Assembly: GCA_048881705.1 (NCBI GenBank) | Contig: JBHLSH010000015.1 | Span: 1-54,762, forward strand | Source of the DNA: Candidatus Heimdallarchaeota archaeon | GTDB taxonomy: Archaea > Asgardarchaeota > Heimdallarchaeia > Hodarchaeales > Hodarchaeaceae | Direction of reading: 5' to 3' | Length of the DNA: 54,762 nucleotides | In this document: positions 1 through 54,762 of the stretch, piece by piece | Layout: the number at the start of each line of letters is the position of its first letter | Position numbering within the stretch: position 1 is the first letter of the stretch | Position numbers and translations under genes: made by a program | The notes under the pieces: generated by a model | Told to the model about the DNA's origin: nothing | The model's input: the letters and a program-made list of their open reading frames with translations, nothing else | The model's database searches: none

Positions 1-118
1 TTCGTCTCTTTCCCTTCTTTCAATCCTTCTAGAAAATCCTCATAATACTGAGCAATGATTTTTCCACAGGTATAACAGCGGATTGGTATCATCAAGGTTT
101 GGATCACCTTCGGGAATA

Positions 119-769
119 TTAATCGCCAGTGGGGGTTGGGCGCCGTCCTCGGGGTGCCCTAAACATTTCTACTCGGAGTTCAGCATCTCTTTCGGGAGTC
201 AGTTCCCCTTTTTCTCTGAGAACTTCCTTGGTTAAAAGCCAGAAGATCATCGCTAGGGAATTGCGGCCTTTGTTATTACATGGAATGGCAAGATCAATGT
301 TTCGGGTGACATTATCAGTATCAACCAATGACACCACAGGCACGCCCACGCGCGCAGCCTCCTTAAGTGCCTGACGGTCGAAATGGGGGTCAGTAATCAG
401 GACGGTTGTGGGTTCCAGGTAATCGTATCTGCCCTTGATGCTAGGATTGGTGAAGATGCCAGGAATAAACCGACCGGTAACCGCTGTAGCCCCAATGACA
501 CGACAAAAAGTTTCAACAGGGTAAACTCCATAAGCTCGGACGCTACAAGCAACGATCCGCGAGGCTACCTGTCGCGCTAGGAATTTGGCGGCTACGCGAA
601 TCCGTTGATCGGTCTGATGAACATCGAGTACATATAAACCATCATTTCGTGTCCGATATATGGCCCAGTGCATGGATTCCATGCCACTACTCGTCCCAAT
701 ATGGACACCGGCTTTTAAATAATCTTCTAAGGGGGCGAGAAGATCTCCTTCAGACTCCAGACTTGACAT
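119..769 (-). CDS. rps2: 30S ribosomal protein uS2
   Basis: YLKAGVHIGT, YVLDV, GRFIPGIFTNP, EAARVGVPVVSLVDTDN, IPCNNKGRNS motifs. Start moved from 838 to the ATG at 769 (MSSLES). Confidence 0.96.
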   Translation of the reverse strand: MSSLESEGDLLAPLEDYLKAGVHIGTSSGMESMHWAIYRTRNDGLYVLDVHQTDQRIRVAAKFLARQVASRIVACSVRAYGVYPVETFCRVIGATAVTGRFIPGIFTNPSIKGRYDYLEPTTVLITDPHFDRQALKEAARVGVPVVSLVDTDNVTRNIDLAIPCNNKGRNSLAMIFWLLTKEVLREKGELTPERDAELRVEMFRAPRGRRPTPTGD

Positions 770-945
770 TGGACACGGATACCTCAGATTATATGTTATT
801 TCGGTATTGGTTCTAACTATCCGGCGTTCTAGCTCCAAATAATCCTTAGAACTCGTTGAGGGCTAGCTTTTGCGGGGGTTAAGAAGTTTTGCGGGAGATT
901 ACCAGAATTGAAGAAAATCATATCCGAGTTCCATTTCCTCCTTCC

Positions 946-1707
946 CTACTCATATAGGAACTGGATTGTTTTTTGTTCGGAACCATCTGCCCAAAAGGCC
1001 TTTTTCGTGAGTACCATGATTTTCATGAGCTCCCTTATGTCGCGCGGGGGGAGATTTGACCATGATTGTTTCATCTTGACGATATCAAACGCGGTGACCA
1101 TGTCATACCCGTTTTGAAAGGCATAATTGAATAAATCTTCAGCGTAGCTTTGGAGTGTTTTCCAATACACACGCAAACGATTCTTTTGGTCATCCCACCA
1201 TTTGGCTTTTCCTTTCTCAATTAAAAAATCAGAAATTAGGATCAACTGTTGAGTAGTGAGCTTTTTACGCAAGACAGGATTATGAAAAGGGTAGACCAGA
1301 CTGATCTCTTGCAGATCAATGACATGTATATTTAGAAGCCTGGCAAAATCAAAAAGGAAATCCCCCCAGGTTAACAACCATTGTTGCCTGAGTTGAGGAT
1401 CCTCAGGAACCATCCACCGCCAAGGCTTTTGTACCCAAGGCGGTAGAATAGGTTTAATTCGCGGGTCTACAGTTCCCGGACTCAACTTCAATGAGCTGGC
1501 GCGTTTAACCGAAGTTTGAGTTTGTGGGGCCTCTGTTTGAGTAGGTTGCGGAATCCGTGGTTTGGGCGTAGGAGATTTAACTTTCGGAGCGGGAGGAGAA
1601 GTTTTGGCGGCTTGGGACTGAGTAACCTGATCGAGGACATTTTCAAGCACATCAACTGAATCCCGATCCTGTTTTTTCTTAGGACGTTTGCGCTGCATCT
1701 CAGCCAT
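946..1707 (-). CDS. vps25: ESCRT-II subunit Vps25-like with Pro/Lys/Thr-rich N-terminal extension
   Basis: PPW...RQQWLLTWGDFL, PFHN...RKKL, GKAKW...LRVYWKT resemble eukaryotic Vps25 tandem winged helices; lies in the ESCRT cluster. Confidence 0.88.
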   Translation of the reverse strand: MAEMQRKRPKKKQDRDSVDVLENVLDQVTQSQAAKTSPPAPKVKSPTPKPRIPQPTQTEAPQTQTSVKRASSLKLSPGTVDPRIKPILPPWVQKPWRWMVPEDPQLRQQWLLTWGDFLFDFARLLNIHVIDLQEISLVYPFHNPVLRKKLTTQQLILISDFLIEKGKAKWWDDQKNRLRVYWKTLQSYAEDLFNYAFQNGYDMVTAFDIVKMKQSWSNLPPRDIRELMKIMVLTKKAFWADGSEQKTIQFLYE

Positions 1708-1765
1708 ACAAGGTCACGTTTGTAATAGTTGCCTCTCCTGGTAAGACTGTCATATGTATTTACAA

Positions 1766-2911
1766 CTAGCCTCCAAATTGGTCTCTCCATTCTTCAAATC
1801 GAGAAAGCTCCTTAGGGGAGACGGAGGGTTTGATGTGCTCCATACTAGATAGGAAATCGTTTGTATCGGGATTACGCGGTCTAATTTCGCGGTTTTTTAA
1901 GGCCCCGTCGGCATCCAGCTCTCGAATGGGGATCATCAAGGCTTCTCGGCATAGTAAGGCAATATCAGCAGCGGTATACCCCGCTGTATATTTTGCCATC
2001 TCCATGAAACTGAGATCAGGATCGAGTTCTACCCCACGTGTATGAATTTCAAACATCTTTTCACGAGCTGCAGTGGTAGGCAATGTCACATAAACACGCC
2101 GTTCAAAGCGCCGACGCATGGCTGCGTCAATGTCCCAGGGAGTGTTTGTGGCACCGATGGTTACTAGCAGCTCGTCTCCCGTTCCAAATCCCTCAACAGC
2201 TTGGAGAAGCTGGGTTTTGATCCGCCTCATAGCTTCATTTTCCGTCCCGCCTCCTCGTCTCCCCCCCAAGGCATCTATTTCATCAAAGAAAATGATTGAG
2301 GGAGCCTCCTCGGCCGCGCGATCATATAGTTCTTGTACCAGCTTTTCTGATTCTCCCAACCATTTCGACACCAGACTAGCCGCTGAAACTGAAAAAAAAG
2401 TAGAGTCCACTTCCGAGGCCACCGCCTTGCAAAGATAAGTTTTACCACAGCCAGGAGGTCCAAACATTAGAATCCCTCGCCAAGGACGTCTTGCACCTTT
2501 AAAAAGGTCAGGACGAGACATAGGAAGGATAATAGCCTCACGCAGAGTTCTTTTCGCCCCTTCCATCCCAGCAACATCTTCCCACTTAACATTCGGTTTT
2601 TCACGAACGATAACACTAGAAATAGCGCCAGAAATTTCATCTTCTTGCTCTCGTGGAGCACCTCGGGTTGAAGAGGAAGATTTACTCTCTGAAGGTTCTA
2701 TAATTCCACGGATTTCCTTGACACGAAAAATGTACTCCATTGCCTTGCGATAATACAATTCTTTCATATTTGGGTCATCTGTGAAATTAATAAGCTTTTG
2801 TAGTTGCTCTGCAGCGTTCACGTAATGACGAACTGCCTGATGGGATTGACCACTTTGATCCAACTGATAGGCACGAGCCGCGTTCTTTTTGGCCTGTTCA
2901 AATAGACTCAT
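1766..2911 (-). CDS. vps4: Vps4 AAA+ ATPase (MIT + AAA)
   Basis: N-terminal MIT (AARAYQLDQSG...Y..AAE.L), Walker A GPPGCGKT, pore loop SKWLGESEK, Walker B IIFFDEID, RRRFERR. Start likely ATG 2911 (MSLFEQ). Confidence 0.96.
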   Translation of the reverse strand: MSLFEQAKKNAARAYQLDQSGQSHQAVRHYVNAAEQLQKLINFTDDPNMKELYYRKAMEYIFRVKEIRGIIEPSESKSSSSTRGAPREQEDEISGAISSVIVREKPNVKWEDVAGMEGAKRTLREAIILPMSRPDLFKGARRPWRGILMFGPPGCGKTYLCKAVASEVDSTFFSVSAASLVSKWLGESEKLVQELYDRAAEEAPSIIFFDEIDALGGRRGGGTENEAMRRIKTQLLQAVEGFGTGDELLVTIGATNTPWDIDAAMRRRFERRVYVTLPTTAAREKMFEIHTRGVELDPDLSFMEMAKYTAGYTAADIALLCREALMIPIRELDADGALKNREIRPRNPDTNDFLSSMEHIKPSVSPKELSRFEEWRDQFGG

Positions 2912-2974
2912 AGTGAGGACACCAATGATTGAAACTGGAATGGGAGCCAATGAAGGAGAGGGGAAAGAGAGGAA

Positions 2975-3589
2975 TTAGCTTTTCTTGATTTTCTCTAGCT
3001 CTTTTTGAAGCTCCTGTGACCGAATATCGGGCGAGGGAAGCCCAAAATCTGCCGCTGCAGCTTTGGAAGCACTAATTTCTCCAATTATTTTGTCTACCAT
3101 TTCGTCTTCTTCGACATCAGAGGTCATAAGATCAAAACCTTCATCCATTGCCTCGGTAGCTAGATCTATACGTTCTGTTTCAATTTCCATCTGATTTAGC
3201 ACTCCCTCCAACTGCGGAATTCTTAGCTGCGCGTTCATTGAGTGTAAAGTTCTAACTAATCCCTTTAAATCTTGGCCAATCGCTTGAGTCGCTGCTGCTT
3301 GTTCCAGCTTGAATTTAATCCCTTTAACCCGGCTAGCCATTTGCTGGCAGCCCCGGGCCATGGCCCGATTTTTCGCAACGTCCTTGGCTAGGAGGCGGGC
3401 AGTAGAAACGTCGCCATCTTCAATGGAACGTTCTACTTCCTTCATCATCCGCTTTTCCTCTTTGATCAGCTTGCTACGCTGACGAAGCATTCGTTTTTCG
3501 ACCATACGGAGGCGGACAATCCATTTACGTGTTGCCTGTGCTTGATTACCTCCACCCTTAAGCCAGTTACCGAACTTGTCAAATACCAT
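2975..3589 (-). CDS. ESCRT-III subunit, Vps2/24/46 (CHMP1-3) class
   Basis: Basic N-half/acidic C-half helical Snf7 fold; ARLLAKDVAK, QLEGVLNQME; C-terminal MIM1-like ELQKELEKIK; directly upstream of vps4. Confidence 0.92.
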   Translation of the reverse strand: MVFDKFGNWLKGGGNQAQATRKWIVRLRMVEKRMLRQRSKLIKEEKRMMKEVERSIEDGDVSTARLLAKDVAKNRAMARGCQQMASRVKGIKFKLEQAAATQAIGQDLKGLVRTLHSMNAQLRIPQLEGVLNQMEIETERIDLATEAMDEGFDLMTSDVEEDEMVDKIIGEISASKAAAADFGLPSPDIRSQELQKELEKIKKS

Positions 3590-3593
3590 CGGT

Positions 3594-4265
3594 TTAGGAC
3601 CTCAATCCTTCTTCAATTTGTTTTCGCATTTCATCAAGCTTCTTTTTGTCCGCTTCGCGGCTGGTTGTGGTGCCTTCTTCGGTTTGAGCGGAAACCATAT
3701 CTGGGGAGGAGGATACAGGAGTATCGGCTGCTGGAACCCCAGAGGCAAGTTCGGCCTCGAGTTCTGCCATTTGTTGAGAGATCCGATCATCAGCCTCTAC
3801 ATCCATACCAATTTCTGTAATGGTTGTGTCCGTAAGGGCATCTTCCATGTCAGCTACCATTTCCATCGAACTCTCTAGGCCCATCATAACTTCTTCAGTT
3901 CGCTCGGGAGAGGCCGATGCTATGTTTGAATCGATCGCAGTTTGTGCGGATGCTAAAGTCTCCGTTAATGCTACGTTATCAGCAGAGATATCCAGAGTAT
4001 CTATTGTACGTTGAAGATTAGCAATTTTAGAGTGAGTCCGAGTCACCTGGGTGAGGTATAGTTCTCTCCGTTTCAAGGCCTCATGAGCCCCAGGCTTGTT
4101 TCCCGCTTTTAACAGGGTACGAGCCAGCTCATACTGCTCATCTGCTTGCCGCTGATAGTTGCGTATCTTTAATTCCATCTGATTGATAGTACGTTTGAGC
4201 TTTGCCTTGGTTTCAGTCGATGAACTCGGTTTGTTCTTCGTTAAAAACCCTCTTAGGCGTTTCAA
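3594..4265 (-). CDS. ESCRT-III subunit, Vps20/32/60 (Snf7/CHMP4-6) class
   Basis: K..A..ALKRR.LY..Q pattern (GNKPGAHEALKRRELYLTQ), acidic C-half; TTG start, N-terminal amphipathic KRLRGFL. Confidence 0.92.
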   Translation of the reverse strand: MKRLRGFLTKNKPSSSTETKAKLKRTINQMELKIRNYQRQADEQYELARTLLKAGNKPGAHEALKRRELYLTQVTRTHSKIANLQRTIDTLDISADNVALTETLASAQTAIDSNIASASPERTEEVMMGLESSMEMVADMEDALTDTTITEIGMDVEADDRISQQMAELEAELASGVPAADTPVSSSPDMVSAQTEEGTTTSREADKKKLDEMRKQIEEGLRS

Positions 4266-4497
4266 ATAAGTTTCAACCCTTTATATAACAATATGATTGT
4301 GATTCTTGCTGGATAGAGCGTTTTGAAATTGCCCCTAATCCAGACATCCTCTACGAATAATAGATTGATTATGCATAATTGTCTTTAGAATTTAAGACTT
4401 TCCTATGGGTACCTCATCAAGAGCATCTAAGAAAACGAGGAGCGGTTTCACTTCCTTAGGATGACTTGTTACGATTAAACTCCATCGAAGATAACTT

Positions 4498-5214
4498 TTA
4501 CATACCGGGAAATGATAAGATTACCCCATCTAATGTCTCGGAGCGTATTACAATTTTTTTCTGGATTAATGGTGACAAGGTTTGATCGATGCGCTCAATA
4601 CTCCATCCTGTTTCTTTGATCAAGTCTGTAAGATTTATCTCCCCATTATATCGAGCCGCTAGGTTTAGGATTGTATGATGGTCTTGGCTAAGATTTGGAT
4701 CAATGAACTCAACTACTTGCATTCCACCTAGCTCTCGAATATTATGAACCAGTCCATTAGAGACAAGAAGATCTAATGCCTGCGAAATATCAGAAATAGC
4801 AACCGTTATGCCTTGACTCTCATCATTTAGTTTTAGGATAATCTCAGTGGTACTTAGAAGTCCACCGGTCCTGTTTCGTTCATTTTTTCCGATTTCCAAA
4901 ATTCGCAATGCAAGGAAGTTCAGGTATTCATCCTTTCCCTTTAAACGTTGAATGAACGAGGGTTTTTCACCTACTTCATAAATTCCGATGGCCCGGGGAA
5001 GTCCTAGTTCCTCCCGTAGATTCATGAGTTGTTTACTCAAAGCAGGATTCTTTTTAAAATCAGTTTCATACTTCTTTTCAAGATCTTGGAGATCTCTATG
5101 TAGAGAATGAACCTGCTGGCTCATTTTCTCGAGAGATTTTAAGGCCATCTCGGCTCCTTTCCTTTTCATCTCTGTTTCGCGAAGGAGCTTTTCTTCAATT
5201 CGTCTTAGACCCAT
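4498..5214 (-). CDS. vps22: ESCRT-II subunit Vps22/36-like (EAP30 domain)
   Basis: Aligns by eye with Snf8/Vps22 (KKNP.L..Q, LALRILEI...RTGGLL, DH.TILNLA...G.I, TGWSIERIDQTL..LIQK). Start likely ATG 5214 (MGLRRI); no GLUE domain. Confidence 0.9.
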   Translation of the reverse strand: MGLRRIEEKLLRETEMKRKGAEMALKSLEKMSQQVHSLHRDLQDLEKKYETDFKKNPALSKQLMNLREELGLPRAIGIYEVGEKPSFIQRLKGKDEYLNFLALRILEIGKNERNRTGGLLSTTEIILKLNDESQGITVAISDISQALDLLVSNGLVHNIRELGGMQVVEFIDPNLSQDHHTILNLAARYNGEINLTDLIKETGWSIERIDQTLSPLIQKKIVIRSETLDGVILSFPGM

Positions 5215-5415
5215 CAAAATGCACCCGCTATAAAATTCAGTTAAATCGTGTTTTATTACTCTGATCACAGGCAATAAATACTCAAGTTGATCGACTTAAA
5301 ATGTTTTAGAAACAATAACCAACAGAGGATCATGACATGTCCGAAGTTTCTTCCTTTTTAAGGGAGGCTTAGTGGAGGAAGTCTGGATCGCTATACACAG
5401 GCCTGGTTCTCGAGA

Positions 5416-6762
5416 ATGTCATCCTCTTCTAATGAGCTTTTTTGTTCTTTTTGTGGGGTCCAGATCCAGAAGGGGAAGGGGTATAAGTGCCAAGAGTGTC
5501 AAGCAATTTTCTGTGCATTGTGTGGAGTCAAACGAGGAAACCAAGGTTTGCTTATAACGTGTAAGTGTGGTTCAGGTATTGTTAACAGGGAAGAATCCAA
5601 TTTAGATCTGAAAACTGAACTTTTAGAGCATTTATTCGCTTTGAAGAAGGCGTTAAAGCAGGTAGCATACCGACCTGTCGTCCTCTTAAAGAGATTAGGT
5701 CATTTAGAGTCACAGCTACGTCCCTTGACGACAAAATTCTTAATTCCAATAGAACAGATAGACCGCATGTTCTCTGACACCAAGGAGATTGAGGAATTTA
5801 TTCTAGAGGAATTTAAGGAGTTTTCAACCAAACTTCATCGATATTATCAAAATATCAATGAGGTAAAGGGGATCGCTAGTAGTTCTTCCGATCTTGCCCT
5901 ACAGTTAACCCTTTTTCAAAAACAGGTCCAAACGTTTGATCAAACCGTTCAAATGAGACTTCGGTCAATAGAGGACCTCCTAGATGACTTATTTTCCGAA
6001 TACACCGCTATTCATGAGATGGAAACGGAATTACGCCAATTTTCAGATGTTACTGGATTTGGACCAGGAGAGCTAGGGATCAGTCTGTTCCCAAAGGTTG
6101 AACTAAACGGTGAAAGTGTTCGTAAGACAAGCGTAAATATGCTGATCACTACCAACCGTATTCTATTCCTGCAAAAGAAAAGGAAAAACGTATTAGGCTG
6201 TGAATTTGTCCTATATGACGAATTTGGCACTGGTGATCTTGTCGATGTAAAAATTGTTGAGGAAGGCTTTCTTAAACGTCGCAAATTAATAATCCAAGCT
6301 ATGAAACGGGAGTATGGGCTATACTCGGATAACGGTACACTAGATCAAATTGTAAAAAGTCTCCAGATAGGTTATTACGGAGAACCTAACAATAATTATA
6401 CGCATAAACCGCTCCGAGATTGGTCTTCTGAGGTGTATCAGGAGGAAATTCTTTCAGCCTTAAACTTCTCAATGAATCCAAAGGAAGATCATGCAATGCT
6501 TGATTCTACTTCCCCATTATTTCCTGAAAGAACACCCAATTACGTTTCAGAAGTGGTAGATGAGCACCTTCGTGATCTTCGTGTCCAAAAAATGGCAACG
6601 ATAAAAGCCTTGGAAGAACTCAAGACTGGAGGTCGTAAAGTAACCAATCGAGATTATTTTGATCTAGTAAAGCAATTTGAACTTGACTTAGCCAAAATCA
6701 ATGAAAAGATAACAGATCTATTGGTGCGATCCGGAAGAACAAACTTATATGATTATTTCTAA
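5416..6762 (+). CDS. Multidomain ESCRT-associated protein: 8-Cys FYVE-like Zn finger, coiled coil, PH/GRAM/GLUE-like domain, C-terminal steadiness-box-like hairpin
   Basis: C10-x2-C13-x11-C25-x2-C28-x4-C33-x2-C36-x12-C49-x-C51; MLITTNRILF...DLVDVKIVEEGFLKRRKLII; ATIKALEELKTGG..V...DYFDLVKQ. CDS certain; domain calls by eye. Confidence 0.6.
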   Translation: MSSSSNELFCSFCGVQIQKGKGYKCQECQAIFCALCGVKRGNQGLLITCKCGSGIVNREESNLDLKTELLEHLFALKKALKQVAYRPVVLLKRLGHLESQLRPLTTKFLIPIEQIDRMFSDTKEIEEFILEEFKEFSTKLHRYYQNINEVKGIASSSSDLALQLTLFQKQVQTFDQTVQMRLRSIEDLLDDLFSEYTAIHEMETELRQFSDVTGFGPGELGISLFPKVELNGESVRKTSVNMLITTNRILFLQKKRKNVLGCEFVLYDEFGTGDLVDVKIVEEGFLKRRKLIIQAMKREYGLYSDNGTLDQIVKSLQIGYYGEPNNNYTHKPLRDWSSEVYQEEILSALNFSMNPKEDHAMLDSTSPLFPERTPNYVSEVVDEHLRDLRVQKMATIKALEELKTGGRKVTNRDYFDLVKQFELDLAKINEKITDLLVRSGRTNLYDYF

Positions 6763-6785
6763 TCTAGGAATCGCTCTTTTAAGGA

Positions 6786-7409
6786 TTAAAGATTCCTAAG
6801 TTCGCGACGAAAATCCGAGAGCCAACGTGCCACTTGAAGCTCTAATTTTTCGAGTTCATCTTTTTTCAATAGAACTCCGGCTTTTTGATTGTCCATCCAT
6901 GCAATCCATTCTGTAATATCCTTGCTTACCCAATGATCTTCGCCATAGATGGCGGAACTCAATAAAATGGCATGTAATTCATCCAAATATGGAAGAATGC
7001 GATCTACGGTAGCAATAGCCTCCAATCTAAGCAAATCCAGCAGCTCAATTGCGTGTGCCACAAATTCGGCCACTTGTGACGGGAGTTGCGTTATGCGTTG
7101 GTAATCAATGCGGTTTTGAACCATATCATCCGTACCTTCGGTTCTACGAAGTTTTTCTAATCCGAAAGGATATAACTGGTCAACCTGCTCTTCCTTAATG
7201 AAAGCGTCCAGGTCAAAGTGATATGGTTCAAGAGAAGCCCTAACCTCCACAATTGTCGTTAACAAACTTTTATACTGTTTGTGAAAAATATTTGGCTCTA
7301 TTTCTCCTCGTTCGTAAGTTCGGGATAAGAGGTCAAGGGTACTTATACAGGCAAATAGCCGCCCCTCCAAATCCCACCTTTGAGATAGAGTGGATGGAAA
7401 TGTTATCAC
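6786..7409 (-). CDS. vps28: ESCRT-I subunit Vps28
   Basis: LFACISTLDLLSRTYERGEI, VAEFVAHAIELLDLLRL, ILPYLDEL, W...M....L match Vps28 N- and C-terminal domains. Confidence 0.9.
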   Translation of the reverse strand: MITFPSTLSQRWDLEGRLFACISTLDLLSRTYERGEIEPNIFHKQYKSLLTTIVEVRASLEPYHFDLDAFIKEEQVDQLYPFGLEKLRRTEGTDDMVQNRIDYQRITQLPSQVAEFVAHAIELLDLLRLEAIATVDRILPYLDELHAILLSSAIYGEDHWVSKDITEWIAWMDNQKAGVLLKKDELEKLELQVARWLSDFRRELRNL

Positions 7410-7415
7410 TTTTGA

Positions 7416-8159
7416 TCAGCTCAGATACTCTAGTTGTTTTCTAACGACATAGAGTTCCTTCATGTATTGACGAAACAGTCGTGAATACTCAAAAATGGAA
7501 ATATCTCCGCGAGAATAGCGGTCTTCTAAAGAGGACAGTAATTCCGAGATTGCGAGACGTTCTGACTCTAGGCTTTCTCTTTCAGAGAGAGATGTGGATC
7601 TAGAGAACTCTGGAGAACTAGCTTGAACAGTTTGTTGGGCTCTCAATCGAGAAAGCTCTTCTTCTTTTTCCTGAAGTTGATCCGACAAGCTATTCAGTTC
7701 TGTTCGAAGAACCCGAGTCTCTACAGACTCTTGCTGCGCGGGGGTGGCGGGAGTTATCGGGGCTAATCTAGCCATTGTTTCTCTTACAGTTTTAGCATCT
7801 TTAGCTGCTTCACCCTTAGGTCTGGGAGGAACTCGCGACATGAGATTTTTGAGTGCGATTATTACCTGGTATAGGTGAAATTCGGCTCGCCAGTTATCCA
7901 AGATGCGTAGCTGAACAAAACCATCTTCATCCACATTGGGATGATCCATAAATCCTGGTGCAGTAACCACGGGAGGAACATTCGGGTAATATTCTGGCAG
8001 AAAAATTTCAAACACGAAGCGCGCCCGCCCTTGACTTGTTGTGTATGTCAAGGTGCCTTGCCACCTGTCTAAAGTATCGCCTACAGGATCAAAACCGGCT
8101 GCAGCAGAATTAGAATATACAAGCTGGGCTTCCCTTGCTAGAATAAAGTCACGATCCAT
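7416..8159 (-). CDS. vps23: ESCRT-I UEV-Vps23/TSG101-like protein
   Basis: UBC fold (FEIFLPEYYPNVPP, HPNVDEDGFVQL with catalytic Cys replaced by Gln), Pro-rich linker, coiled coil, steadiness box LEDRYSRGDISIFEYSRLFRQY. Confidence 0.9.
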   Translation of the reverse strand: MDRDFILAREAQLVYSNSAAAGFDPVGDTLDRWQGTLTYTTSQGRARFVFEIFLPEYYPNVPPVVTAPGFMDHPNVDEDGFVQLRILDNWRAEFHLYQVIIALKNLMSRVPPRPKGEAAKDAKTVRETMARLAPITPATPAQQESVETRVLRTELNSLSDQLQEKEEELSRLRAQQTVQASSPEFSRSTSLSERESLESERLAISELLSSLEDRYSRGDISIFEYSRLFRQYMKELYVVRKQLEYLS

Positions 8160-8232
8160 ATTAAATACACCGAACGGCTGCTGAATCTAACTATATGCCT
8201 CTAATTCCCGATTTAAAAATCCATCAGAATCG

Positions 8233-8249
8233 GAAAGACTCGGCCTTTC
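8233..8249. promoter_or_regulatory. Candidate palindromic operator GAAAG-N7-CTTTC upstream of vps23-vps28
   Basis: gaaag actcggc ctttc(ta); same arms and spacing as at 11926-11942 upstream of ubiquitin. Confidence 0.35.
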
Positions 8250-8320
8250 TAAGTTAAAGAATTGGCTGATCATGGCCCTATCAATGAGGAATAATGTTTT
8301 CACGACCATTGAGGTTTTAT

Positions 8321-9550
8321 TTAGAATTTTGCTGATGCAAAAAAGTCCATAATGGCCTCTCCAAGCAATTCAAAGGCAGTTTCAATATTGTTCCCCGTTT
8401 TTGCGCTAGTAGGAAGATAATGTATACGAAACCCTCTATGTTGCCTAGATATCTGTGATAGACGACTAACAAAGATTTGAGCCTTATTGTCCTCCACAGT
8501 CAGCGTTTCACCAGAACGTAAATCAGCCTTATTACCTAAAACGATTATTGGAACAGGCCCCCTACCATTATTCTTCCATAGTTCATTCATCCAGGCAACA
8601 ACATTTTGGAAGGATTCCAAACGAGTTACGTCAAAAACAACAAGGGCCCCGACTGCATTATTATAGTAAGCCTTTCGGACGACATCAAATCGGGGTTGTC
8701 CCGCTAAATCCCAGATGACAAATTTGATTTGTTTTCCCCCCGGATATATTGTTGATGAACTCTTAGTGGCCAAATCTGCCCCAATGGTCATTTGGTAGTC
8801 TTCTTGGAATCCCTCGCCAAGATATTGTCGCCTAATTGATGTTTTGCCGACAGCTCCATCTCCTGCCAAGACGATCTTGACTGCATAATGCTCTCGAACA
8901 AAGGATGCTTTTGTAGCTTCAATTATTCGATCGACGGCCTCACGAAACGGAGGACTCGACTCTGGTGTTTGATTCGGATACTCCCGGATAAGGTGACTCA
9001 GATCAACCGCGAGAGCTCCAACTTGATCTCGTTGAACCCCCCTCGAAGTTACAACTGCAATGATGTAGGCATCTTCTACCACGAAAAACTGAATGGTCTG
9101 GCTTTCCAAAGCCAGAACCTCGAGTAGTTCTCCCAGCTTATATTGAACGTAGTTTTTGATGGTATTGAGAATGAACGAGAGAGAAGTTTCAAGATCCTTG
9201 GACTCGGCCAAGCGATATGTAAAGAGAGGGTAGCCGCTCTTTCGGAAGCAGGAGATTAAGAAAATATCCTCGGTCTGTGCGGGTCGCTTTTCTAAGCCAA
9301 AACGGAGAAAATCATCTGAATCTTTGGATTCTAAAGAATAGGCTTGCTCAAGTATGCTCATATAATCAGTTTTACCTGATAGGGCTTCTTCAAGATCGCC
9401 TTTTACTTTAAGATGAAATTCTTCAATATCCTTTGCAGCCGCATTGTCTGTCAACTTTGCTGCTAGATCAGTATAATCTATGTCCCGTTTTTGCGGCTGA
9501 ATCGATTTTTCTTCGGATTCACCTTGAGGAGAAGAATTTTCGTTAGCCAT
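8321..9550 (-). CDS. Longin(-like) domain + Rab-like small GTPase fusion
   Basis: G1 GDGAVGKT, G2 TIGAD, G3 WDLAGQ, G4 NKAD, G5 SAK, preceded by a longin/roadblock-type alpha/beta domain (IFLISCFRKSGYPLFTY...IQFFVVEDAYIIAVV). Start set to ATG 9550 (MANENS) because the longer ORF overlaps the divergent gene. Confidence 0.88.
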   Translation of the reverse strand: MANENSSPQGESEEKSIQPQKRDIDYTDLAAKLTDNAAAKDIEEFHLKVKGDLEEALSGKTDYMSILEQAYSLESKDSDDFLRFGLEKRPAQTEDIFLISCFRKSGYPLFTYRLAESKDLETSLSFILNTIKNYVQYKLGELLEVLALESQTIQFFVVEDAYIIAVVTSRGVQRDQVGALAVDLSHLIREYPNQTPESSPPFREAVDRIIEATKASFVREHYAVKIVLAGDGAVGKTSIRRQYLGEGFQEDYQMTIGADLATKSSSTIYPGGKQIKFVIWDLAGQPRFDVVRKAYYNNAVGALVVFDVTRLESFQNVVAWMNELWKNNGRGPVPIIVLGNKADLRSGETLTVEDNKAQIFVSRLSQISRQHRGFRIHYLPTSAKTGNNIETAFELLGEAIMDFFASAKF

Positions 9551-9742
9551 TGGATGAATGGGCTCCGAATGGTATCTGGATAACGATATAATTACAGAAA
9601 AGGAATAATTACATCCTCTCTGGAAAAACCCTTGTCTTAAAAACCTTAAAAGGGTTTGTTTAAAAAATGCAAAAAACGATATTAAACGGCATTCAGTGAG
9701 TAGCGAAACGCTTTGTATAAGCGGCCATTCTGAGGTAACTTC

Positions 9743-10498
9743 ATGTCCGAGGCCGAGTCGATCGTTTGCCCAAATTGTGGAGAGCGAAGTCCCGCAGGGT
9801 ATGTACTCTGTCCGTACTGTGGATTTGATCTCACGAAAATTGTACGAGAAGCTCATCGCGTTCGAGTCACGTTTCGAGAACGGTTTAGCCGGATCTGGCG
9901 AAGTTTTTCTGATCCTAGGCTGAGCGAAACCCTGTTCACAGAGATTGGAGTCAATCCTGATCGTCTTGGCGCGATTATGGTTCTGTATCTTGTTTCGGCA
10001 GCTTATGCCCTACGGATGGGAGCCTTTGTCATCAAGGCAAGCACCCCAGGTTGGCATGATTTAGCTCTTTGGTTTTTTATTATTGGCCCATGGATTGTCG
10101 GTCTTGGATTCATCGCCTTTGCGTTATTTGGCTGGGTGGTAAGTGGTATTGTCGTCTGGTTAAGTGCAAAAACACTAGGTGGAAAAGCCAGTTTAAGAGA
10201 TACAATGGGTATTGTTGGATATTCCTTTGGTCCACTGATTCCGGCATCCTTTTTAGTAAGTCTATTAATCATAATCCTAGGAACAGGAGCTCCTTTAGGT
10301 TCTCCCATAACTTCAATATCACCCTTAACTAGCGAAAATTATGTCATTTTTGAATATCTCTATATCCCCTTTTTTGGATGGACAGCGTACCACTGTGGGA
10401 ACGGCATCCGTGCCGCTCACTTACTCAGTAATCTGTACAGTTATGCCATTAGCGGACTTGTTACTGCTGTCTATGTGATTCTATATTTTTTCCTCTAA
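9743..10498 (+). CDS. Zinc-ribbon + Yip1-domain multi-pass membrane protein
   Basis: CPNC-x10-CPYC ribbon; about 5 TM segments with LSAKTLGGKASLRDTMGIVGYSFGP, a Yip1/DUF1282 signature. Confidence 0.75.
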   Translation: MSEAESIVCPNCGERSPAGYVLCPYCGFDLTKIVREAHRVRVTFRERFSRIWRSFSDPRLSETLFTEIGVNPDRLGAIMVLYLVSAAYALRMGAFVIKASTPGWHDLALWFFIIGPWIVGLGFIAFALFGWVVSGIVVWLSAKTLGGKASLRDTMGIVGYSFGPLIPASFLVSLLIIILGTGAPLGSPITSISPLTSENYVIFEYLYIPFFGWTAYHCGNGIRAAHLLSNLYSYAISGLVTAVYVILYFFL

Positions 10499-10511
10499 CA
10501 ATTTTGACCGG

Positions 10512-11510
10512 CTAATCTAATTGTATTGTGAACTTTAGCGGGATTGTTAAGACCGGATCGATTACTCGAAAAGTATCTCCCGATTTGAAAACCTCTCCAA
10601 TAAGGGTGTCAGATATAGGGAGCGTAGATGTTTGAATCATAATCGCGCTTTTGTCCCCTAAATTGAATGCATAGCGAAGCTGCTGGATGAATTCCTTGAG
10701 CGTTTGGTTTTTAGGGCTACGAACTCGTATTTTTTCTAGTTGGAACCGAGTAGAACAGATAAAACAATCTTCTCTTCGTTTGAGTGGTACGCTAGTAAAA
10801 GCTCCAGCACGGCCATCCCAGAAAAAGTAGGCTTCCATTGGAGGAATTCCAAGTATTACTTTTAGCGCCTCCTGAGCCATTAATCCACCAATGACAAATG
10901 AGACACTAGATACGGAGGGGACGTCTTCTTCTATCTCTTCATCTGGACGGGATATCTTTCGTTCGGTTCCAAATGGTGTGCATGCCTTTTGTAGCTCTTC
11001 CTCGGGAATTAATGATTGACAATCCAAGCATGCCGTTTGAAAAGGGATAATAACCTGAACATTACCAAGGAATCCATAGATACCCCCCGATACGAGGGGG
11101 ATTTTTGCGGATATGGCAAAAGCGTTAATCCACCTTCTTGAAGCAAAGGTATCCAGCCCTTCAATAAGAACTGTAGATGATCGCAACTCTTGCTTTGGGA
11201 TTTCTTCAACTGGGTGATTAAAAGTATCGACTTGGATTTCACGATTCAAATTTCGGATTGCATCGGCTGCGACTGTGACTTTTGGTTTACCCACATCAGC
11301 GGGGTTGAATAGTAATTGACGATTCAAGTTACTGATTTCCACCGTATCATAATCAATTAGTTTGAGGTGACCAACTCCAGCCAGGGCGAGTGATGTCGCG
11401 ATAACACTTCCAAGGGCCCCTAGACCAACTATAGAAGCAGTACTTCCCCGAATTTTGTCTTGATCCCAATCTTTAATAAGAGTTTGCCGGAGATAGCGGT
11501 CTTTACTCAT
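10512..11510 (-). CDS. Ubiquitin-activating enzyme E1-like (ThiF/MoeB fold + putative C-terminal UFD)
   Basis: VGLGALG, DTVEISNLNRQ, CLDC/CFIC Zn pairs, candidate catalytic Cys in ACTP; co-oriented with ubiquitin. Start ATG 11510 (MSKDRY). Confidence 0.9.
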   Translation of the reverse strand: MSKDRYLRQTLIKDWDQDKIRGSTASIVGLGALGSVIATSLALAGVGHLKLIDYDTVEISNLNRQLLFNPADVGKPKVTVAADAIRNLNREIQVDTFNHPVEEIPKQELRSSTVLIEGLDTFASRRWINAFAISAKIPLVSGGIYGFLGNVQVIIPFQTACLDCQSLIPEEELQKACTPFGTERKISRPDEEIEEDVPSVSSVSFVIGGLMAQEALKVILGIPPMEAYFFWDGRAGAFTSVPLKRREDCFICSTRFQLEKIRVRSPKNQTLKEFIQQLRYAFNLGDKSAIMIQTSTLPISDTLIGEVFKSGDTFRVIDPVLTIPLKFTIQLD

Positions 11511-11640
11511 AGATACAACCCTATGAGGATTCTTTCCATTCAAATCGTAAAGATTGTGTAATGAAAAGGATCATTGTAGGTTGTTATATGTGATGATGTC
11601 CTTTGGTTTTTCTAAGGAAATCAGATGGAGAGGGTGAAAT

Positions 11641-11883
11641 CTAGTCATCTACTCCCCCTGTGGTACGAGTAATCATATAAAGTTTATCATGATCTTCTAT
11701 ACCCACCGATTTTAATGTTTCCCCTTCATCCAGTTGTTTACCTTGAAAAACCAAGATGACAGACCTAGGTGGAATTTTCTTTTGCGTAGCTACCCGGTTT
11801 TTGATGGTAGCAATGCTATCAGACTTTTCACATTCAATGAGGATTGCTCCTCCACCGATGGCTGATACTATTTGAAGCTCCAT
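11641..11883 (-). CDS. Ubiquitin (pro-form: GG followed by VDD)
   Basis: IATIKNRV, LVFQGKQLDEGETL (cf. LIFAGKQLEDGRTL), C-terminal RTTGG-VDD. Confidence 0.93.
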   Translation of the reverse strand: MELQIVSAIGGGAILIECEKSDSIATIKNRVATQKKIPPRSVILVFQGKQLDEGETLKSVGIEDHDKLYMITRTTGGVDD

Positions 11884-11901
11884 TTCGAACCAAACCTTTC
11901 T

Positions 11902-11946
11902 ACCGGAAACTCCGGTTTATCCTATGAAAGCCAATGGCTTTCTAGG
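11902..11946. promoter_or_regulatory. Two inverted repeats between a TATA-like element and the ubiquitin start
   Basis: accgga-aac-tccggt (11902-11916) and ccta(t)gaaagcca-a-tggctttctagg (11921-11946); ttttaaaaag at 11947-11956. Confidence 0.45.
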
Positions 11947-12100
11947 TTTTAAAAAGTTAGGTTTTTGGAACATCTTCTTTACCGAGTATAGATCCTCAGA
12001 GAAATAGAAGTCATCTGGATATGAAAATGGGTTCAGGAGGCGAATGAACGAAAAGATCTTGGATAATTACCACAAGCTTCATTATTAGAGTTTTTAGCTG

Positions 12101-12889
12101 CTAATCATTGCTGTTTTCCAAGAAAGTGATTCCGTGATTAGTTATTTCGAAACTTAAGGTTTTTCGAGTGTGATTTGTTCCTCTCATCTTGGTAATACGG
12201 AGTATTCTCAACATTTCTCCCCGAACGGAAAGCATGTCAAGGTGTATTATTGAATCTGCGATATATTCTTCCCCAAAAAGAGTTTTTTCGCCCCCATTTG
12301 AGAGTTCAGAGATGGCCACCGTAGTTACATTTAACGCTGCAATGTTTGTCAGAAATCCTGTTGTAAGCTTTCGTAAGAATCCCAAATCGTTTCCAAAATC
12401 GTAGAACCTGAAGGCAGCCAGCGGATCAATCACTATACGCTCTATTTTCTTCTCTTCAACTACTTGACTAATGCTATAGAATACTTTGTGCAAAAACGTG
12501 GGAAGCGAGGTTTCATCATACGGTACGCCTTCTGTCTCAAGAATCATTTCGGATTCTTCCGCAAATGTTAAACTATCTGGGTCCCACAGTTCCCAGCCGC
12601 TCGGAGTAAAATCAAGTATTACAACCTTTTCGGGCTCCACAAAGTGAGTCTGGTCGAAAAAGGTAAAATTAGAGGCATCTCTTCGAATTGCAAACGGTCC
12701 TTCCTGCATCGCAACCAGAAGCCCATTTTCTTGAAGTCTTGCGCCCTCGGCCAGAAACTGAAGCCCAAAAATTGTCTTGCCTGCCCCTGCAGGACCCAGA
12801 ACCAGATTTGTTGAACCTTTGACAAATCCCCCTTCACACATTGCGTCAAGGTGAGGAACACCTGTGGTAACTCGAGTCTTCTCATACAC
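12101..12889 (-). CDS. Single-domain KaiC/RAD55-family ATPase
   Basis: RVTTGVPHLD, GPAGAGKT, IVIDPL, EEYIADSII, ITKMRGT. Confidence 0.9.
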   Translation of the reverse strand: MYEKTRVTTGVPHLDAMCEGGFVKGSTNLVLGPAGAGKTIFGLQFLAEGARLQENGLLVAMQEGPFAIRRDASNFTFFDQTHFVEPEKVVILDFTPSGWELWDPDSLTFAEESEMILETEGVPYDETSLPTFLHKVFYSISQVVEEKKIERIVIDPLAAFRFYDFGNDLGFLRKLTTGFLTNIAALNVTTVAISELSNGGEKTLFGEEYIADSIIHLDMLSVRGEMLRILRITKMRGTNHTRKTLSFEITNHGITFLENSND

Positions 12890-13025
12890 GCAGTTCGGCC
12901 CTCCATATCACTCGGAAAAGAGTATTAAATGTTCCAGAGACTATGAAAATATTCTTGTGCACCATAAATCCCACACTAAGCTTGGATTTTGATTTTTCTG
13001 ATAAGAGACTAGGAAAGGGAGAGCA

Positions 13026-13601
13026 TCAAATCTGGATCCCTCGAGGTTTGGTAAGTAACTCACGATTCGCTTGCATCTGCTGAATGAGATGATGAAAAGC
13101 CAGTTCTATATTCTCACCACTCCGAATACCTCCAGGATCGGAGGCAACGGTTCCAAAAATCGAGTATTCGTAACGTCCTTCAAGGATGGGTGCAAACATA
13201 TTTTTTCCCAAAAATTCTGGAGATAGCGCCGAGGGAAGATCCTGTTTATTGGCGATAACGAGTATTGGAGTTCGCTTTGAGCTCAGTTCCAATGCATCAG
13301 CCAGCCACTGCTCATCACGGGCGAAATCTCGTTTGGAACTGTCGACCACAAAGACTAAACCGTCGGCCCTCCGCACAAACTGCTCATGATAACGCATGTC
13401 CAGAAACCGCCTTTGACCTCCCACATCGATCAATCCTAGCACCACGTTGTTCATGACTACATGGGATACGCCAAAAGCAATAGTTGGTGTCACACGAGGC
13501 GGTGGAAACCCGTGTTCTAGGTAAAACGCGATACTCGTCTTCCCCACATTGCTCATACCTAACAAAACGACCTGATAGACGTCCTTTGAAAGTTCCTGCA
13601 A
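13026..13601 (-). CDS. Arf-like small GTPase
   Basis: GMSNVGKT, TPTIAF, DVGGQ, FVVDSS, ANKQDL (Arf-type motifs); TTG start uncertain. Confidence 0.85.
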   Translation of the reverse strand: MQELSKDVYQVVLLGMSNVGKTSIAFYLEHGFPPPRVTPTIAFGVSHVVMNNVVLGLIDVGGQRRFLDMRYHEQFVRRADGLVFVVDSSKRDFARDEQWLADALELSSKRTPILVIANKQDLPSALSPEFLGKNMFAPILEGRYEYSIFGTVASDPGGIRSGENIELAFHHLIQQMQANRELLTKPRGIQI

Positions 13602-13997
13602 TAAGAACGTATCCTTTCTTATCCTTTCGGTTTCTGGCTTTTTCTGAATGTCCCTGTTTTCAAGTACATATCCCTATGGCTGATAAATTACTTATACGTT
13701 TATAAAAGGTTAATTTACTAAGGATTTTCAGATAAATAACCATATATGTCACAATTATTGACAGTACTTTCAGATCTTTGTATTAATAAAATCATCCAAA
13801 TCGCTAGTTGGAAGCTCGAAATCACTCGTTGAAATTTCAATAGCTTCGGCCCCATGAAGGAAGTCCTCTATTTAGGGTCTACTTTTCAATGAATTCTATG
13901 GCTAAAAAGTACACTTAGATGACTAATATGGATTTCAATGATTAGGGAAAGTATAAGTTGCAGGTGTTTGTGAACAGATAATGGAAGGGCCCACCCT

Positions 13998-14405
13998 ATG
14001 GTAGAACGGCAACAACGTAGACCAGCTTCTCAAAAAATACGAGAAATTGAAGTTGAAGGTCTAAAAACCCCTAAGGGTACGATTCCAACGATGCGAGGTC
14101 TTGAGACGGCTATCAATTATGTATACACTGAAATTACTGGATTAAATACCCAAATTAGCCTGATTAACACTAACCTGAACAAGCTTGGTCAATCGATAGA
14201 TTCTTTTCATGAAAAGCTAGCGTACTTGAGTGAAGCCCTTTCCAAATTGGTCGTACAAATCGCCCAAAACGAAACAAAATACCAGGGGCAGCAGGATCTC
14301 CTTAAAAACCATCAGGTCGTAGAACGCGCAGATCTTCTTGCCCTCAAAGAAGAACTTGCGAAAATTCTAAACCGTCTTGACCAGGTGACTGAGAATGAGT
14401 CCTAA
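13998..14405 (+). CDS. Coiled-coil protein of unknown function
   Basis: Long heptad-repeat helix from about residue 35 onward; stop overlaps the RING gene start. Confidence 0.7.
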   Translation: MVERQQRRPASQKIREIEVEGLKTPKGTIPTMRGLETAINYVYTEITGLNTQISLINTNLNKLGQSIDSFHEKLAYLSEALSKLVVQIAQNETKYQGQQDLLKNHQVVERADLLALKEELAKILNRLDQVTENES

Positions 14406-14733
14406 TCCTGAAGAAAACACACCATTCATCCGTTTGAAGAGCAAAATTATTAGTGAGGGTCCTCTTAGATCGACGATATCCGTTCCGATGAACCATTTCC
14501 CATCCCCTTCTGAGGTTTCCTCCCTCAAAGTTCAATCTAAATTACTAAATGAGTGGAACCCATATGGTGAGCCCGAGACTTGTATGATATGTTGGAAACC
14601 ATTGGATCTCCTCGGTAAAGATGCCCGATCCTTCATGGAATGCCGTCACTGTCATCGGAAAGCTCATCAGCAGCACATGCTAAGGTGGCTTTCCCGAAAG
14701 AATCACTGTCCATATTGTCAGAATAAGTGGTAA
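14395..14733 (+). CDS. Small RING-variant E3 ubiquitin ligase
   Basis: C-x2-C-x16-C-x2-C-x4-H-x2-H-x3-W-x6-C-P-x-C, with the E2-contacting Trp and Pro of RING fingers. Confidence 0.82.
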   Translation: MSPNPEENTPFIRLKSKIISEGPLRSTISVPMNHFPSPSEVSSLKVQSKLLNEWNPYGEPETCMICWKPLDLLGKDARSFMECRHCHRKAHQQHMLRWLSRKNHCPYCQNKW

Positions 14734-14764
14734 CTTTCAATATGCTCTTATTACTCTTTTCAGA

Positions 14765-15247
14765 ATGATGAAAACGGATCTGGAATCTGGAGTGCGTTCT
14801 ATAGACCTAAATTCTATTCCTGAAGTATTGCGTCACTTAATGTTCCAGATTAACCGTTTAATGGATGAAAATAGTATCGACCGGTCCCAAACCCATCCTC
14901 CTAAGTTACGTCAGCGTGCAAACAACATTGTGGTAATGTGGAACATATTTCTAGAACAAAAAAGCAGCCTTAACAATCTGATGGCGAAGATAGATCAATC
15001 GATAGAAACAATCTTATCTCAAATTAGAGGAGAAGTCATTAAGTTTAACGTAGATTCGGGTACAATCAAGGACATGGGAACCCAGGAATTCAGAGTCATT
15101 AGGGGAAAAATATGGAATGTATACTTTTACGAGCCAGAAGATTTTTTGTCCGTCCGTTTAGTTCATGAGGAAACCTTGCACGATCAGGAACAGTGGATAT
15201 CAGTAGATATCGACCTAGTTACGAATTCGGCCTGGTTTGTAGACTAA
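14765..15247 (+). CDS. Hypothetical protein
   Basis: 160-aa ORF co-oriented after the RING gene; no recognisable motif. Confidence 0.65.
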   Translation: MMKTDLESGVRSIDLNSIPEVLRHLMFQINRLMDENSIDRSQTHPPKLRQRANNIVVMWNIFLEQKSSLNNLMAKIDQSIETILSQIRGEVIKFNVDSGTIKDMGTQEFRVIRGKIWNVYFYEPEDFLSVRLVHEETLHDQEQWISVDIDLVTNSAWFVD

Positions 15248-15328
15248 ATGGCAAATTTCTTTCGGTTACAAGCACTAGAGCTTCTTACGTGGACCTAAAC
15301 TTAATTCTAGGAAACATGCCCAAAAATC

Positions 15329-15556
15329 TCAAGATTTAGAAGGAATATTTGCCAGAGGGTCAGACATCCAATCGTCAAAGCAATGTCGGGCTTCCACATG
15401 AGTGCAAATGTCTTTTTTACATGAAATACAAACGTTTTGAATAAAGTCTATCCATAAAAAATCATTTGACATACGCAATAAGACCGCTGGAGACGTTTTA
15501 GAACGTTGCATTTTCTTCAAAACCCGTTTTTGATGATTGAAAACAATATTTCCCAT
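15329..15556 (-). CDS. Possible small Zn-binding protein (C-x2-C-x4-C-x-H)
   Basis: CISCKKDICTH motif; fills an otherwise empty gap. Confidence 0.3.
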   Translation of the reverse strand: MGNIVFNHQKRVLKKMQRSKTSPAVLLRMSNDFLWIDFIQNVCISCKKDICTHVEARHCFDDWMSDPLANIPSKS

Positions 15557-15677
15557 TGGACTATTTGATTCATGGATTTTTTGAAATATTCTTAAGTGCT
15601 ACGATTTCTTAAAGGCTTAAAGTTAATTAACGATCTTTAATTTGACTCACAGAGTAGAAATTCGGGATAGAGCGAAA

Positions 15678-16754
15678 ATGGAAATTCGTCAAATCATAAC
15701 GCCAAAGGGTTCTATACAATCTACTGAGCCCAATATTCCTAAAAAAGTTCTGGTCAAAATGTTCGAAACCATGATTCTTTTACGGCTTCTAGACGAAAAG
15801 GGAATGAGGCTCCAGCGCCAAGGACGAATAGCTTTCAATATACCCTCTACGGGCCAGGAAGCAACTCAGATTGGCGCAGTTGCCGCATTAAACTCTGATG
15901 ACTGGGTAGTTCCCGCTTACAGAGAACCTGGAATTGCTTTATATCGAGGCTATCCGTTGGAAAAGTTAATTGATCATTGGTTTTGCAATCGGGACGATCC
16001 TCAAAAAGGCCGTCGCCTCCCAGGATTATTTGGCGATCGAGACAATTATTTTTTTGTGAATCCCTCCGCTCCGATTGGAACACAGGTAATTCATGCTGCA
16101 GGCATTGGTTATGCGCAAAAATATCTTAAAGACAATCGGATAAGTATTGTGTTTTTTGGAGATGGAGCCACATCCTCCAATGATTTTCACTCTGGGCTGA
16201 ATTTTGGAGGGGTTTTCAAGACACCAACTATCTTTTTCTGTCAAAACAATCAATGGGCGATTTCTGTTCCACTAGCTCAGCAAACTGCAGCAGCTGCATT
16301 ATCCGAGAAAGCAAGAGGTTATGGAATCCCAGGAGTTCGGGTCGACGGAAATGATGTTTTGGCGGTATATTCAGCGGTATCTGAAGCAGCAAAGCGTGCT
16401 AGAAGTGGAGAAGGGCCGACGTTCATTGAAGGTGTTACATATCGAATTGGTCCTCATACCAGTAGTGATGACCCGACCAGATATCGCCCAAAAGAGGAAC
16501 TGGAACGGTGGGAAAAGCAAGAACCAATTTCAAGGTTTTACAAGTACCTATTTGATAAAGGCCTGGTTAAAAGGGACGCTGAAAAGGGAATCAGGGAAAA
16601 ATATGATACAATTTTGAACGATTTAATCAAGGAAGCGGAATCAAAAGAGATTCCAGATATAGGATCCTTATTTACCGATGTATATGCAGACCAGCCATGG
16701 CACCTCCAAGAACAGTATGAGGAACTCGCATCTATCAAAAGGAGGAAAGATTAA
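15678..16754 (+). CDS. pdhA: 2-oxoacid (pyruvate/branched-chain) dehydrogenase E1 alpha
   Basis: LQRQGRI, GQEA, TPP motif GDGATS-x24-NNQWAIS, YRIGPHTSSDDP. Start ATG 15678 or TTG 15642. Confidence 0.93.
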   Translation: MEIRQIITPKGSIQSTEPNIPKKVLVKMFETMILLRLLDEKGMRLQRQGRIAFNIPSTGQEATQIGAVAALNSDDWVVPAYREPGIALYRGYPLEKLIDHWFCNRDDPQKGRRLPGLFGDRDNYFFVNPSAPIGTQVIHAAGIGYAQKYLKDNRISIVFFGDGATSSNDFHSGLNFGGVFKTPTIFFCQNNQWAISVPLAQQTAAAALSEKARGYGIPGVRVDGNDVLAVYSAVSEAAKRARSGEGPTFIEGVTYRIGPHTSSDDPTRYRPKEELERWEKQEPISRFYKYLFDKGLVKRDAEKGIREKYDTILNDLIKEAESKEIPDIGSLFTDVYADQPWHLQEQYEELASIKRRKD

Positions 16755-17731
16755 TGGAACTCACATTAGTCGAAGCAGTTCGTCTCGCCCTGGACGAAGA
16801 GATGGAGAGGAATGAGAAAGTCATTCTACTTGGTGAAGATATCGGCCCAAATGGAGGGGTTTTTCGGGCAACTCAAGGTCTGCTCGCAAAGTTTGGACCT
16901 GAACGAGTATTAGATACCCCATTAAATGAAAGCGGAATAATTGGATTCGCGGTAGGGATGGCGCTCTATGGATTAAGACCTGTCGCAGAAATTCAATTTA
17001 TTGATTTTATCTTCCCTGGGATGGATCAGATTGTTTCTGAAGTGGCAAAATTTAGATATCGAAGTGGCGGAATGTTCACCTGCCCAATGGTAATCCGATC
17101 ACCGTATGGAGGAGGAATTCGAGGTGCTCATTATCATAGCCAATCACCTGAAACATTTTTCACGCATACAGCGGGATTAAAGGTTGTAATTCCAAGTAAT
17201 CCGTATGATACAAAGGGATTGCTCACTTCCGCAATGAGAGACCCCGATCCTGTTTTGTTTATGGAACCAAAACGACTTTATCGAGCATTCAAAGAAGATG
17301 TCCCCACTGGGGAATATACGGTTCCAATTGGCAAGGGGACGATTTCACGAGAGGGTAACGATCTTACTTTGATTTCTTATGGTGCAATGTTACACGTAGC
17401 TTTGGAGGCAGCAGAACTTGCGGCTGAAAGGCTCAATATTGAATGTGAAGTGGTTGACTTACGATCATTGGTACCTCTTGACATTGAACTGATCGAGAGC
17501 TCAATAAAAAAGACTGGACGGGTTATCAGTGTTACAGAAGCCCCAAAAACAAGCGGATTTGGTGCAGAACTCTCAGCATTAGTTGCAGAGAGATGGATCG
17601 AGTATATGGAGGGCCCTATCCTTCGAATCACGGGTTTCGATACCCCTTTCCCGGGGCCGACTTTGGAATTGGAATATCTTCCATCCACACCCCGTGTATT
17701 TGAAGCCATTAAACGAATTTACAGTTATTAA
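16754..17731 (+). CDS. pdhB: 2-oxoacid dehydrogenase E1 beta
   Basis: GEDIG..GGVFRAT, DTPLNESGIIG, EIQFIDF, HSQSPE; start overlaps the pdhA stop. Confidence 0.95.
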   Translation: MELTLVEAVRLALDEEMERNEKVILLGEDIGPNGGVFRATQGLLAKFGPERVLDTPLNESGIIGFAVGMALYGLRPVAEIQFIDFIFPGMDQIVSEVAKFRYRSGGMFTCPMVIRSPYGGGIRGAHYHSQSPETFFTHTAGLKVVIPSNPYDTKGLLTSAMRDPDPVLFMEPKRLYRAFKEDVPTGEYTVPIGKGTISREGNDLTLISYGAMLHVALEAAELAAERLNIECEVVDLRSLVPLDIELIESSIKKTGRVISVTEAPKTSGFGAELSALVAERWIEYMEGPILRITGFDTPFPGPTLELEYLPSTPRVFEAIKRIYSY

Positions 17732-17749
17732 TGAATGGAGATTGGAACA

Positions 17750-19021
17750 ATGGTTTATGAGTTTAGGTTTGCAGATATTGGTGAAGGAGTCCATGAGGGC
17801 GAAATCTTGCAATGGCATGTTACGGAAGGAGATCAAGTTAAACAAGAACAACTTTTGGTAGAAATCATAACTGAAAAAGTTACTGTCGAAATCACTGCAC
17901 CAGTAGCAGGAACTGTTTTGTCATTAGAAAATAGGAAGGAAGGAGACATTGTAAAAGTCGGGGAAGTCTTAGTGAAAATTGATGATGTCGATGTTCCCAA
18001 ATCTAAAACAAAAAAAGTGCCGAAAAAAGAGCCTTCTAAGGCTGAAACAAAAGATGATTCCCTATTCACCGCTGCCGTACCCTTTAAGCGAACACAGCCA
18101 ATGAAAACCCAAACCAGAGTCGTTACAGAGCATCCTTTGGCCGCCCCCAGTATTCGCCGTGAAGCTCGCGAGAAGGATATTGATTTGAGGTATATCCAAG
18201 GATCCGGTTCTGGGGGACGAATTACCAGAAGTGATTTGGAGGCATATTTGAAAGCTGGTGGTGTCCCAAGCGCTGTTTCCAAGGATGTTGAGGCATTTAA
18301 ACCAAGAGAAGATCAAAGAGTTCCATTAAGGGGACTTCGACGAAATATAGCAAAAGCAATGCGTAAGTCAAAAGATACAGCTGCTCATTATACATATTTT
18401 GAAGAAGTAGACATGTCTATTCTCGAAGACCTTCGTCAAAAAGCGAAATCTCTTGCAGAAAAGTATGAGACGAGATTAACATATATCCCACTAATCATAA
18501 AATGCTTAATTCCTGCCCTACGTGAGTTTCCACAGTTTAATGCCCAACTTGATGATGAATCCGAGGAAATCGTGTTAAAGGGAGAACTTAATATCGGAAT
18601 TGCCGTAAACACTGACAATGGCCTAATAGTACCTGTTATTAAAAATGCCGACCGAAAAAATGTCTGGGAACTAGCAAAAGAAGTCAAAAGATTAGCAGAT
18701 AAAGCTAGAGCGGGAAAACTCACGTTAGATGAAGTCACTGGGGGAACTTTTACCATAACATCTACGGGTAACATTGGGGGGGTCATGGCTACCCCCATTA
18801 TTCGATGGCCTGAGGTTGCCATTCTGGGAGTTTTCCGAAGCAAGTTACGTCCTGTTGTAATAGAGAATAATGGAAGCCCCGAGATTGGGATTCGGCCTGT
18901 GATGTACATTGCTCTAACTCTGGATCATCGAGTTGTGGATGGTGCCGTGGGAGCTATGTTTACCAATACACTGATAAGATACATGGAGAATCCAGCACTC
19001 CTCCTATTGGACGAAATCTAA
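17750..19021 (+). CDS. pdhC: Dihydrolipoamide acyltransferase E2
   Basis: Lipoyl domain (EIITEKVTVEI), E3-binding domain (AAPSIRREAREK...GSGSGGRIT), catalytic DHRVVDG. Confidence 0.95.
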   Translation: MVYEFRFADIGEGVHEGEILQWHVTEGDQVKQEQLLVEIITEKVTVEITAPVAGTVLSLENRKEGDIVKVGEVLVKIDDVDVPKSKTKKVPKKEPSKAETKDDSLFTAAVPFKRTQPMKTQTRVVTEHPLAAPSIRREAREKDIDLRYIQGSGSGGRITRSDLEAYLKAGGVPSAVSKDVEAFKPREDQRVPLRGLRRNIAKAMRKSKDTAAHYTYFEEVDMSILEDLRQKAKSLAEKYETRLTYIPLIIKCLIPALREFPQFNAQLDDESEEIVLKGELNIGIAVNTDNGLIVPVIKNADRKNVWELAKEVKRLADKARAGKLTLDEVTGGTFTITSTGNIGGVMATPIIRWPEVAILGVFRSKLRPVVIENNGSPEIGIRPVMYIALTLDHRVVDGAVGAMFTNTLIRYMENPALLLLDEI

Positions 19022-19039
19022 TTTATAGGAAGGAAAGTA

Positions 19040-20467
19040 TTGAAACAAACAGCAGATGTTATTATATTGGGTGCAGGTCCAGGTGGTTATCCTGCTGCAA
19101 TTAGAGCAGCCCAGTTAGGCAAAAAAGTTGTTATCATTGACAAAGGCACTATTGGAGGAGAATGTTTAAACTGGGGTTGTATCCCAAGTAAAGCACTAAT
19201 CTCAGCGGCAAACTTTTATCATAAAGCTACCGTTGATGCAGTTAAAATGGGAATCAACATAGAAAACGTTTCTGTTGATGTCCAAAAGCTGCAAAAATGG
19301 AAATGGGATGTTCAAACTAAACTCATAAACGGCATAAAACAGTTACTAAAAGGAAACAAGGTCACAACGGTAATAGGAACAGCTAGCTTCTTAGATAGCC
19401 ACACTGTGGAAATTCTTACCAATAACGGGGAGAAAAATGTCATCGCTGGGCAACATATAATTATTGCAATCGGAACGGAGTTTATCTCTCTTCCTGGCTT
19501 CCAAATCGATGAAGAAAGTATTTTATCTGCCAAGGGAGCTCTCAATCTAACGAAAATCCCCGAAGAAATGCTAATCATTGGCGGAGGAGTGATAGGTATG
19601 GAGCTAGGAATGGTTTATGCCAAATTTGGTGCCAAAATTACTGTCGTCGAATTATTGCCCGATATTTTGCCAGGAATCGAACCACGGATAACAGCATTGA
19701 TCAAAAGACGTTTCAAGGACCTTAAAGCTGATATATTCACGAATTCAAAAGCAACTTCAGTTACTAAAAGGAAATCTGGAAAATTGGAAGTTAAAATTGA
19801 AACAAAAGACCAAACGATCCTCAAAACGTTTGATAAGATTTTATTGTCAGTAGGCAAAAGATCAAACACATCCAGTCTTAATCTCAAAGTAACAGGCGTA
19901 AAAACCGATGAAAAAGGCTTTATCAAGGTAAATAAGCGATTACAAACTAACATACCCAATATCTATGCAATCGGCGATTGCACTGGTATGCCTTTTACCG
20001 CTCATAAAGCAACCAAGCAGGGCATTGTTGCAGCAGAGGTAGCAGCTGGTCTTGAAAGTGAAGCTGATTTCAAAGCTCTCAATGTCGGAGCCATTTTCAC
20101 GGATCCTGAAATATCCTTCGTTGGAATGAACGAGACGGAGGCCAAAGAAGCAGGTTATCAAGTCAGGAATGGGATTGCTCGTTTTGGTACCTCGGGACGG
20201 GCATTAACCCACCTTTCCACTGATGGATTTGTTAAAGTTGTATCAAATGCAGAAAATGGTGTAATTCTTGGAGTCCAAATAGTTGGCCCTGATGCTTCAG
20301 ACCTGATTAGTGAGGCATCGCTAGCCCTAGAAATGGGGGCAACTGTTGAAGATATCGGATGGACTGTACATCCTCACCCTACATTACCTGAAATGGTTAT
20401 GGAAGCTGCGGATACAGTTTTAGGAAAAGCAATTCATCAGGTAAATCTAACTCCGCGAAATAGATAG
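19040..20467 (+). CDS. lpdA: Dihydrolipoamide dehydrogenase E3
   Basis: GAGPGGY, GGECLNWGCIPSK, GGGVIG, HPHPTLPE. Confidence 0.96.
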   Translation: MKQTADVIILGAGPGGYPAAIRAAQLGKKVVIIDKGTIGGECLNWGCIPSKALISAANFYHKATVDAVKMGINIENVSVDVQKLQKWKWDVQTKLINGIKQLLKGNKVTTVIGTASFLDSHTVEILTNNGEKNVIAGQHIIIAIGTEFISLPGFQIDEESILSAKGALNLTKIPEEMLIIGGGVIGMELGMVYAKFGAKITVVELLPDILPGIEPRITALIKRRFKDLKADIFTNSKATSVTKRKSGKLEVKIETKDQTILKTFDKILLSVGKRSNTSSLNLKVTGVKTDEKGFIKVNKRLQTNIPNIYAIGDCTGMPFTAHKATKQGIVAAEVAAGLESEADFKALNVGAIFTDPEISFVGMNETEAKEAGYQVRNGIARFGTSGRALTHLSTDGFVKVVSNAENGVILGVQIVGPDASDLISEASLALEMGATVEDIGWTVHPHPTLPEMVMEAADTVLGKAIHQVNLTPRNR

Positions 20468-20518
20468 GAGAGCAAGTTTACTCTTCCTTTGGATACCATA
20501 AAGATTCATTTCGCGGAT

Positions 20519-21283
20519 TTAATGCCCTCTGATTCCATCGAAAATCCACGTTTGCTTTGAATACATTTTATCTGACAGTTCTCGGGCAATTTCATCTTCT
20601 TCAGGTTTTAGGAAAACGGTCTTGAGTTCACACTGAAAAATATCTCTTAATCCAGCATATAAAGTAGATTGCCATTTTGATAGGTTAAAGTTGGGTAGAT
20701 TGGCTGTTGGAAAATAGTTACTACGTCTTTTATGCTTTGGACCGTATTTTGCTGGATCACATACAGCTTCTAAGTTCTTAAGATTGACAGAATGCAATAA
20801 AGTGGCATGATGCAGGACTTTTCCCTTTGAAAAATAGCCCGCCGATCCAGAGATTTTTCTTCCTTTGTATAAGATGTTGGTTGATCCCATTTTCTCAAGA
20901 TTTTGATATCCGGTCTCATTTAGAGTTTTTGTCAGTATATCCGTGAAGAATTCTGTAACTTCAGGTACTTTGGCATGTTTGGACAAAGGAAGCCAGTTTT
21001 TCAAAACAAAAAAAGAGACATTAAGGGACCCTGAATCCTGAAAAACCGTCCCCCCACCAGAAATTCGCCTCCCAATGGGAATATTATTCGCTTTGCAATA
21101 TTCCAGATCTACCTCTTCTTCAATTCTCTGGCTTCGACCAACTATTACTGAAGGCAGGTTGTACCAAAAGCGAATGATTAGACAATTATCAGCAGGCGTT
21201 AAGGTCTGGAGAAGTACTTGTTCCAAAGCGAGGTTATAATTCAGGTCTGAAGAATTTGTGGCGAGAATTCTGGCAGTTCGCAT
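20519..21283 (-). CDS. lplA: Lipoate-protein ligase catalytic domain (LplA-N/LipM-like)
   Basis: RRISGGGTVFQD, GRKISGSA, HHATLL; lacks the C-terminal LplB-like domain. Confidence 0.88.
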   Translation of the reverse strand: MRTARILATNSSDLNYNLALEQVLLQTLTPADNCLIIRFWYNLPSVIVGRSQRIEEEVDLEYCKANNIPIGRRISGGGTVFQDSGSLNVSFFVLKNWLPLSKHAKVPEVTEFFTDILTKTLNETGYQNLEKMGSTNILYKGRKISGSAGYFSKGKVLHHATLLHSVNLKNLEAVCDPAKYGPKHKRRSNYFPTANLPNFNLSKWQSTLYAGLRDIFQCELKTVFLKPEEDEIARELSDKMYSKQTWIFDGIRGH

Positions 21284-21431
21284 GCGTTCCTCCTCGGTAT
21301 GTTAACCAATCAAAAGAATTTCGCATCCAGGCCTTCTTAGGTAGTTAAGGCCATCTAGTACATGAAACATCTTCGCGTTGCCATGAAATAGACACCAAAT
21401 AGCGGAGGTTCTGAATTGATAAAAGAAGGCG

Positions 21432-22385
21432 TTAGCTAGAAAGGGTGGACCAGCGCTGGGTGTGAGATTGATAATGAACTTGATCCTCCTTCTCTAATTC
21501 GTTGAGAAACGCAACAACAGTACTTTCTGCAACCCCAAGCTCCTTGAAAGGTGTACTCCAAGAGATACCGAGGATCTTTTGATATTCCTCAGCCAAATAA
21601 AATGCCTTCGCTTCTCCGGCGCCAACCAAAAGGTCGAAAATGGTATCCTTGGTATGTGTATGTTCGAATTTTAGGTTATGCACATATAGATCTAGTGGCT
21701 TGGGTACAGGGCTTTGGTGAGTAGGGCATATTATTTCCGTTTTCAGCTGAGCTAGAAGGTTAAGAACACGTAATCTGCGTTCAGAGCTCCCGGTGCCGTC
21801 AATAAAAAAAGAAGCAAGCTGATCAGGATATATATTAGCCTCATCGCCAATGAAAGTGCATCCACTACGATATGCCTGGACAATGATAGAATCCATGGAA
21901 TGTCCCCCTGTGTGTTGTAATATCAACTGTTCTCCTCCAAGATCCAGTGTCTCACTGCCGCTGATTGGTTGAAGGATTTCTTCTTCCACCTTACCGATTT
22001 TTGAAAAGAGAGGGCTCTTGATTGCTAGCGAAAATTTTGATAGATTAGGGAATTGCTTGCTCAGAATGAACTCTTTTCCTTTAGTTAACGCCTCCTGGCC
22101 AGATTCATGGAGGACGACCCGTGGTTTGATTTTTCGCATCGAATCCAATCCAGCCCAATGATCAGGATGAGTATGGGTTAGCACAAGGTAAGAAATGTCA
22201 GAAGGATCACGTCCTGCACGTTTGACGAATGAAATGATCTTTTTTCCTAACCCACGGGACGGAAGGTCAACAATCGCGATTTTTTCGTCACCTAAGATCA
22301 AATAGCTTGCGTATTCAACACCTTGGTTTCCGATATCGTCAACTACCCTGTATACGCCAGGAGCCCATTCGACAAAATCACTCAT
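21432..22385 (-). CDS. MBL-fold metallo-hydrolase with C-terminal wH-like tail
   Basis: THTHPDH, TGGHS, FIGD, CPTH. Confidence 0.88.
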   Translation of the reverse strand: MSDFVEWAPGVYRVVDDIGNQGVEYASYLILGDEKIAIVDLPSRGLGKKIISFVKRAGRDPSDISYLVLTHTHPDHWAGLDSMRKIKPRVVLHESGQEALTKGKEFILSKQFPNLSKFSLAIKSPLFSKIGKVEEEILQPISGSETLDLGGEQLILQHTGGHSMDSIIVQAYRSGCTFIGDEANIYPDQLASFFIDGTGSSERRLRVLNLLAQLKTEIICPTHQSPVPKPLDLYVHNLKFEHTHTKDTIFDLLVGAGEAKAFYLAEEYQKILGISWSTPFKELGVAESTVVAFLNELEKEDQVHYQSHTQRWSTLSS

Positions 22386-22718
22386 CTGTTTTCACCATGT
22401 CTAAAGTTAGGAATCATGTGATTCGGTATTCTTCTTCCCGAAGATCGTCCACTGTTGCTCACCCACTAAATATATTGATATATCATAAGATTTTTTATCT
22501 AGCGGAAGGTAATTTGGTGAAGTAAGGCAATTTATAAAAATCAGTTAGAAGAGGTGAGCGTTATCCAATAGAAAGCTCATCTAGTTCCTCCATTGCCTTT
22601 CATGAATCATCCCAGTCTAAATCGTATTTGATAAGTTATCTTAACAAGAAAACAGAGATAATAGTGTCGTCTTGAGAATTACTGTAATCAGAGAACTTAC
22701 CGAGGTGTTGTATAAAAA

Positions 22719-23735
22719 ATGAAAATCGAGGACCTAATTGATAAAGGCATGATTCCGATCATAGATCCCTCAACACCAGATAGTCCTGCCCACGAGGGTG
22801 CTAATGCCTTTCTCGCTGAGTATGGCGGATTTGTTGAAGAAGTGGCTATTGTTTGCAAGAAAGAGGATGGTATGGTGACATATCGAAGTGCTGTGGCACC
22901 TAGTGATCGAATATACGAGAACTTCTTCACTGATTTTACGGAACTTGCGAATGATCTGGGGATGAAATGTCATGCACTAGCGTATGCCTATGGGGATTCC
23001 TTCATGGGTAACATCCCTGAATATGCCATCGCTAGATCGGATGGCACCAGTATTCACTCCTATGTGGATCCAGCAATGGATGCATACTGGAAACATCTGA
23101 TGGCCATAGCTCAGGAGGTTGCTCGAAAGCCTATCCATTCTCTAATATTTCAGGAATTTCTTTTCCCTAGGCAGGAATATCCGTTTTCAAGGCGGGCTAT
23201 CAGAAAATTCTCGGAAATTTCAGGTGTGAGTTTTGATACAACATACTTGGATATTCAACGTGATCCCTCAGTCCAACGGATGTTTGAAGAATGGAGATCT
23301 AATCTTATTACGACCGCATTTCGAGAAACCGCAGATCTGGCTCGAAGTGAGCAACCAGGGCTCGACATAGCCATGGTGGTACCAGTAGATCCAGAAACGG
23401 AATGGAACACCGGATATAACCGACATTTTGGGATTAATCTCGACAAGATCATAGAGGTAAGTGGATACGTAATTTACCAAATCATGCCTTATTCACCCAT
23501 GTATCCGGAACCCGGGAGCCCAGGATGGGATACTCTGACCAGGGCTTTGCGTAGTTCAGCCCTTTATGAAGGTACGGGTTACAAAAAAGCTCTTCTCGTG
23601 TGGGGATTAGCAAATGAGGAAGAAATTGACTGGATAGATCGGTTGAAAGAAGAAATTAATGCTGAGAGAGTTTTTGGTCGCCTTGATCACCCTCCAAAGT
23701 ACACGGAAAAACGGGAAATCCATCGAGGCGTCTAG
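22719..23735 (+). CDS. Putative glycoside-hydrolase-like TIM-barrel protein (GHL10/DUF4015-like)
   Basis: F..L...A...GMK.HA, YVDP....YW..L..IA.EV, WRSNLIT..F pattern; family call by eye. Confidence 0.5.
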   Translation: MKIEDLIDKGMIPIIDPSTPDSPAHEGANAFLAEYGGFVEEVAIVCKKEDGMVTYRSAVAPSDRIYENFFTDFTELANDLGMKCHALAYAYGDSFMGNIPEYAIARSDGTSIHSYVDPAMDAYWKHLMAIAQEVARKPIHSLIFQEFLFPRQEYPFSRRAIRKFSEISGVSFDTTYLDIQRDPSVQRMFEEWRSNLITTAFRETADLARSEQPGLDIAMVVPVDPETEWNTGYNRHFGINLDKIIEVSGYVIYQIMPYSPMYPEPGSPGWDTLTRALRSSALYEGTGYKKALLVWGLANEEEIDWIDRLKEEINAERVFGRLDHPPKYTEKREIHRGV

Positions 23736-23743
23736 CGCTTTAG

Positions 23744-24244
23744 CTAGTATCTTTGCCCCCAATGAGCGTATCTATTGATATAATCCTTAACCTGCCGATA
23801 GAATTCCGAACGATCTTTCTTCCATTGTCGGGCGGCAAGATTGTTAAGCGGATCATCAGGATTTGGGCTCGTTAAAAGGAATCTCAAGGTTTCTACAACC
23901 TGAACCAAAGAGTAAGCGGGACTCCATTCCTTACCCAAAATTCCCACGCAAACACGCTCTTTATGGATATTTACATGCCAAATTGGGGTCTTAAATCGTA
24001 CCTTTGGGGGCTGAAAGGGATACTCCCGTGGGATCTTGATCTCTATGAAGAAAACTCCTCCTTCGTATAGGCCTGATCCAAGAATTTCTCCGCGGAAGTG
24101 GGTGAGGTCTCGTTCAACCGGAGAGAAAGTAGGTTGTTCGCGAGAAAGTTCCTGTGCTTCGATCGCGAGACGATCCAGCCACTCTTCTTTGGTTAGCATA
24201 TGACATAACTCTGAGGAAACTGTACCCTTGACTACCCTAAGCAT
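23744..24244 (-). CDS. Ubiquitin-conjugating enzyme E2
   Basis: YEGGVFFIEIKIPREYPFQPPKVRFKTPIWHVNI...VCVGIL...WSPA...PNPDDPLN with catalytic Cys; alternative start 24199. Confidence 0.95.
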   Translation of the reverse strand: MLRVVKGTVSSELCHMLTKEEWLDRLAIEAQELSREQPTFSPVERDLTHFRGEILGSGLYEGGVFFIEIKIPREYPFQPPKVRFKTPIWHVNIHKERVCVGILGKEWSPAYSLVQVVETLRFLLTSPNPDDPLNNLAARQWKKDRSEFYRQVKDYINRYAHWGQRY

Positions 24245-24406
24245 AACACCTGAAAACTTTTATTCTTGTTCATTCTATTCTTTTTGAGAAGTCTTAAAAT
24301 TGACTTTTTAATCAATCACTAGAAGATTGGAAACAAGATAAAATCAGAATTCAGTATAAGTAATTGAGGATTACATCTCTTTTTTTTTTGTACACGTCAC
24401 AGAGGT

Positions 24407-24718
24407 TTGACAGAAATGAGTCAGGCGTATTTGGAAGTTGTCGAACGCTTTATCAAACTCCAAAATCTTATCAATGAAGACGATAAAGATATGCGAAGAA
24501 AACCAAAGAAAGTGGCCCGAATTGCCTCCATGTTGGCCATGGCAAGTCTACATTCTAATTTTTCCCTTGATAAGCAATATGCAGTCTATAAAGCAATGAT
24601 TCAGACCATGAGTGAGGAAATTCCTAACTTCAGAGCTTTAGGTGATTCAGTGGACGACATCGCGGCCAATTTAATTCTTGCATCGGAGTTAAACAAGCGA
24701 CTACGTCTTAAAAGATAA
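24407..24718 (+). CDS. Hypothetical helical protein
   Basis: 103-aa ORF divergent from E2; no motif. Confidence 0.6.
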   Translation: MTEMSQAYLEVVERFIKLQNLINEDDKDMRRKPKKVARIASMLAMASLHSNFSLDKQYAVYKAMIQTMSEEIPNFRALGDSVDDIAANLILASELNKRLRLKR

Positions 24719-24886
24719 CATTGTCACCTTGCAATTCTTCTACTCCGACCATAGTAAGTATTCTTCTCTAGCTGTGCCAAATTATCCATTATTCACCTTA
24801 GAATAAATAATCCAATTTCGTACGTGGTGGACTAGTTACCCTAGTGACTGTCAAAACCCATTTATATAATTGCTCAGGAGAAACAA

Positions 24887-24934
24887 ATGAGGCAAAAAAC
24901 AATGTGGGATTGCCAAATGCTTTATATTTCATGA
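24887..24934 (+). other. Candidate Met-rich leader micro-ORF (MRQKTMWDCQMLYIS) upstream of metG
   Basis: TATA-like tttatataa at 24861, ATG 24887, 3 Met codons in 15, followed by a T7 tract and a 9-bp inverted repeat. Confidence 0.25.
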
Positions 24935-25035
24935 ATTACCTCTTTTTTTAAAGCAATCCCATCTTGTTCAGAACCAAACCCTTGTTCATGCAAGGCTGCT
25001 TATTTTAAAACTATTTAGTGTACTCTCTATAGGTT

Positions 25036-27138
25036 GTGATAAATATGGAAGATTTAAATGGTAAGAAATACGTTATATGTCCCGCCTGGCCCTATATAAA
25101 CTTCGATTCTACTGGGGCCTTACACCTGGGCTCACTATTACATCTATTAAGTGCAGATGTTTATGTACGGTATTTGAAATTAAGAGGAGCAGATGTGATT
25201 TCGGCCACGGGATCAGATTGCCATGGAACACCCATTGAAGTAGCGGCTTTGAAGGAAGGAATCACTCCAAAGGAATTGGTAGAAAGAAACCACGCTAGAA
25301 CTCTAGAATTGCTGACGGAATGGAATATCGATTTAAATTACTCAAAAACCGCGAATTCCTTTCATCATTCGTTTGTTCAGGATTTTTATCGCCGCTGTTT
25401 TGAAAATGGTTATATCTTCAAAAAAACAATTGACCAACTTTACTGTGAAACAGATCGACGTTTTTTACCTGATCGTTTCGTTGAGGGAACGTGTCCTTAT
25501 TGCGGTGCGGATGATGCACGGGGAGATCAATGTGACGGATCCTGTGGAAAACCGCTAACTCCGACTGAGCTTATTAATCCTCGCTGTAAGCTTTGCGGGA
25601 ATGCGCCAAAAGTGAAAAAAACGACCCAATGGTATTATAATTTCGCTGCTTTTCAGGAAAAGTTAGTAAAATACATTCAGAACAATCCCCATCTCCCTGA
25701 AAATGCCCGGAATTTTTCGGAACAGATTCTGGAGGAAGGAATTCAAGCTCGCACATTGACCAGAGATCTAGATTGGGGGATTCCTGCAGAAAAGGCCATC
25801 CCTGAAGCGAAGGGAAAAACTATTTATGTGTGGTTGGATGCGGTATTGGGGTATGTTTCCGCGTCTGCTGAACTGGGAGTCAATGAACACGATGATAATG
25901 AGTTTTGGAAGCAGTATTGGTTAGATCAGGAGACTCGGACTGTTTTTTTCATTGGAAAGGATAACATCTTTTTCCACACACTCCTCCTACCTGCCCTATT
26001 ATTGGGTACGGAGGAAAGTTACGGAAAACCCTTTGTTTTACCACATAATGTAAGTACGACTGAGTTCCTGAACTTCGAGGAATTAAAGTTTAGTAAATCT
26101 AAGGGGATTGGTGTATGGATTGATGATGCAGCCAATCTTCTCCCTACGGATTATTGGAGATACTATCTTGTGGCAACACGTCCAGAAACCAAGGATTACT
26201 CATTCACTTGGGAGGACTTCGAGCAACGGATTAACACTGATTTGAACGATGTTTTTGGTAACTATGTGCATAGAGTGTTAGTTTTGGTTCAGAAATATTG
26301 TGAGGGGATACTCCCTGAAAATCATCGTCTTGACGAGGTGGATAAGGAATTCGTATCCGCAATCCACCATACTCCTGAACTCGTCGCTGAACATTTCGAC
26401 CGTTACGAATATAAAAAAGCCATAGGAGCCGTTGTTGACTTCGCTCGAAAGTCAAACACCTACCTCAGTACGAAAGAACCGTGGAAACTTGTGAAAACTG
26501 ATTTTGCGTCTACTGAGACCACGCTATTCTTGTGTGTACAATCATTGGTAACATTAAGTATCCTCAGTTCTCCCGTTCTTCCAGAAGCGTCTGAGAAAAT
26601 TTGGCAGGCACTCGGACTGGAAGGATCGGCGGCAGAACAGACATTTGAGGAAGCGGGCAAGTTGAAGCTAAACCCAGGGATCAAAATTCATTCTATAGAG
26701 CCCCTATTTGCCAAAGTTGAGTCCGCCGTGTTAATACAAAAATTGGAAGAAATACATGCATCCAAAGATACGATTAACAAGGAAGTGAAAACCTTCGATC
26801 AAAAAATCCCCATCGTAACACTGGAAGAATTCCAGAGATTGGATATCCGAATTGGAACTATTGTTCATGTCGAAAAAGTTCCCAAAACGGAACGATTGCT
26901 CAAACTTAAAGTAGATCTTGGCCCTGAAATCGGGGAACGCCAATTAGTGGCAGGCCTAGCTGAATTCAGAAAACCCGAAGATTTAATAGGTCAAAAAATC
27001 ACTGTCATCGTCAATTTGCAACCTACTACCATCAGGGGGGCCCAATCTGAAGGGATGTTACTCGCTGCCACCTCTGACAATCAACTTGGCCTCCTGGCGC
27101 CGGATGCGGATATTCCAAACGGGGCGAAAGTCAGTTAA
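25036..27138 (+). CDS. metG: Methionyl-tRNA synthetase with C-terminal tRNA-binding (Trbp111-like) domain
   Basis: HLGS (HIGH), G.D.HG.PI, Zn knuckles, YVWLDA, GKDNIFFH, KFSKS, LDIRIG...SEGMLLA. Start GTG 25036 or ATG 25045. Confidence 0.97.
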   Translation: MINMEDLNGKKYVICPAWPYINFDSTGALHLGSLLHLLSADVYVRYLKLRGADVISATGSDCHGTPIEVAALKEGITPKELVERNHARTLELLTEWNIDLNYSKTANSFHHSFVQDFYRRCFENGYIFKKTIDQLYCETDRRFLPDRFVEGTCPYCGADDARGDQCDGSCGKPLTPTELINPRCKLCGNAPKVKKTTQWYYNFAAFQEKLVKYIQNNPHLPENARNFSEQILEEGIQARTLTRDLDWGIPAEKAIPEAKGKTIYVWLDAVLGYVSASAELGVNEHDDNEFWKQYWLDQETRTVFFIGKDNIFFHTLLLPALLLGTEESYGKPFVLPHNVSTTEFLNFEELKFSKSKGIGVWIDDAANLLPTDYWRYYLVATRPETKDYSFTWEDFEQRINTDLNDVFGNYVHRVLVLVQKYCEGILPENHRLDEVDKEFVSAIHHTPELVAEHFDRYEYKKAIGAVVDFARKSNTYLSTKEPWKLVKTDFASTETTLFLCVQSLVTLSILSSPVLPEASEKIWQALGLEGSAAEQTFEEAGKLKLNPGIKIHSIEPLFAKVESAVLIQKLEEIHASKDTINKEVKTFDQKIPIVTLEEFQRLDIRIGTIVHVEKVPKTERLLKLKVDLGPEIGERQLVAGLAEFRKPEDLIGQKITVIVNLQPTTIRGAQSEGMLLAATSDNQLGLLAPDADIPNGAKVS

Positions 27139-27189
27139 AACCACTATCTGTCTCCGTTCTAGAATCAAGACAATCCGCTATTTTGGGCA

Positions 27190-28344
27190 ATGAAAGGATT
27201 TGATGTTATGGGCAATCAATGGGACGTCATAATCTATGAGGACTCATCCAAAAAGGTAGTAAACACCCGATTAAGACTTACAAAAGATACACTAGCCGTT
27301 GCGGGGCAACATGGGAAAGCTACAGTGCTTATTGACGAACACGAGCAAGAATGGCTGCTTAAAACCTTCAATAATCTTATCGATCATGAAGTCAATATGA
27401 TGTACGATTTAGATGTAGATATAGAAGGCTCTCCAGAAGAAGGGAAAGATAGAATGCATCTTTGGCGAGTTCTCTGTGAATTCGTTGCGTCACGTCTTGG
27501 TCACCAAATAAAGTTGAAGATTCCAAAGACTCTTATCCTGTGTTCTCAGTTGGTGGCGAATTTCGAACTAACAACTTCTTCACCACTGATGCTAGATCCC
27601 GAAGTCGTTATCTTAGACGAGGAAGGTGTAGCGGAAACCGCAGAGGAGTATTATGGTTATTCAGAACGGGATGCATACTCATTTGAGACATCAAAGGCAT
27701 TTGAAAAATTACTTGCAGAAAAAAGTGTGCAGGGCGATCCATCAAGTGTTCTTGCGGTCTTGATAAAGAAAATCCCAAATACAGTGAACTTGGATCAGTT
27801 TTTGGATCAACACGCGGGAGGAATTGATGACGCATTTAGTCTTATTCAAAAGGTTGACGACGGATATTATCTACTTCCCTTTGATATTTGGTTAAATGAT
27901 CCAGATCGGAATGCAGGGAATTATTTGGTACAATTGGATGAATCTAACAACATTAAGAACCTTTGGGGTATCGATTACGAGATGTGGGCATTAGGATCGG
28001 ATATCTGGATGGAGGAGGATGAGATTACCAAGGGCCGCAGCTATCTTACAGCGATAATTCACCCTGTAAGCCACCTTTTCGATCCAAGAATCTCACAAAC
28101 TGTTCACCGAATGAGGAATTTAACCGAGGAAGAGGTCGTAATGATGACTAAAGCACCTCAGCTTTTGTGCAAGTGGTTTGAATATCATATCACTCAAAAA
28201 AATCTAAATGCCGACGAACGTATTGTCCTCAAACAAGTTGAATCAAATTTGGAAGACTTTCTTCTAGAATCAAAACCTCGAACTGATAAATTAACCAACA
28301 ACCTCGAACGACAGATCGGACTTCCCCCCGATTTTGATGATTAG
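27190..28344 (+). CDS. HipA-like / type-II PI4K-like atypical kinase
   Basis: Gly loop AGQHGKA, WLLK (ATP Lys), CEFVASRLG...IP.T (alphaC Glu), FDIWLNDPDRNAGNYL (catalytic loop), GIDYE (Mg-binding). Confidence 0.72.
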   Translation: MKGFDVMGNQWDVIIYEDSSKKVVNTRLRLTKDTLAVAGQHGKATVLIDEHEQEWLLKTFNNLIDHEVNMMYDLDVDIEGSPEEGKDRMHLWRVLCEFVASRLGHQIKLKIPKTLILCSQLVANFELTTSSPLMLDPEVVILDEEGVAETAEEYYGYSERDAYSFETSKAFEKLLAEKSVQGDPSSVLAVLIKKIPNTVNLDQFLDQHAGGIDDAFSLIQKVDDGYYLLPFDIWLNDPDRNAGNYLVQLDESNNIKNLWGIDYEMWALGSDIWMEEDEITKGRSYLTAIIHPVSHLFDPRISQTVHRMRNLTEEEVVMMTKAPQLLCKWFEYHITQKNLNADERIVLKQVESNLEDFLLESKPRTDKLTNNLERQIGLPPDFDD

Positions 28345-28398
28345 TCTCTCAGAAATTTGCATCCTCAAATGATCTGGTTTTTGGCGGTTTTGACCTAA

Positions 28399-29448
28399 AT
28401 GATTCGAGGTTTTTCAAGATGGACAGGATATGATTGCTTCCTTTGTTTTCACAAATGCTGTACCACGGAATACGAGCTTCCTCTACTTTCTTCAGAAGCA
28501 CAATACTTGAAGCGCCATTATCCAATTTCATCCTGCTTAATAAGAAAGAGCGAGAGAGGGGAAGTTCTAACCAGAGGGGATTCTTGTATTTTCTTAACAA
28601 CACAGGGTCTTTGTACACTACATGATGATCATACGAAGCCATTGGTTTGCAAAACATTTCCGTTAATCTTTTGGAAAATCAGTCCCGAAGAATATTTGGC
28701 ATGGATTTATCCTTGTGGCCGTGGATCTGGGTTCCAATGGATTATTGAACCCGAAAAACGAATAGAAGATGATTTGATCTCAGAAATGTATGGAATGGCA
28801 CGAAACCATTTTAATAGTTTCTGGGGTGAACAAATAGACCATGAAAACCCGTTTGATGAGATTTCCATTGAGAGAGTTAAAAAAGAGCAGAGATATTTCC
28901 AGAATCTAGGAGACAAACATCTGCTTGAAGACCTGGTAAAGTTTGGGGAAATTAACTTTCTTACAGCCCCGCTCTCTTCAATGATTGCTATTTTTAACAA
29001 AGATCTAAATCAAAATGAATTCAAACAAACTGTATCAGCGGTCTTACATTGGTTAAGTTGGAGCCCTGTAGGGCTTCAATTGACGTTTATTAACGCAAAA
29101 CTTATTTTTATTGCCGCTGCTCTATGGGCATACATAATTGGATTTATCCAAAGATCCCATGATCTTAAAAAGGATGGCCTTTACCAAGGAAGGATTTCTG
29201 ACTATCCAATATCAACATTCTTACCTGAAGATTCGGTTAACCCACAGCAAGATCATTTTACTCTTCCAAAAAGGCACATAACTCACCATTTGGGATTTTT
29301 TATAGCAAGAGCTATTTTACCATCCTTTTGGGCCGATGTTGTTTCACATTCCTCTGATCGAGGGCTTCAATCATTTGCAAAGGTCGTTCAGGCAGTCCTT
29401 GAAGGTCGAACACCCCAACAGGAGTTACAACAGTTCTTTCGCAGATGA
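28399..29448 (+). CDS. YkgJ-family cysteine-cluster (CxxCxxCC) protein with C-terminal helical extension
   Basis: CFLCFHKCC...CIFL...LCTLH...KPLVCKTFP. Confidence 0.8.
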   Translation: MIRGFSRWTGYDCFLCFHKCCTTEYELPLLSSEAQYLKRHYPISSCLIRKSERGEVLTRGDSCIFLTTQGLCTLHDDHTKPLVCKTFPLIFWKISPEEYLAWIYPCGRGSGFQWIIEPEKRIEDDLISEMYGMARNHFNSFWGEQIDHENPFDEISIERVKKEQRYFQNLGDKHLLEDLVKFGEINFLTAPLSSMIAIFNKDLNQNEFKQTVSAVLHWLSWSPVGLQLTFINAKLIFIAAALWAYIIGFIQRSHDLKKDGLYQGRISDYPISTFLPEDSVNPQQDHFTLPKRHITHHLGFFIARAILPSFWADVVSHSSDRGLQSFAKVVQAVLEGRTPQQELQQFFRR

Positions 29449-29516
29449 AACCAATAACCCCTGGACAAAAGTAAAGAATTAAGAATGTGTCCCAATTCCA
29501 GGTAATATGATCAATT

Positions 29517-29690
29517 ATGGCAGGTTCACACGGATCATTAACAAAAGCAGGAAAGGTTCGTAATCAAACCCCAAAGGTTCAAGCTCGACCACGTAAAGGA
29601 CTTACTCCCAGTCTTAGAAGCAAAAAGAATTATTTTAAACGGGTAGTGAAAGAAATACCAGTCGGACAACCTGAATTTAGACGATCCTAG
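29517..29690 (+). CDS. rps30e: 30S ribosomal protein eS30 (57 aa; below the ORF-track cutoff)
   Basis: Manually translated MAGSHGSLTKAGKVRNQTPKVQARPRKGLTPSLRSKKNYFKRVV...; GSHGSL.KAGKVR.QTPK is the eS30 signature. Confidence 0.95.
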   Translation: MAGSHGSLTKAGKVRNQTPKVQARPRKGLTPSLRSKKNYFKRVVKEIPVGQPEFRRS

Positions 29691-29731
29691 GTTTTAATCT
29701 TTTTTGACTGTTAGGGAGCCTTTTTCGACCA

Positions 29732-30058
29732 TTATAAAGATGTACGTTCACCACATCGCTCACAGAACTTCGCATCTACTCGAAGCTCAGCACCACACCT
29801 TGCACAAAACTGGTTGGAGAAAGTACCCTCTTGAAAAGTTTCCCTCTTCTGTTTTTCTTCAAATTCCGACCACGCTGATTTGTGTGGGTTAATTCCTCTT
29901 TTTTCCTGATGTTCAAACCAATAACTCTTGCTTTTCTTCTTTTTGGGCTTGGAGGGTCTATTATTCTTACTAATTGCTTTCACGCGACCTAAGGATTGTG
30001 GGTTTCTCTGTGTACTTATTCCGCGATTGGGCTTAAAAGATCTCCCGTCATGGAACAA
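29732..30058 (-). CDS. Basic protein with C-terminal zinc ribbon
   Basis: FCARCGAELRVDAKFCERCG double CxxC; Lys-rich N-terminal part. Confidence 0.6.
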   Translation of the reverse strand: MFHDGRSFKPNRGISTQRNPQSLGRVKAISKNNRPSKPKKKKSKSYWFEHQEKRGINPHKSAWSEFEEKQKRETFQEGTFSNQFCARCGAELRVDAKFCERCGERTSL

Positions 30059-30102
30059 ACGTCATAAAAAGCTCGAAAACAAACAGAGGTAATAAGAAAA
30101 AA

Positions 30103-30207
30103 TGGTAGCGGCCGGAGGATTTGAACCGTCCGATCTTGGGGTCTCTCAGAGGAATGTTATCTTCCGCTTATGAGCCCCACGGGATAACCTGGCTACCCTA
30201 GGCCGCT
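30103..30207 (-). tRNA. tRNA-iMet(CAT) with 26-nt canonical 37/38 intron (30143-30168) and encoded CCA
   Basis: AGCGGCC/GGCCGCT acceptor (A1:U72), G29-G31:C39-C41 anticodon stem, CTCATA, BHB motif (CTCA/TGAG helix, TAA and AGA bulges), TTCAAAT T-loop. Confidence 0.93.
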
Positions 30208-30339
30208 AAAAAACTTGTTTACCTATTATAGGAATTCCTAATTGGCACACAAAAGGATTCTCTTGTGGCATTTCGGCTTATAGGATATATTAAAACGTTT
30301 TCCATCTTGGTTTTAAGTGCAATCCTGCCATGGGATGTT

Positions 30340-30702
30340 TCAATCTGTCAGAAAAAACGCTTTAAATTCGGGATTTTGTTGGAGAAGCTCCGTAACCTGG
30401 AGACCAAGAGGGGTAAGTTGCCAACCTTTCTCCCCACGTTCAACCAATCCGAGCTCTAGGAGTGATCGACTGTATTTCCCGGTTCGTATATGACTTCTAA
30501 CTGTATCTAGGCCCACGCCAATGATTTTACTCAATCGTTTATATCCAACGGAATCACGGTAGAGCTCGATTAGAATTCGTTTTTTGGTTCGCCCAAGCCT
30601 TTCGAGAATATCTTTTGGATCGATCGCGGAATTAAGGGAGCGGTCCCGTGAATCTCCATCTCCTCTATGGTTCAATGCATCATAGGGCTCTTCTTCTGGC
30701 AT
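30340..30702 (-). CDS. Winged-helix (ArsR-like) DNA-binding protein
   Basis: KKRILIEL...YKRLSKIIGVGLDTVRSHI...LLELGLVER....WQLTPLG. Confidence 0.72.
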   Translation of the reverse strand: MPEEEPYDALNHRGDGDSRDRSLNSAIDPKDILERLGRTKKRILIELYRDSVGYKRLSKIIGVGLDTVRSHIRTGKYSRSLLELGLVERGEKGWQLTPLGLQVTELLQQNPEFKAFFLTD

Positions 30703-30740
30703 TACAATCTACCTATTTTACATAGGTATGCAGAACCTGA

Positions 30741-31043
30741 TCAAGCACGTTGCAGTTCGGTTCTTTTGGCTCTTGGACGACTTCGAATCCAACGTTTCCC
30801 ACATTCAGGGCATTTGAGGCGAAGATCAACCTTTTTAGTTGTTTTAGATGTCATGTTTCTTGATGCGATTGGCCTTCGTGAATATCGACCGTGATTTCCG
30901 ATTCTACTAGTCCATCGGGCCATAGAACGGCTGCCCCGGCTCATACCACCTCCACGCTGCTTACTTTTCTCTATTTTCACAGTTTGGACTGTATGTTTAT
31001 TACAGTATGGACAGAATGTTCTCATTTTTGAGGGAATTTTCAA
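30741..31043 (-). CDS. rpl44e: 50S ribosomal protein eL42 (L44e)
   Basis: MKIP..MRTFCPYCNKHT; KTTKKVDLRLKCPECGK. Confidence 0.96.
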   Translation of the reverse strand: MKIPSKMRTFCPYCNKHTVQTVKIEKSKQRGGGMSRGSRSMARWTSRIGNHGRYSRRPIASRNMTSKTTKKVDLRLKCPECGKRWIRSRPRAKRTELQRA

Positions 31044-31292
31044 TCTACGCGTACTCCACTAAAAGAATCCGCCAATCCGCGACGTACTACGCGAAATAAG
31101 TTAGTAAACTGCAGTTTAGTAATCGATATTTGAGGTTTATTTTAGTCATTTAACAAAAGAGGTTCCTATACCTATCCTATTTCTAGCCATTTCCGTCATA
31201 TGAAATGTCTTTTCCCTAAAAGAGGAACACACAGGAGAGCTGATTCTAAAACAAATAAAACTAAAAGCTTTCGGAAATTCTACCAAAATGCA

Positions 31293-32414
31293 ATGAAAGA
31301 AGACCTATCTAAGGTACTGCGAAATACAAAGGTGAGAGGATGGCTAGAAATCGTAGTTCTGCTTATTATAGCTCTTGGAATGGCGATCACAATATCTAGT
31401 GGTTTAAACATTATGTTGAACGGAGCCACTCACCCCACAGCGGCGGTCACAACTGGAAGTATGATTCCCATTTATAATGGGTATCAAGATACAGAACAAG
31501 CCGATATTTATCCTCTTCGTGGCGATATCCTACTTGTTAGAAAGGTTTTACCCGCTTCAATCGAGATCGGTGAAGTAATCGTCTTTAATGTTTCTCAAGT
31601 CTCAGATCCGATAGTGCACAGGGTTGTCGACAAATGGGAAGTAAATGAGACGTATTATTTCAAGACAAATGGAGACAATCGGAAGGATCCAGATACTTGG
31701 GTAGTTAAGGGAAAAGATGTCTTTGGAATCGTTGTGGTTCGTATTCCGTATATTGGCTGGTTTTTGATTCTTTTTCAATCCACGCCTGGTCGAATTATTC
31801 TTTTGGTCAGTGCAGCCTTCCTATTATTCTCAGGTAACGGGGAAGAGACAAATGACAAGAATGCAAAGACAGCAGATGTCTTCCCAAAAGGAAAAAGACG
31901 GAAGGGCACTTATATCCGGGCGGGATTACTGCTGCTCCCGATACTCATATTCATCGGTTTTAATCTGTTCGCTGCATTTGCTTCTCCCCCTTCAGTAATG
32001 ATATACTCCATTCCGACAGACAGCAGTTCTTCATATCAGAATTTGTTAGAGTCAACAAAGGATGATAAGGTCACTCTTTTCTTGCCATCTTCCCGTTACC
32101 GGTGGAAAAAAGATGGTCAATCCCCGCAGGAAACATTCTTTTTTCCGATCAGAATTAATGTTGTGTCAGGAGGAATTTTAAACAACATAGATTCAATCGA
32201 AATTGTCACAAACGTTCTAGGGATGGAATCTCTTTATCGTTGGACGCTTGTATACAATTATGTAGGGGTACGAACCCTTGAGGGAGGAATTATTGCCCTA
32301 ATCAGTGGAGAGGGAATTTTTAATGCTAGTATCACTCTAAATTATTACTCACGTGGGTTGTTCGCTTCAAATCCCTCTTCTACAACGTTTCCTCTATTAC
32401 TGGATAATAGATGA
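31293..32414 (+). CDS. Signal peptidase I (SEC11-type) with long C-terminal extension
   Basis: TGSMIP (Ser), GDILLV, PIVHRV (His), TNGDN, RIPYIGW. Start ATG 31293 (or 31200). Confidence 0.85.
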   Translation: MKEDLSKVLRNTKVRGWLEIVVLLIIALGMAITISSGLNIMLNGATHPTAAVTTGSMIPIYNGYQDTEQADIYPLRGDILLVRKVLPASIEIGEVIVFNVSQVSDPIVHRVVDKWEVNETYYFKTNGDNRKDPDTWVVKGKDVFGIVVVRIPYIGWFLILFQSTPGRIILLVSAAFLLFSGNGEETNDKNAKTADVFPKGKRRKGTYIRAGLLLLPILIFIGFNLFAAFASPPSVMIYSIPTDSSSSYQNLLESTKDDKVTLFLPSSRYRWKKDGQSPQETFFFPIRINVVSGGILNNIDSIEIVTNVLGMESLYRWTLVYNYVGVRTLEGGIIALISGEGIFNASITLNYYSRGLFASNPSSTTFPLLLDNR

Positions 32415-32420
32415 TATTTA

Positions 32421-33176
32421 ATGAGCAATATTTTCTATCTGGTTGGAACAGCTGGTTCAGGTAAGACCGTACTTACTGCCTCACTTCAACGATACTTAAC
32501 GACAAAAGGAGCCACGTTGACTACGGTAAATTTAGATCCAGCAGTTCAACACATTCCATACAAGGCAGACATTGATATCCGAGACTATATTAATTTTGAC
32601 CAACTGGTTGATGAATATCAATTAGGTCCAAATGGAGCCATCGTAGCTGCAGCCGACCTAATTGCAGATTACGTAAATGATATCAAAGAAGCAATAGAGG
32701 AATTGGGAGAGAGTTCCCAGGTTGTCCTGGTTGATACTCCAGGCCAGATGGAACTTTTTGCATATCGAAGTTCTAGTGTGAGAATTACGCGAAGTTTCTA
32801 CAGTGATTCTTCATTAATTGCCTTTCTTTTTGATTCAGCTCTGGTATCTTCCATTTCAGGATATCTCTCTGTAAATCTCCTTGCTACTTCTGTTCAGATA
32901 CGTTTAAATCTTCCTATTACGCACGTGATGACAAAAACCGATCTTTTAAAGCCCTCCAAAGTAGAGGAGATCTTGGGATGGCGAGAAGATCCTTATACAG
33001 CAATAGAAGAGCTACACGGGCTGACACGGGAGTTTGCTTCCCGAACAGGCCAAATCTTTGAAGATATGGCCGACATCCCTCTCTTGCCTTGTAGTGCCTA
33101 TTCAGGTGAAGGTCTTGACCTATTGGCTGCACAAATCAGCCGTACGTTTGCTTATGGCGATGATTGGTCCATTTGA
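32421..33176 (+). CDS. GPN-loop GTPase
   Basis: GTAGSGKT, VNLDP, LGPNG, DTPGQMELF, TKTD. Confidence 0.95.
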   Translation: MSNIFYLVGTAGSGKTVLTASLQRYLTTKGATLTTVNLDPAVQHIPYKADIDIRDYINFDQLVDEYQLGPNGAIVAAADLIADYVNDIKEAIEELGESSQVVLVDTPGQMELFAYRSSSVRITRSFYSDSSLIAFLFDSALVSSISGYLSVNLLATSVQIRLNLPITHVMTKTDLLKPSKVEEILGWREDPYTAIEELHGLTREFASRTGQIFEDMADIPLLPCSAYSGEGLDLLAAQISRTFAYGDDWSI

Positions 33177-33211
33177 GGCATTTTCTTCTATAAGTTACGC
33201 TTCAAAATATC

Positions 33212-33607
33212 CTAAGTGGGCCCAGGAACCATCCAAAATAGTGAACTAACAACGATGAAAAGAAGGATAAATGTAAACGTTCCACTGAGCCAAAGCCGTT
33301 TATTATCAACATCTTCACGAGGTACCTTCAAAATATAGCGGATAAACAATGCACACATAACGAGTCCTGCAATCAATAAGACAAACCACAAATCTGGGGA
33401 CAATTTAAAGAAAAGAAAAGCAATTCCAGCTATCGTTCCATTCCCGATTCCAAAGGCGACTTTAGAATAATAATTCTTAGCACTGGGTTTCAGTCCAGTC
33501 GGTCGTTTAGAACCCTTTTTCACGTCACGGGGAGTAGTGGGTTCATCCTCAGGTTCCCGAATCCGACGAATCTTTCGTTCACTGATGCTTCGCCTTTCTC
33601 TACTCAA
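33212..33607 (-). CDS. EMC6/Rab5ip-like 3-TM membrane protein
   Basis: Y.SKV..G...G..AG, LWLSGTFTFILLFIVVSSLFW resemble EMC6-like archaeal proteins. Confidence 0.6.
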   Translation of the reverse strand: MSRERRSISERKIRRIREPEDEPTTPRDVKKGSKRPTGLKPSAKNYYSKVAFGIGNGTIAGIAFLFFKLSPDLWFVLLIAGLVMCALFIRYILKVPREDVDNKRLWLSGTFTFILLFIVVSSLFWMVPGPT

Positions 33608-33766
33608 TTCAAACTCCTATCCTTTTTCCGATATAATATTTTTACATTGTATCTTTGGCAACTGCTCGATTGAATCAGAGATCGTCTGAGATTAATTTAT
33701 TCATCTGATAGAAAAACCCTTTTTTTCTACGAAAAGATTCATTTCCCTGGTCGAGCATGAAATCTA

Positions 33767-34396
33767 GTGAATGAAGGGACCATTATGAATTACTCAGGCG
33801 AGTATTTGGTGAAATTAGCCCGGAGAGTTATCGAAACATATCTAAAGAATGGAATAAGGATCCAAATACCAAAAGATGCTCCTCAAGATCTGTTTGATGA
33901 GTCAGGTGCCTTTGTGACACTTCATACAACAATTGGAGGTGGTACGGCTAATCTAAGAGGTTGTATAGGGAGGATTGAAAGCAGGAACAGTACATTAATC
34001 CAATCTACGATTGATTCAGCGATCGATGCCGCTATTCATGATCCCCGATTTCCTCCTGTCAATGAAACCGAAATGCAGCAGATTACGGTCGAGGTAACAG
34101 TCTTAACGCCTCCCCAAAGGCTTATAATTTCCAATCCCGAGGAATATTTTCACCAGATAGAAATCGGGAAACATGGTCTTATTGCTCAACGAGGTTTCAA
34201 TCGTGGATTATTACTGCCACAGGTGCCCGTTGAACAGAAATGGAACATTAAAACCTACCTAGATTACGTTTGCATGAAGGCAGGGCTTCCAGCTGAAGCA
34301 TGGCGCCATCTAGAAACCAAAATTTCGCGGTTTGAGGGTATAATTTTCACTGAAACAATCCCCAATGGCCCAATTCAGCATCGGATTGTTCAATGA
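33767..34396 (+). CDS. AMMECR1 / AmmeMemoRadiSam protein A
   Basis: GAFVTL, LRGCIG, DPRF, GKHGLI, GLLLPQV. Alternative start ATG 33785. Confidence 0.93.
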   Translation: MNEGTIMNYSGEYLVKLARRVIETYLKNGIRIQIPKDAPQDLFDESGAFVTLHTTIGGGTANLRGCIGRIESRNSTLIQSTIDSAIDAAIHDPRFPPVNETEMQQITVEVTVLTPPQRLIISNPEEYFHQIEIGKHGLIAQRGFNRGLLLPQVPVEQKWNIKTYLDYVCMKAGLPAEAWRHLETKISRFEGIIFTETIPNGPIQHRIVQ

Positions 34397-35508
34397 CTTA
34401 CTAACCTTGTCTTCAAACCAATAACCTCATCCAATTGTTCGTGATCGAAGTTTTCGGAGACTTCGAGAGAAACCTTATCTCGATAGAGACAACAGGCCGT
34501 ATTGTCTTGGATATGTGATTTTAAAACTTCCCCAAGATACCCAAATTGAATGGGTCGCATTAACCAACGGGAAGATCCTTGTTCCAGAAGTTTTAACGCA
34601 TCTAATGAGGTTTTTTCTTGATTAAAGTCAAAAGAGGTGGGAGCTACGCCGATAGAAATTCCCAGATCTTCCGCCAGGTCCTTACATATGGCTTCACATA
34701 ATAACTCACAGGCCAAACAAAATGAGGGGGATTCGGGGAATGAAGCTAGAGTATCTTTAAGAGAAACGATTTTCACGGGAGAACCAAACTGCATCTTAAC
34801 AAAACTTAGGTATTCATCTTCGAACGGTTTCCCTGTCTTGAAAAACACTGGAATGATTTTGGTCCCGCGCTTTTGCATCAACCAAGCCGCAAGTAAGGAA
34901 TTGTAGTGTGGTTTAATTAAGGCCAAAACGGTTCCTTGGGCGTACGATGGAAGTCCACCGATTCCCGTGAAGATTCGGTCATATATGAATGTTAGGGGCC
35001 CCCGAACATCCAGATATATCTCGAAATCGGGATTTTCGAGATCTACTCTTACCCCGGATCCAGTCTGCCTCAATACCTCTGCCCCAACTGCCGCCGCGAT
35101 TTCCATTGAAGAGAATTCGTGATTTCCTTCCCGACGAGTACGGACTGCAAAGCTGCTTTGGGAGATGATATGTTTGAGGCTTTGAGTCGTACCAACTTTG
35201 ATGATTTCATCTACGGAGGACTGTACGACCAATGCAGGACTAACGGAAGAAACTCCGCTAACTTGACGGGCGATTTTACTGGCCACTTCTGCATGATCTA
35301 CTGGAGTATCAGAGTAAAGTAGAAATCTTCCACGAAAACGCAAAATTTTCGAGTTCATTTTCGGGTCAAGAATGTCAAGAATGTTTCTTCGCAAGATTTC
35401 AAGCATTCGTTGTCGTGTCCGAGGGCTTTTGATCCATAGTTCGCCAGCAAACCGTACAAGAATGATGTGTTGGCCATTTAAAAATGAATAATCGTGCTTC
35501 CCCGTCAT
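34390..35508 (-). CDS. THUMP-domain ThiI-like protein with degenerate PP-loop
   Basis: VRFAGELWIKS..TR, THUMP (SFAVRTRREGNHEFSS...VDLENPD), GIGGLP, AAWLMQKRG; SGGxDS replaced by KPHYNS. Confidence 0.8.
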   Translation of the reverse strand: MTGKHDYSFLNGQHIILVRFAGELWIKSPRTRQRMLEILRRNILDILDPKMNSKILRFRGRFLLYSDTPVDHAEVASKIARQVSGVSSVSPALVVQSSVDEIIKVGTTQSLKHIISQSSFAVRTRREGNHEFSSMEIAAAVGAEVLRQTGSGVRVDLENPDFEIYLDVRGPLTFIYDRIFTGIGGLPSYAQGTVLALIKPHYNSLLAAWLMQKRGTKIIPVFFKTGKPFEDEYLSFVKMQFGSPVKIVSLKDTLASFPESPSFCLACELLCEAICKDLAEDLGISIGVAPTSFDFNQEKTSLDALKLLEQGSSRWLMRPIQFGYLGEVLKSHIQDNTACCLYRDKVSLEVSENFDHEQLDEVIGLKTRLVSH

Positions 35509-35693
35509 TTACTTCGTTAGCTTCCCATAACATATCGAAAAAGTAGTTTTAATGCCTTTCAAGATTTTCAAAGCTCGAAAGAAGATTATTCTCCAAAAAC
35601 GAATGTCTCAGAGTAACTATAATAGATCATCGCAAAGCTTTCACTTGTCAGGTTTCATCACAGACTCGTTATTGCCATGAAAACGTGAGGGAT

Positions 35694-36125
35694 TCAATCA
35701 AGTGAATCCTCGTCTTCATCTGTACGAAGCTCCTCAGAAGTTCGAATAATATTTGCCACTTCATAATATTGTTCAAATCGTTTCAAAATTGCAGTTTGCA
35801 GGAGAGGCGGTAGGTTTTTAATTTTTTTAGCTACGATCTTTCGGGCTTTATCACGGTCATCGGGCAGTTCAGAAAAGCCCCACATTTCAGAAGGGCCAGC
35901 TTGTTGATTCTTTTCAATCAGATAAACCAAGCCCTCTTGCTGTTGAAAAGCAAAAAACTTAGGTTGAATTAACGGACAATCGATAAACCCGTGTTTGCCC
36001 GTAACGGTGAATAGATGATTGCATCTCTTAAAGTTCGGGGATGTAGCTCCTGTTTTGAATGCACAATGCCCCGTATCAAGATAATTCCAGGTTACATCCA
36101 TTTCTGAAGTTGTCATTTCAATCAC
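35694..36125 (-). CDS. Hypothetical protein
   Basis: 143-aa ORF immediately downstream of tRNA-Thr; no motif. Confidence 0.6.
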   Translation of the reverse strand: MIEMTTSEMDVTWNYLDTGHCAFKTGATSPNFKRCNHLFTVTGKHGFIDCPLIQPKFFAFQQQEGLVYLIEKNQQAGPSEMWGFSELPDDRDKARKIVAKKIKNLPPLLQTAILKRFEQYYEVANIIRTSEELRTDEDEDSLD

Positions 36126-36168
36126 AACATTTCATGGCATCAAGTCGATTCCCAAGCAATGACGTACA

Positions 36169-36241
36169 AGCCGCTGGAGGGACTTGAACCCTCGACCAAC
36201 AGATTACAAGTCTGTCGCTCTACCAACTAAGCCACAGCGGC
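36169..36241 (-). tRNA. tRNA-Thr(TGT)
   Basis: GCCGCTG/CAGCGGC acceptor, ACAGA-CTTGTAA-TCTGT anticodon arm, GAGGG-TTCAAGT-CCCTC T arm, U73, no CCA. Confidence 0.96.
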
Positions 36242-36478
36242 AGTCGAGGTTTACATGGAATAAAACCAGTTTGAGGTATTTTGGGCTCTGGGTCAGTTAC
36301 CCTACTCTGTTTACGTCTTTAACAGAGACCAGGTTATAACTGCAACTGGTTTATGAGATATTCAGCGGCTTGTATGGCACTTTTTTCCACATGATTATAA
36401 CTTTGACATCTTGAGGGAGTATCAACTAGGTTCTTAATCTATCTATGCATCCAAAAATCCGGCTCGCTAGCCCGAGCC

Positions 36479-36880
36479 TTACCTTAATTCAAGCCATCGT
36501 CTGTTTCGAACATAGAGAATTTTAATGCCCTTTTCTTTTGCCAAAGTCTTCAGGTGGTGATCGTTGGTTGCGATAATCGCTTGAAGGTCTTGAGCTGTAG
36601 ATAATAGGATAAAATCAATATTCCTGTGTATATGATCTGTAGCCCAAATTTCACAGTACCTATTGACAAATTCAAGGGCCATTCTCGTGTCTAAACGAAC
36701 TTTGGGACTCCCATGTTCCTTGATTTTTCGTAATTCTGATAAAATAGGTTCAAGAACAATCAGAGTTCTCTTTTGGGGAATTACTCGGTCTAATTCATGC
36801 GAAATATTCAGCACGGGATTTTGACTAATAGCTAACAGGAAATTTGTGTCAAGAAGAATTAGGGTTCCGCGTTTCTTCAC
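36479..36880 (-). CDS. PIN-domain ribonuclease (Fcf1/Utp24-like)
   Basis: LLDTNFL, I..EL, D..LL, IATND..LK; conserved position after aIF2-gamma. Confidence 0.88.
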   Translation of the reverse strand: MKKRGTLILLDTNFLLAISQNPVLNISHELDRVIPQKRTLIVLEPILSELRKIKEHGSPKVRLDTRMALEFVNRYCEIWATDHIHRNIDFILLSTAQDLQAIIATNDHHLKTLAKEKGIKILYVRNRRWLELR

Positions 36881-36900
36881 AGGTTGAGGGGATCCATCCT

Positions 36901-38301
36901 CTACCGTATCTCATTACCCCCAGAGATTTCTCCCCAGCCTATCAATCGCCATCTACGATCAATTTGACGACTTATAGCTATACGAGTACCGATTGTTGCG
37001 CATACGGGTAGTCGAAGGTCAACTTGTACTCCTTTCTTTGTGCTATTCGTAACTCTTCCCACGGTTTTCGCGGTTCCCACACTTAACATGAGTGCTTCAT
37101 TGGCTTCAATATTCTGAACTAACGTCTGGGCCTCGGAACCAACAACACGGTCCATTAGATTTGACGAAAATAGGAGGCTATCCCATACGGGAGGAAGGTC
37201 GTCAGGAAGGCCAACAATTTGGCCCACAAGTGAGTCACTCTTCGTTAGAGCGGGATCAAGAAGTGTTCCAATGCCAATTAACCCTCCAGGCAGCGCAGTC
37301 TCCAAGTTTCCAAATCCTGAGCGAAGACTGACTATCTTGGTTTTGATTGGCTTCCAGGATCGTCCCCGACGGTTTCCAGGCCTAATCTCTATTTCATCTC
37401 CTACGGAGAATTTGCCCTGGATTATACTTCCGCCTACAACGCCGCCGTATAATTTGCTTGGAGACTGGCCAGGTTTGTTCACATCAAAGGAACGTGCAAC
37501 CAGCATTCTAGGGCTAACAGTATTGTCTCGTTTAGGCGTCGGAAGGTTTTCCTCGATCTGTTGTATTAGGAGGTCGATATTCGTATGATGAACCGCGCTG
37601 ATTGGAATAATCGGGGAGTTACGAGCGGTTGTAGTTGTGATAAAATCCCTTAGGTCATTATAATTTTTCACTGCATTCTTTTCAGAAACCAGTTCGATCT
37701 TATTTTGGCATACTATAACCTTCTCCATCCCAATGATGTCCATTGCTGCCAAGTGTTCACGCGTTTGCGGCATAGGAACTCTTTCATTCGCCGCAACAAC
37801 CAAGATCGCTCCGTCCATGATGCTTGCCCCTGAAAGCATGGTTGCCATCAAAACTTCGTGTCCGGGAGCATCCACAAACGATACCCGTCGAATAAGTACC
37901 GTTTCAGTTCCACACTTGGGACAAACCTTTTTGGTAGTATACTTTTCAGGGCTGCCGCAGTTTGGACATTCCCGAAATTCGGTTTCGGCGTAACCTAACC
38001 GAATAGAAATTCCACGTCGTATTTCTTCGCTATGAGTGTCAGGAAACTTCCCTGTTAATGCCTCTGTTAATGTTGATTTCCCATGATCCACATGGCCGAT
38101 CATACCAATAGATATCTCAGCCTGCATTGGTAATTCTGAGGTTGACTCTTTATTAGTTTTAGTTACTTTGACCGATTGTACCTTGGATGTTTTTTTTGTC
38201 TTTGATGTTCGTTTTTTAGCTGTAGAGGCCCCTTTCGATTGTTTTACTTTGGTACCTGATTGTTTCGTCCTTCCTGACGAACTTTTTTTCTTTGCTGGCA
38301 T
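36901..38301 (-). CDS. eif2g: Translation initiation factor 2 gamma with Lys-rich N-terminal extension
   Basis: GHVDHGKST, RGISIRLGYA, Zn knuckle, DAPGHE, QNKIE, RRWRLIGWG. Confidence 0.97.
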   Translation of the reverse strand: MPAKKKSSSGRTKQSGTKVKQSKGASTAKKRTSKTKKTSKVQSVKVTKTNKESTSELPMQAEISIGMIGHVDHGKSTLTEALTGKFPDTHSEEIRRGISIRLGYAETEFRECPNCGSPEKYTTKKVCPKCGTETVLIRRVSFVDAPGHEVLMATMLSGASIMDGAILVVAANERVPMPQTREHLAAMDIIGMEKVIVCQNKIELVSEKNAVKNYNDLRDFITTTTARNSPIIPISAVHHTNIDLLIQQIEENLPTPKRDNTVSPRMLVARSFDVNKPGQSPSKLYGGVVGGSIIQGKFSVGDEIEIRPGNRRGRSWKPIKTKIVSLRSGFGNLETALPGGLIGIGTLLDPALTKSDSLVGQIVGLPDDLPPVWDSLLFSSNLMDRVVGSEAQTLVQNIEANEALMLSVGTAKTVGRVTNSTKKGVQVDLRLPVCATIGTRIAISRQIDRRWRLIGWGEISGGNEIR

Positions 38302-38316
38302 GCGCGAACCATCGGG

Positions 38317-38697
38317 TTACAGTAATTCTTCAATGGCCTTACTGTTCTCATCACGAGAGATTATCGACAGATTGATCTGATAAATATCTTCAGAAATGAC
38401 ACTACCTCTTACACGTTTACGTCTCCGCTTCCCCTTACGATTGGGTTTATATCCGGGTGCCCTATGGCCTATAAGGATGCGTTTTGGCATGGCACCTTCG
38501 ACTCCCGGGGCCATCGGAAATCCAGACCGGTCTGAACCGCCCGTGATCCGAAAAGTATATCCATCGAATCCAATAAAGCCTCCATCAAACTCTTCTCCCA
38601 ATTGCTTACCGATTAACTGGCGAGTCACGGCATCCTGGTCAATTTCCTTTTTGTAACTTTGCTTTCCATCAGCCAGGTTGAGTTGAAATCTTACCAT
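38317..38697 (-). CDS. rps6e: 30S ribosomal protein eS6
   Basis: ITGGSDRSGFPM..GV, G.RRRKRVRG..I..DI.QIN. Confidence 0.96.
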   Translation of the reverse strand: MVRFQLNLADGKQSYKKEIDQDAVTRQLIGKQLGEEFDGGFIGFDGYTFRITGGSDRSGFPMAPGVEGAMPKRILIGHRAPGYKPNRKGKRRRKRVRGSVISEDIYQINLSIISRDENSKAIEELL

Positions 38698-38818
38698 TAT
38701 TGCATCACTTGTATCTAGAAAGTAATTTCGACATTTAATCCTTTCTAGAACGTCTGTTACTAATTTAATGTCGTAACTAGGGGAGTTTTTTTCGTTTTAA
38801 TACTTGTTCCGAGGAACG

Positions 38819-40627
38819 TTAGAGTCCCCAATATTTGTTCCCGCTCATCCGCCTTTTAATTTCGATTATTTCTTGCAAGGCATCATTTTCGGTCCCCGAA
38901 ATCATTTTGTGATCCAAAATCTTTCGGACGTCTGTTTCGGATAAATCAACCCATAATTCATCGTCTTCATTGATTTGACGACCCGCAGTCGGGCCGCGGA
39001 TTGCAACTGCGACCTGGTCTCCAACCTTTGCTTCATGTAAATTCTTTCCTTGATCTTGGATCTGTAGCAAGAACCCGACACGCTTATTGTCACGGTTGAT
39101 GAGATTGACTTGCGGAGTCAGAAGTCCAGCCATTACCTCAATACCTACGATAGCTGGTTTACTTGCCCGAAATACATATGGCAACACCCGAATCTTGCCA
39201 GGCCTTGTGATTCCTTCAAGAGCCTTCTGTTCAAGCCTTTGTTGAACCTCGTACTGGTAGGTCTCATACTGTTCACTGAGACGATAGATTATGTCGTCTG
39301 TAAAGATTGGAATATGTAGCTTGGCTGCTTCTTCGTGAGCGATAGGTAGAACATCTATGCGAAATCCTAGAATTACCCCAAAAGACTCATTTGCTTCTTT
39401 TGACAAGGAGGCTTGATACACATCTTTTTTATTGATATTGCCAACTGATGCAAACCTAATCTGTATATTTGAGTCTCTTAAAAAACCTACCAATGCCTCT
39501 AAGGAGCCAAGGGTATCGGCTTTTACGATAACTCCAGCTTTATCAGTTTCTACCAATATTCTTGCTAAATCTTCAGATATCTCTTTTTGCGCATTTTCTA
39601 CTTCGCCAGTTACATTTGCTACAAACAGAGGAGATCCGGCAATGGCGTCTTCTAGGTTGGGAGCAGCAATTTTGACACCAATCGCAGCGACGGCTCTTTC
39701 AACACTTGCAAACTTGTTTCTAGGGTCACGGATTTCATCTAGCTCCTTGGGAACCAAAATCGCTCGTATCTTTGTTGCAATAGGACCATTTTTTCCAGCA
39801 ATAACGATTTGCGAGTCCTGATCTAATAGACCGTCAAATAGGATAACATCGATCGTCGTTCCCATTCCAACTTCTTGTTTCACCTCTAAAACAACTCCAC
39901 GTCCCTTATCAAGGTGTAATGCTAATTGTTTCTGTAAATATTGTTGCGCCAAACTTGCCAGGACAAAGAACATTTCTGGGATTCCCTCTCCTGTCACCGC
40001 TGAGGTTGGAATGATCGCGATCTTTTTGGCGAAATTTTTAATCTTATCAAAACGTTCAGGTGTAAGGTTAAAATGACTTAATTCTCCCATAATTTCGTAA
40101 ATAACCGTTTGGAGAGCGTCCATTGTCCCTCGAGATTGTTTTTCCATTGATTTAATCAGGGGAAGCTTAGGATACGATTTCCATCCAGGTAGGCGATCTA
40201 TTTTATTGGCAGCAATTAGGAAGGGAACTTTGTTCCTTACCAAGATCCGAAGGGATTCAACGGTCTGCGGCTGAATCCCTCTACGGACATCAACAACAAG
40301 AATTGCAAAATTGGCTGCAGAAGCGCCTCGAGCTCGGAGATTCATAAATGATGCGTGACCGGGAGTGTCGATAATTAGGATTCCTGGGATTTTTAATGTA
40401 TGTTCTTCAGTACCTACCAAAGGTCGAATTAACGCCTGTACGGTTTCAATGGGAAAGAAACTAGCTCCAATATGTTGAGTGATCCCTCCAGATTCTCTCG
40501 ATTGTACAGCGGTTCCTCTAACCTTGTCGAGAAGACTTGTTTTCCCTGAGTCCACGTGGCCTAGAATGACGGTAATTGGGCTTCGTAATGTTCCATTTTG
40601 AATTGTTTCATCTTGATTCGAAGCCAT
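38819..40627 (-). CDS. infB: Translation initiation factor aIF5B
   Basis: LRSPI..ILGHVDSGKT, GGITQHIGA, DTPGH, NKID, DTLGSLEAL. Confidence 0.97.
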   Translation of the reverse strand: MASNQDETIQNGTLRSPITVILGHVDSGKTSLLDKVRGTAVQSRESGGITQHIGASFFPIETVQALIRPLVGTEEHTLKIPGILIIDTPGHASFMNLRARGASAANFAILVVDVRRGIQPQTVESLRILVRNKVPFLIAANKIDRLPGWKSYPKLPLIKSMEKQSRGTMDALQTVIYEIMGELSHFNLTPERFDKIKNFAKKIAIIPTSAVTGEGIPEMFFVLASLAQQYLQKQLALHLDKGRGVVLEVKQEVGMGTTIDVILFDGLLDQDSQIVIAGKNGPIATKIRAILVPKELDEIRDPRNKFASVERAVAAIGVKIAAPNLEDAIAGSPLFVANVTGEVENAQKEISEDLARILVETDKAGVIVKADTLGSLEALVGFLRDSNIQIRFASVGNINKKDVYQASLSKEANESFGVILGFRIDVLPIAHEEAAKLHIPIFTDDIIYRLSEQYETYQYEVQQRLEQKALEGITRPGKIRVLPYVFRASKPAIVGIEVMAGLLTPQVNLINRDNKRVGFLLQIQDQGKNLHEAKVGDQVAVAIRGPTAGRQINEDDELWVDLSETDVRKILDHKMISGTENDALQEIIEIKRRMSGNKYWGL

Positions 40628-40850
40628 CTTTTCTACACCACTTCATCCTGATATGATTGAGGAAATGAAAGACAAACCGTCTCCTATATTCTTAGAAATT
40701 CAACTAATATTCAGAATTGTTATATTTACGTCAAATTTATGATGTTTATGCGTAAAATGCAAAAGATTTAATTCAGGTTTTATGCGGGCCACGATTGAAT
40801 CTAATCTACCTCCTAATAGATGTTGGAGGAAAACCCAAGAAAGGATTAAA

Positions 40851-41297
40851 ATGCGCCGAGATCGCACACATTACTTCATATACCCTGAATATTTTGACAA
40901 GTCCCTGACAAGAAAAGAGGGAAGGCGACTCTCGAAGGCTGAAGCGTTGGATAATCCCACTTTGGATGAAATTCGTCTGGCAGCGGATAAACTTGGTTAC
41001 AAGAGAGAAGATCCAAACAGAAATGCGGCATATCCGAGACGTTGGTGGGATAAGAACGGATTAATTCTTGTAGAGAAAAAGGAACCTAAACTAATTACCC
41101 TTCGTAAGCTTAGTGTTGGAATTAAGGAGTTCTCCAGGCCTTACATAGAAAAAAAGAAAAAAGAGTTGGCGGAGGAAAAAAAATTCCGTAAAGAGAAGAG
41201 AAAACATGTAAAAACCTCACCACGGAGGAAAAAAGCGGATACGGAAACAGAAGATGACAGGAAACCGCAAGATTTCAGGCCAAAACGAAGACGCTAA
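40851..41297 (+). CDS. srp19: Signal recognition particle protein SRP19 with basic C-terminal tail
   Basis: IYPEYFDKSLTRKEGRR, NP...EI..A, AYPRRWW; start ATG 40851. Confidence 0.92.
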   Translation: MRRDRTHYFIYPEYFDKSLTRKEGRRLSKAEALDNPTLDEIRLAADKLGYKREDPNRNAAYPRRWWDKNGLILVEKKEPKLITLRKLSVGIKEFSRPYIEKKKKELAEEKKFRKEKRKHVKTSPRRKKADTETEDDRKPQDFRPKRRR

Positions 41298-41336
41298 CCT
41301 CTCCCATTCTTTATATCACAAGAGTTTGGATCAATA

Positions 41337-42021
41337 ATGCTAAGGGGTGTAGCCTCTGCGAAAAAAACGGGACATTTATACAAAACGGGCAAAACAAGAG
41401 GGATACCGCAGTCGTGCCGCGTATAAATTACTCCAGATTGATGGAAAATTTGATTTATTTGGTGGCAAACAAACGGTTATCGATTTATGTGGTGCTCCAG
41501 GGGGATTTTCCCAGATAGCATTAAATCGCTCGAGGGGGAGAGCAAATATTCTCCTTGTGGATAAAGCTCGTGTAAAACCAATTGATCAGGTCAGGATCAT
41601 TATTGGGGATATCACCAAAAGATCAACAGTTTTTAGAATACAGGAAGAACTGGAACAATCAGGGTTTATAAAAGAAGAAATAGTTGTATTGGCGGATTGT
41701 TCTCCGAATGTTTCTGGAAATTGGGCGACTGACCACGCACGCCAGATATGGCTAAGTGAGACAGCTCTCGGGATCGCTAATTATTTTCAGGCAGCCAAGT
41801 TTATTACCAAGGTATTTCAAGGTGAACAACTTTCGTCTTTTCTTCAAAAAATCAGACAAAGTTTTGAAGATGTCAAGGAGTTTAAACCTCCTACCTCACG
41901 AAAGAGAAGCGCGGAAATGTATGTTATTGCGACAAAACGTATCAAGGGAGAAGGTGATATAGGTCTGTTCAATGAAAGAATCCTTGAAGTGGGTAATAAT
42001 ACTGATATGAATGAACCATGA
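41337..42021 (+). CDS. rlmE: 23S rRNA Um2552 methyltransferase RlmE/FtsJ; 5' end interrupted
   Basis: The frame of the 41557 ORF stays open upstream to 41353 and reads RDIYTKRAKQEGYRSRAAYKLLQID...DLCGAPGGFSQ; K-D-K-E tetrad intact; in-frame TAG at 41350 and no ATG in frame. Confidence 0.85.
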
Positions 42022-43211
42022 AGCTCCTTGAAATAAGAGAGGGATCTTTCCCCTTTTATGTTCCGCATCCTCGAAGTCATTCTAACACCCCACAACGATC
42101 TGATATCGTATTCTTCAATCCCAAACAAGAAATCAACAGAGACTTCTCTGTCCTAGCTCTACGGGCCTATGCTAAAATAATGAATAGGCCAGATTTATCG
42201 GTTTGTGAGCCATTGTGTGGAACTGGAATCCGAAGTTGCCGATATAGTCGGGAAACACCTGTTTCCACTATCTATTGTAATGATGTAAGTGCAAGAGCTA
42301 TCGAACTTACTCGGAAAAATATCTCACGACTTCCCAATCCTCAAGCAGAGCAGTTCCATGTCTATCAGATGGAATGCAATGATTTTCTGCGAAAATGTCT
42401 TCATGAGAGGAGGTATTTCGATGTTGTTGATATTGACCCTTATGGAACTCCCGTACCGTATGTCCAAAACAGCATTCACGCCTCCGTATTAAACGGATTA
42501 TTGGCATTCACCGCTACTGATCTGGCTACCTTGGCTGGTGTTTATCCGCAGGCTCTCTATGCCCGATACGGTATTAGTCACTTTGATAGTCGTCTAGGGA
42601 ACGTACACGAGCTGGCAATGCGTTTATTCATCGCTGGAGTCCAACAAATCGGACTAAAACTAGGCCAATCAATAGTTCCGATATTGGCTTTTTATCATCG
42701 ACACTTCATCCGTACATTCTTCTTGCGGAAACGGGGAGTTAAAGCATCTTTGGAAGACGTAGGCGTAATTCACTGCTGCAAAAAATGCTCAAACCGGTTT
42801 TTTACCTATATTGGAGACAAAACACGAACGTGTATTAGTTGTGATTCAACCAAAACTATGTCAGTTGGCCCGATCTTTCTGGGGAAGATGCAGCAGACCA
42901 CATATCTAGAATCTATGAGAGACGACCCACATATACGGAATTTAGGAACAGAAAAAAAGCTGACCAAACTTTTTTCAAGAATACTCGCAGAACAATCGGT
43001 TGAAATTCCATGGTCATTTGATATCGAAGGCCTGGCAAAAAAATATCGGACTAAAGTCCCCTCCATAAACTTAATAATAGAAAAACTAAGGGATATGGGT
43101 TATAAAACCTCTAAAACCCATTATTCAGGGATGTCCATAAAAACTGAAGCCCCTGAAACAGACATCAGCACGCTTTTGCGCGATCTTAATATCCAAACAA
43201 AGTTTAATTAG
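42018..43211 (+). CDS. trm1: tRNA (guanine-26-N2)-dimethyltransferase
   Basis: VFFNP.Q..NRD.SV, GTGIRS.RY, DIDPYGTP, TATDLA, GP..LG. Confidence 0.95.
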   Translation: MKLLEIREGSFPFYVPHPRSHSNTPQRSDIVFFNPKQEINRDFSVLALRAYAKIMNRPDLSVCEPLCGTGIRSCRYSRETPVSTIYCNDVSARAIELTRKNISRLPNPQAEQFHVYQMECNDFLRKCLHERRYFDVVDIDPYGTPVPYVQNSIHASVLNGLLAFTATDLATLAGVYPQALYARYGISHFDSRLGNVHELAMRLFIAGVQQIGLKLGQSIVPILAFYHRHFIRTFFLRKRGVKASLEDVGVIHCCKKCSNRFFTYIGDKTRTCISCDSTKTMSVGPIFLGKMQQTTYLESMRDDPHIRNLGTEKKLTKLFSRILAEQSVEIPWSFDIEGLAKKYRTKVPSINLIIEKLRDMGYKTSKTHYSGMSIKTEAPETDISTLLRDLNIQTKFN

Positions 43212-43269
43212 ATTGTTATTCCTATCAAATTCACAGCAAGAATAGAAAAAACCATCTTAACGTTACGTA

Positions 43270-43346
43270 AGGGACGTAGTCTAGCTTGGTTTTATGATTC
43301 TTGGTTTGGGACCAAGAGGTCGCGAGTTCAAATCTCGCCGTCCCTA
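43270..43346 (+). tRNA. tRNA-Pro(TGG)
   Basis: AGGGACG/CGTCCCT acceptor, CTTGG-TTTGGGA-CCAAG anticodon arm, GCGAG-TTCAAAT-CTCGC T arm, A73. Confidence 0.94.
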
Positions 43347-43377
43347 TTTTCCTCATCATATGGGCTTAGAACTGTTG

Positions 43378-45531
43378 TTAGGTAGTTTCATCTTGGAGAC
43401 TACCAATCAATTCATACGCAAGTTTTTGTGGTTCAGGAAGGAAGACCGAGCTAGCCATAAGGGTTTGATCCTGGATAGTTTCACCTTGCACTTCACGTGC
43501 TTGGAGTCGAATTCTGCCGCGAACGAGGACATTAATGCCTTCGACTTCCGATAGAACCGAATCAAAGATATCTTCGTCCGACAAGCCTTTTTCCAGCATT
43601 GTTTTTATCTGGGGTGAAGAAATCGAGCTTAATCGTTCTCCTGAACGTCCGAAAAATGTAACTCTTATTGTCCCTGTTCCGTCGTCCACAATACCTGAGA
43701 TACGCATAATAATCTGTGGTTCGACGCTTCCATGAGAACTACATTCCCAGCCAGAGTCTTGTTCTGTTTCAAGTACCTTTTTACGGCACGTAGGGCAAGC
43801 CCGATAGTATGGAGTTTGTTGAAAAATCCGAATCAGTTTACCAAAAACTTCTATTGCCCGACTATCATCTTGTTCGGAGAGTTCAGAGAGCTGAATTTTT
43901 TCATAATCAACGGATGGCCGTGTGGGCTGAGCATCTTCAAGTTCACGGATTTTAATCTGACGTAGTAGAGCGGGGATACGGGAAGAGGGACGGACGTGTG
44001 TTTGGGGAGTTAGATGGAGTTCTATTTTATCATCATTTCCCTGACGAACCCGACCAAAAAAAATTTTGACATATTTGAGATTTTTCTCTTTCATATCAGC
44101 TAGTTTTTCTACAGAGTCCCCCCATGCGACGATTTGGCAAGTACCTGTCGCATCTTCGATGGTCATTGAGTTTACTCGACCTGCCGAGCCATCCGTTCTA
44201 GTAAATTCACGGGCTTCGGAAATACCTTGAATTACTCCCTGAATACTTGCTAGACCTTGTTGAGAATCGAGTTTATCGATGTCTTGAATAGGGGGATCTT
44301 GAGGGATCTGTGACACTTCTTGGGGGAGAAATTCCGTATCGTTCACGGTATGAAGTTCAAGTGTATTGTATCTTGACACCGTTACCCTTACTTTGGTCAG
44401 TTTGATGGTAGAGTCAGTCACCTGATCAAATGCATTGATTGCTTCATCCCAAAGCACCAAAGTTGTTGATCCAGTCTCATCAAAAACGATGGCCCGTTTA
44501 ACTGATCCTGAGGATCCGTCCTTACGCGAAAAGTTTCGAACCGTTTCATCAGAAGGTCCTTTTCGGACTAGTACCGCTATAACGCCGTCATCGGACTTTA
44601 TTCTATCAATCTTCTTATTTACCACTTCATGAACATCTACATGTGTTGTAGTTGTACGATCCTCCAAATCAGGAAGCGCCTGATGGCCTATCTTTGCAAT
44701 ATTCGTAACCCGTGTCGCTATGATCTCAGGTTTACCTTCACGATCTAATTTAATAGAACCCGCCTGGATAAGTAGCTCATCTCCCCGCGTAAAATTGAAT
44801 GGCTCCTCAGCTCGATCATCCCAGAAAACCATCCTTCGAACAGTTTGATCCCCTTTGAGAAATAAGTTAGTTACTCTACCTTGAGAGCCGTCTTTCCGAT
44901 CAAAAGTAACTAAGTTTCCGATCTTGTGAACAAGGGCACGAATGTCAGCTTCATCCATTTCTTCATCAAGAACATCAATGTTGAGTACTTCATCCTCGGG
45001 ATTGGGAAGATTGGAAAGGTCGCCTGCTGTTTCAATATCAAGTGAACCGCGATCACCAACATGGAGCTCTAAATCACCACCTCGTCCTAATTTTGTGTAT
45101 CCTTGGCGAATTTTAATGATAGATCCTCTTTCCACCTGTTTTCCTGTTATACGACGGGCCATGTTTCCCCAAAGGATAGTTCGAATTTGATCAGTCCCAT
45201 CATGGAAAAGAAATGGTGCCAAAATATTCTTATTTCCTTCTCTCACGAATTCAATAGGTTTATAGATCCGTAATACTCTTCCTGTGAGATTCACTCCGGA
45301 AAGACCGGGTTCCATTCTTTTGAGTCTTTTTACTGTGAGGGGCGATTTTTTAGTGAGTTCTGGCCTCTCAAGTTCAATGTTCATATCCTTTGCAATGATG
45401 TAAGCCGCAGCAATATCGTTGACAAAGAATCCCAAATCCTCCTTTTTTTGTTCAATCTTCTGGAGAATTTCTCCTCTAGATAAACCTGACTTCTGAGCGA
45501 TCTTTTGAACCAACTCTTCAATATTACTCAA
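43378..45531 (-). CDS. rpa: Replication protein A large subunit (about five OB folds + Zn finger)
   Basis: N-terminal helical domain, repeated F.R.DGS.G.V...D.TG...LW OB units, C-terminal CPTCRKK...CSSHG. Confidence 0.92.
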   Translation of the reverse strand: MSNIEELVQKIAQKSGLSRGEILQKIEQKKEDLGFFVNDIAAAYIIAKDMNIELERPELTKKSPLTVKRLKRMEPGLSGVNLTGRVLRIYKPIEFVREGNKNILAPFLFHDGTDQIRTILWGNMARRITGKQVERGSIIKIRQGYTKLGRGGDLELHVGDRGSLDIETAGDLSNLPNPEDEVLNIDVLDEEMDEADIRALVHKIGNLVTFDRKDGSQGRVTNLFLKGDQTVRRMVFWDDRAEEPFNFTRGDELLIQAGSIKLDREGKPEIIATRVTNIAKIGHQALPDLEDRTTTTHVDVHEVVNKKIDRIKSDDGVIAVLVRKGPSDETVRNFSRKDGSSGSVKRAIVFDETGSTTLVLWDEAINAFDQVTDSTIKLTKVRVTVSRYNTLELHTVNDTEFLPQEVSQIPQDPPIQDIDKLDSQQGLASIQGVIQGISEAREFTRTDGSAGRVNSMTIEDATGTCQIVAWGDSVEKLADMKEKNLKYVKIFFGRVRQGNDDKIELHLTPQTHVRPSSRIPALLRQIKIRELEDAQPTRPSVDYEKIQLSELSEQDDSRAIEVFGKLIRIFQQTPYYRACPTCRKKVLETEQDSGWECSSHGSVEPQIIMRISGIVDDGTGTIRVTFFGRSGERLSSISSPQIKTMLEKGLSDEDIFDSVLSEVEGINVLVRGRIRLQAREVQGETIQDQTLMASSVFLPEPQKLAYELIGSLQDETT

Positions 45532-45703
45532 TGGATGCTCACCAAATACAAAATCCTCTCTTTATACTTAATATTGCCACGACTTTCTTAAATAGTTGCA
45601 ACTATATCGGGCGCTCTTGTTCACCTTCTATGGTTGCACCTAGATGATTTTTACGTTTTCTTCTGTTATATAGTCACACGCTCGTGTAAACAGCTACATA
45701 TTG

Positions 45704-46291
45704 TTACCAATGCCTGTATTTTTGTCCATATCTTGCAATAATAAAATCCTTCAGGGTATTACGAAAATTTCGACAACCTTCTTTCGTTTTGAGAGATAAT
45801 AAAAATAAATGCAAAGGTGGAAGCCGATAAGATTTAAGTAATTGTTCATTAGAATTGATCAAGCCCTTTTCCACTTTATCAATTTTGTTAAAAATGACGA
45901 ATGGGGGAAATTCGCAGGATTCCGCAACAAAACGAATCATCTCGATGTCGATGGGAATTATACCTTTTTTCTCCAAATTTTCAACAACAAAATGAAACGT
46001 TGAAACATCAATGATGTGGATCGCAAGAGCTATTCTACGCTTAGAATCATCAAAGTACTGCACGATCTCGTCCTTTATCCTTTCTTCTGTTTCTTTGGAT
46101 CGCTTCTCGATTCGTCCAAACCCTGGAAGGTCGACTAGGTGGAGATCTTTAACCAATGGAATGAAAGAAATACGTCGGGTTGTACCTGGTCGTTTTCCCA
46201 CAGGCCTTTTTGAATGGGTAAGGAAATTAATCAGAGAAGTCTTACCAGCGTTAGGACGTCCACTAATAGGGATATAAGATAAGGGAATCAT
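45704..46291 (-). CDS. engB: EngB/YihA-family GTPase
   Basis: GRPNAGKTS, PGTT, DLPGFG, NKID. Confidence 0.88.
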   Translation of the reverse strand: MIPLSYIPISGRPNAGKTSLINFLTHSKRPVGKRPGTTRRISFIPLVKDLHLVDLPGFGRIEKRSKETEERIKDEIVQYFDDSKRRIALAIHIIDVSTFHFVVENLEKKGIIPIDIEMIRFVAESCEFPPFVIFNKIDKVEKGLINSNEQLLKSYRLPPLHLFLLSLKTKEGCRNFRNTLKDFIIARYGQKYRHW

Positions 46292-46295
46292 AATC

Positions 46296-46934
46296 TTACT
46301 TCAATAGAATGGTTAAAAGGGCTCCTGCAATAATAGGAACCGAAATATTATCATTTACGAAATTTCCAGTTGTCAATTCAATGATTGCACAAACTAAAGA
46401 TGTTTGAAAACAAGTTATGCCAATCTGATCAAGGGAAAGTTGCTCAACAGATCTTATCTCGAATAAGGGAATCCAGGGGTTGACAGCAGGATTCATGGAA
46501 ACCCAAGAAACAATAAACACACTGCAGACAAATGCAGAGCCCAAGAAAGTTATGAAACCTTCAAAACTCTTTCCGTTCAATTGTTCAAACCTATGGACTC
46601 CATATCTCGTTCCCACTACATTTGCCAGTCCATCTCCAAAAGCCATGATGACAAAAACAGCAGCAGCTACTCGTAAATCCAAAAATATTACGGATAGTAA
46701 AACCATCAGGACATAAAGGATTGGTCCATGAAGAGTACCACTATCCCGGTCTTCCACCCGTGAAGCCATGACGTCAAATCCCATTTTCCAAACAGAAGGC
46801 CGGGCAATTATTCCTACGAAAAATAGAGCAACTAACACACAGAGTACAGACATCCATCTGGGGAAAATACCCAGTAAAAGGCTTAAAAACCCCATAGAAA
46901 TATGAATAATCTTTCGTTTGGTCTCTTGTTCCAT
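46296..46934 (-). CDS. Dolichol/phytol kinase-like (CTP-dependent, SEC59/DGK1 family) membrane protein
   Basis: RKIIH, GDGLANVVG..YG, GKSFEG, DNISVP. Confidence 0.85.
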   Translation of the reverse strand: MEQETKRKIIHISMGFLSLLLGIFPRWMSVLCVLVALFFVGIIARPSVWKMGFDVMASRVEDRDSGTLHGPILYVLMVLLSVIFLDLRVAAAVFVIMAFGDGLANVVGTRYGVHRFEQLNGKSFEGFITFLGSAFVCSVFIVSWVSMNPAVNPWIPLFEIRSVEQLSLDQIGITCFQTSLVCAIIELTTGNFVNDNISVPIIAGALLTILLK

Positions 46935-47033
46935 AAGCCTCGATTCTCTTGGGAGTTTCTCAATTAAATGTAACTGGTCGAGAATAGAGGAGGAATTATC
47001 GGTTATCCTCTAAACAACACCCTATAAAATAAC

Positions 47034-47282
47034 TTATTTTTCTGCATCCGCAGAGTATAATTCATCTAACCAATCACCATATACATCAACTCTTTCTTCG
47101 ATCGGACGGACTGGTCTTGATGCGTTAGTTTTACACTTGCCACAGGAGATTACAGCAATTCGGTTTTTTCGATTAATATCAATTTGGATAGAATTTGTCG
47201 TTCCGCAAAGGGGGCAATTAAAAACTATGGGAAGAGTTGGGATTGGTCTCGTACGGACGATACGCTTGCGTTTACGACCCAA
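47034..47282 (-). CDS. elf1: Transcription elongation factor Elf1
   Basis: MGRKRK, F.CP.CG, C.KC, DVYGDWLD. Confidence 0.93.
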   Translation of the reverse strand: MGRKRKRIVRTRPIPTLPIVFNCPLCGTTNSIQIDINRKNRIAVISCGKCKTNASRPVRPIEERVDVYGDWLDELYSADAEK

Positions 47283-47292
47283 TTATATACAC

Positions 47293-48483
47293 CTACTTAT
47301 TCTTTCGTCGTGAACGAGGGGGACGCTTTTGTATTTGTTTAATTCGTCTTTCTCTCTTCGATTTTTTGGCTTGTTGCTGTTTTTCACTAGTTGGTTGAGC
47401 ATCAGGGGTAGCGGTAGGACTTTTCTTAGTAATAAGAGGGATTAATTCATCTGATTTAACAATATCTGGTTTTCTACCAGACCCAACCAAAAACAGGCTA
47501 CTACCACCGACAGTAAATACCACTCCGAATGCAGCGATAATCGATAAATAGACAAACATTTCGTCGGTAAATTGAGGAGTGGGACTTGTTAATATGTCTT
47601 CCTTTTGTACAAGCCATTTGACAAGATTTTTCCAGAAAACAGAATTATCCGCACTGGAGTACCATGTAGAGTCCAAAACAGGATCATAAAGATCACTAAA
47701 CATTAAACTTGAACCGCCAACGATTAATTGTCCCTCTTCGATCTGTTCTCCCTCTGAGGCAAATAATGTGATTTCAGTTGAATAAGAATGCGGGGGGCCT
47801 AGGACGGTCTCAGCGTATGCTTCAGAGGATGCAGATATAAGAATTTCACCATCACTGGCAACTGAACAGCTGGTTGTTATTAGGGTGGTTACATTGAAGT
47901 TATCAAAACCCAAGAGTTCGTGGGAGGAGGAGTTCACATCGATCACTAGGTGGGTTGCCATTCCTGCATTGTTAAAATCATTTAGAACTCTATCAGTCCG
48001 CTTTATAACTCCAATATCTCCTGAATAAGTCCAAAAGCCAATTATTGATTCAATTTGAGCCCTTCGTAAGATCCCATTTAGGATGTCTCCACGACCAGTA
48101 AGTGAATCGTTCTCCTCATTTAAAGGATTAGCCAGCAAGAGTGCGGACTCGCCGGAAAGAAGAAATTCTCGCACGTAAAAAAGTTCAGCAACAGAGAATT
48201 CTTTTGTAGGATTGGTTGAGATAAAAAGATCGGTACCTTCCAATGATGTTTCATTAATTGGTTGAGTGTTAAAGACGATTCTTATCCCCAGGTCGGTGAG
48301 AGCGGCCAGCGCATTACCATATAAAGATCGATTGAAAAATTGGCCATGGGCCTCATCAAAAACAACCACTATTCCAGTGTAATCTGTTTTCGGATCTGCT
48401 GATGTATTCGCCATCATGATACTAAAACTGATGAATAAACAGAGGAATACGTAAATCAGGCGTTTTCTTTGTTTAAGAGGCAC
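47293..48483 (-). CDS. Type I membrane protein with extracellular GIFT (GldG/IFT52, DUF4350-like) domain
   Basis: N-terminal signal/TM, VVFDEAHGQ, NP..EFS..E...V..FL..G, LIVGGSSLMFSD, N..F..NL..WL, then TM and basic tail. Confidence 0.65.
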   Translation of the reverse strand: MPLKQRKRLIYVFLCLFISFSIMMANTSADPKTDYTGIVVVFDEAHGQFFNRSLYGNALAALTDLGIRIVFNTQPINETSLEGTDLFISTNPTKEFSVAELFYVREFLLSGESALLLANPLNEENDSLTGRGDILNGILRRAQIESIIGFWTYSGDIGVIKRTDRVLNDFNNAGMATHLVIDVNSSSHELLGFDNFNVTTLITTSCSVASDGEILISASSEAYAETVLGPPHSYSTEITLFASEGEQIEEGQLIVGGSSLMFSDLYDPVLDSTWYSSADNSVFWKNLVKWLVQKEDILTSPTPQFTDEMFVYLSIIAAFGVVFTVGGSSLFLVGSGRKPDIVKSDELIPLITKKSPTATPDAQPTSEKQQQAKKSKRERRIKQIQKRPPRSRRKNK

Positions 48484-48681
48484 ACTAAATTCCTCGACAT
48501 AGATAGAGTCTGGGTTTCGTCCGTTTCTGGATTTCTTATACGAGAGCTTGAGAAAATCTTATATTTTTGTGTCTTGTTTATGCAGGAGGAGGATGCACAA
48601 CAACTAAAAAAGCCATACCAGATTCCTCTAACGGGTTTAAAATTCGAGATAGGGAATTCTATCCTATTTGGAGAAGCAATT

Positions 48682-49131
48682 ATGGTCACAGCTAATATGA
48701 TTCCTAGTAAGTTACTGATTGAAGCAATGTCGGCCGAATTAAAGCAAAATCAGGATGTTTTCAAGCCCCCAGAATGGGCACCGTTTGTTAAATTAAGTGT
48801 TGCAAGGCAAAATGCTCCAGAAAATAGGGGAGACTGGTGGTACAGTCGCGTCGCTTCGGTACTAAGGAAGATTTACCTTCACGAGCCCATTGGTGTTTTA
48901 CATTTACGGAAGATGTACGGGTCAAGGCGAAATAGGGGAAGCAAACCGGAGAGAACGTTTAGTGGCTCTGGTGCAGTAGTTAGGCATGCAATTCATCAAT
49001 TAGAAAAAGCCGGGTATGTCACAACACGAGCGGGCTATAAGGGACGAGTCATGTCTCCAGAAGGACGGTCATTTGTAGACAATATCGCTTTCCAAGTGAA
49101 AAAGCAGATCCCCGAACTCGAAAAGTATTGA
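48682..49131 (+). CDS. rps19e: 30S ribosomal protein eS19
   Basis: PPEWAPFVK, WWY.R.AS.LRKIY, GSG...R....QLE.AG, GR..SP.GRS. Start ATG 48682. Confidence 0.96.
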   Translation: MVTANMIPSKLLIEAMSAELKQNQDVFKPPEWAPFVKLSVARQNAPENRGDWWYSRVASVLRKIYLHEPIGVLHLRKMYGSRRNRGSKPERTFSGSGAVVRHAIHQLEKAGYVTTRAGYKGRVMSPEGRSFVDNIAFQVKKQIPELEKY

Positions 49132-49250
49132 CTAATCCAATTCTTAAGATTTTAATTTGGTAGGTTATAATCCATATAATGACAAAAAAACACATAAATA
49201 TCTCTCTATGGTAATAAAATCAAGATAGAGAGGCAACCTGAAAGGTTGGT

Positions 49251-49598
49251 ATGAAGTTGTCGGAAGAAGATCCTGAATTAGAGGCCCTTAGAAAGAAGCG
49301 TCTAGCTCAGCTCCAGAATGAGCAGGTGGCCCAAGCACAACAGGAAGAACAAGAACGCCAAATAGAACAACAACGTCAGATGGTTCTAAAGGGGATTTTG
49401 ACGAATGCTGCTCGTGAGCGGTTAGCTCGTATTAAACTAGCCCGACCTACTGAAGCAACAGCCCTGGAAAACCAATTGATTACTTTAGCCCAGACAAGAA
49501 GGCTATCAGAGAAAATAAATGATACCCAGCTAAAACAGCTTTTGCAACAACTAACCCAAACCAAGCGTGAAAGTAAAATCACATTTAAACGACGATAA
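49251..49598 (+). CDS. PDCD5/TFAR19-like DNA-binding protein
   Basis: ELEALRKKRLAQL, ILT..ARERLARIKLARP, I.D.QLK.LL; typical neighbour of eS19. Confidence 0.93.
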   Translation: MKLSEEDPELEALRKKRLAQLQNEQVAQAQQEEQERQIEQQRQMVLKGILTNAARERLARIKLARPTEATALENQLITLAQTRRLSEKINDTQLKQLLQQLTQTKRESKITFKRR

Positions 49599-49615
49599 GG
49601 TAGGTAACGCAAAAA

Positions 49616-50071
49616 ATGACCTCCCTTGTTCAATTTTCATGGTCTCGGCTTGATGGCATTGGCCTGATCCTCGCTGTCTTCGGATTAACATTGGCCGCCC
49701 AAATCCCCCTTTCGCTTTTCGCGTTATTAATCCTCAACTTTGAATTTAGTACCCATGTAATTGCGATGACGGGAAGTATCCTTGGAGGCTCCATCGTAAT
49801 GACGACGATTATCTGTACAATTTCAGAAGATTGGTGGATCCAGCCATCTCCTACACCTCCTACGTTACAACGCGTCTTATCGCTTACATTACTCTTTATA
49901 TTCCTCTTTTTTGGAGGTTTTCTAGTATTCTTTTTTATGGAACCCTTCTTTCCTCCAGAAATTAGTGAGATTTCCCCATTTCAACGCTTTTTTTCGGCAT
50001 ACTTGTTCGCGTTAACCTTGATTGGCATACTTATTATAGTTGTAAATCGTATTAGACGGTTTTTTATTTAG
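49616..50071 (+). CDS. Hypothetical 4-TM membrane protein
   Basis: Four hydrophobic segments. Confidence 0.65.
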   Translation: MTSLVQFSWSRLDGIGLILAVFGLTLAAQIPLSLFALLILNFEFSTHVIAMTGSILGGSIVMTTIICTISEDWWIQPSPTPPTLQRVLSLTLLFIFLFFGGFLVFFFMEPFFPPEISEISPFQRFFSAYLFALTLIGILIIVVNRIRRFFI

Positions 50072-50074
50072 TAG

Positions 50075-50902
50075 TTGGTTGGATTCGCCCGTTTCCAAAG
50101 GTCTTTGGTCGGAAGATGTGTAATATTGCCTGATCCAGTTAAAACGGATAAAACAGGAGTAGATTTATGTCATACTATCTTCTATTTCGATGAGATCGGC
50201 TCTACAAACAGACTAGCAAAAAAGTTCGTGGAAAAACAGGCTCAAATAGGAGTTGCGATCGTGGCAGCAACTCAAACCGCCGGTAAAGGTTATAAGGATG
50301 ATTTCTGGGAATCCCCGCGTGGGGGGTTATGGGCATCTTTGGCAATCAGGCCCGAAATTGAGTTGCGATATATCGGATTGGTGCCAATAATAGCTGCAGT
50401 GGGCATCGCACGAGCCTTGCAGAACTTTGAAATTACTCCGCTTCTTAAATGGCCCAATGATCTTCTAGTTACCAGTAATCATAAAAAATTGGGAGGAATC
50501 ATAGTTGAAAGTAGCGTCACACAATTTTCCTTAAATTATCTGATTATCGGATTCGGCTTGAACCTCAATACTCGCTTGAATCAGTATTCCCGATCACTTC
50601 GGGATAGGGTTACTTCAACATTAGAGGAACTTCAACGCGAAATCCCCCTCGATGAATTATTACTGGAGATCATCAAGAAAACTGTGGGTGGTATTGATGA
50701 ATTAAAGACCCATGGTGTTCAGGCCCTTCTTGATGCATGGAAAGGTTTTCCCAATATTCTCGGTATGAAGGTTCAAGTTCTTACTCGAGATCAAGACTAT
50801 GAAGGAACTGCTATTGGACTCGGCAAATATGGTCACTTGATCCTGAAAACTCCTGAATCTCAGGAAGTGGCCCTTTCAAATGGTACAGTAATGCTTCTTT
50901 AG
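50075..50902 (+). CDS. birA: Biotin-protein ligase (no HTH)
   Basis: IGSTN, QTAGKG...W.SP.GGL, KWPND, KLGGI, IGFGLN; start uncertain (TTG 50075 or 50126). Confidence 0.9.
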   Translation: MVGFARFQRSLVGRCVILPDPVKTDKTGVDLCHTIFYFDEIGSTNRLAKKFVEKQAQIGVAIVAATQTAGKGYKDDFWESPRGGLWASLAIRPEIELRYIGLVPIIAAVGIARALQNFEITPLLKWPNDLLVTSNHKKLGGIIVESSVTQFSLNYLIIGFGLNLNTRLNQYSRSLRDRVTSTLEELQREIPLDELLLEIIKKTVGGIDELKTHGVQALLDAWKGFPNILGMKVQVLTRDQDYEGTAIGLGKYGHLILKTPESQEVALSNGTVMLL

Positions 50903-50926
50903 TGTGCATTTCTTTTTAATGCCGGT

Positions 50927-51526
50927 GTGATTATACTGTCTTCCTCATACAATATCTTGACAGGACAAAACTCAGTTCTTAGGGGATTAATAGCAGAGGA
51001 GTTTGTTCGATACTTTATGAGCCAGCAATTTCCGCTGCTCGTTCTTCGCCCGAAAATTGTCCTCCGATACTTAGACGATACAAATATTCGGGGACGAACC
51101 GTGAATTTTGTTCGGAAGTACCAGCAAACTATGGATTTCTTCGGTTTAGGCCCCATTGATGAAAGCATGTTACTTCAAAGATCAGCAAAAGACCTCCTCA
51201 CATCTTGGTTCTATATGAACGAAGGCCTACCTCGCTTTTTCCAAGATGATGACTATGTACTTCGCCTACATGGATTTGCGATCGAAGTAAAATCACGAAC
51301 AACGTCAAAAATATGGAGTTCATTTCAATATAATTTTTCGCCAAATCAGGAAAACATGTTTGAAGAATGCAACGAGGTTGGTCTGCAATCCATTCTTTGT
51401 GGTGTTACTTTTGGGGCAAATTGGGATATATCCATTGTTTTTGCAAATCACAGAGGCAAGATCATACCGATGGTGAATTTATTGAATGATTTGACAGAAT
51501 CCACACCAGAAAAATCAGTGGAGTAA
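50927..51526 (+). CDS. PD-(D/E)xK nuclease-fold protein
   Basis: IAEEFV...MDFF...FAIEVKS pattern. Confidence 0.5.
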   Translation: MIILSSSYNILTGQNSVLRGLIAEEFVRYFMSQQFPLLVLRPKIVLRYLDDTNIRGRTVNFVRKYQQTMDFFGLGPIDESMLLQRSAKDLLTSWFYMNEGLPRFFQDDDYVLRLHGFAIEVKSRTTSKIWSSFQYNFSPNQENMFEECNEVGLQSILCGVTFGANWDISIVFANHRGKIIPMVNLLNDLTESTPEKSVE

Positions 51527-51555
51527 CCCGTATTACGGTTGAAAGGAAGCGTCCA

Positions 51556-51792
51556 TCAATCTATCTTAATTTTATGCCATTTTTTTGGACTTTGTGATTT
51601 TTGGAGAGGTTTCACTGGCTTTTGTTTTGGAGATGATGGTCTTTGGGCATATTGCCTTTCGATATTTCTTGCTGTCATCTGAGATATCTTGGTGTTGATT
51701 AGCTGTAATTCCTGAGCATTCGGTCGATATTTCTTTAAAATATTCTGAAATTCGATTAGAATTTGATTTATCTTGTCCTTATCGAGAATCAA
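51556..51792 (-). CDS. Small hypothetical basic protein
   Basis: 78-aa ORF with helical N-half and K/P-rich tail. Confidence 0.4.
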   Translation of the reverse strand: MILDKDKINQILIEFQNILKKYRPNAQELQLINTKISQMTARNIERQYAQRPSSPKQKPVKPLQKSQSPKKWHKIKID

Positions 51793-52059
51793 GGATACCT
51801 CCAGGATGCATATGGTTTTACTGGTCGTTTAAGGATAAATTATTTGTCCAATAATACCATCCGTCATTAAAATCGGATTTTTGATAGTAATAATATCCTT
51901 TATTCTGACAAAAACAACCAAGACCACGATTATCAACTTTTTTTTTAAAAGGTAGCTAAAAACGACCAGATAAGATTATTTTAATAGGAATTCATGTATT
52001 GCACAGACAGAACTGAAATAATCGTCTTTAATATGCTTTCTTTAAATAGGGTGTAATTA

Positions 52060-54495
52060 TTGCCAAAATTTACCATTGAAGCAGCCCAAAAACTGCTTTA
52101 TAACCAAAACCTGGTTAGAAATCTAGGAGTTATCGCCCATATCGACCATGGGAAGAGTACCTTGACTGATTCGCTACTAGCTGCAAGTGGCCTCCTGGCG
52201 GAAAAGATTGCAGGAGAAGCTCGGGCCACCGACACACGTGAGGATGAACAAGAACGTGGTATTACCATCAAGACTACGGGAATTTCCCTAGTTCACGATT
52301 TTGCTGGTGAAACATATCTAATCAACCTACAGGATACTCCTGGACATGTTGACTTTTCGGGTGAGGTGACCTCTGCATTGCGAGTGGTTGATGGAGCCTT
52401 GGTGGTTGTAGATGCAGTTGAAGGTGTGATGGTCCAGACCGAGGTTGTCACTAGGCAGGCATTGATAGAACGGGTTCGACCAGTATTAATCATCAATAAG
52501 GTCGATCGTTTGATCACTGAAATGCGTATGAGTCCAGAAGATGCCTATGAACAGTTTAAGAAGATTATTAAGGAATTTAATACTCTGATTGAAACCTACG
52601 CTCCTCAAGAGTATAAGAAAACTTGGAATGTCGATCCTCGAGAGGGGACTGTGGCTTTTGGCTCTGCCATTCACCGATTCGGACTTACAATCCCTGCATT
52701 GGCCGATATATGGCATGAAAAAACAGGCCAACCAGTTGATACATTGATAAAGAACCTCTGGAAGAAGACAAACTTTGTTAACGGAGTTCTCAAACCTGCA
52801 TATGAAATCTATGAAAAAGCGGAAGCAAAGGATATAGACGCACTTAAAAAGGTTGCTGACCAGCTCACTCTAAAGGTAGACGAATCCGTGTACTTAGAAA
52901 GCCCAAAGCGCATAGCTAAGGCCCTTTTAGAGAAATGGCTCCCAGTAGAAAAAGCAGTTCTTGATATGGTTGTTCAGTTTTGTCCATCTCCAAAAAAAGC
53001 ACAGGAATATAGATTCAAAAGCTTTTGGGAAGGTGATATGGCGAGTAAAGAGGCTAAGGGACTCATTGAATGTGATAAAGATGCTCCTGTAATGATTTCA
53101 ATTTCAAAAATGATTCCAGGACGAGCTAAACGTATCATTGCTATGGGACGTATTTTTTCTGGAACTGTTAGGGCAGGCCAAAAGATTACAGCACTTCTAC
53201 CAGGATATCAGTTGGGAAGTAAAGAGCGGTCATTTGTTACGAACATTCAACAAGTTTCTATGTTAATGGGGGCTAAACCTGAAAAAGTTGAGGCTATTCC
53301 AGCTGGAAACATTGTAGCTTTACAAGGTCTTCGTGGAGCGACCGCCAGCAGTACCATAACCACGAACGAGGCGGCTCAACCTTTCAATGCGCTTTCTTAT
53401 GCTGTAGAGCCCGTGGTAACCATTGCAATTGAGGCAAAATCGCCTAGCGAACTTCCCAAGCTCGCAGAAGGGTTACAATTATTGGAACTAGTAGATCCCT
53501 CACTTCGTACAAAAGTCAATGAAGAAACAGGGGAATTTTTGGTTTCAGGAACCGGAGAATTACATCTGGAGATCGCAGTCAAGGATCTTCAAGATTTACA
53601 GAGGATTGAGGTCACTCAATCTGATCCTATTGTGGTTTTTCGAGAATCAGTGCAGGCAGAATCCTATATGCAAGCATTGGCAAAATCACCTAATAAGCAC
53701 AACAGATTATGGGTCAGAGCAGCTCCATTAGATCCCAAAATCATCAAACTGATTGAAAACAAAACAATTGGACAGTACACAGACCGTCGTGATATGGGTC
53801 GTATCTTACGAGATGAAGCAGGTTGGGATTCCAAAATTGGGCGTAAAGTATGGGGAATGGGTCCAGAGGAAGATTCTCCAAACTTTTACCTTGACAGTAC
53901 AAAAGGAGTACAATATTTGCGTGAGGTCAAGGATTATATTGTCCAAGGATTTAGATGGGCTGCAAAGGAAGGACCTCTCTGTGGGGAACCATTCTATGGT
54001 GTTCAGTTCATGCTCGAGGATGTCAAGCTTCACGAAGATCCGGTTCACCGTGGAGCAGGCCAGGTGATGCCCGTAAGTCGACGTGCGTGTTTTGGAGCGA
54101 TGTTATTGGCGGATCCAATTTTACTGGAGCCAATTTACAAGGTTCAGGTTCAAGTTCCAGAACAATACCTTGGTAATGTGTATAAAGTTCTTACAAAGCG
54201 TCGTGGAAGGGTCATTGATACTCAAAAGCGCGAAGGAACCCCTCTTAATGTTATCATTGCTGAAGTACCTGTTACAGAATCCTTTGGTATCACCACTGAA
54301 CTGAGATCAGAAACATCGGGCTTTGCTTTTTCCCAGATGGTCTTTGCTAGATGGGAAAAGATCCCTGGCGATCCGACCAAAGATGAAGAGCAAGGGGGCA
54401 GTTTAGCCCGAAAATACGTATTAGAGACTAGAAAGCGAAAAGGATTCCACAACCCACTCCCACCAAAACCAGAGGACTATTACGACAAATTATAG
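52060..54495 (+). CDS. fusA: Elongation factor 2 (eukaryote-like indels, diphthamide His retained)
   Basis: AHIDHGKST, ERGITIK, DTPGHVDF, NKVD, GELHLE, KSPNKHN, LHEDPVHRG, ends YYDKL. Confidence 0.98.
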   Translation: MPKFTIEAAQKLLYNQNLVRNLGVIAHIDHGKSTLTDSLLAASGLLAEKIAGEARATDTREDEQERGITIKTTGISLVHDFAGETYLINLQDTPGHVDFSGEVTSALRVVDGALVVVDAVEGVMVQTEVVTRQALIERVRPVLIINKVDRLITEMRMSPEDAYEQFKKIIKEFNTLIETYAPQEYKKTWNVDPREGTVAFGSAIHRFGLTIPALADIWHEKTGQPVDTLIKNLWKKTNFVNGVLKPAYEIYEKAEAKDIDALKKVADQLTLKVDESVYLESPKRIAKALLEKWLPVEKAVLDMVVQFCPSPKKAQEYRFKSFWEGDMASKEAKGLIECDKDAPVMISISKMIPGRAKRIIAMGRIFSGTVRAGQKITALLPGYQLGSKERSFVTNIQQVSMLMGAKPEKVEAIPAGNIVALQGLRGATASSTITTNEAAQPFNALSYAVEPVVTIAIEAKSPSELPKLAEGLQLLELVDPSLRTKVNEETGEFLVSGTGELHLEIAVKDLQDLQRIEVTQSDPIVVFRESVQAESYMQALAKSPNKHNRLWVRAAPLDPKIIKLIENKTIGQYTDRRDMGRILRDEAGWDSKIGRKVWGMGPEEDSPNFYLDSTKGVQYLREVKDYIVQGFRWAAKEGPLCGEPFYGVQFMLEDVKLHEDPVHRGAGQVMPVSRRACFGAMLLADPILLEPIYKVQVQVPEQYLGNVYKVLTKRRGRVIDTQKREGTPLNVIIAEVPVTESFGITTELRSETSGFAFSQMVFARWEKIPGDPTKDEEQGGSLARKYVLETRKRKGFHNPLPPKPEDYYDKL

Positions 54496-54762
54496 AGCCA
54501 AGGTATCCCTTCCGCCCACCTACTACCTGTTCCATTTCTTTTTCTATCATATTTCCTACTCTGGATTCTATTGAGATATAAATTCGAAAATATATTCATA
54601 AGCACTGTTCAACACAATAAAATTGGAGGGCCAACCAAAGATTCCTATATTTTGAATGAGTGGTCTCTTATCCCACACTATAATGTTTTTAAGACTAAAT
54701 CCTACCTCTTCCAAAGAAGGAACCAATGCTGGCTGGATAAAAAACGGAACCACATCCCTGAT

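Follow-up and report, generated by a model that had tools for sequence, protein, structure and literature searches.

Background

Clusters of ubiquitin and ESCRT genes have been described in Asgard archaea (Hatano et al. 2022, PMC9192718; Makarova et al. 2024, bioRxiv 10.1101/2024.02.06.579148). In those clusters, as in the one reported here, genes for UEV-Vps23, Vps28, Vps22/36, Vps25, ESCRT-IIIA/B, Vps4, ubiquitin, E1, E2, a RING-like E3 and a Znr_CC_PH_SB protein (cog.011556 in bioRxiv 10.1101/2024.02.06.579148) are co-located. In the main texts of both papers, Yip1 and small GTPases are not mentioned as belonging to the cluster. A 2023 preprint (bioRxiv 10.1101/2023.07.25.550441) reports that the Hodarchaeia cluster contains Yip1 and a Rab-like GTPase; the lineage and the three-way adjacency are those seen here. 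Its text speaks of Yip1 for Hodarchaeia only, not beside E1 or ESCRT-I in other lineages, and it does not include the longin fold, the Arf-like and KaiC-like genes or the conserved gene that we call hyp160.

The window analysed here is a stretch of 54,762 nucleotides from a member of the Hodarchaeales, in the 'Ca. Hodarchaeum' / B3_Heim genus; B3_Heim itself appears in the synteny figure of Hatano et al. (PMC9192718). Its cluster is a further example of the Hodarchaeales ubiquitin-ESCRT cluster, which is already known. It differs from the clusters of Hatano et al. and Makarova et al. in that E2 is displaced by a metabolic insertion and a PAP2 gene of the sister species is missing. Of the extra genes, only the Zn-ribbon Yip1 stays beside the machinery across distant Asgard lineages. 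We think it quite likely that the region represents the Asgard ubiquitin-ESCRT neighbourhood in its Hodarchaeales form, with only Zn-ribbon-Yip1 widely linked and the GTPases and KaiC-like gene added and fixed within the genus. The main lead from the cluster is Yip1 as a candidate membrane partner of the ubiquitin/ESCRT-I module.

Gene content and order

Gene identities were assigned with Pfam across the window, and the ESCRT-III classes with PDB sequence searches. All the genes that the initial annotation had named at 946-14733 are present by Pfam and PDB sequence searches, and its description of the cluster as near-complete holds: ESCRT-I, ESCRT-II, both ESCRT-III classes, Vps4, ubiquitin, E1, E2 and a RING-like gene are all there. 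The features are as follows.

946..1707, minus: Vps25 (ESCRT-II); Pfam ESCRT-II PF05871, 57.8 bits; syntenic in all genus members
1766..2950, minus: Vps4 AAA ATPase; Pfam MIT, AAA, AAA_lid_3 and Vps4_C
2975..3589, minus: ESCRT-III of the Vps2/24/46 class (ESCRT-IIIA); Pfam Snf7; best PDB matches CHMP2A (3.5e-14), CHMP1B, CHMP3
3594..4265, minus: ESCRT-III of the Vps20/32/60 class (ESCRT-IIIB); Pfam Snf7; best PDB matches Heimdallarchaeota AB_125 ESCRT-IIIB (1.2e-27), Snf7
4498..5274, minus: Vps22/36-like EAP30 protein (ESCRT-II); Pfam EAP30, 66 bits
5416..6762, plus: Znr_CC_PH_SB-type Zn-finger/coiled-coil/PH-like protein; weak similarity to cluster-borne relatives
6786..7409, minus: Vps28 (ESCRT-I); Pfam VPS28, 49.8 bits; present in 40 of 41 relatives
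7416..8159, minus: UEV-Vps23 (ESCRT-I ubiquitin receptor); Pfam UQ_con/UEV at residues 24-112, then coiled coil
8321..9550, minus: longin-like domain (predicted fold) fused to Rab-like GTPase; Pfam Ras, 135 bits; long N-terminus
9743..10498, plus: Zn-ribbon and Yip1-domain multi-pass membrane protein; Pfam Yip1, 44.7 bits (cut-off 28.6), and Zn_Ribbon; convergent on E1
10512..11543, minus: E1 ubiquitin-activating enzyme (ThiF family); Pfam ThiF, 208 bits
11641..11883, minus: ubiquitin; Pfam ubiquitin, 53.8 bits
12101..12889, minus: single-domain KaiC/RecA-like ATPase; Pfam KaiC, 148 bits
13026..13601, minus: Arf-like small GTPase; Pfam Arf, 72.5 bits
13998..14405, plus: coiled-coil protein, RING partner gene; Pfam matches weak, under cut-offs
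14395..14733, plus: small RING-like putative E3; Pfam zf-RING_2, 21.7 bits, under the 27.3 cut-off
14765..15247, plus: hyp160, conserved protein without assigned function; relatives in other Asgard loci
15642..21283, both strands: inserted block of 2-oxoacid dehydrogenase E1a/E1b/E2/E3 (plus) and lipoate ligase LplA (minus); Pfam
21432..22385, minus: metallo-beta-lactamase-fold (MBL) protein; Pfam Lactamase_B; syntenic neighbour at genus level
22719..23735, plus: hyp338, conserved 338-aa protein with a weak glycosidase-like match (Pfam DUF4015, E=0.002 only)
23744..24244, minus: E2 ubiquitin-conjugating enzyme; Pfam UQ_con, 125 bits

In UEV-Vps23 the catalytic Cys of E2 enzymes is replaced by Gln (HPNVDEDGFVQLRIL). 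Ubiquitin ends in ...RTTGGVDD, with a three-residue tail after Gly-Gly, and its RT.GG is invariant across lineages. The RING-like gene, with CxxC...CxxC...H..H...CxxC ligands visible, keeps its place beside ubiquitin across lineages. Relatives of the coiled-coil gene adjoin RING or ubiquitin in Odin-like, Hermod, Atabey, Borr, Hel, f19, f22 and f25 loci (labels with f denote Asgard families); its position and the description in bioRxiv 10.1101/2023.07.25.550441 point to the asCOG005522 type. The protein at 5416..6762, which had no match in the Pfam search, is a probable third ESCRT-I-associated subunit. A local profile found relatives in Heimdall, Hermod and f25 clusters. The Hermod relative bears Vps23_core (steadiness box, 26.8 bits) and the f25 relative a B-box-like Zn finger, a Vps36 GLUE domain (22 bits) and EAP30; pairwise BLASTP similarity to the two is weak (1e-4 and 2e-6). 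Searches of Pfam and NCBIfam gave no match for hyp160 and the Atlas no usable one; its relatives adjoin E1 in Atabeyarchaeia and Yip1 in f22 and f23.

All of the approximately 20 species in the genus share this gene order, with amino-acid identities of 55-75%; hence the co-location is not due to chance. Three runs lie on the minus strand: Vps22/36 > ESCRT-IIIB > ESCRT-IIIA > Vps4 > Vps25; longin-Rab > UEV-Vps23 > Vps28; and Arf-like > KaiC-like > ubiquitin > E1. Interspersed on the plus strand are the Znr_CC_PH_SB-type gene, Zn-ribbon-Yip1 and the series coiled-coil > RING > hyp160. Going by homologous proteins of Heimdall, Odin and Hel that others have tested in vitro (Hatano 2022, PMC9192718; bioRxiv 10.1101/2023.07.25.550441), E1, E2 and the RING protein would place ubiquitin onto targets, where it would be bound by UEV-Vps23/Vps28. 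These in turn may recruit Vps22/36-Vps25, which would nucleate ESCRT-IIIB/IIIA filaments for remodelling by Vps4.

The E2 that the initial annotation had placed about 9 kb beyond the cluster is a genuine one and retains its catalytic Cys (ERVCVGIL). It belongs to the cluster: in other Hodarchaeum species it adjoins hyp338-MBL-hyp160-RING, and its distance to RING is 2-3 kb in most species of the genus. It lies 9 kb off in the host and its closest relative (G001) because a 2-oxoacid dehydrogenase operon was inserted. The 5.6-kb dehydrogenase/LplA block is common only to these two; the other species of the genus have no such block between hyp160 and MBL. Thus E2, the MBL-fold gene and the 338-aa gene would be the original end of the cluster, displaced by this insertion. 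Relatives of hyp338, for which NCBIfam gave no match and the PDB no significant one, occur near the cluster in f9, f12, f22 and Hermod g35.

GTPases and the KaiC-like gene

The initial annotation had attributed a longin domain to the Rab-like protein. Sequence searches do not detect such a domain there, but it is supported by a structure model: the N-terminal domain (pLDDT 88, topology bbabbbaa) has as its top Foldseek matches the longin domains of Mon1-Ccz1, TRAPP, Fuzzy and Sec22b, and may be called longin-like. The 511-codon reading frame at 8321-9856 overlaps the start of Yip1; since the orthologues are only 401-420 aa long, translation probably starts from the Met at 9550. The best PDB matches of this protein are Thorarchaeota Rab, Rab11, Ypt7 and Rab2; those of the Arf-like protein, whose sequence has no Gly2 and no long N-terminal helix, are Arf3p, Arf1, Arl1 and Arf6. 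The KaiC-like protein matches the NCBIfam KaiC_arch models under their cut-offs.

It had been suggested that the GTPase and Yip1 genes extend the cluster toward a sorting pathway coupled to GTPase control. For Yip1 the adjacency is conserved in distant relatives, as described below; for the Rab-like and Arf-like genes synteny goes no further than the genus, and the coupling stays an inference, because GTPases occur near the cluster at chance frequency and those of different families belong to different GTPase lineages. A GTPase lies in the 20-kb locus in 5 of 19 families, and chance expectation is 26% as calculated for the host genome with its 64-70 GTPase ORFs. Asgard neighbourhood comparison finds longin-Rab, Arf-like and KaiC-like genes syntenic within the genus only, which shows little, because ribosomal S2, an unrelated gene, is just as syntenic there. 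Together with PAP2 of the sister species, these three would be additions fixed in the genus.

One may still ask whether longin-Rab, Yip1, the Arf-like and KaiC-like genes, ubiquitin and ESCRT form a single, proto-endosomal pathway of GTPase-controlled membrane-cargo sorting. Longin-Rab is co-directional with UEV-Vps23 and Vps28 and directly upstream of them (161 bp from UEV-Vps23), the Arf-like gene heads the run that ends in ubiquitin and E1, and indels within the genus (PAP2 gain or loss, extra inserts, the dehydrogenase block) fall only between runs, none within. The predicted longin fold resembles that of Rab GEFs. Independent recruitment of GTPases to the cluster is seen in f25, where a RING-Arf-like fusion, its RING a near copy of the adjoining E3, lies between the coiled-coil gene and RING, and in Odin-like genomes, where a longin-Arf-like gene follows ESCRT-III by 0.7 kb. 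With the window Arf-like protein as query, these two are best or near-best matches genome-wide, and with the f25 fusion as query the window gene is the best match in the host genome. However, the margins of these best matches are about 1 bit and in trees the window gene stays apart from the Odin/f25 clade. The Rab-like domain branches within the host genome's own set of paralogues, and the GTPase adjoining the cluster in Heimdallarchaeaceae is matched far better by other host genes (best C22, C39 and C38) than by those of the window. Given also the restriction to one genus and the chance frequency across families, we regard such a pathway as unlikely.

Likenesses to eukaryotic proteins can be mentioned. 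A Yip1-domain multi-pass membrane protein beside a Rab-like GTPase recalls eukaryotic Yip1/YIPF and Rab in its parts; the window Yip1 differs in its N-terminal zinc ribbon. The relation of Yip1 with prenylated Rab cannot apply as such, because the window GTPase has no C-terminal Cys in its sequence for prenylation. The modelled longin fold best matches the Rab-GEF longin domains of Mon1-Ccz1 and TRAPP; in contrast to eukaryotic longin GEFs and their Rabs, longin and GTPase are here one polypeptide. TRIM23/ARD1, a eukaryotic E3, combines a RING with an Arf domain at its C-terminus and may be compared with the f25 fusion, which lies inside the ubiquitin cluster. Unlike TRIM23/ARD1, this fusion, which is outside the window, has no B-box or coiled coil, and there is no sign of common descent.

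Linkage of Yip1

In at least 10 Asgard families, among them Odin-like, Hermodarchaeia and Loki-like ones, a Yip1 orthologue has ubiquitin or ESCRT-I genes as neighbours, though such counts of families and loci include related genomes and are not independent samples. The initial annotation had named chance adjacency, with no conservation in relatives, as the alternative; for Yip1 the conservation is there and exceeds chance. With 1-4 family copies per genome, chance presence in a 20-kb locus would be roughly 1-6%. Yip1 adjoins E1, convergently, in Hod, Odin-like genomes, Hermodarchaeia (about 15 loci), f19 and f25; in f22 it adjoins ubiquitin and hyp160; in f2 and f6 it is directly upstream of UEV-Vps28, and in Loki-like f14 (7 loci) of Vps28 alone, both on the same strand. 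One Odin-like genome of 1.4 Mb has a single Yip1 match, 3.5 kb from Vps28. Apart from second paralogues, the linked proteins form one family that tracks taxonomy, and hhalign joins the Loki-like and other forms with a probability of 99.7% (E 2.4e-26). Going by conserved linkage only, we infer that Zn-ribbon-Yip1 has long been a partner of the ubiquitin/ESCRT-I module, embedded in the membrane and serving perhaps as its anchor, as a receptor or as a dedicated substrate.

All the extras, Yip1 among them, might instead be passengers whose adjacency is historical and has no functional link to ubiquitin or ESCRT. Ribosomal S2 and the MBL-fold gene are, after all, likewise syntenic in the genus, and the Yip1 family has members in each of the three domains of life, among them 7 of 14 control genomes without ESCRT-I. 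In most lineages Yip1 and E1 converge and are not co-transcribed. No Yip1 lies close to the cluster in Heimdallarchaeaceae (0 of 12 loci), f5 (near Vps28), f7, f12, f23 or Hel; none was found in the Atabey and Borr genomes searched, and that of Thor-like f11 has no ubiquitin or ESCRT neighbours (6 of 6). Nevertheless, the linkage survives rearrangements that change both partner and orientation, and the small copy number per genome makes it very unlikely that 10 or more families show the adjacency by chance. We consider the passenger explanation highly improbable.

Another suggestion is that Yip1 belongs to the ubiquitin-conjugation module and not to ESCRT, for example as a membrane platform or substrate of E1-E2-RING, its proximity to ESCRT-I being due to linkage of the modules. 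E1 is its commonest neighbour, and in f22 and f23 it stands beside hyp160, a gene found in other loci next to E1 or RING. In f5, ubiquitin-E1 lies 7 kb from Yip1, and all 5 loci of f4 have a RING-containing protein of 407-424 aa at a distance of 3 kb. Such Yip1 neighbours are missing from Thor-like genomes, which reportedly lack ubiquitin (Hatano 2022, PMC9192718). Confinement to the conjugation module nonetheless seems doubtful to us: where the locus is without ubiquitin genes, in f2, f6 and Loki-like f14, Yip1 stays with ESCRT-I, on the same strand.

Gene content of the cluster

The cluster at 946-14733 is a further case of the Asgard ubiquitin-ESCRT kind, which has already been described, together with its biochemistry (Hatano 2022, PMC9192718; Liu 2020 preprint; Makarova 2024, bioRxiv 10.1101/2024.02.06.579148). 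A 2023 preprint (bioRxiv 10.1101/2023.07.25.550441) records Yip1 and a Rab-like GTPase in the cluster of Hodarchaeia, and for other classes it describes the trio of ubiquitin, RING and asCOG005522. Pfam scans of long open reading frames found every gene that the initial annotation had named at the locus.

Genes of the cluster, with coordinates, strand, product and basis
946-1707, minus, Vps25 (Pfam)
1766-2950, minus, Vps4 with MIT, AAA and Vps4_C (Pfam)
2975-3589, minus, first Snf7-family gene (Pfam; PDB sequence matches CHMP2A/1B/3)
3594-4265, minus, second Snf7-family gene (Pfam; PDB matches Heimdallarchaeota ESCRT-IIIB and Snf7)
4498-5274, minus, EAP30 Vps22/36-like gene (Pfam)
5416-6762, plus, ZnF448, a 448-aa zinc-finger protein
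6786-7409, minus, Vps28 (Pfam VPS28)
7416-8159, minus, UEV and coiled-coil protein, UEV-Vps23 (Pfam UQ_con/UEV)
8321-9550, minus, longin-Rab, a Ras-family GTPase with a long N-terminus (Pfam)
9743-10498, plus, Zn-ribbon and Yip1 protein (Pfam)
10512-11543, minus, E1, ThiF-type (Pfam, above cut-off)
11641-11883, minus, ubiquitin (Pfam, above cut-off)
12101-12889, minus, KaiC-like ATPase (Pfam)
13026-13601, minus, Arf-family GTPase (Pfam)
13998-14405, plus, coiled-coil protein
14395-14733, plus, RING-like protein (under the Pfam cut-off)
14765-15247, plus, hyp160, a 160-aa protein without a match
23744-24244, minus, E2 (Pfam UQ_con, above cut-off)

ESCRT-I, ESCRT-II (EAP30 Vps22/36 and Vps25) and an MIT-bearing Vps4 are all there, and PDB sequence matches split the ESCRT-III pair into both classes. 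UEV-Vps23 has Gln at the position of the catalytic Cys; the E2 keeps its catalytic Cys. Ubiquitin ends in Gly-Gly followed by three residues. The RING match is sub-threshold (21.7 bits, Pfam cut-off 27.3).

The KaiC-like protein carries one KaiC domain (148 bits, Pfam), and all NCBIfam KaiC models fall far under their cut-offs. True KaiC has two KaiC-type P-loop domains. By its domain content, then, the gene is predicted to encode a single-domain KaiC-like ATPase and no clock KaiC. It lies inside the cluster in this genus only.

Gene order within the genus

Of 41 related genomes, 40 yielded Vps28. We took 20 kb round each copy and mapped the proteins of the window onto these loci. Among ubiquitin-centred loci, the genus (Hodarchaeales) is represented by B3_Heim, Ca. 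Hodarchaeum mangrovi, CP070695 and CP070760. All of its approximately 20 species share a single gene order, at 55-75% amino-acid identity: S2, Vps25, Vps4, IIIA, IIIB, Vps22/36, ZnF448, Vps28, UEV, longin-Rab and Yip1, followed by E1, ubiquitin, KaiC, Arf-like, coiled coil, RING, hyp160, a metallo-beta-lactamase-fold (MBL) gene, a 338-aa protein and E2. Since this synteny also takes in the unrelated gene for ribosomal S2, conservation at the level of the genus says little about function.

Two departures from the common order were seen. Between hyp160 and the MBL gene, the window has an inserted 2-oxoacid dehydrogenase operon (E1a, E1b, E2, E3) with a lipoate-protein ligase (15642-21283), which it has in common only with its closest relative (isolate TM1M.79). 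This insertion splits the ubiquitin-conjugating E2 from the rest of the cluster, so that it is 9 kb away in the window, compared with 2-3 kb in other species. The second departure concerns a gene for a PAP2 lipid phosphatase (325-355 aa), which in most sister species stands between longin-Rab and Yip1, in either orientation.

Examples of the PAP2 gene (the equivalent site in the window is 9551-9742)
L002:2060-3037, minus
L008:6381-7400, plus
L015:12715-13782, minus

The window, its closest relative and G016 lack PAP2 at this position (B3_Heim has a 504-bp gap without an ORF). Nowhere in the window genome, which is 91% complete, was PAP2 found.

Yip1 beside ubiquitin and ESCRT-I

Beyond the genus, Vps28-centred loci of 19 further families were annotated with iterated local profiles. 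To these were added 66 ubiquitin-centred loci, retrieved with a ubiquitin alignment as the query, and 19 Yip1-centred loci. Families are cited below by number (f2, f4 and so on) or by lineage.

The Yip1 domain of the window protein scores 44.7 bits against a cut-off of 28.6 (Pfam PF04893), and hydrophobic spans are seen in the translation. Yip1 adjoins E1, convergently, in Odin-like genomes, in Hermodarchaeia (about 15 loci), in f19 and in f25. In f22 it adjoins ubiquitin and hyp160, and in f9 it stands about 4-5 kb from ubiquitin. In f2 and f6 it shares the strand of UEV-Vps28 and lies immediately upstream; a low-GC (29-30%) Loki-like family has it immediately upstream of Vps28 in seven loci. 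Heimdallarchaeaceae, f7, f12, Hel and the Thor-like f11 lack the linkage, and searches of Atabey and Borr genomes found no Yip1.

Could these be coincidences? Asgard genomes have only 1-4 Yip1-family genes each (Pfam), and in a 1.4-Mb Odin-like genome (1,418,269 bp) the lone Yip1 match is the cluster copy. A linkage that recurs across lineages, with so few copies per genome, argues that the adjacency is not due to chance. The linked proteins themselves are one family that tracks taxonomy, second paralogues aside. An N-terminal zinc ribbon is common to them, the Odin-like form excepted, and homology of the divergent Loki-like Yip1 is full-length (hhalign probability 99.7%). Gene order across the lineages marks Yip1 as a genuine, long-standing neighbour of the ubiquitin/ESCRT-I module; the adjacency is probably ancestral. 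In the literature, we found no text that places Yip1 beside the cluster outside Hodarchaeia.

GTPases of the cluster

The initial annotation had proposed that Yip1 and the GTPase genes together extend the cluster toward ubiquitin-dependent sorting coupled to GTPase control, with chance adjacency as the alternative. The proposal proved half right. For Yip1, kept beside ubiquitin/ESCRT-I genes across Asgard lineages as an old and widespread neighbour, the comparison of neighbourhoods speaks against chance adjacency. For the GTPases it does not: their linkage is a matter of the genus, and elsewhere they occur at the rate expected by chance. The window genome has 64-70 small-GTPase ORFs, and 26% of random draws of 20 kb from it contain at least one; a GTPase was present in the locus in 5 of the 19 other families, and these GTPases belong to different GTPase lineages. 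At least two GTPases in random 14-kb windows of the same genome is a rarer event (3%).

The Rab-like domain of the window nests among paralogues from its own genome. The GTPase at the side of the cluster in Heimdallarchaeaceae has far better matches elsewhere in the window genome (the best on contigs C22, C39 and C38) than either gene of the window, and the cluster GTPases of Odin-like genomes and f25 form a separate longin-Arf-like clade. In favor of orthology, the window Arf-like protein finds cluster-linked genes as its best or near-best genome-wide matches in Odin-like genomes and f25, and the reverse holds, with margins of about 1 bit; two FastTree trees did not join it with those genes. 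The case for GTPase control consists of genus-level synteny and of parallels elsewhere that are suggestive, though apparently non-orthologous.

The longin-Rab protein has the GTPase motifs GDGAVGKTS, DLAGQ, NKAD and SAK. Its GTPase domain is nearest to Rabs, with Thorarchaeota Rab, Rab11, Ypt7 and Rab2 as best PDB matches. No prenylation Cys is found at its C-terminus, which reads ...FFASAKF, so that we call it Rab-like and no canonical Rab. An open frame of 511 codons (8321-9856, minus) runs 102 codons further upstream than the likely start and overlaps the start of Yip1 on the opposite strand. As orthologues are 401-420 aa long, the Met at 9550 is the likeliest start; automatic gene callers may give a 511-aa product.

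Sequence tests failed to place the N-terminal domain of this protein. The sole Pfam match, weak, sub-cut-off and unrelated, is 8TM_micro (20.3 bits); a profile search gave zero PDB sequence matches, and hhalign against the longin N-terminus of the Odin-like protein gave a probability of 2.7%. Since the model of the whole protein is poor (pLDDT 61), the domain was folded alone. The resulting model (pLDDT 88, pTM 0.84) has the b-b-a-b-b-b-a-a topology of a longin, and the best Foldseek matches are longin domains, those in Mon1-Ccz1, TRAPP Bet5/Trs23, Fuzzy, sigma-adaptins and Sec22b (TM 0.5-0.62, E about 4e-4). It was the structure model that decided the assignment, and the domain is on this ground predicted to be a longin fold.

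The Arf-like GTPase scores 72.5 bits with Pfam Arf (cut-off 22.3), its best PDB matches being Arf3p, Arf1, Arl1 and Arf6. It has no N-terminal amphipathic helix or Gly2; it starts MQELSKDVYQ, with about 9 residues ahead of the first strand and the P-loop.

A possible role for Yip1

The published biochemistry of the Asgard ESCRT machinery covers soluble parts only. The Rab and Arf genes, linked at genus level and elsewhere no commoner than chance, are no evidence for ancestral GTPase-controlled sorting. Yip1 is a single-family membrane protein that has been kept beside ubiquitin and ESCRT-I through many rearrangements across Asgard classes, which makes it a concrete and cheap candidate. One may speculate, and we regard this as possible but rather doubtful, that the Asgard ubiquitin/ESCRT-I pathway has in Zn-ribbon-Yip1 an ancestral and overlooked membrane component, and that small GTPases were recruited later, repeatedly and independently. 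If so, Yip1 would serve as an anchor, a receptor or a dedicated ubiquitylation substrate that takes ESCRT-I to the membrane. Through separate recruitments, Hodarchaeum would have gained longin-Rab and the Arf-like protein, Odin-like genomes a longin-Arf-like protein, and f25 a RING-Arf-like fusion.

Co-folding of UEV-Vps23, Vps28 and ubiquitin with Yip1 gave a score of 0.00, which, having no controls, counts neither way on binding. We also considered whether the zinc ribbon of Yip1 (CxxC-x10-CxxC) could act as an NZF finger and bind ubiquitin. Such fingers are known for a Thr-Phe pair following the second Cys; the ribbon has no such pair and Pfam gives generic zinc ribbons only, and the idea was rejected.

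Other proteins and loci

Several further proteins recur near the cluster. Relatives of ZnF448 have a steadiness box in Hermod and GLUE plus EAP30 in f25, which is in keeping with the 'Znr_CC_PH_SB' family (cog.011556) described by Makarova et al. Relatives of hyp160 adjoin E1 in Atabeyarchaeia and Yip1 in f22 and f23; those of the 338-aa protein (22719-23735) are near the cluster in f9, f12, f22 and Hermod g35. For both proteins, searches of the protein atlas, NCBIfam and PDB sequences gave nothing usable.

In f25 (L145, isolate H2M.186; also L143 and L144) the RING-Arf-like GTPase fusion (L145:8865-9593, plus) lies, within the ubiquitin cluster, between the coiled-coil gene and a stand-alone RING E3 (L145:9740-9976, plus). 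The RING finger of the fusion nearly duplicates that of the E3 (CIVCLLPI..CP.CG..AH..LEWVKTKG.CPFCK). In its domain layout the fusion resembles eukaryotic TRIM23/ARD1.

Odin-like genomes have, 0.7 kb after ESCRT-III, a 298-aa protein of a longin (Fuz_longin_1, 27.8 bits) and an Arf-like GTPase (L040:15036-15932, minus; L041:15061-15957, minus); in one of them (G041) the window Arf-like protein matches this gene better than any other in the genome. In f7, a protein of 734-736 aa with a strong match to the Vps4 profile adjoins ESCRT-III genes (L070:4798-7002, minus; L071:12148-14358, plus), and in L071 it stands beside a Vps4 of normal size. In f4, at five of five loci from one genus (L152-L156), a RING-containing protein of 407-424 aa is found about 3 kb from Yip1, which there is not near Vps28.

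Outside the window, local profiles mark two more groups of ubiquitin-system genes in the same genome. Contig C72 (about 10.7-20.4 kb) carries EAP30-like, E1 and E2-like genes, and contig C57 (about 7-11.8 kb) carries E1, ubiquitin-like and RING-containing genes. These may be second ubiquitin-like modules.

Follow-up and report, generated by a model that had tools for sequence, protein, structure and literature searches.

A 448-aa Hodarchaeales protein of the Znr_CC_PH_SB family as a candidate ESCRT adaptor

A Znr_CC_PH_SB-type gene at the center of the Hodarchaeales ESCRT cluster

We report that a 448-aa protein encoded at the center of the ESCRT gene cluster of a Hodarchaeales archaeon is a credible candidate ESCRT adaptor. 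The explanation that we favor, and consider fairly probable, is that it represents the Hodarchaeales short form of Znr_CC_PH_SB and serves, most likely, as an ESCRT accessory subunit or adaptor. Eukaryotes have no closer known relatives than the Asgard archaea, and of the Asgard orders, Hodarchaeales is at present placed closest. To our knowledge, Vps37 appears to be missing from Asgard ESCRT-I, and Asgard ESCRT-II lacks the GLUE domain by which Vps36 binds membranes and ubiquitin. Both gaps could be filled by one protein that combines a steadiness box with a zinc finger and a PH domain, and such a protein would show how archaeal ESCRT finds membranes and cargo, an idea that has been in print since 2024. 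Our contribution is the confirmation of a compact version in the Hodarchaeales cluster and the observation, which may be new, of GTPase and lipid-gene neighborhoods in other lineages.

The window, by which we mean the whole stretch of DNA that was analyzed, comprises positions 1 to 54,762 of the forward strand of contig JBHLSH010000015.1 (assembly GCA_048881705.1) from Candidatus Heimdallarchaeota archaeon, placed by GTDB in Asgardarchaeota; Heimdallarchaeia; Hodarchaeales; Hodarchaeaceae. As shown in Table 1, the gene is flanked on both sides by ESCRT genes. An earlier, sequence-only reading of the window had described it as divergent from Vps22 and convergent on Vps28, and the ORF and Pfam coordinates agree, with gaps of 141 bp and 23 bp, respectively. 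The ORF is a real gene under purifying selection, differing from a 93%-identical orthologue by 86 synonymous and 32 non-synonymous codon changes. We found 13 close homologues of the protein, and among the 21 genomes of its GTDB family, an HMM search recovered the gene in 20. Across a synteny set of 19 related Hodarchaeales loci, the order Vps22, 448-aa gene, Vps28, Vps23 is kept in every one wherever the contig reaches, and the position of the GTPase gene beyond Vps23 is kept in 17. The upstream region of the 448-aa gene was also searched for a GAAAG-N7-CTTTC palindrome, which is absent from it.

Table 1. Coordinates of the 448-aa gene, its parts, and the neighboring genes in the window
Feature	Position	Strand	Basis and remarks
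Vps25	946..1707	-	Pfam ESCRT-II
Vps4	1766..2950	-	Pfam AAA/MIT/Vps4_C
Two Snf7/ESCRT-III genes	2975..3589, 3594..4265	-	Pfam Snf7
EAP30/Vps22-like ESCRT-II gene	4498..5274	-	Pfam EAP30, E 5e-18, residues 32-244 of 258
Znr_CC_PH_SB-type gene	5416..6762	+	ORF, 448 aa; zinc finger, helical bundle, PH domain, steadiness-box-like hairpin
8-Cys zinc finger	5416..5601	+	Residues 1-62; Cys codons within 5443-5568
Three long helices ("coiled-coil," CC part)	5608..6042	+	Residues 65-104, 112-149, 154-209
PH-fold domain, PH-GRAM/GLUE-like	6052..6390	+	Residues about 213-325; AlphaFold2, VIA-align
Short helix and low-confidence linker	6391..6540	+	Helix 339-349; length-variable linker about 352-375
C-terminal hairpin, steadiness-box-like	6541..6729	+	Helices 376-403 and 411-438; AlphaFold2
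Vps28 (ESCRT-I)	6786..7409	-	Pfam VPS28, E 4.5e-13
UEV-Vps23 (ESCRT-I)	7416..8159	-	Own C-terminal steadiness box; Pfam UQ_con/UEV
Ras/Rab-like GTPase	8321..9856	-	511 aa, long N-terminal extension; Pfam Ras, E 2e-39, residues 327-502

The protein belongs to a described Asgard family

The sequence-only reading had presented the protein as an unrecognized and undescribed component, a claim that does not survive comparison with the literature. Makarova et al. (2024, mBio, PMC10936438) described the Asgard family Znr_CC_PH_SB (also Znr_PH_CC_SB; asCOG cog.011556), which has the same architecture, and inferred that it likely belongs to ESCRT-I, with a PH domain expected to associate with membranes. 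The family and its ESCRT reading were thus published in 2024 and are not a new discovery. In the part of Table S2 of that paper that we draw on, cog.011556 is listed for the Lokiarchaeum GC14_75 member only, and for Heimdall LC_3 ("Hodarchaeota") the genes convergent on Vps28 are the "uncharacterized" cog.010525 and cog.007998. Because that slot in this part of the table shows these two and not cog.011556, the Hodarchaeales form may be missing from the cog.011556 filing.

Membership of the 448-aa protein in this family is supported by its homology to the longer forms. An alignment of the Hodarchaeales proteins matched six longer Asgard homologues, one of which matches Thorarchaeota proteins while the others carry Heimdall-/Gerd- and Helarchaeota names, with an hhalign probability of 98.8% and an E value of 4.7e-17 over 310 columns, and HMM searches found relatives of 500 to 560 aa in many Asgard families. 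AlphaFold2 modeling gave the domain order that the sequence-only reading had proposed, namely, finger, helices, PH domain, and steadiness-box-like hairpin. This architecture, the long-form homology, and the invariant order with Vps22, Vps28, and Vps23 all argue for the Znr_CC_PH_SB-type ESCRT adaptor that we favor. Pfam searches with the whole protein and with each of its four pieces returned nothing meaningful; the Pfam counts given below for relatives refer to a set of 79 proteins.

The N-terminal finger is of a cross-brace type and carries no PI3P motifs

The eight cysteines of the finger (residues 10, 13, 25, 28, 33, 36, 49, and 51) are spaced CxxC-x11-CxxC-x4-CxxC-x12-CxC; among 14 orthologues, all are invariant except C36, which hardly varies. 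Folded alone with AlphaFold2, the finger reached a pLDDT of 79. Its spacing and secondary structure, in which the third cysteine pair opens a short helix, are compatible with a cross-brace binuclear fold, and the finger is probably of this class, with a putative ligand pairing and a model that contains no zinc. By VIA-align, the best matches were ZZ domains (Ada2, Z 5.5; p62, Z 5.1), followed by RING, U-box, and B-box structures, all at Z 4 to 6. The top Foldseek rows were FYVE-type fingers at E values of 0.09 or worse, and phmmer and profile searches of PDB sequences gave only weak rows for cross-brace fingers. Sub-threshold Pfam matches in the relatives were to B-box in 35/79 (best E 1.9e-5), to the ANCHR-like B-box in 16/79, and to FYVE in 6/79; in one longer relative (P0057), the first zinc module lies at the Pfam B-box cut-off, with 25.2 bits.

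The FYVE PI3P motifs WxxD, (R/K)(R/K)HHCR, and RVC are all missing from the finger, and the sequence leading up to the third cysteine reads KGYKCQEC; FYVE was also not among the 16 weak Pfam families obtained with residues 1 to 65 at E values up to 10. The sequence-only reading had called this region an FYVE-like finger of eight cysteines within 5443-5568 that lacks the RRHHCR pocket. The mapped cysteines and the missing pocket bear this description out, and the term "FYVE-like" holds as far as the cross-brace class; with the PI3P motifs missing, the ZZ, RING, and B-box folds nearest, and B-box ahead of FYVE by 35 to 6 among the relatives, it goes no further.

These same matches raise the idea that the protein is a TRIM-like component of the ubiquitin system, acting as an E3-like ligase or as a ubiquitin or degron receptor for the ubiquitin genes of the cluster. 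TRIM proteins have a finger, then a coiled coil, and then a C-terminal domain, an order that the 448-aa protein recalls, and its finger is nearest to the ZZ domains (p62, Nbr1, and HERC2, which are degron or ubiquitin-related readers) and to RING/U-box structures, with the B-box and ANCHR-like matches of the relatives pointing the same way. Ubiquitin, E1, and RING E3 genes, which we take from the sequence-only reading to lie in the same supercluster, would also fit this role. However, the finger shows no RING-type C3HC4 or C3H2C3 ligand pattern, its Z scores reach only 4 to 6, B-boxes alone rarely show ligase activity, and the steadiness-box-like hairpin and the ESCRT neighbors would be left unexplained. 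We therefore regard a TRIM-like role as very unlikely.

The middle of the protein is a helical bundle followed by a PH fold

The three long helices were modeled with pLDDT values of about 80 to 90, and the bundle aligns to the designed bundle 5j0l_A (Z 10.7, 128 residues). It also superposes loosely on the DH domains of DH-PH GEFs, which were the best whole-model Foldseek matches (E 8e-6). On these whole-model alignments, membership in the Dbl-family DH-PH GEFs was rejected because the superposition is poor (rmsd 8 to 20 Å with both parts aligned, TM 0.2 to 0.33, identity 7 to 13%), and the matches appear to reflect long helices that lead into a PH domain more than any DH fold.

The domain that follows has a PH fold, modeled by AlphaFold2 as seven strands and a C-terminal helix, continuous and unsplit. 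It matched many PH domains by VIA-align at Z 10 to 11.7 (rmsd 2.2 to 3.0 Å over 92 to 110 residues), including the GRAM-PH domain of MTMR2 (Z 11.6) and, as one among many equal matches, the EAP45 GLUE domain (2dx5_A; Z 10.7, rmsd 2.6 Å, 95 residues). The matches also include the GTPase-binding PH domains of the Exo84-RalA and ARHGAP21-Arf1 complexes and Ran-binding domains. E219, L220, T245, and R248 are each conserved in at least 90% of the Asgard-wide family, and R288 is, like R248, a conserved basic residue. Sub-threshold Pfam matches of the relatives were to bPH_3 in 51/79, GRAM in 24/79, and Vps36 GLUE in 16/79 (best E 1.1e-3); the Pfam Vps36_ESCRT-II (GLUE) model itself gave zero matches genome-wide at E values up to 10. 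The neighboring Vps22 gene, with a Pfam EAP30 match alone, has no GLUE domain, as had been noted from the sequence. The sequence-only reading was also right that the middle domain is a PH fold, but its "GLUE split-PH" pattern held in part: the domain is unsplit, and "GLUE" appears valid only as a label for a PH-GRAM/GLUE-like fold class.

Taken together, these results make it extremely unlikely that the protein combines a true FYVE finger with a true GLUE domain, binds PI3P-like lipids in the manner of ESCRT-0 and Vps36, and is ancestral to those eukaryotic modules. The FYVE-like spacing, the FYVE-type Foldseek rows, and the sub-threshold GLUE and FYVE matches of relatives are what such a protein would display, and in two lineages the homologue follows UbiA/metallophosphoesterase or myo-inositol-1-phosphate synthase genes. 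Against this stand the three missing PI3P motifs, the silence of the FYVE model on the protein and of the GLUE model in the genome, the VIA-align ranking of ZZ and RING first for the finger, and a PH domain for which GLUE is indistinct from other PH domains.

The C-terminal hairpin resembles a steadiness box

The linker beyond the PH domain was modeled with pLDDT below 50 at residues 352 to 382, and in some relatives it is longer by more than 100 residues. The hairpin that follows is the most conserved part of the protein, with a mean identity of 66% versus 31 to 48% elsewhere. Its turn motif, G-x-x-V-x3-DYF-x-L-V-K-Q-F, has parallels in the neighboring Vps23 (G-D-I-S-I-F-E-Y-S-R-L-F-R-Q-Y) and Vps28 (G-E-I-E-x3-F-H-K-Q-Y). 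Hairpins of the relatives gave sub-threshold Pfam matches, always C-terminal, to Vps23_core in 13/79 (best E 1e-4) and to Mod_r (Vps37) in 9/79, and their profile matched the Vps23 steadiness box of the window (hhalign E 8e-5). This conservation and these matches support an ESCRT adaptor of the Znr_CC_PH_SB type.

The protein's own hairpin counts against it, as it shows no significant similarity to any of these. It gave no Vps23_core or Mod_r match in Pfam even at E values up to 10; a genome-wide search with Vps23_core matched only Vps23 and Vps28 (best, and weak, at 7440-7571), and the Mod_r matches in the genome fell elsewhere, none at the hairpin. By hhalign, the Hodarchaeales hairpin did not significantly match the Vps23 steadiness box, the Vps28 N terminus, or the non-Hodarchaeales hairpins, in alignments so shallow that even the Vps23 steadiness box against the Vps28 N terminus reaches only E 3e-3. 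For neither end of the protein did a feature search of the ESM Atlas return a usable match, and the structural neighbors of the hairpin in the Atlas were generic hairpins, the helical hairpin being a common structure.

Gene neighborhoods in other Asgard lineages

The linkage of homologues to ESCRT loci in other genomes extends beyond the 19 Hodarchaeales loci: in all five Thorarchaeota loci (5/5), and in three or four other families, relatives adjoin ESCRT-III/Vps4/Vps25/Vps22 genes, lying convergent on or adjacent to Snf7 and Vps4-Vps25-Vps22 in Thorarchaeota and in families f12 (3/3), f13 (2/2), and f30. Outside Hodarchaeales, linkage to ESCRT-III/Vps4/ESCRT-II is commoner than linkage to Vps23/Vps28, and several lineages have GTPase or lipid genes, in place of ESCRT genes, next to the homologue; both observations count against the favored explanation. 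In family f4, Vps23 and Vps28 are fused in one frame of roughly 470 aa, and HMM searches detected a homologue in 0/31 genomes, which speaks for the favored explanation.

The neighborhoods outside Hodarchaeales suit an ESCRT-linked adaptor that works outside the headpiece, its hairpin binding the SB-like N-terminal part of Vps22 or Vps25, or ESCRT-III/Vps4, so that it nucleates or targets ESCRT-III directly. The 141-bp divergent intergenic region that the gene here has in common with Vps22 also fits, as do the SB-like parts reported in Asgard Vps22 and Vps25 (Makarova et al., PMC10936438), because of which the partner of the hairpin need not be ESCRT-I, and the yeast two-hybrid interaction between a free steadiness-box protein of Lokiarchaeota and Vps22 (Hatano et al., PMC9192718). 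We nevertheless consider this arrangement unlikely: the hairpins of relatives match Vps23_core/Mod_r and the Vps23 steadiness box of the window, Vps28 is equally near in Hodarchaeales, and the Hodarchaeales hairpin did not significantly match the Vps22 N terminus (hhalign E 0.027, probability 1.8%).

Homologues without ESCRT neighbors sit beside Ras/Arf-like GTPase or lipid-synthesis genes. All six loci of family f7 (Gerd-/Heimdallarchaeota names) have a divergent 574-aa Ras gene and an Arf-like gene directly downstream, family f6 has a Ras-superfamily gene directly downstream, and a Roadblock-Ras fusion lies two genes upstream in f17 and about 4 kb upstream in f29.

These flanks, together with the Rab-like GTPase two genes beyond the 448-aa gene, would be expected of a small-GTPase effector or regulator whose PH domain and/or finger-helix part binds a GTP-bound Rab/Arf-like protein, the switch recruiting it and, via the hairpin, ESCRT to the membrane. 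Ras-family genes number 30 to 80 per genome, by estimate roughly 1% of genes; the GTPase-binding PH matches and the DH-PH rows of the whole model would agree with such a role, as would the non-significant Foldseek rows of the finger, which include the Rab-effector FYVE-type fingers of Rim2, rabphilin, and melanophilin. However, the adjacency was spotted post hoc in related genomes that are not independent, GTPase neighbors are absent from the Thorarchaeota and f12/f13/f30 loci, the DH-PH superposition is poor, and the protein has no sequence similarity to GEF, GAP, or known effector families. An effector role is, in our estimate, distinctly unlikely.

Since the neighborhoods are complementary, with ESCRT genes in some lineages and Ras/Arf-like or UbiA/metallophosphoesterase/inositol-phosphate-synthase genes in others, the two could be joined in a switch-controlled bridge: the PH domain and/or finger-helix part would read either a Rab/Arf-like GTPase or the inositol lipid product of neighboring genes, and the hairpin would bring ESCRT-I. 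We hold this, too, to be quite improbable. If true, such a bridge would foreshadow, in archaea, the recruitment of ESCRT under the guidance of GTPases and lipids, and the Vps37 hairpin as well as the Vps36 module of PH domain and zinc finger might derive from its family.

Proposed role in ESCRT-I

In the explanation that we favor, the steadiness-box-like hairpin would dock on the ESCRT-I headpiece built by the hairpins of UEV-Vps23 and Vps28, occupying the place of eukaryotic Vps37. The three-helix stalk would hold the PH domain and the finger, whose target may be ubiquitin, a lipid of the membrane, or a partner bound to the membrane. Hatano et al. (2022, PMC9192718) reported that Vps37 was not found in Asgards and that Vps23 and Vps28 of Odinarchaeota form a 2:1 complex. 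This leaves a third place in the headpiece open to another hairpin. An extra headpiece subunit, as the sequence-only reading had suggested, is plausible because the domain order is right, Vps22 has no GLUE domain, and homologues are linked to ESCRT beyond this genome. In that reading, eukaryotes may later have spread the modules of such a protein among ESCRT-0, -I, and -II.

Comparison with known systems

The long helix running straight into a PH domain recalls the Dbl-family RhoGEF DH-PH and BAR-PH proteins, which headed the Foldseek and VIA-align results for the whole model, but the three helices span about 145 residues versus about 200 for a DH domain, and there is no sequence similarity. 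With the FYVE finger of ESCRT-0 (Vps27/Hrs), as with B-box, ZZ, RING, and PHD fingers, the N-terminal finger has in common eight zinc ligands in a spacing compatible with a cross-brace; it differs from FYVE in the PI3P motifs, and ZZ, RING, and B-box are as near or nearer.

The likeness to the Vps36/EAP45 GLUE and GRAM domains lies in the PH fold and in a strand motif of the relatives, G-x-L-x-hydrophobic-T-x-x-R-hydrophobic-x-F, that gives sub-threshold matches, and yeast Vps36 likewise joins a PH domain to zinc fingers. In contrast to Vps36, the PH domain here is in a separate gene, without EAP30 winged helices or an NZF insertion, and it is no nearer to GLUE than to dozens of other PH domains. 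The C-terminal hairpin, its Gly-containing turn, and its aromatic-rich second helix resemble Vps37 (Mod_r) and Vps23/TSG101 (Vps23_core), although the 448-aa protein has no UEV domain and no significant match of its own, and its zinc finger and PH domain are found in neither Vps37 nor Vps23. In the eukaryotic proteins, moreover, the stalk helix is continuous with the steadiness box, whereas here the PH domain and a disordered linker part the helices from the hairpin, a difference that counts against docking in the manner of Vps37.

The fullest likeness is to Znr_CC_PH_SB, which has, in the same order, a zinc N terminus, coiled-coil helices, a PH domain, and a C-terminal steadiness box, of which the hairpin here is the putative counterpart, is Asgard-only, is encoded with ESCRT genes, and has the same proposed role. 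The Hodarchaeales form has 448 aa versus about 500 to 650 aa in other lineages, and its eight cysteines in four pairs would make two zinc sites where three Zn ribbons are described for the family (PMC10936438); its finger is a reduced version of the family's zinc module.

Results

Pfam assignments showed that an Asgard ESCRT cluster fills the first 10 kb of the window. Within it, the studied gene diverges from Vps22 and converges on Vps28, the layout given by the sequence-only reading.

Genes of the ESCRT cluster, a palindrome in the window, and parts of the studied protein
Feature	Position	Strand	Basis
Vps25	946-1707	-	Pfam
Vps4	1766-2950	-	Pfam
Two Snf7 (ESCRT-III) genes	2975-3589 and 3594-4265	-	Pfam
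EAP30/Vps22-like gene, without GLUE domain	4498-5274	-	Pfam
Studied gene, 448 residues	5416-6762	+	
Finger cysteines	residues 10, 13, 25, 28, 33, 36, 49, 51 (5443-5568)		
Vps28	6786-7409	-	Pfam
UEV-Vps23	7416-8159	-	Pfam
Ras/Rab-like GTPase, 511 aa	8321-9856	-	Pfam
Yip1 protein	9743-10498	+	Pfam
GAAAG-N7-CTTTC	8233-8249 and 11926-11942		
Small finger	residues 1-58		AlphaFold2
Three long helices	residues 65-104, 112-149, 154-209		AlphaFold2, pLDDT 80-90
Seven strands and closing helix	residues 221-321		AlphaFold2
Short helix	residues 339-349		AlphaFold2
Low-confidence linker	residues 352-375		AlphaFold2
Hairpin	residues 376-403 / 411-438		AlphaFold2

Homologues, a purifying codon pattern, conserved loci and predicted folds all confirmed the gene and its layout. 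A collection of 5.8 billion proteins held 13 close homologues of the 448-aa protein, named Hodarchaeota, Heimdallarchaeota or Thorarchaeota, and the gene was detected at E < 1e-160 in 20 of the 21 genomes of the window's GTDB family. Comparison with the 93%-identical orthologue gave 86 synonymous and 32 non-synonymous codon differences, with 93 of 131 base differences at third positions. A search of sequencing runs turned up none of RNA covering the locus. Nineteen loci were retrieved from genomes that represent species; in every one, as far as the contig extends, Vps22 flanks the gene on one side and Vps28-Vps23 on the other, and the whole order Vps25-Vps4-Snf7-Snf7-Vps22 / gene / Vps28-Vps23-GTPase is preserved. 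The closest relatives (locus L001, JBHLRO010000011.1; proteins P0002 and P0042), which match at 93% identity and keep the gene order unchanged, are recorded under the name 'Candidatus Thorarchaeota archaeon'. Since every other close relative belongs to Hodarchaeales, this label is probably an error of the taxonomic record, and the Thorarchaeota names among the close homologues are probably mislabels. The window holds exactly two copies of the palindrome GAAAG-N7-CTTTC, one of them upstream of vps23, where shuffled sequences lead one to expect 0.15 (two copies arose in 1 of 100 shuffles); the palindrome is absent from the region upstream of the studied gene.

Pfam yielded nothing significant for the protein, whole or in pieces. 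An AlphaFold2 model was built from a 12-sequence alignment (mean pLDDT 69) and compared with 48,161 PDB representatives by VIA-align. Residues about 209-325 matched many PH domains (Z 10-11.7, rmsd 2.2-3.0 Å, 92-110 residues), including MTMR2 GRAM-PH (Z 11.6) and EAP45 GLUE (Z 10.7), so the modelled middle domain adopts a PH fold. Of the GLUE/PH-like domain proposed earlier, the PH fold was retained; GLUE is not singled out among the PH matches, and the domain is not split. The best whole-model Foldseek matches were DH-PH RhoGEFs (E 8e-6); a DH fold was rejected on an rmsd near 19 Å and TM of 0.2-0.33, and we read the likeness as that of a long helix leading straight into a PH domain.

The finger has eight cysteines, seven invariant across orthologues and one nearly so. 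Modelled alone (pLDDT 79), it was closest to ZZ domains (Ada2, Z 5.5; p62, Z 5.1; Nbr1, HERC2) and then to RING, U-box and B-box structures, and its ESM Atlas structural neighbours carried B-box, ZZ or RING families. A TRIM-like member of the ubiquitin system would be in keeping with such neighbours; set beside the conserved ESCRT gene order, we regard it as very improbable. The best Foldseek rows were FYVE-type fingers (Rim2, EEA1, RUFY1, Hrs) at E 0.09 or worse, and none of the three FYVE PI3P motifs looked for was present in the finger sequence. Given these nearest structures and absent motifs, the finger probably falls within the cross-brace class, of which FYVE is one member, but is not the FYVE domain to which it had been likened, and a true FYVE-plus-GLUE reader of PI3P is hardly credible despite the FYVE-type rows. 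In the complete Hodarchaeales genome CP070760 (L010 8001-8183), the third cysteine pair reads C-Q-Y-H, not C-x-x-C, with His substituting for the second Cys.

HMMER searches of 1.84 billion representatives returned only ten matches, down to 22% identity and all of identical layout. Scanning 400 Asgard genomes with an HMM added matches of lower significance, with E between 1e-15 and 1e-4, in many other families. These ORFs of about 500-560 aa, with source names of Thorarchaeota, Helarchaeota or Gerdarchaeota/Heimdallarchaeota, contain 12 Cys, a helical region, a GRAM-type strand motif (G-T-L-Y-V-T-N-K-R-I-V-F-L in one) and a C-terminal hairpin. By profile-profile comparison, the Hodarchaeales alignment matched six of them (98.8% probability, E 4.7e-17); the match spans 310 columns, beginning at the last Cys pairs and extending through the PH domain. 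When 79 family members were scanned singly against Pfam at E up to 1, the matches were sub-threshold, recurrent and consistent in position: bPH_3 in 51 (best E 4.2e-4), zf-B_box in 35 (1.9e-5; one member, P0057, above cut-off), GRAM in 24 (6.9e-4), ANCHR-like B-box in 16 (1.3e-5), Vps36 GLUE in 16 (1.1e-3), Vps23_core in 13 (1e-4; the three of these matches that were inspected lay at the C-terminal hairpin), Mod_r (Vps37) in 9 (1.4e-3) and FYVE in 6 (3.2e-3).

The hairpin is the best-conserved part of the studied protein (66% mean identity vs 31-48% elsewhere), and its turn motif is common to the neighbouring Vps23 and Vps28. This hairpin itself gave no significant sequence match; the C-terminal profile of non-Hodarchaeales members matched the window's own Vps23 steadiness box (hhalign E 8e-5). 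Outside Hodarchaeales, the homologue is convergent on a Snf7 gene and adjoins Vps4-Vps25-Vps22 in Thorarchaeota (f31, 5/5 loci), is convergent on two Snf7 genes in family f12 (3/3), and adjoins Snf7 genes in f13 (2/2) and f30 (one locus). Such neighbours would suit a hairpin partner within ESCRT-II or ESCRT-III, which we consider unlikely beside the match of the relatives' hairpins to the Vps23 steadiness box.

At all six f7 loci (L053, L054, L066-L069; named Gerdarchaeota or Heimdallarchaeota), a 574-aa Ras-family gene is divergent upstream and an Arf-like gene lies directly downstream, with no ESCRT gene near the homologue. A Ras gene is directly downstream at the single f6 locus (L055), and a Roadblock-Ras fusion lies near the homologue in f17/f29 (L058, L060), two genes upstream in f17 genome G127 (L058). 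Ras-superfamily genes thus repeatedly flank homologues, and in the window the Rab-like GTPase is two genes beyond. With 30-80 Ras-family genes in each genome, an estimated 1% or so of all genes, this adjacency looks non-random, though it was noticed after the fact and among related genomes that are not independent. It would fit a protein acting chiefly as a small-GTPase effector, a reading that we find quite doubtful.

Lipid-related genes lie directly upstream of the homologue on the same strand in two lineages: UbiA prenyltransferase and metallophosphoesterase in f12 (L056 11139-12754; L057 7215-8897, where they are fused; L070 6176-7788), and myo-inositol-1-phosphate synthase and metallophosphoesterase in Helarchaeota (f17 genome G128, one locus; L052 10505-12306). 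These may hint at an inositol-lipid link of the PH domain. In G127 (L058 10762-12543), the homologue is directly followed by a gene resembling Ribophorin I, an oligosaccharyltransferase subunit (Pfam E 1.8e-8).

Discussion

Taken together, these data establish the folds of the protein, its family membership and its ESCRT linkage. We think it fairly probable that it is an ESCRT accessory subunit, whose hairpin would join the Vps23/Vps28 headpiece while the PH domain and finger would recognize membrane, ubiquitin or a partner protein; every binding step is one that we infer.

Makarova et al. 2024 (mBio, PMC10936438) described Znr_CC_PH_SB, also written Znr_PH_CC_SB (asCOG cog.011556), as a family specific to Asgards that combines a PH domain with three Zn ribbons, a coiled coil and a steadiness box. 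They regard it as a likely ESCRT-I component and, from the parallel with Vps36, expect the PH domain to associate with membranes; a 2023 preprint employed cog.011556 as a steadiness-box family. The central idea of the sequence-only reading, an ESCRT-I headpiece subunit carrying lipid-binding modules, was therefore already published as a prediction. The reading is partly supported (domain order, ESCRT linkage) and is not novel. No experiments on the family were found in the literature searched. For Heimdall LC_3 ('Hodarchaeota'), the portion of Table S2 covered (PMC10936438) has no entry for cog.011556 and gives two 'uncharacterized' ORFs, cog.010525 (259 aa) and cog.007998 (198 aa), that converge on Vps28 and E2/Vps23; on that portion, the short form from Hodarchaeales may not have been assigned to cog.011556.

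Asgards reportedly lack Vps37, and a 2:1 Vps23:Vps28 complex is known from Odinarchaeota (Hatano et al. 2022, PMC9192718). In family f4, the HMM scan detected no homologue of the studied gene among 31 genomes (G011-G041), in contrast to 20/21 in the window's family, where Vps23 and Vps28 are separate. The two are apparently fused in f4, in one frame of roughly 470-490 aa, apparently the fusion of UEV-Vps23 with Vps28 known from Heimdall AB_125.

Follow-up and report, generated by a model that had tools for sequence, protein, structure and literature searches.

An acidic, single-copy kinase family of Hodarchaeales with a PI4K/HipA-type fold, encoded next to metG within one genus

The PI3K/PI4K/HipA superfamily comprises Hip kinases as well as type II phosphatidylinositol 4-kinases (PI4KII). 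Hip families are defined by four motifs and an adjacent or fused antitoxin, and mostly have Ser/Thr near the Gly loop, according to the accessible sections of PMC8262856. In PI4KII-alpha, insert I1 (residues 157–190) contains the palmitoylated CCPCC motif and insert I2 (217–255) is RK-rich; the accessible text of PMC3974213 calls these inserts unique to PI4KII-alpha, states that its membrane face needs basic and exposed aromatic residues, and names CtkA, Golgi casein kinase and actin-fragmin kinase as the closest analogues. A survey from 2020 reports that a homologue of PI3-kinase is absent from Asgard archaea (10.1101/2020.10.19.343400, accessible part). No archaetidylinositol kinase is known according to the accessible part of a 2026 preprint (10.64898/2026.04.15.718656); the two-step archaetidylinositol route is also described in PMC9385802, in the section available.

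The kinase considered here is encoded on a stretch of 54,762 nucleotides from Candidatus Heimdallarchaeota archaeon (contig JBHLSH010000015.1, positions 1 to 54,762), referred to as the window. The kinase gene and the neighbours discussed below are:

5416..6762, + strand, Asgard Znr_CC_PH_SB-type ESCRT protein (FYVE/GLUE-like), 448 aa, 20 kb from the kinase gene
25036..27138, + strand, metG (methionyl-tRNA synthetase, MetRS), neighbour of the kinase gene within the genus and not found adjoining it outside the genus
27190..28344, + strand, kinase ORF, 384 aa from the first ATG; the probable true start at 27208 gives 378 aa
28399..29448, + strand, CxxCxxxCC (YkgJ-like) protein, 349 aa, usually convergent to the kinase gene in relatives
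30103..30207, − strand, initiator tRNA-Met, anticodon CAU, intron of about 28 nt, A1:U72; a bystander 1.76 kb from the kinase stop

The kinase ORF is intact. Since the proteins of relatives start three to six residues upstream of a W-D motif, the second ATG, at 27208, is the likelier start, and residues are numbered from it. The gap to the metG stop at 27138 then amounts to 69 bp; the first-pass annotation, which placed a co-oriented metG 51 bp upstream, holds in this respect for the first ATG. The sequence contains the following elements, all on the + strand:

27304..27315, Gly loop G33-Q-H-G36, without a conserved Ser/Thr beside the loop
27361..27363, beta-3 lysine K52, presumed from its position to bind ATP
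27370..27456, insert 1, about 29 aa, net charge −7, between the beta-3 lysine and helix C, without CCPCC
27478..27480, helix C glutamate E91
27547..27747, insert 2, about 67 aa, net charge −11, in the N-lobe, at the place of I2 of PI4KII-alpha by motif spacing
27898..27921, catalytic loop DPDRNAGN (D233, N238)
27973..28050, metal-binding DYE(M) motif and acidic activation loop up to GRSYL, net charge −5

In alignment A1, which comprises 69 of the 93 kinase relatives matched, D233, R234, Y257, E258, M259, R277 and Y279 are each conserved in 69/69 sequences, N238, D256 and E91 in 68 each, and K52 in 67. The motif set on which the first-pass annotation was based (GQHG loop, WLLK, CEFVASRLG..IP, DPDRNAGN and IDYE) is present in full, the catalytic residues being near-invariant in A1, and the protein combines the beta-3 lysine, helix C glutamate, DRxxxN loop and metal-binding aspartate of the superfamily in a two-lobed kinase fold. 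Near-invariant catalytic residues together with a kinase-like model put this observation far beyond chance; both the reading frame and the kinase signature in it are genuine.

An AlphaFold2 model of the kinase (pLDDT 90.2, pTM 0.90) contains no domain besides the kinase. Foldseek, searched with this predicted model, returned PI4KII-alpha as top match (E 4.9e-5), and VIA-align ranked PI4KII-alpha (Z 14.5, rmsd 4.7, 267 residues aligned, 11% identity) and PI4KII-beta (14.4) before CtkA (14.0, rmsd 4.2, 236 aligned), CotH (13.1), HipA (11.4), actin-fragmin kinase (11.3), HipT (10.5) and Fam20C (10.2). As rows within 1 Z were counted as tied, PI4KII and CtkA rank equally. A wide fold search was concordant and added MavQ (Z 11.3), methylthioribose (MTR) kinase (Z 8.1) and Rio kinases (Z 8); the superfamily members it covered phosphorylate proteins, lipids and glycans, so that the fold leaves the class of substrate unfixed. 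The top rank of PI4KII was considered as a sign of membership and rejected, because an insert-free 256-aa paralogue from sister genomes, folded as a control, ranked the references likewise (PI4KII on top with Z 14.9, tied with CtkA at 14.5), indicating that the rank reflects the core. A fold search among viral proteins recovered the same core from phages and giant viruses (TMq ≤0.44); PI4K/HipA cores are common in bacteria and phages.

Sequence searches of Pfam, NCBIfam, PADLOC and the PDB yielded nothing significant for the kinase or its alignments. HipA_C and HipA_2 were matched weakly by 15 of the 69 members each (best E 0.016 and 0.0061, none at E 0.001), and neither profile matched this gene above the Pfam cut-off in 400 genomes. 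PF00454 was absent for the query, on this gene in 83 genomes, and from the families listed for the 69 members (25 of 34); no PI4KII chain was matched in the PDB. The anti-phage kinases of PADLOC gave no match for the query and three single weak ones (E 0.02–0.15) among 23 members. A profile built from 23 diverse members recovered only the family itself (93 matches at E up to 1), and an exhaustive search of 1.84 billion representatives returned 16 matches, none of them longer than 441 aa, and hence no fusion that might hint at a function. The nearest sequence relative found is a Hodarchaeal kinase family of 257 aa (hhalign 98%, E 2.8e-13), one member of which exceeds the HipA_2 cut-off (27.8 vs 27 bits). 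The model comparison and this profile link to a HipA_2-type paralogue bear out the HipA/PI4KII-type atypical kinase fold proposed at the outset; the structural and profile comparisons suggested along with it give a kinase-like fold, weak HipA_C and HipA_2 matches, and none to PF00454.

The 257-aa family (L074–L079) shares the DxE motif and a DRxxGNYL loop with the kinase but lacks both of its inserts, one of about 29 aa following K52 and one of about 63–67 aa in the N-lobe before the hinge. Strong matches to this family occur in 17 of the 22 genus genomes, and none in the source genome. A third family of the same fold, with proteins of 417–449 aa that are Lys/Arg-rich by eye, was seen in three genomes of the genus and looks like the better lipid-kinase candidate. 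A small HipA_2-type kinase is the probable ancestor of the kinase family; its expansion in this lineage would have produced three families or more.

One strong match to the kinase was obtained in 21 of the 22 genus genomes, and none in 61 other genomes of the class. In the remaining genus genome (G009, 80% complete), metG is located 441 bp from a contig end. Among 400 genomes of the phylum the sole outside match, in G329 (E 0.005), was weak, contains two stops and was rejected. Distant members with 34–52% identity are present in other Hodarchaeales bins, including LC_3 (HeimC3_42270), while two genomes of the second family of the order (80–85% completeness) gave no kinase match. The related loci are labelled Asgard, chiefly Hodarchaeota and Heimdallarchaeota, and include Ca. 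Hodarchaeum mangrovi. The mean identity among 19 genomes is 0.68 for the kinase and 0.74 for MetRS; pairwise identities of the kinase correlate with those of MetRS (rho 0.89) and of four other neighbours (0.70–0.79), and the trees of the kinase and its neighbours share starred clades. Since shared ancestry accounts for the correlation with MetRS, it cannot be taken as a sign of co-evolution. The family was found only in Hodarchaeales, and its members are resident, single-copy and vertically inherited, which is not typical of a toxin.

With HipA, HipT and HipA_2 (PF07804, PF20613) the kinase has in common the fold, the four core Hip motifs, and a Gly loop that, like that of the short Hip kinases, lies close to the N-terminus. 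It differs from them in its single-copy vertical inheritance and in lacking an N-subdomain or HipS, a HipB neighbour and a conserved Ser/Thr at the Gly loop: none of the positions 28–40 reaches 80% Ser/Thr in A1. HipG likewise lacks this Ser/Thr, the autophosphorylation site of other Hip kinases. An adjacent or fused antitoxin (HipB HTH, HipS, HIRAN, Stl) was not found, the neighbours being metG, YkgJ-like, deoC, ackA or PAS genes; the initial remark that no HipB antitoxin is visible thus stands. CtkA (3akk), CotH (5jd9), actin-fragmin kinase (1cja) and Fam20C resemble the kinase in their core and in being stand-alone enzymes without an antitoxin, but share at most 14% identity with it; the kinase is set apart by two large acidic inserts and by its confinement to one archaeal order.

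The protein is acidic. With a net charge of −30, counted from the sequence, and a pI of 4.6, it ranks among the most acidic 1.7% of the 1991 ORFs of the genome with at least 250 aa, and the net charge is negative in all 91 relatives tested. In A1, insert 1 has a mean charge of −4.3 (range −8 to +1), whereas insert 2 (mean −9.4, range −2 to −25) and the activation loop (−2 to −7) are negative in each of the 69 sequences, none of which contains a CC or CxC motif. Several distant members carry tails of 35–73 aa consisting of 37–60% Asp/Glu. The kinase has no membrane segment, the highest hydropathy over 19 residues being 1.44, and an Atlas search with the insert region gave only leads below 0.9.

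The reading that we favour, at roughly even odds, is that of a Mg-ATP-dependent enzyme with the PI4KII/CtkA/HipA_2 core, soluble and cytosolic, which most likely phosphorylates proteins on Ser/Thr and acts as a resident regulator on a basic substrate, not as the toxin of a toxin-antitoxin pair; a soluble protein kinase agrees with the acidity better than either a toxin or a lipid kinase does. ATP would sit in a site lined by the GQHG loop, K52 and the DYE motif, D233 would serve as catalytic base, and E258 possibly as a further metal ligand. The inserts and the activation loop, which would correspond to the membrane and substrate face of PI4KII, may form a negative surface that repels anionic lipids and recruits a Lys/Arg-rich protein; as a first guess, this protein could bind nucleic acids and belong to the ribosome, to the translation apparatus or to chromatin. 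A basic substrate is proposed from the charge alone. Points against a protein kinase are DxE instead of DFG, a lipid kinase in the top structural rank, and the invariant residues R87, R154, R234, R277 and R338, which could bind a phosphorylated ligand.

metG is located directly upstream of the kinase gene and co-oriented with it in 17 of 20 loci of the genus, which stem from kin genomes, so that adjacency counts are mutually dependent. Control pairs of neighbouring genes without an evident functional tie are kept as well or better (GH–E2 in 11/11, MBL–GH in 10/10, E2–orf103 in 13/14 and c15–MBL in 8/9; other pairs were kept in 13/18, orf103–metG, and 10/19, kinase–YkgJ-like), hence the adjacency of metG reads as genus-level synteny. 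In three loci of one clade, a PAS-domain gene on the opposite strand (encoding 1100–1200 aa) separates metG and the kinase gene by about 4 kb. A run of at least five T within 20 nt of the metG stop was observed in 13 of the 17 adjacent loci, while elsewhere such a run is found for 1 of 75 tightly linked same-strand pairs, for 3 of 34 pairs separated by 31–250 nt and 1 of 22 separated by more, and at 12 of 112 convergent gene ends. The run keeps its position relative to the metG stop although the gap to the kinase gene ranges between 44 and 200 nt; this is consistent with a terminator of the oligo-T type as is the rule in archaea. The window itself lacks the T-run after metG, so read-through from metG into the kinase gene is possible there.

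Outside the genus, the distance between NCBI accession numbers was used as a measure of linkage, based on 10 distant kinase clusters and 10 of the 120 MetRS matches listed, the latter chosen for their Asgard labels. Five of the ten MetRS clusters matched kinase-bearing assemblies and gave nine pairs, representing five kinase clusters in three clades, and the other five matched none. The accessions of kinase and MetRS are 115 to 4303 apart in all nine pairs (MFW9993628/MFW9995969, MFQ5977264/MFQ5981567, MHA1168830/MHA1166354, MHA2270678/MHA2271490, MFW9914833/MFW9917612, MHA2501054/MHA2499450, MHA1990389/MHA1991283, MHA2103046/MHA2103161 and MHA2337871/MHA2339582), where label and accession range served to assign both members to a common assembly, with most doubt in the first two pairs. 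If these bins also contained another MetRS resembling that of the window, it would escape the comparison, and LC_3, whose MetRS is not among the 120 matches listed, lies outside it. On the distant contig L049 (kinase with 38% identity), a polyprenyl synthase gene rather than metG precedes the kinase gene. Linkage to metG, proposed initially as a check, was therefore confirmed for 17 of the 20 genus loci, whereas adjacency was seen in none of the nine outside pairs. Moreover, the MetRS proteins outside the genus are only 34–37% identical to that of the window, indicating that the kinase persists across two types of MetRS.

These data bear directly on one of two substrates suggested by the first-pass annotation, namely that the kinase is a HipA/HipT-like translation or dormancy switch which phosphorylates the neighbouring MetRS and operates without an antitoxin. 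Hip kinases phosphorylate GltX, TrpS and LysS, and some of them are monocistronic (PMC8262856, accessible sections); the fold is common to HipA and HipT (Z 10.5–11.4), the KFSKS loop of MetRS contains serines, and the region is rich in translation genes. The main argument, the directly upstream and co-oriented metG, is lost as it amounts to synteny within the genus, kept no better than unrelated control pairs, split by the PAS-domain gene in one clade, followed by a T-run in most adjacent loci though not in the window, and not seen in the outside pairs or on L049; the divergence of MetRS in the outside genomes, the lack of an adjacent antitoxin and the lack of a conserved Ser/Thr at positions 28–40 point in the same direction, making a MetRS switch very improbable. 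Prediction of a complex of the kinase with MetRS residues 5–565 gave a score of 0.00 in two runs, controls not being folded, and counts neither way. Another possible link to translation, a Rio-like ATPase in ribosome assembly that is not a phosphotransferase, or alternatively a cytoskeletal regulator resembling actin-fragmin kinase, would be compatible with the acidic tails of distant members, the translation-gene neighbourhood, and the Z score of 11.8 for actin-fragmin kinase in the wide fold search. Yet no actin or gelsolin gene was identified among the neighbours, Rio kinases reach just Z 8, and the family is limited to one order, so that we regard such a role as quite improbable. Amino-alcohols, amino-sugars or polyamines would be the substrates if the protein were a soluble small-molecule kinase for a cationic metabolite, its acidic inserts forming a lid on the pocket; this role appears unlikely as well. 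Small-molecule kinases typically have DxE where others have DFG, and the invariant DYE motif resembles the DxE of choline and methylthioribose kinases; the surroundings of the active site are acidic, and the superfamily includes a xylose kinase of the Fam20B type. On the other hand, the MTR kinase scored far lower than the top rows of the wide fold search, the insert-free paralogue carries the same DxE motif, and a conserved co-oriented metabolic partner was not found, as deoC, ackA, AFOR and microcompartment genes of the kinase loci are located on the opposite strand.

The second substrate suggested initially was an inositol lipid: a PI4KII-like archaetidylinositol (phosphate) kinase would mark lipids for ESCRT or other membrane proteins. 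Besides the top rows in Foldseek and VIA-align, the best point in favour of a link to PI4KII would be the agreement in sequence layout. Taking the numbering in the accessible part of PMC3974213, the two inserts are situated at the I1 and I2 places of PI4KII-alpha by motif spacing, the K-to-P spacing is 54 vs 57, D233–L240 appears to correspond to D308–L315 and M259 to L349 (spacing and inspection by eye), and the invariant R277-x-Y279 may match R360-x-Y362 by eye. In PI4KII-alpha and -beta (4hnd, 4wtv), Gly loop, lysine, catalytic aspartate and metal-binding aspartate follow each other as in the kinase and at comparable distances, but the activation loop of the kinase is acidic and about 7 residues longer, a DYE motif is present, and a long I3 is absent. 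Moreover, insert 1 is acidic and lacks the CCPCC of I1, which in PI4KII also includes an amphipathic helix, insert 2 is acidic where I2 of PI4KII-alpha is RK-rich, and the charges counted from the sequence are negative where the membrane face of PI4KII-alpha needs basic and hydrophobic residues; the insert-free paralogue also places PI4KII on top, and the family has no PF00454 match. An inositol-lipid substrate probably exists in this genome, which encodes two inositol-3-phosphate synthases and an AIPS-like protein (129.7 bits, below the cut-off of 180), and the kinase gene on L049 follows a polyprenyl synthase gene. AI(3)P, though, is made directly via AIPS in archaea, so a 3-phosphate ligand needs no kinase (10.64898/2026.04.15.718656, accessible part). 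The 448-aa protein proposed as reader of the lipid fits the Znr_CC_PH_SB family as described in the available part of PMC10936438, which reports this family in several Asgard lineages; a query with Znr_CC_PH_SB matched only Hodarchaeales genomes (23 of 83). The ESCRT protein is present in two genomes in which the kinase was not found (G022 and G023, 80–85% complete). The basic motif of FYVE domains is R(R/K)HHCR, and the finger of the ESCRT protein lacks it in 9/9 copies compared. With a generic PI4KII rank, absent membrane features and an ESCRT gene 20 kb away, an inositol-lipid kinase serving this protein is disfavoured, and we consider the lipid-kinase reading in general rather unlikely. 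In its most specific form, a PI4KII relative with inserts already at the I1 and I2 sites that phosphorylates archaetidylinositol or AI(3)P and would be the first archaeal phosphoinositide-type lipid kinase, it is distinctly unlikely; a basic partner binding to the acidic inserts would then perhaps bring the kinase to the membrane. The order-level match of Znr_CC_PH_SB and the kinase speaks for the lipid idea, though any order-specific gene would give the same pattern. For both of the substrates suggested initially, MetRS and an inositol lipid, the odds are lower than for a general role as protein kinase.

The kinase represents an undescribed family within the known PI3K/PI4K/HipA superfamily. 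No description of it was found in a literature search, most subscription journals being outside its scope, nor was any publication found that joins HipA, kinase and Asgard. The main text and two of three supplementary files of PMC12962969 contain no entry for PI4K, HipA or fragmin, and the accessible parts of 10.64898/2026.10.28.762692 and PMC13716822 do not mention the kinase; bioRxiv supplements (asCOG and cluster tables) may list the family without a name. As a small and probably soluble enzyme, the kinase lends itself to asking whether this fold already phosphorylated lipids or proteins before the origin of eukaryotes, whose closest archaeal relatives have been proposed to be Hodarchaeales. 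If it is a protein kinase, a HipA_2-type core has been turned into a resident regulator; if it were a lipid kinase, a regulated lipid mark for the Asgard ESCRT/PH machinery would have existed before eukaryotes arose.

A scan for sigma-70 promoters and terminators gave results at chance level, the sigma-70 model being ill-suited to archaea, and no RNA holder is listed for 24400–30300. The initiator tRNA-Met gene, missed by both ARAGORN and Rfam, is real and, as annotated at first, located about 1.8 kb away; an A1:U72 pair marks initiator tRNAs. Its proximity was rejected as evidence, as the intervening genes vary. The 349-aa CxxCxxxCC ORF downstream of the kinase gene has no direct Pfam match; it is matched by a profile of five small relatives (17.9 bits, E 0.001 among the ORFs of the genome), one of which passes PF03692, so that the label YkgJ-like, with putative Fe-S binding, is reasonable on sequence grounds. 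Its co-orientation with the kinase gene, noted in the first-pass annotation, is local to this branch: a YkgJ-like gene is located directly downstream in 10 of 20 genus loci and is convergent in nine of these ten, and an operon partnership was therefore rejected. In most loci seen, the gene of the 257-aa family precedes a small CxxCxxCC gene.

The methionyl-tRNA synthetase of the genus, encoded at 25036–27138 of the window, shares only 33–38% sequence identity with the MetRS proteins of other Hodarchaeales and Heimdall-group bins, but 43% with that of one compared genome, G050; its loop reads KFSKS in the genus versus KFSTS. As judged from sequence, MetRS thus falls into two types, and one may possibly have displaced the other. 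Three further features of the window are:

24407–24718 (+), conserved helical ORF of 103 aa, 5' of metG, without a family assignment
29517–29690 (+), short ORF, below the ORF length cut-off
30103–30207 (–), initiator tRNA-Met, interrupted 3' of the anticodon by an intron of about 28 nt

The helical ORF is present in 16 loci, including the window, and the short ORF presumably encodes ribosomal protein S30e. The initiator tRNA was detected neither by ARAGORN nor by the Rfam scan of the window.

Two other families share the fold of the window kinase:

L074–L079, L101 and L102 (loci in related genomes), second family, about 257 aa, motifs GSNF...DRHGGN...IDFE
L103:1159–2463, L104:1105–2358 and L105:1139–2488 (–), third family, 417–449 aa, motifs DRHxGNY...EIDFG

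Strong matches to the second family occur in 17 of the 22 genus genomes, the window's own genome not being among them; its gene usually has a small CxxCxxCC gene as its downstream neighbour and, often, a helical ORF on the upstream side. The third family is, as judged by eye, rich in Lys/Arg, and would be the better candidate for a membrane or lipid activity.

A complete Asgard ESCRT cluster is located in the window:

946–8159, Vps25, Vps4, two Snf7, Vps22, Znr_CC_PH_SB, Vps28 and UEV

Genes of E1-like, RING and E2 proteins are located beyond it. At locus L096 of a related genome, the gene for a DGGGP-synthase-like prenyltransferase comes immediately after one for inositol-3-phosphate synthase (L096:916–2975), and this adjacency suggests that the organism forms inositol ether lipids.

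In 7 of the 20 genus loci, a bacterial-microcompartment locus is convergent to the kinase:

L024:9130–17119 (also in L034, L035, L037, L039, L040 and L041), two EutN/CcmL, RpiB, BMC shell proteins, an RnfC/PduS-like protein, aldehyde dehydrogenase, DeoC and often AckA

In some assemblies essential genes appear broken, probably due to assembly errors: metG is split over two ORFs in L040 (L040:1–2079) and interrupted by one TAA in L094, and the Znr_CC_PH_SB gene of L087 is interrupted by one TGA.
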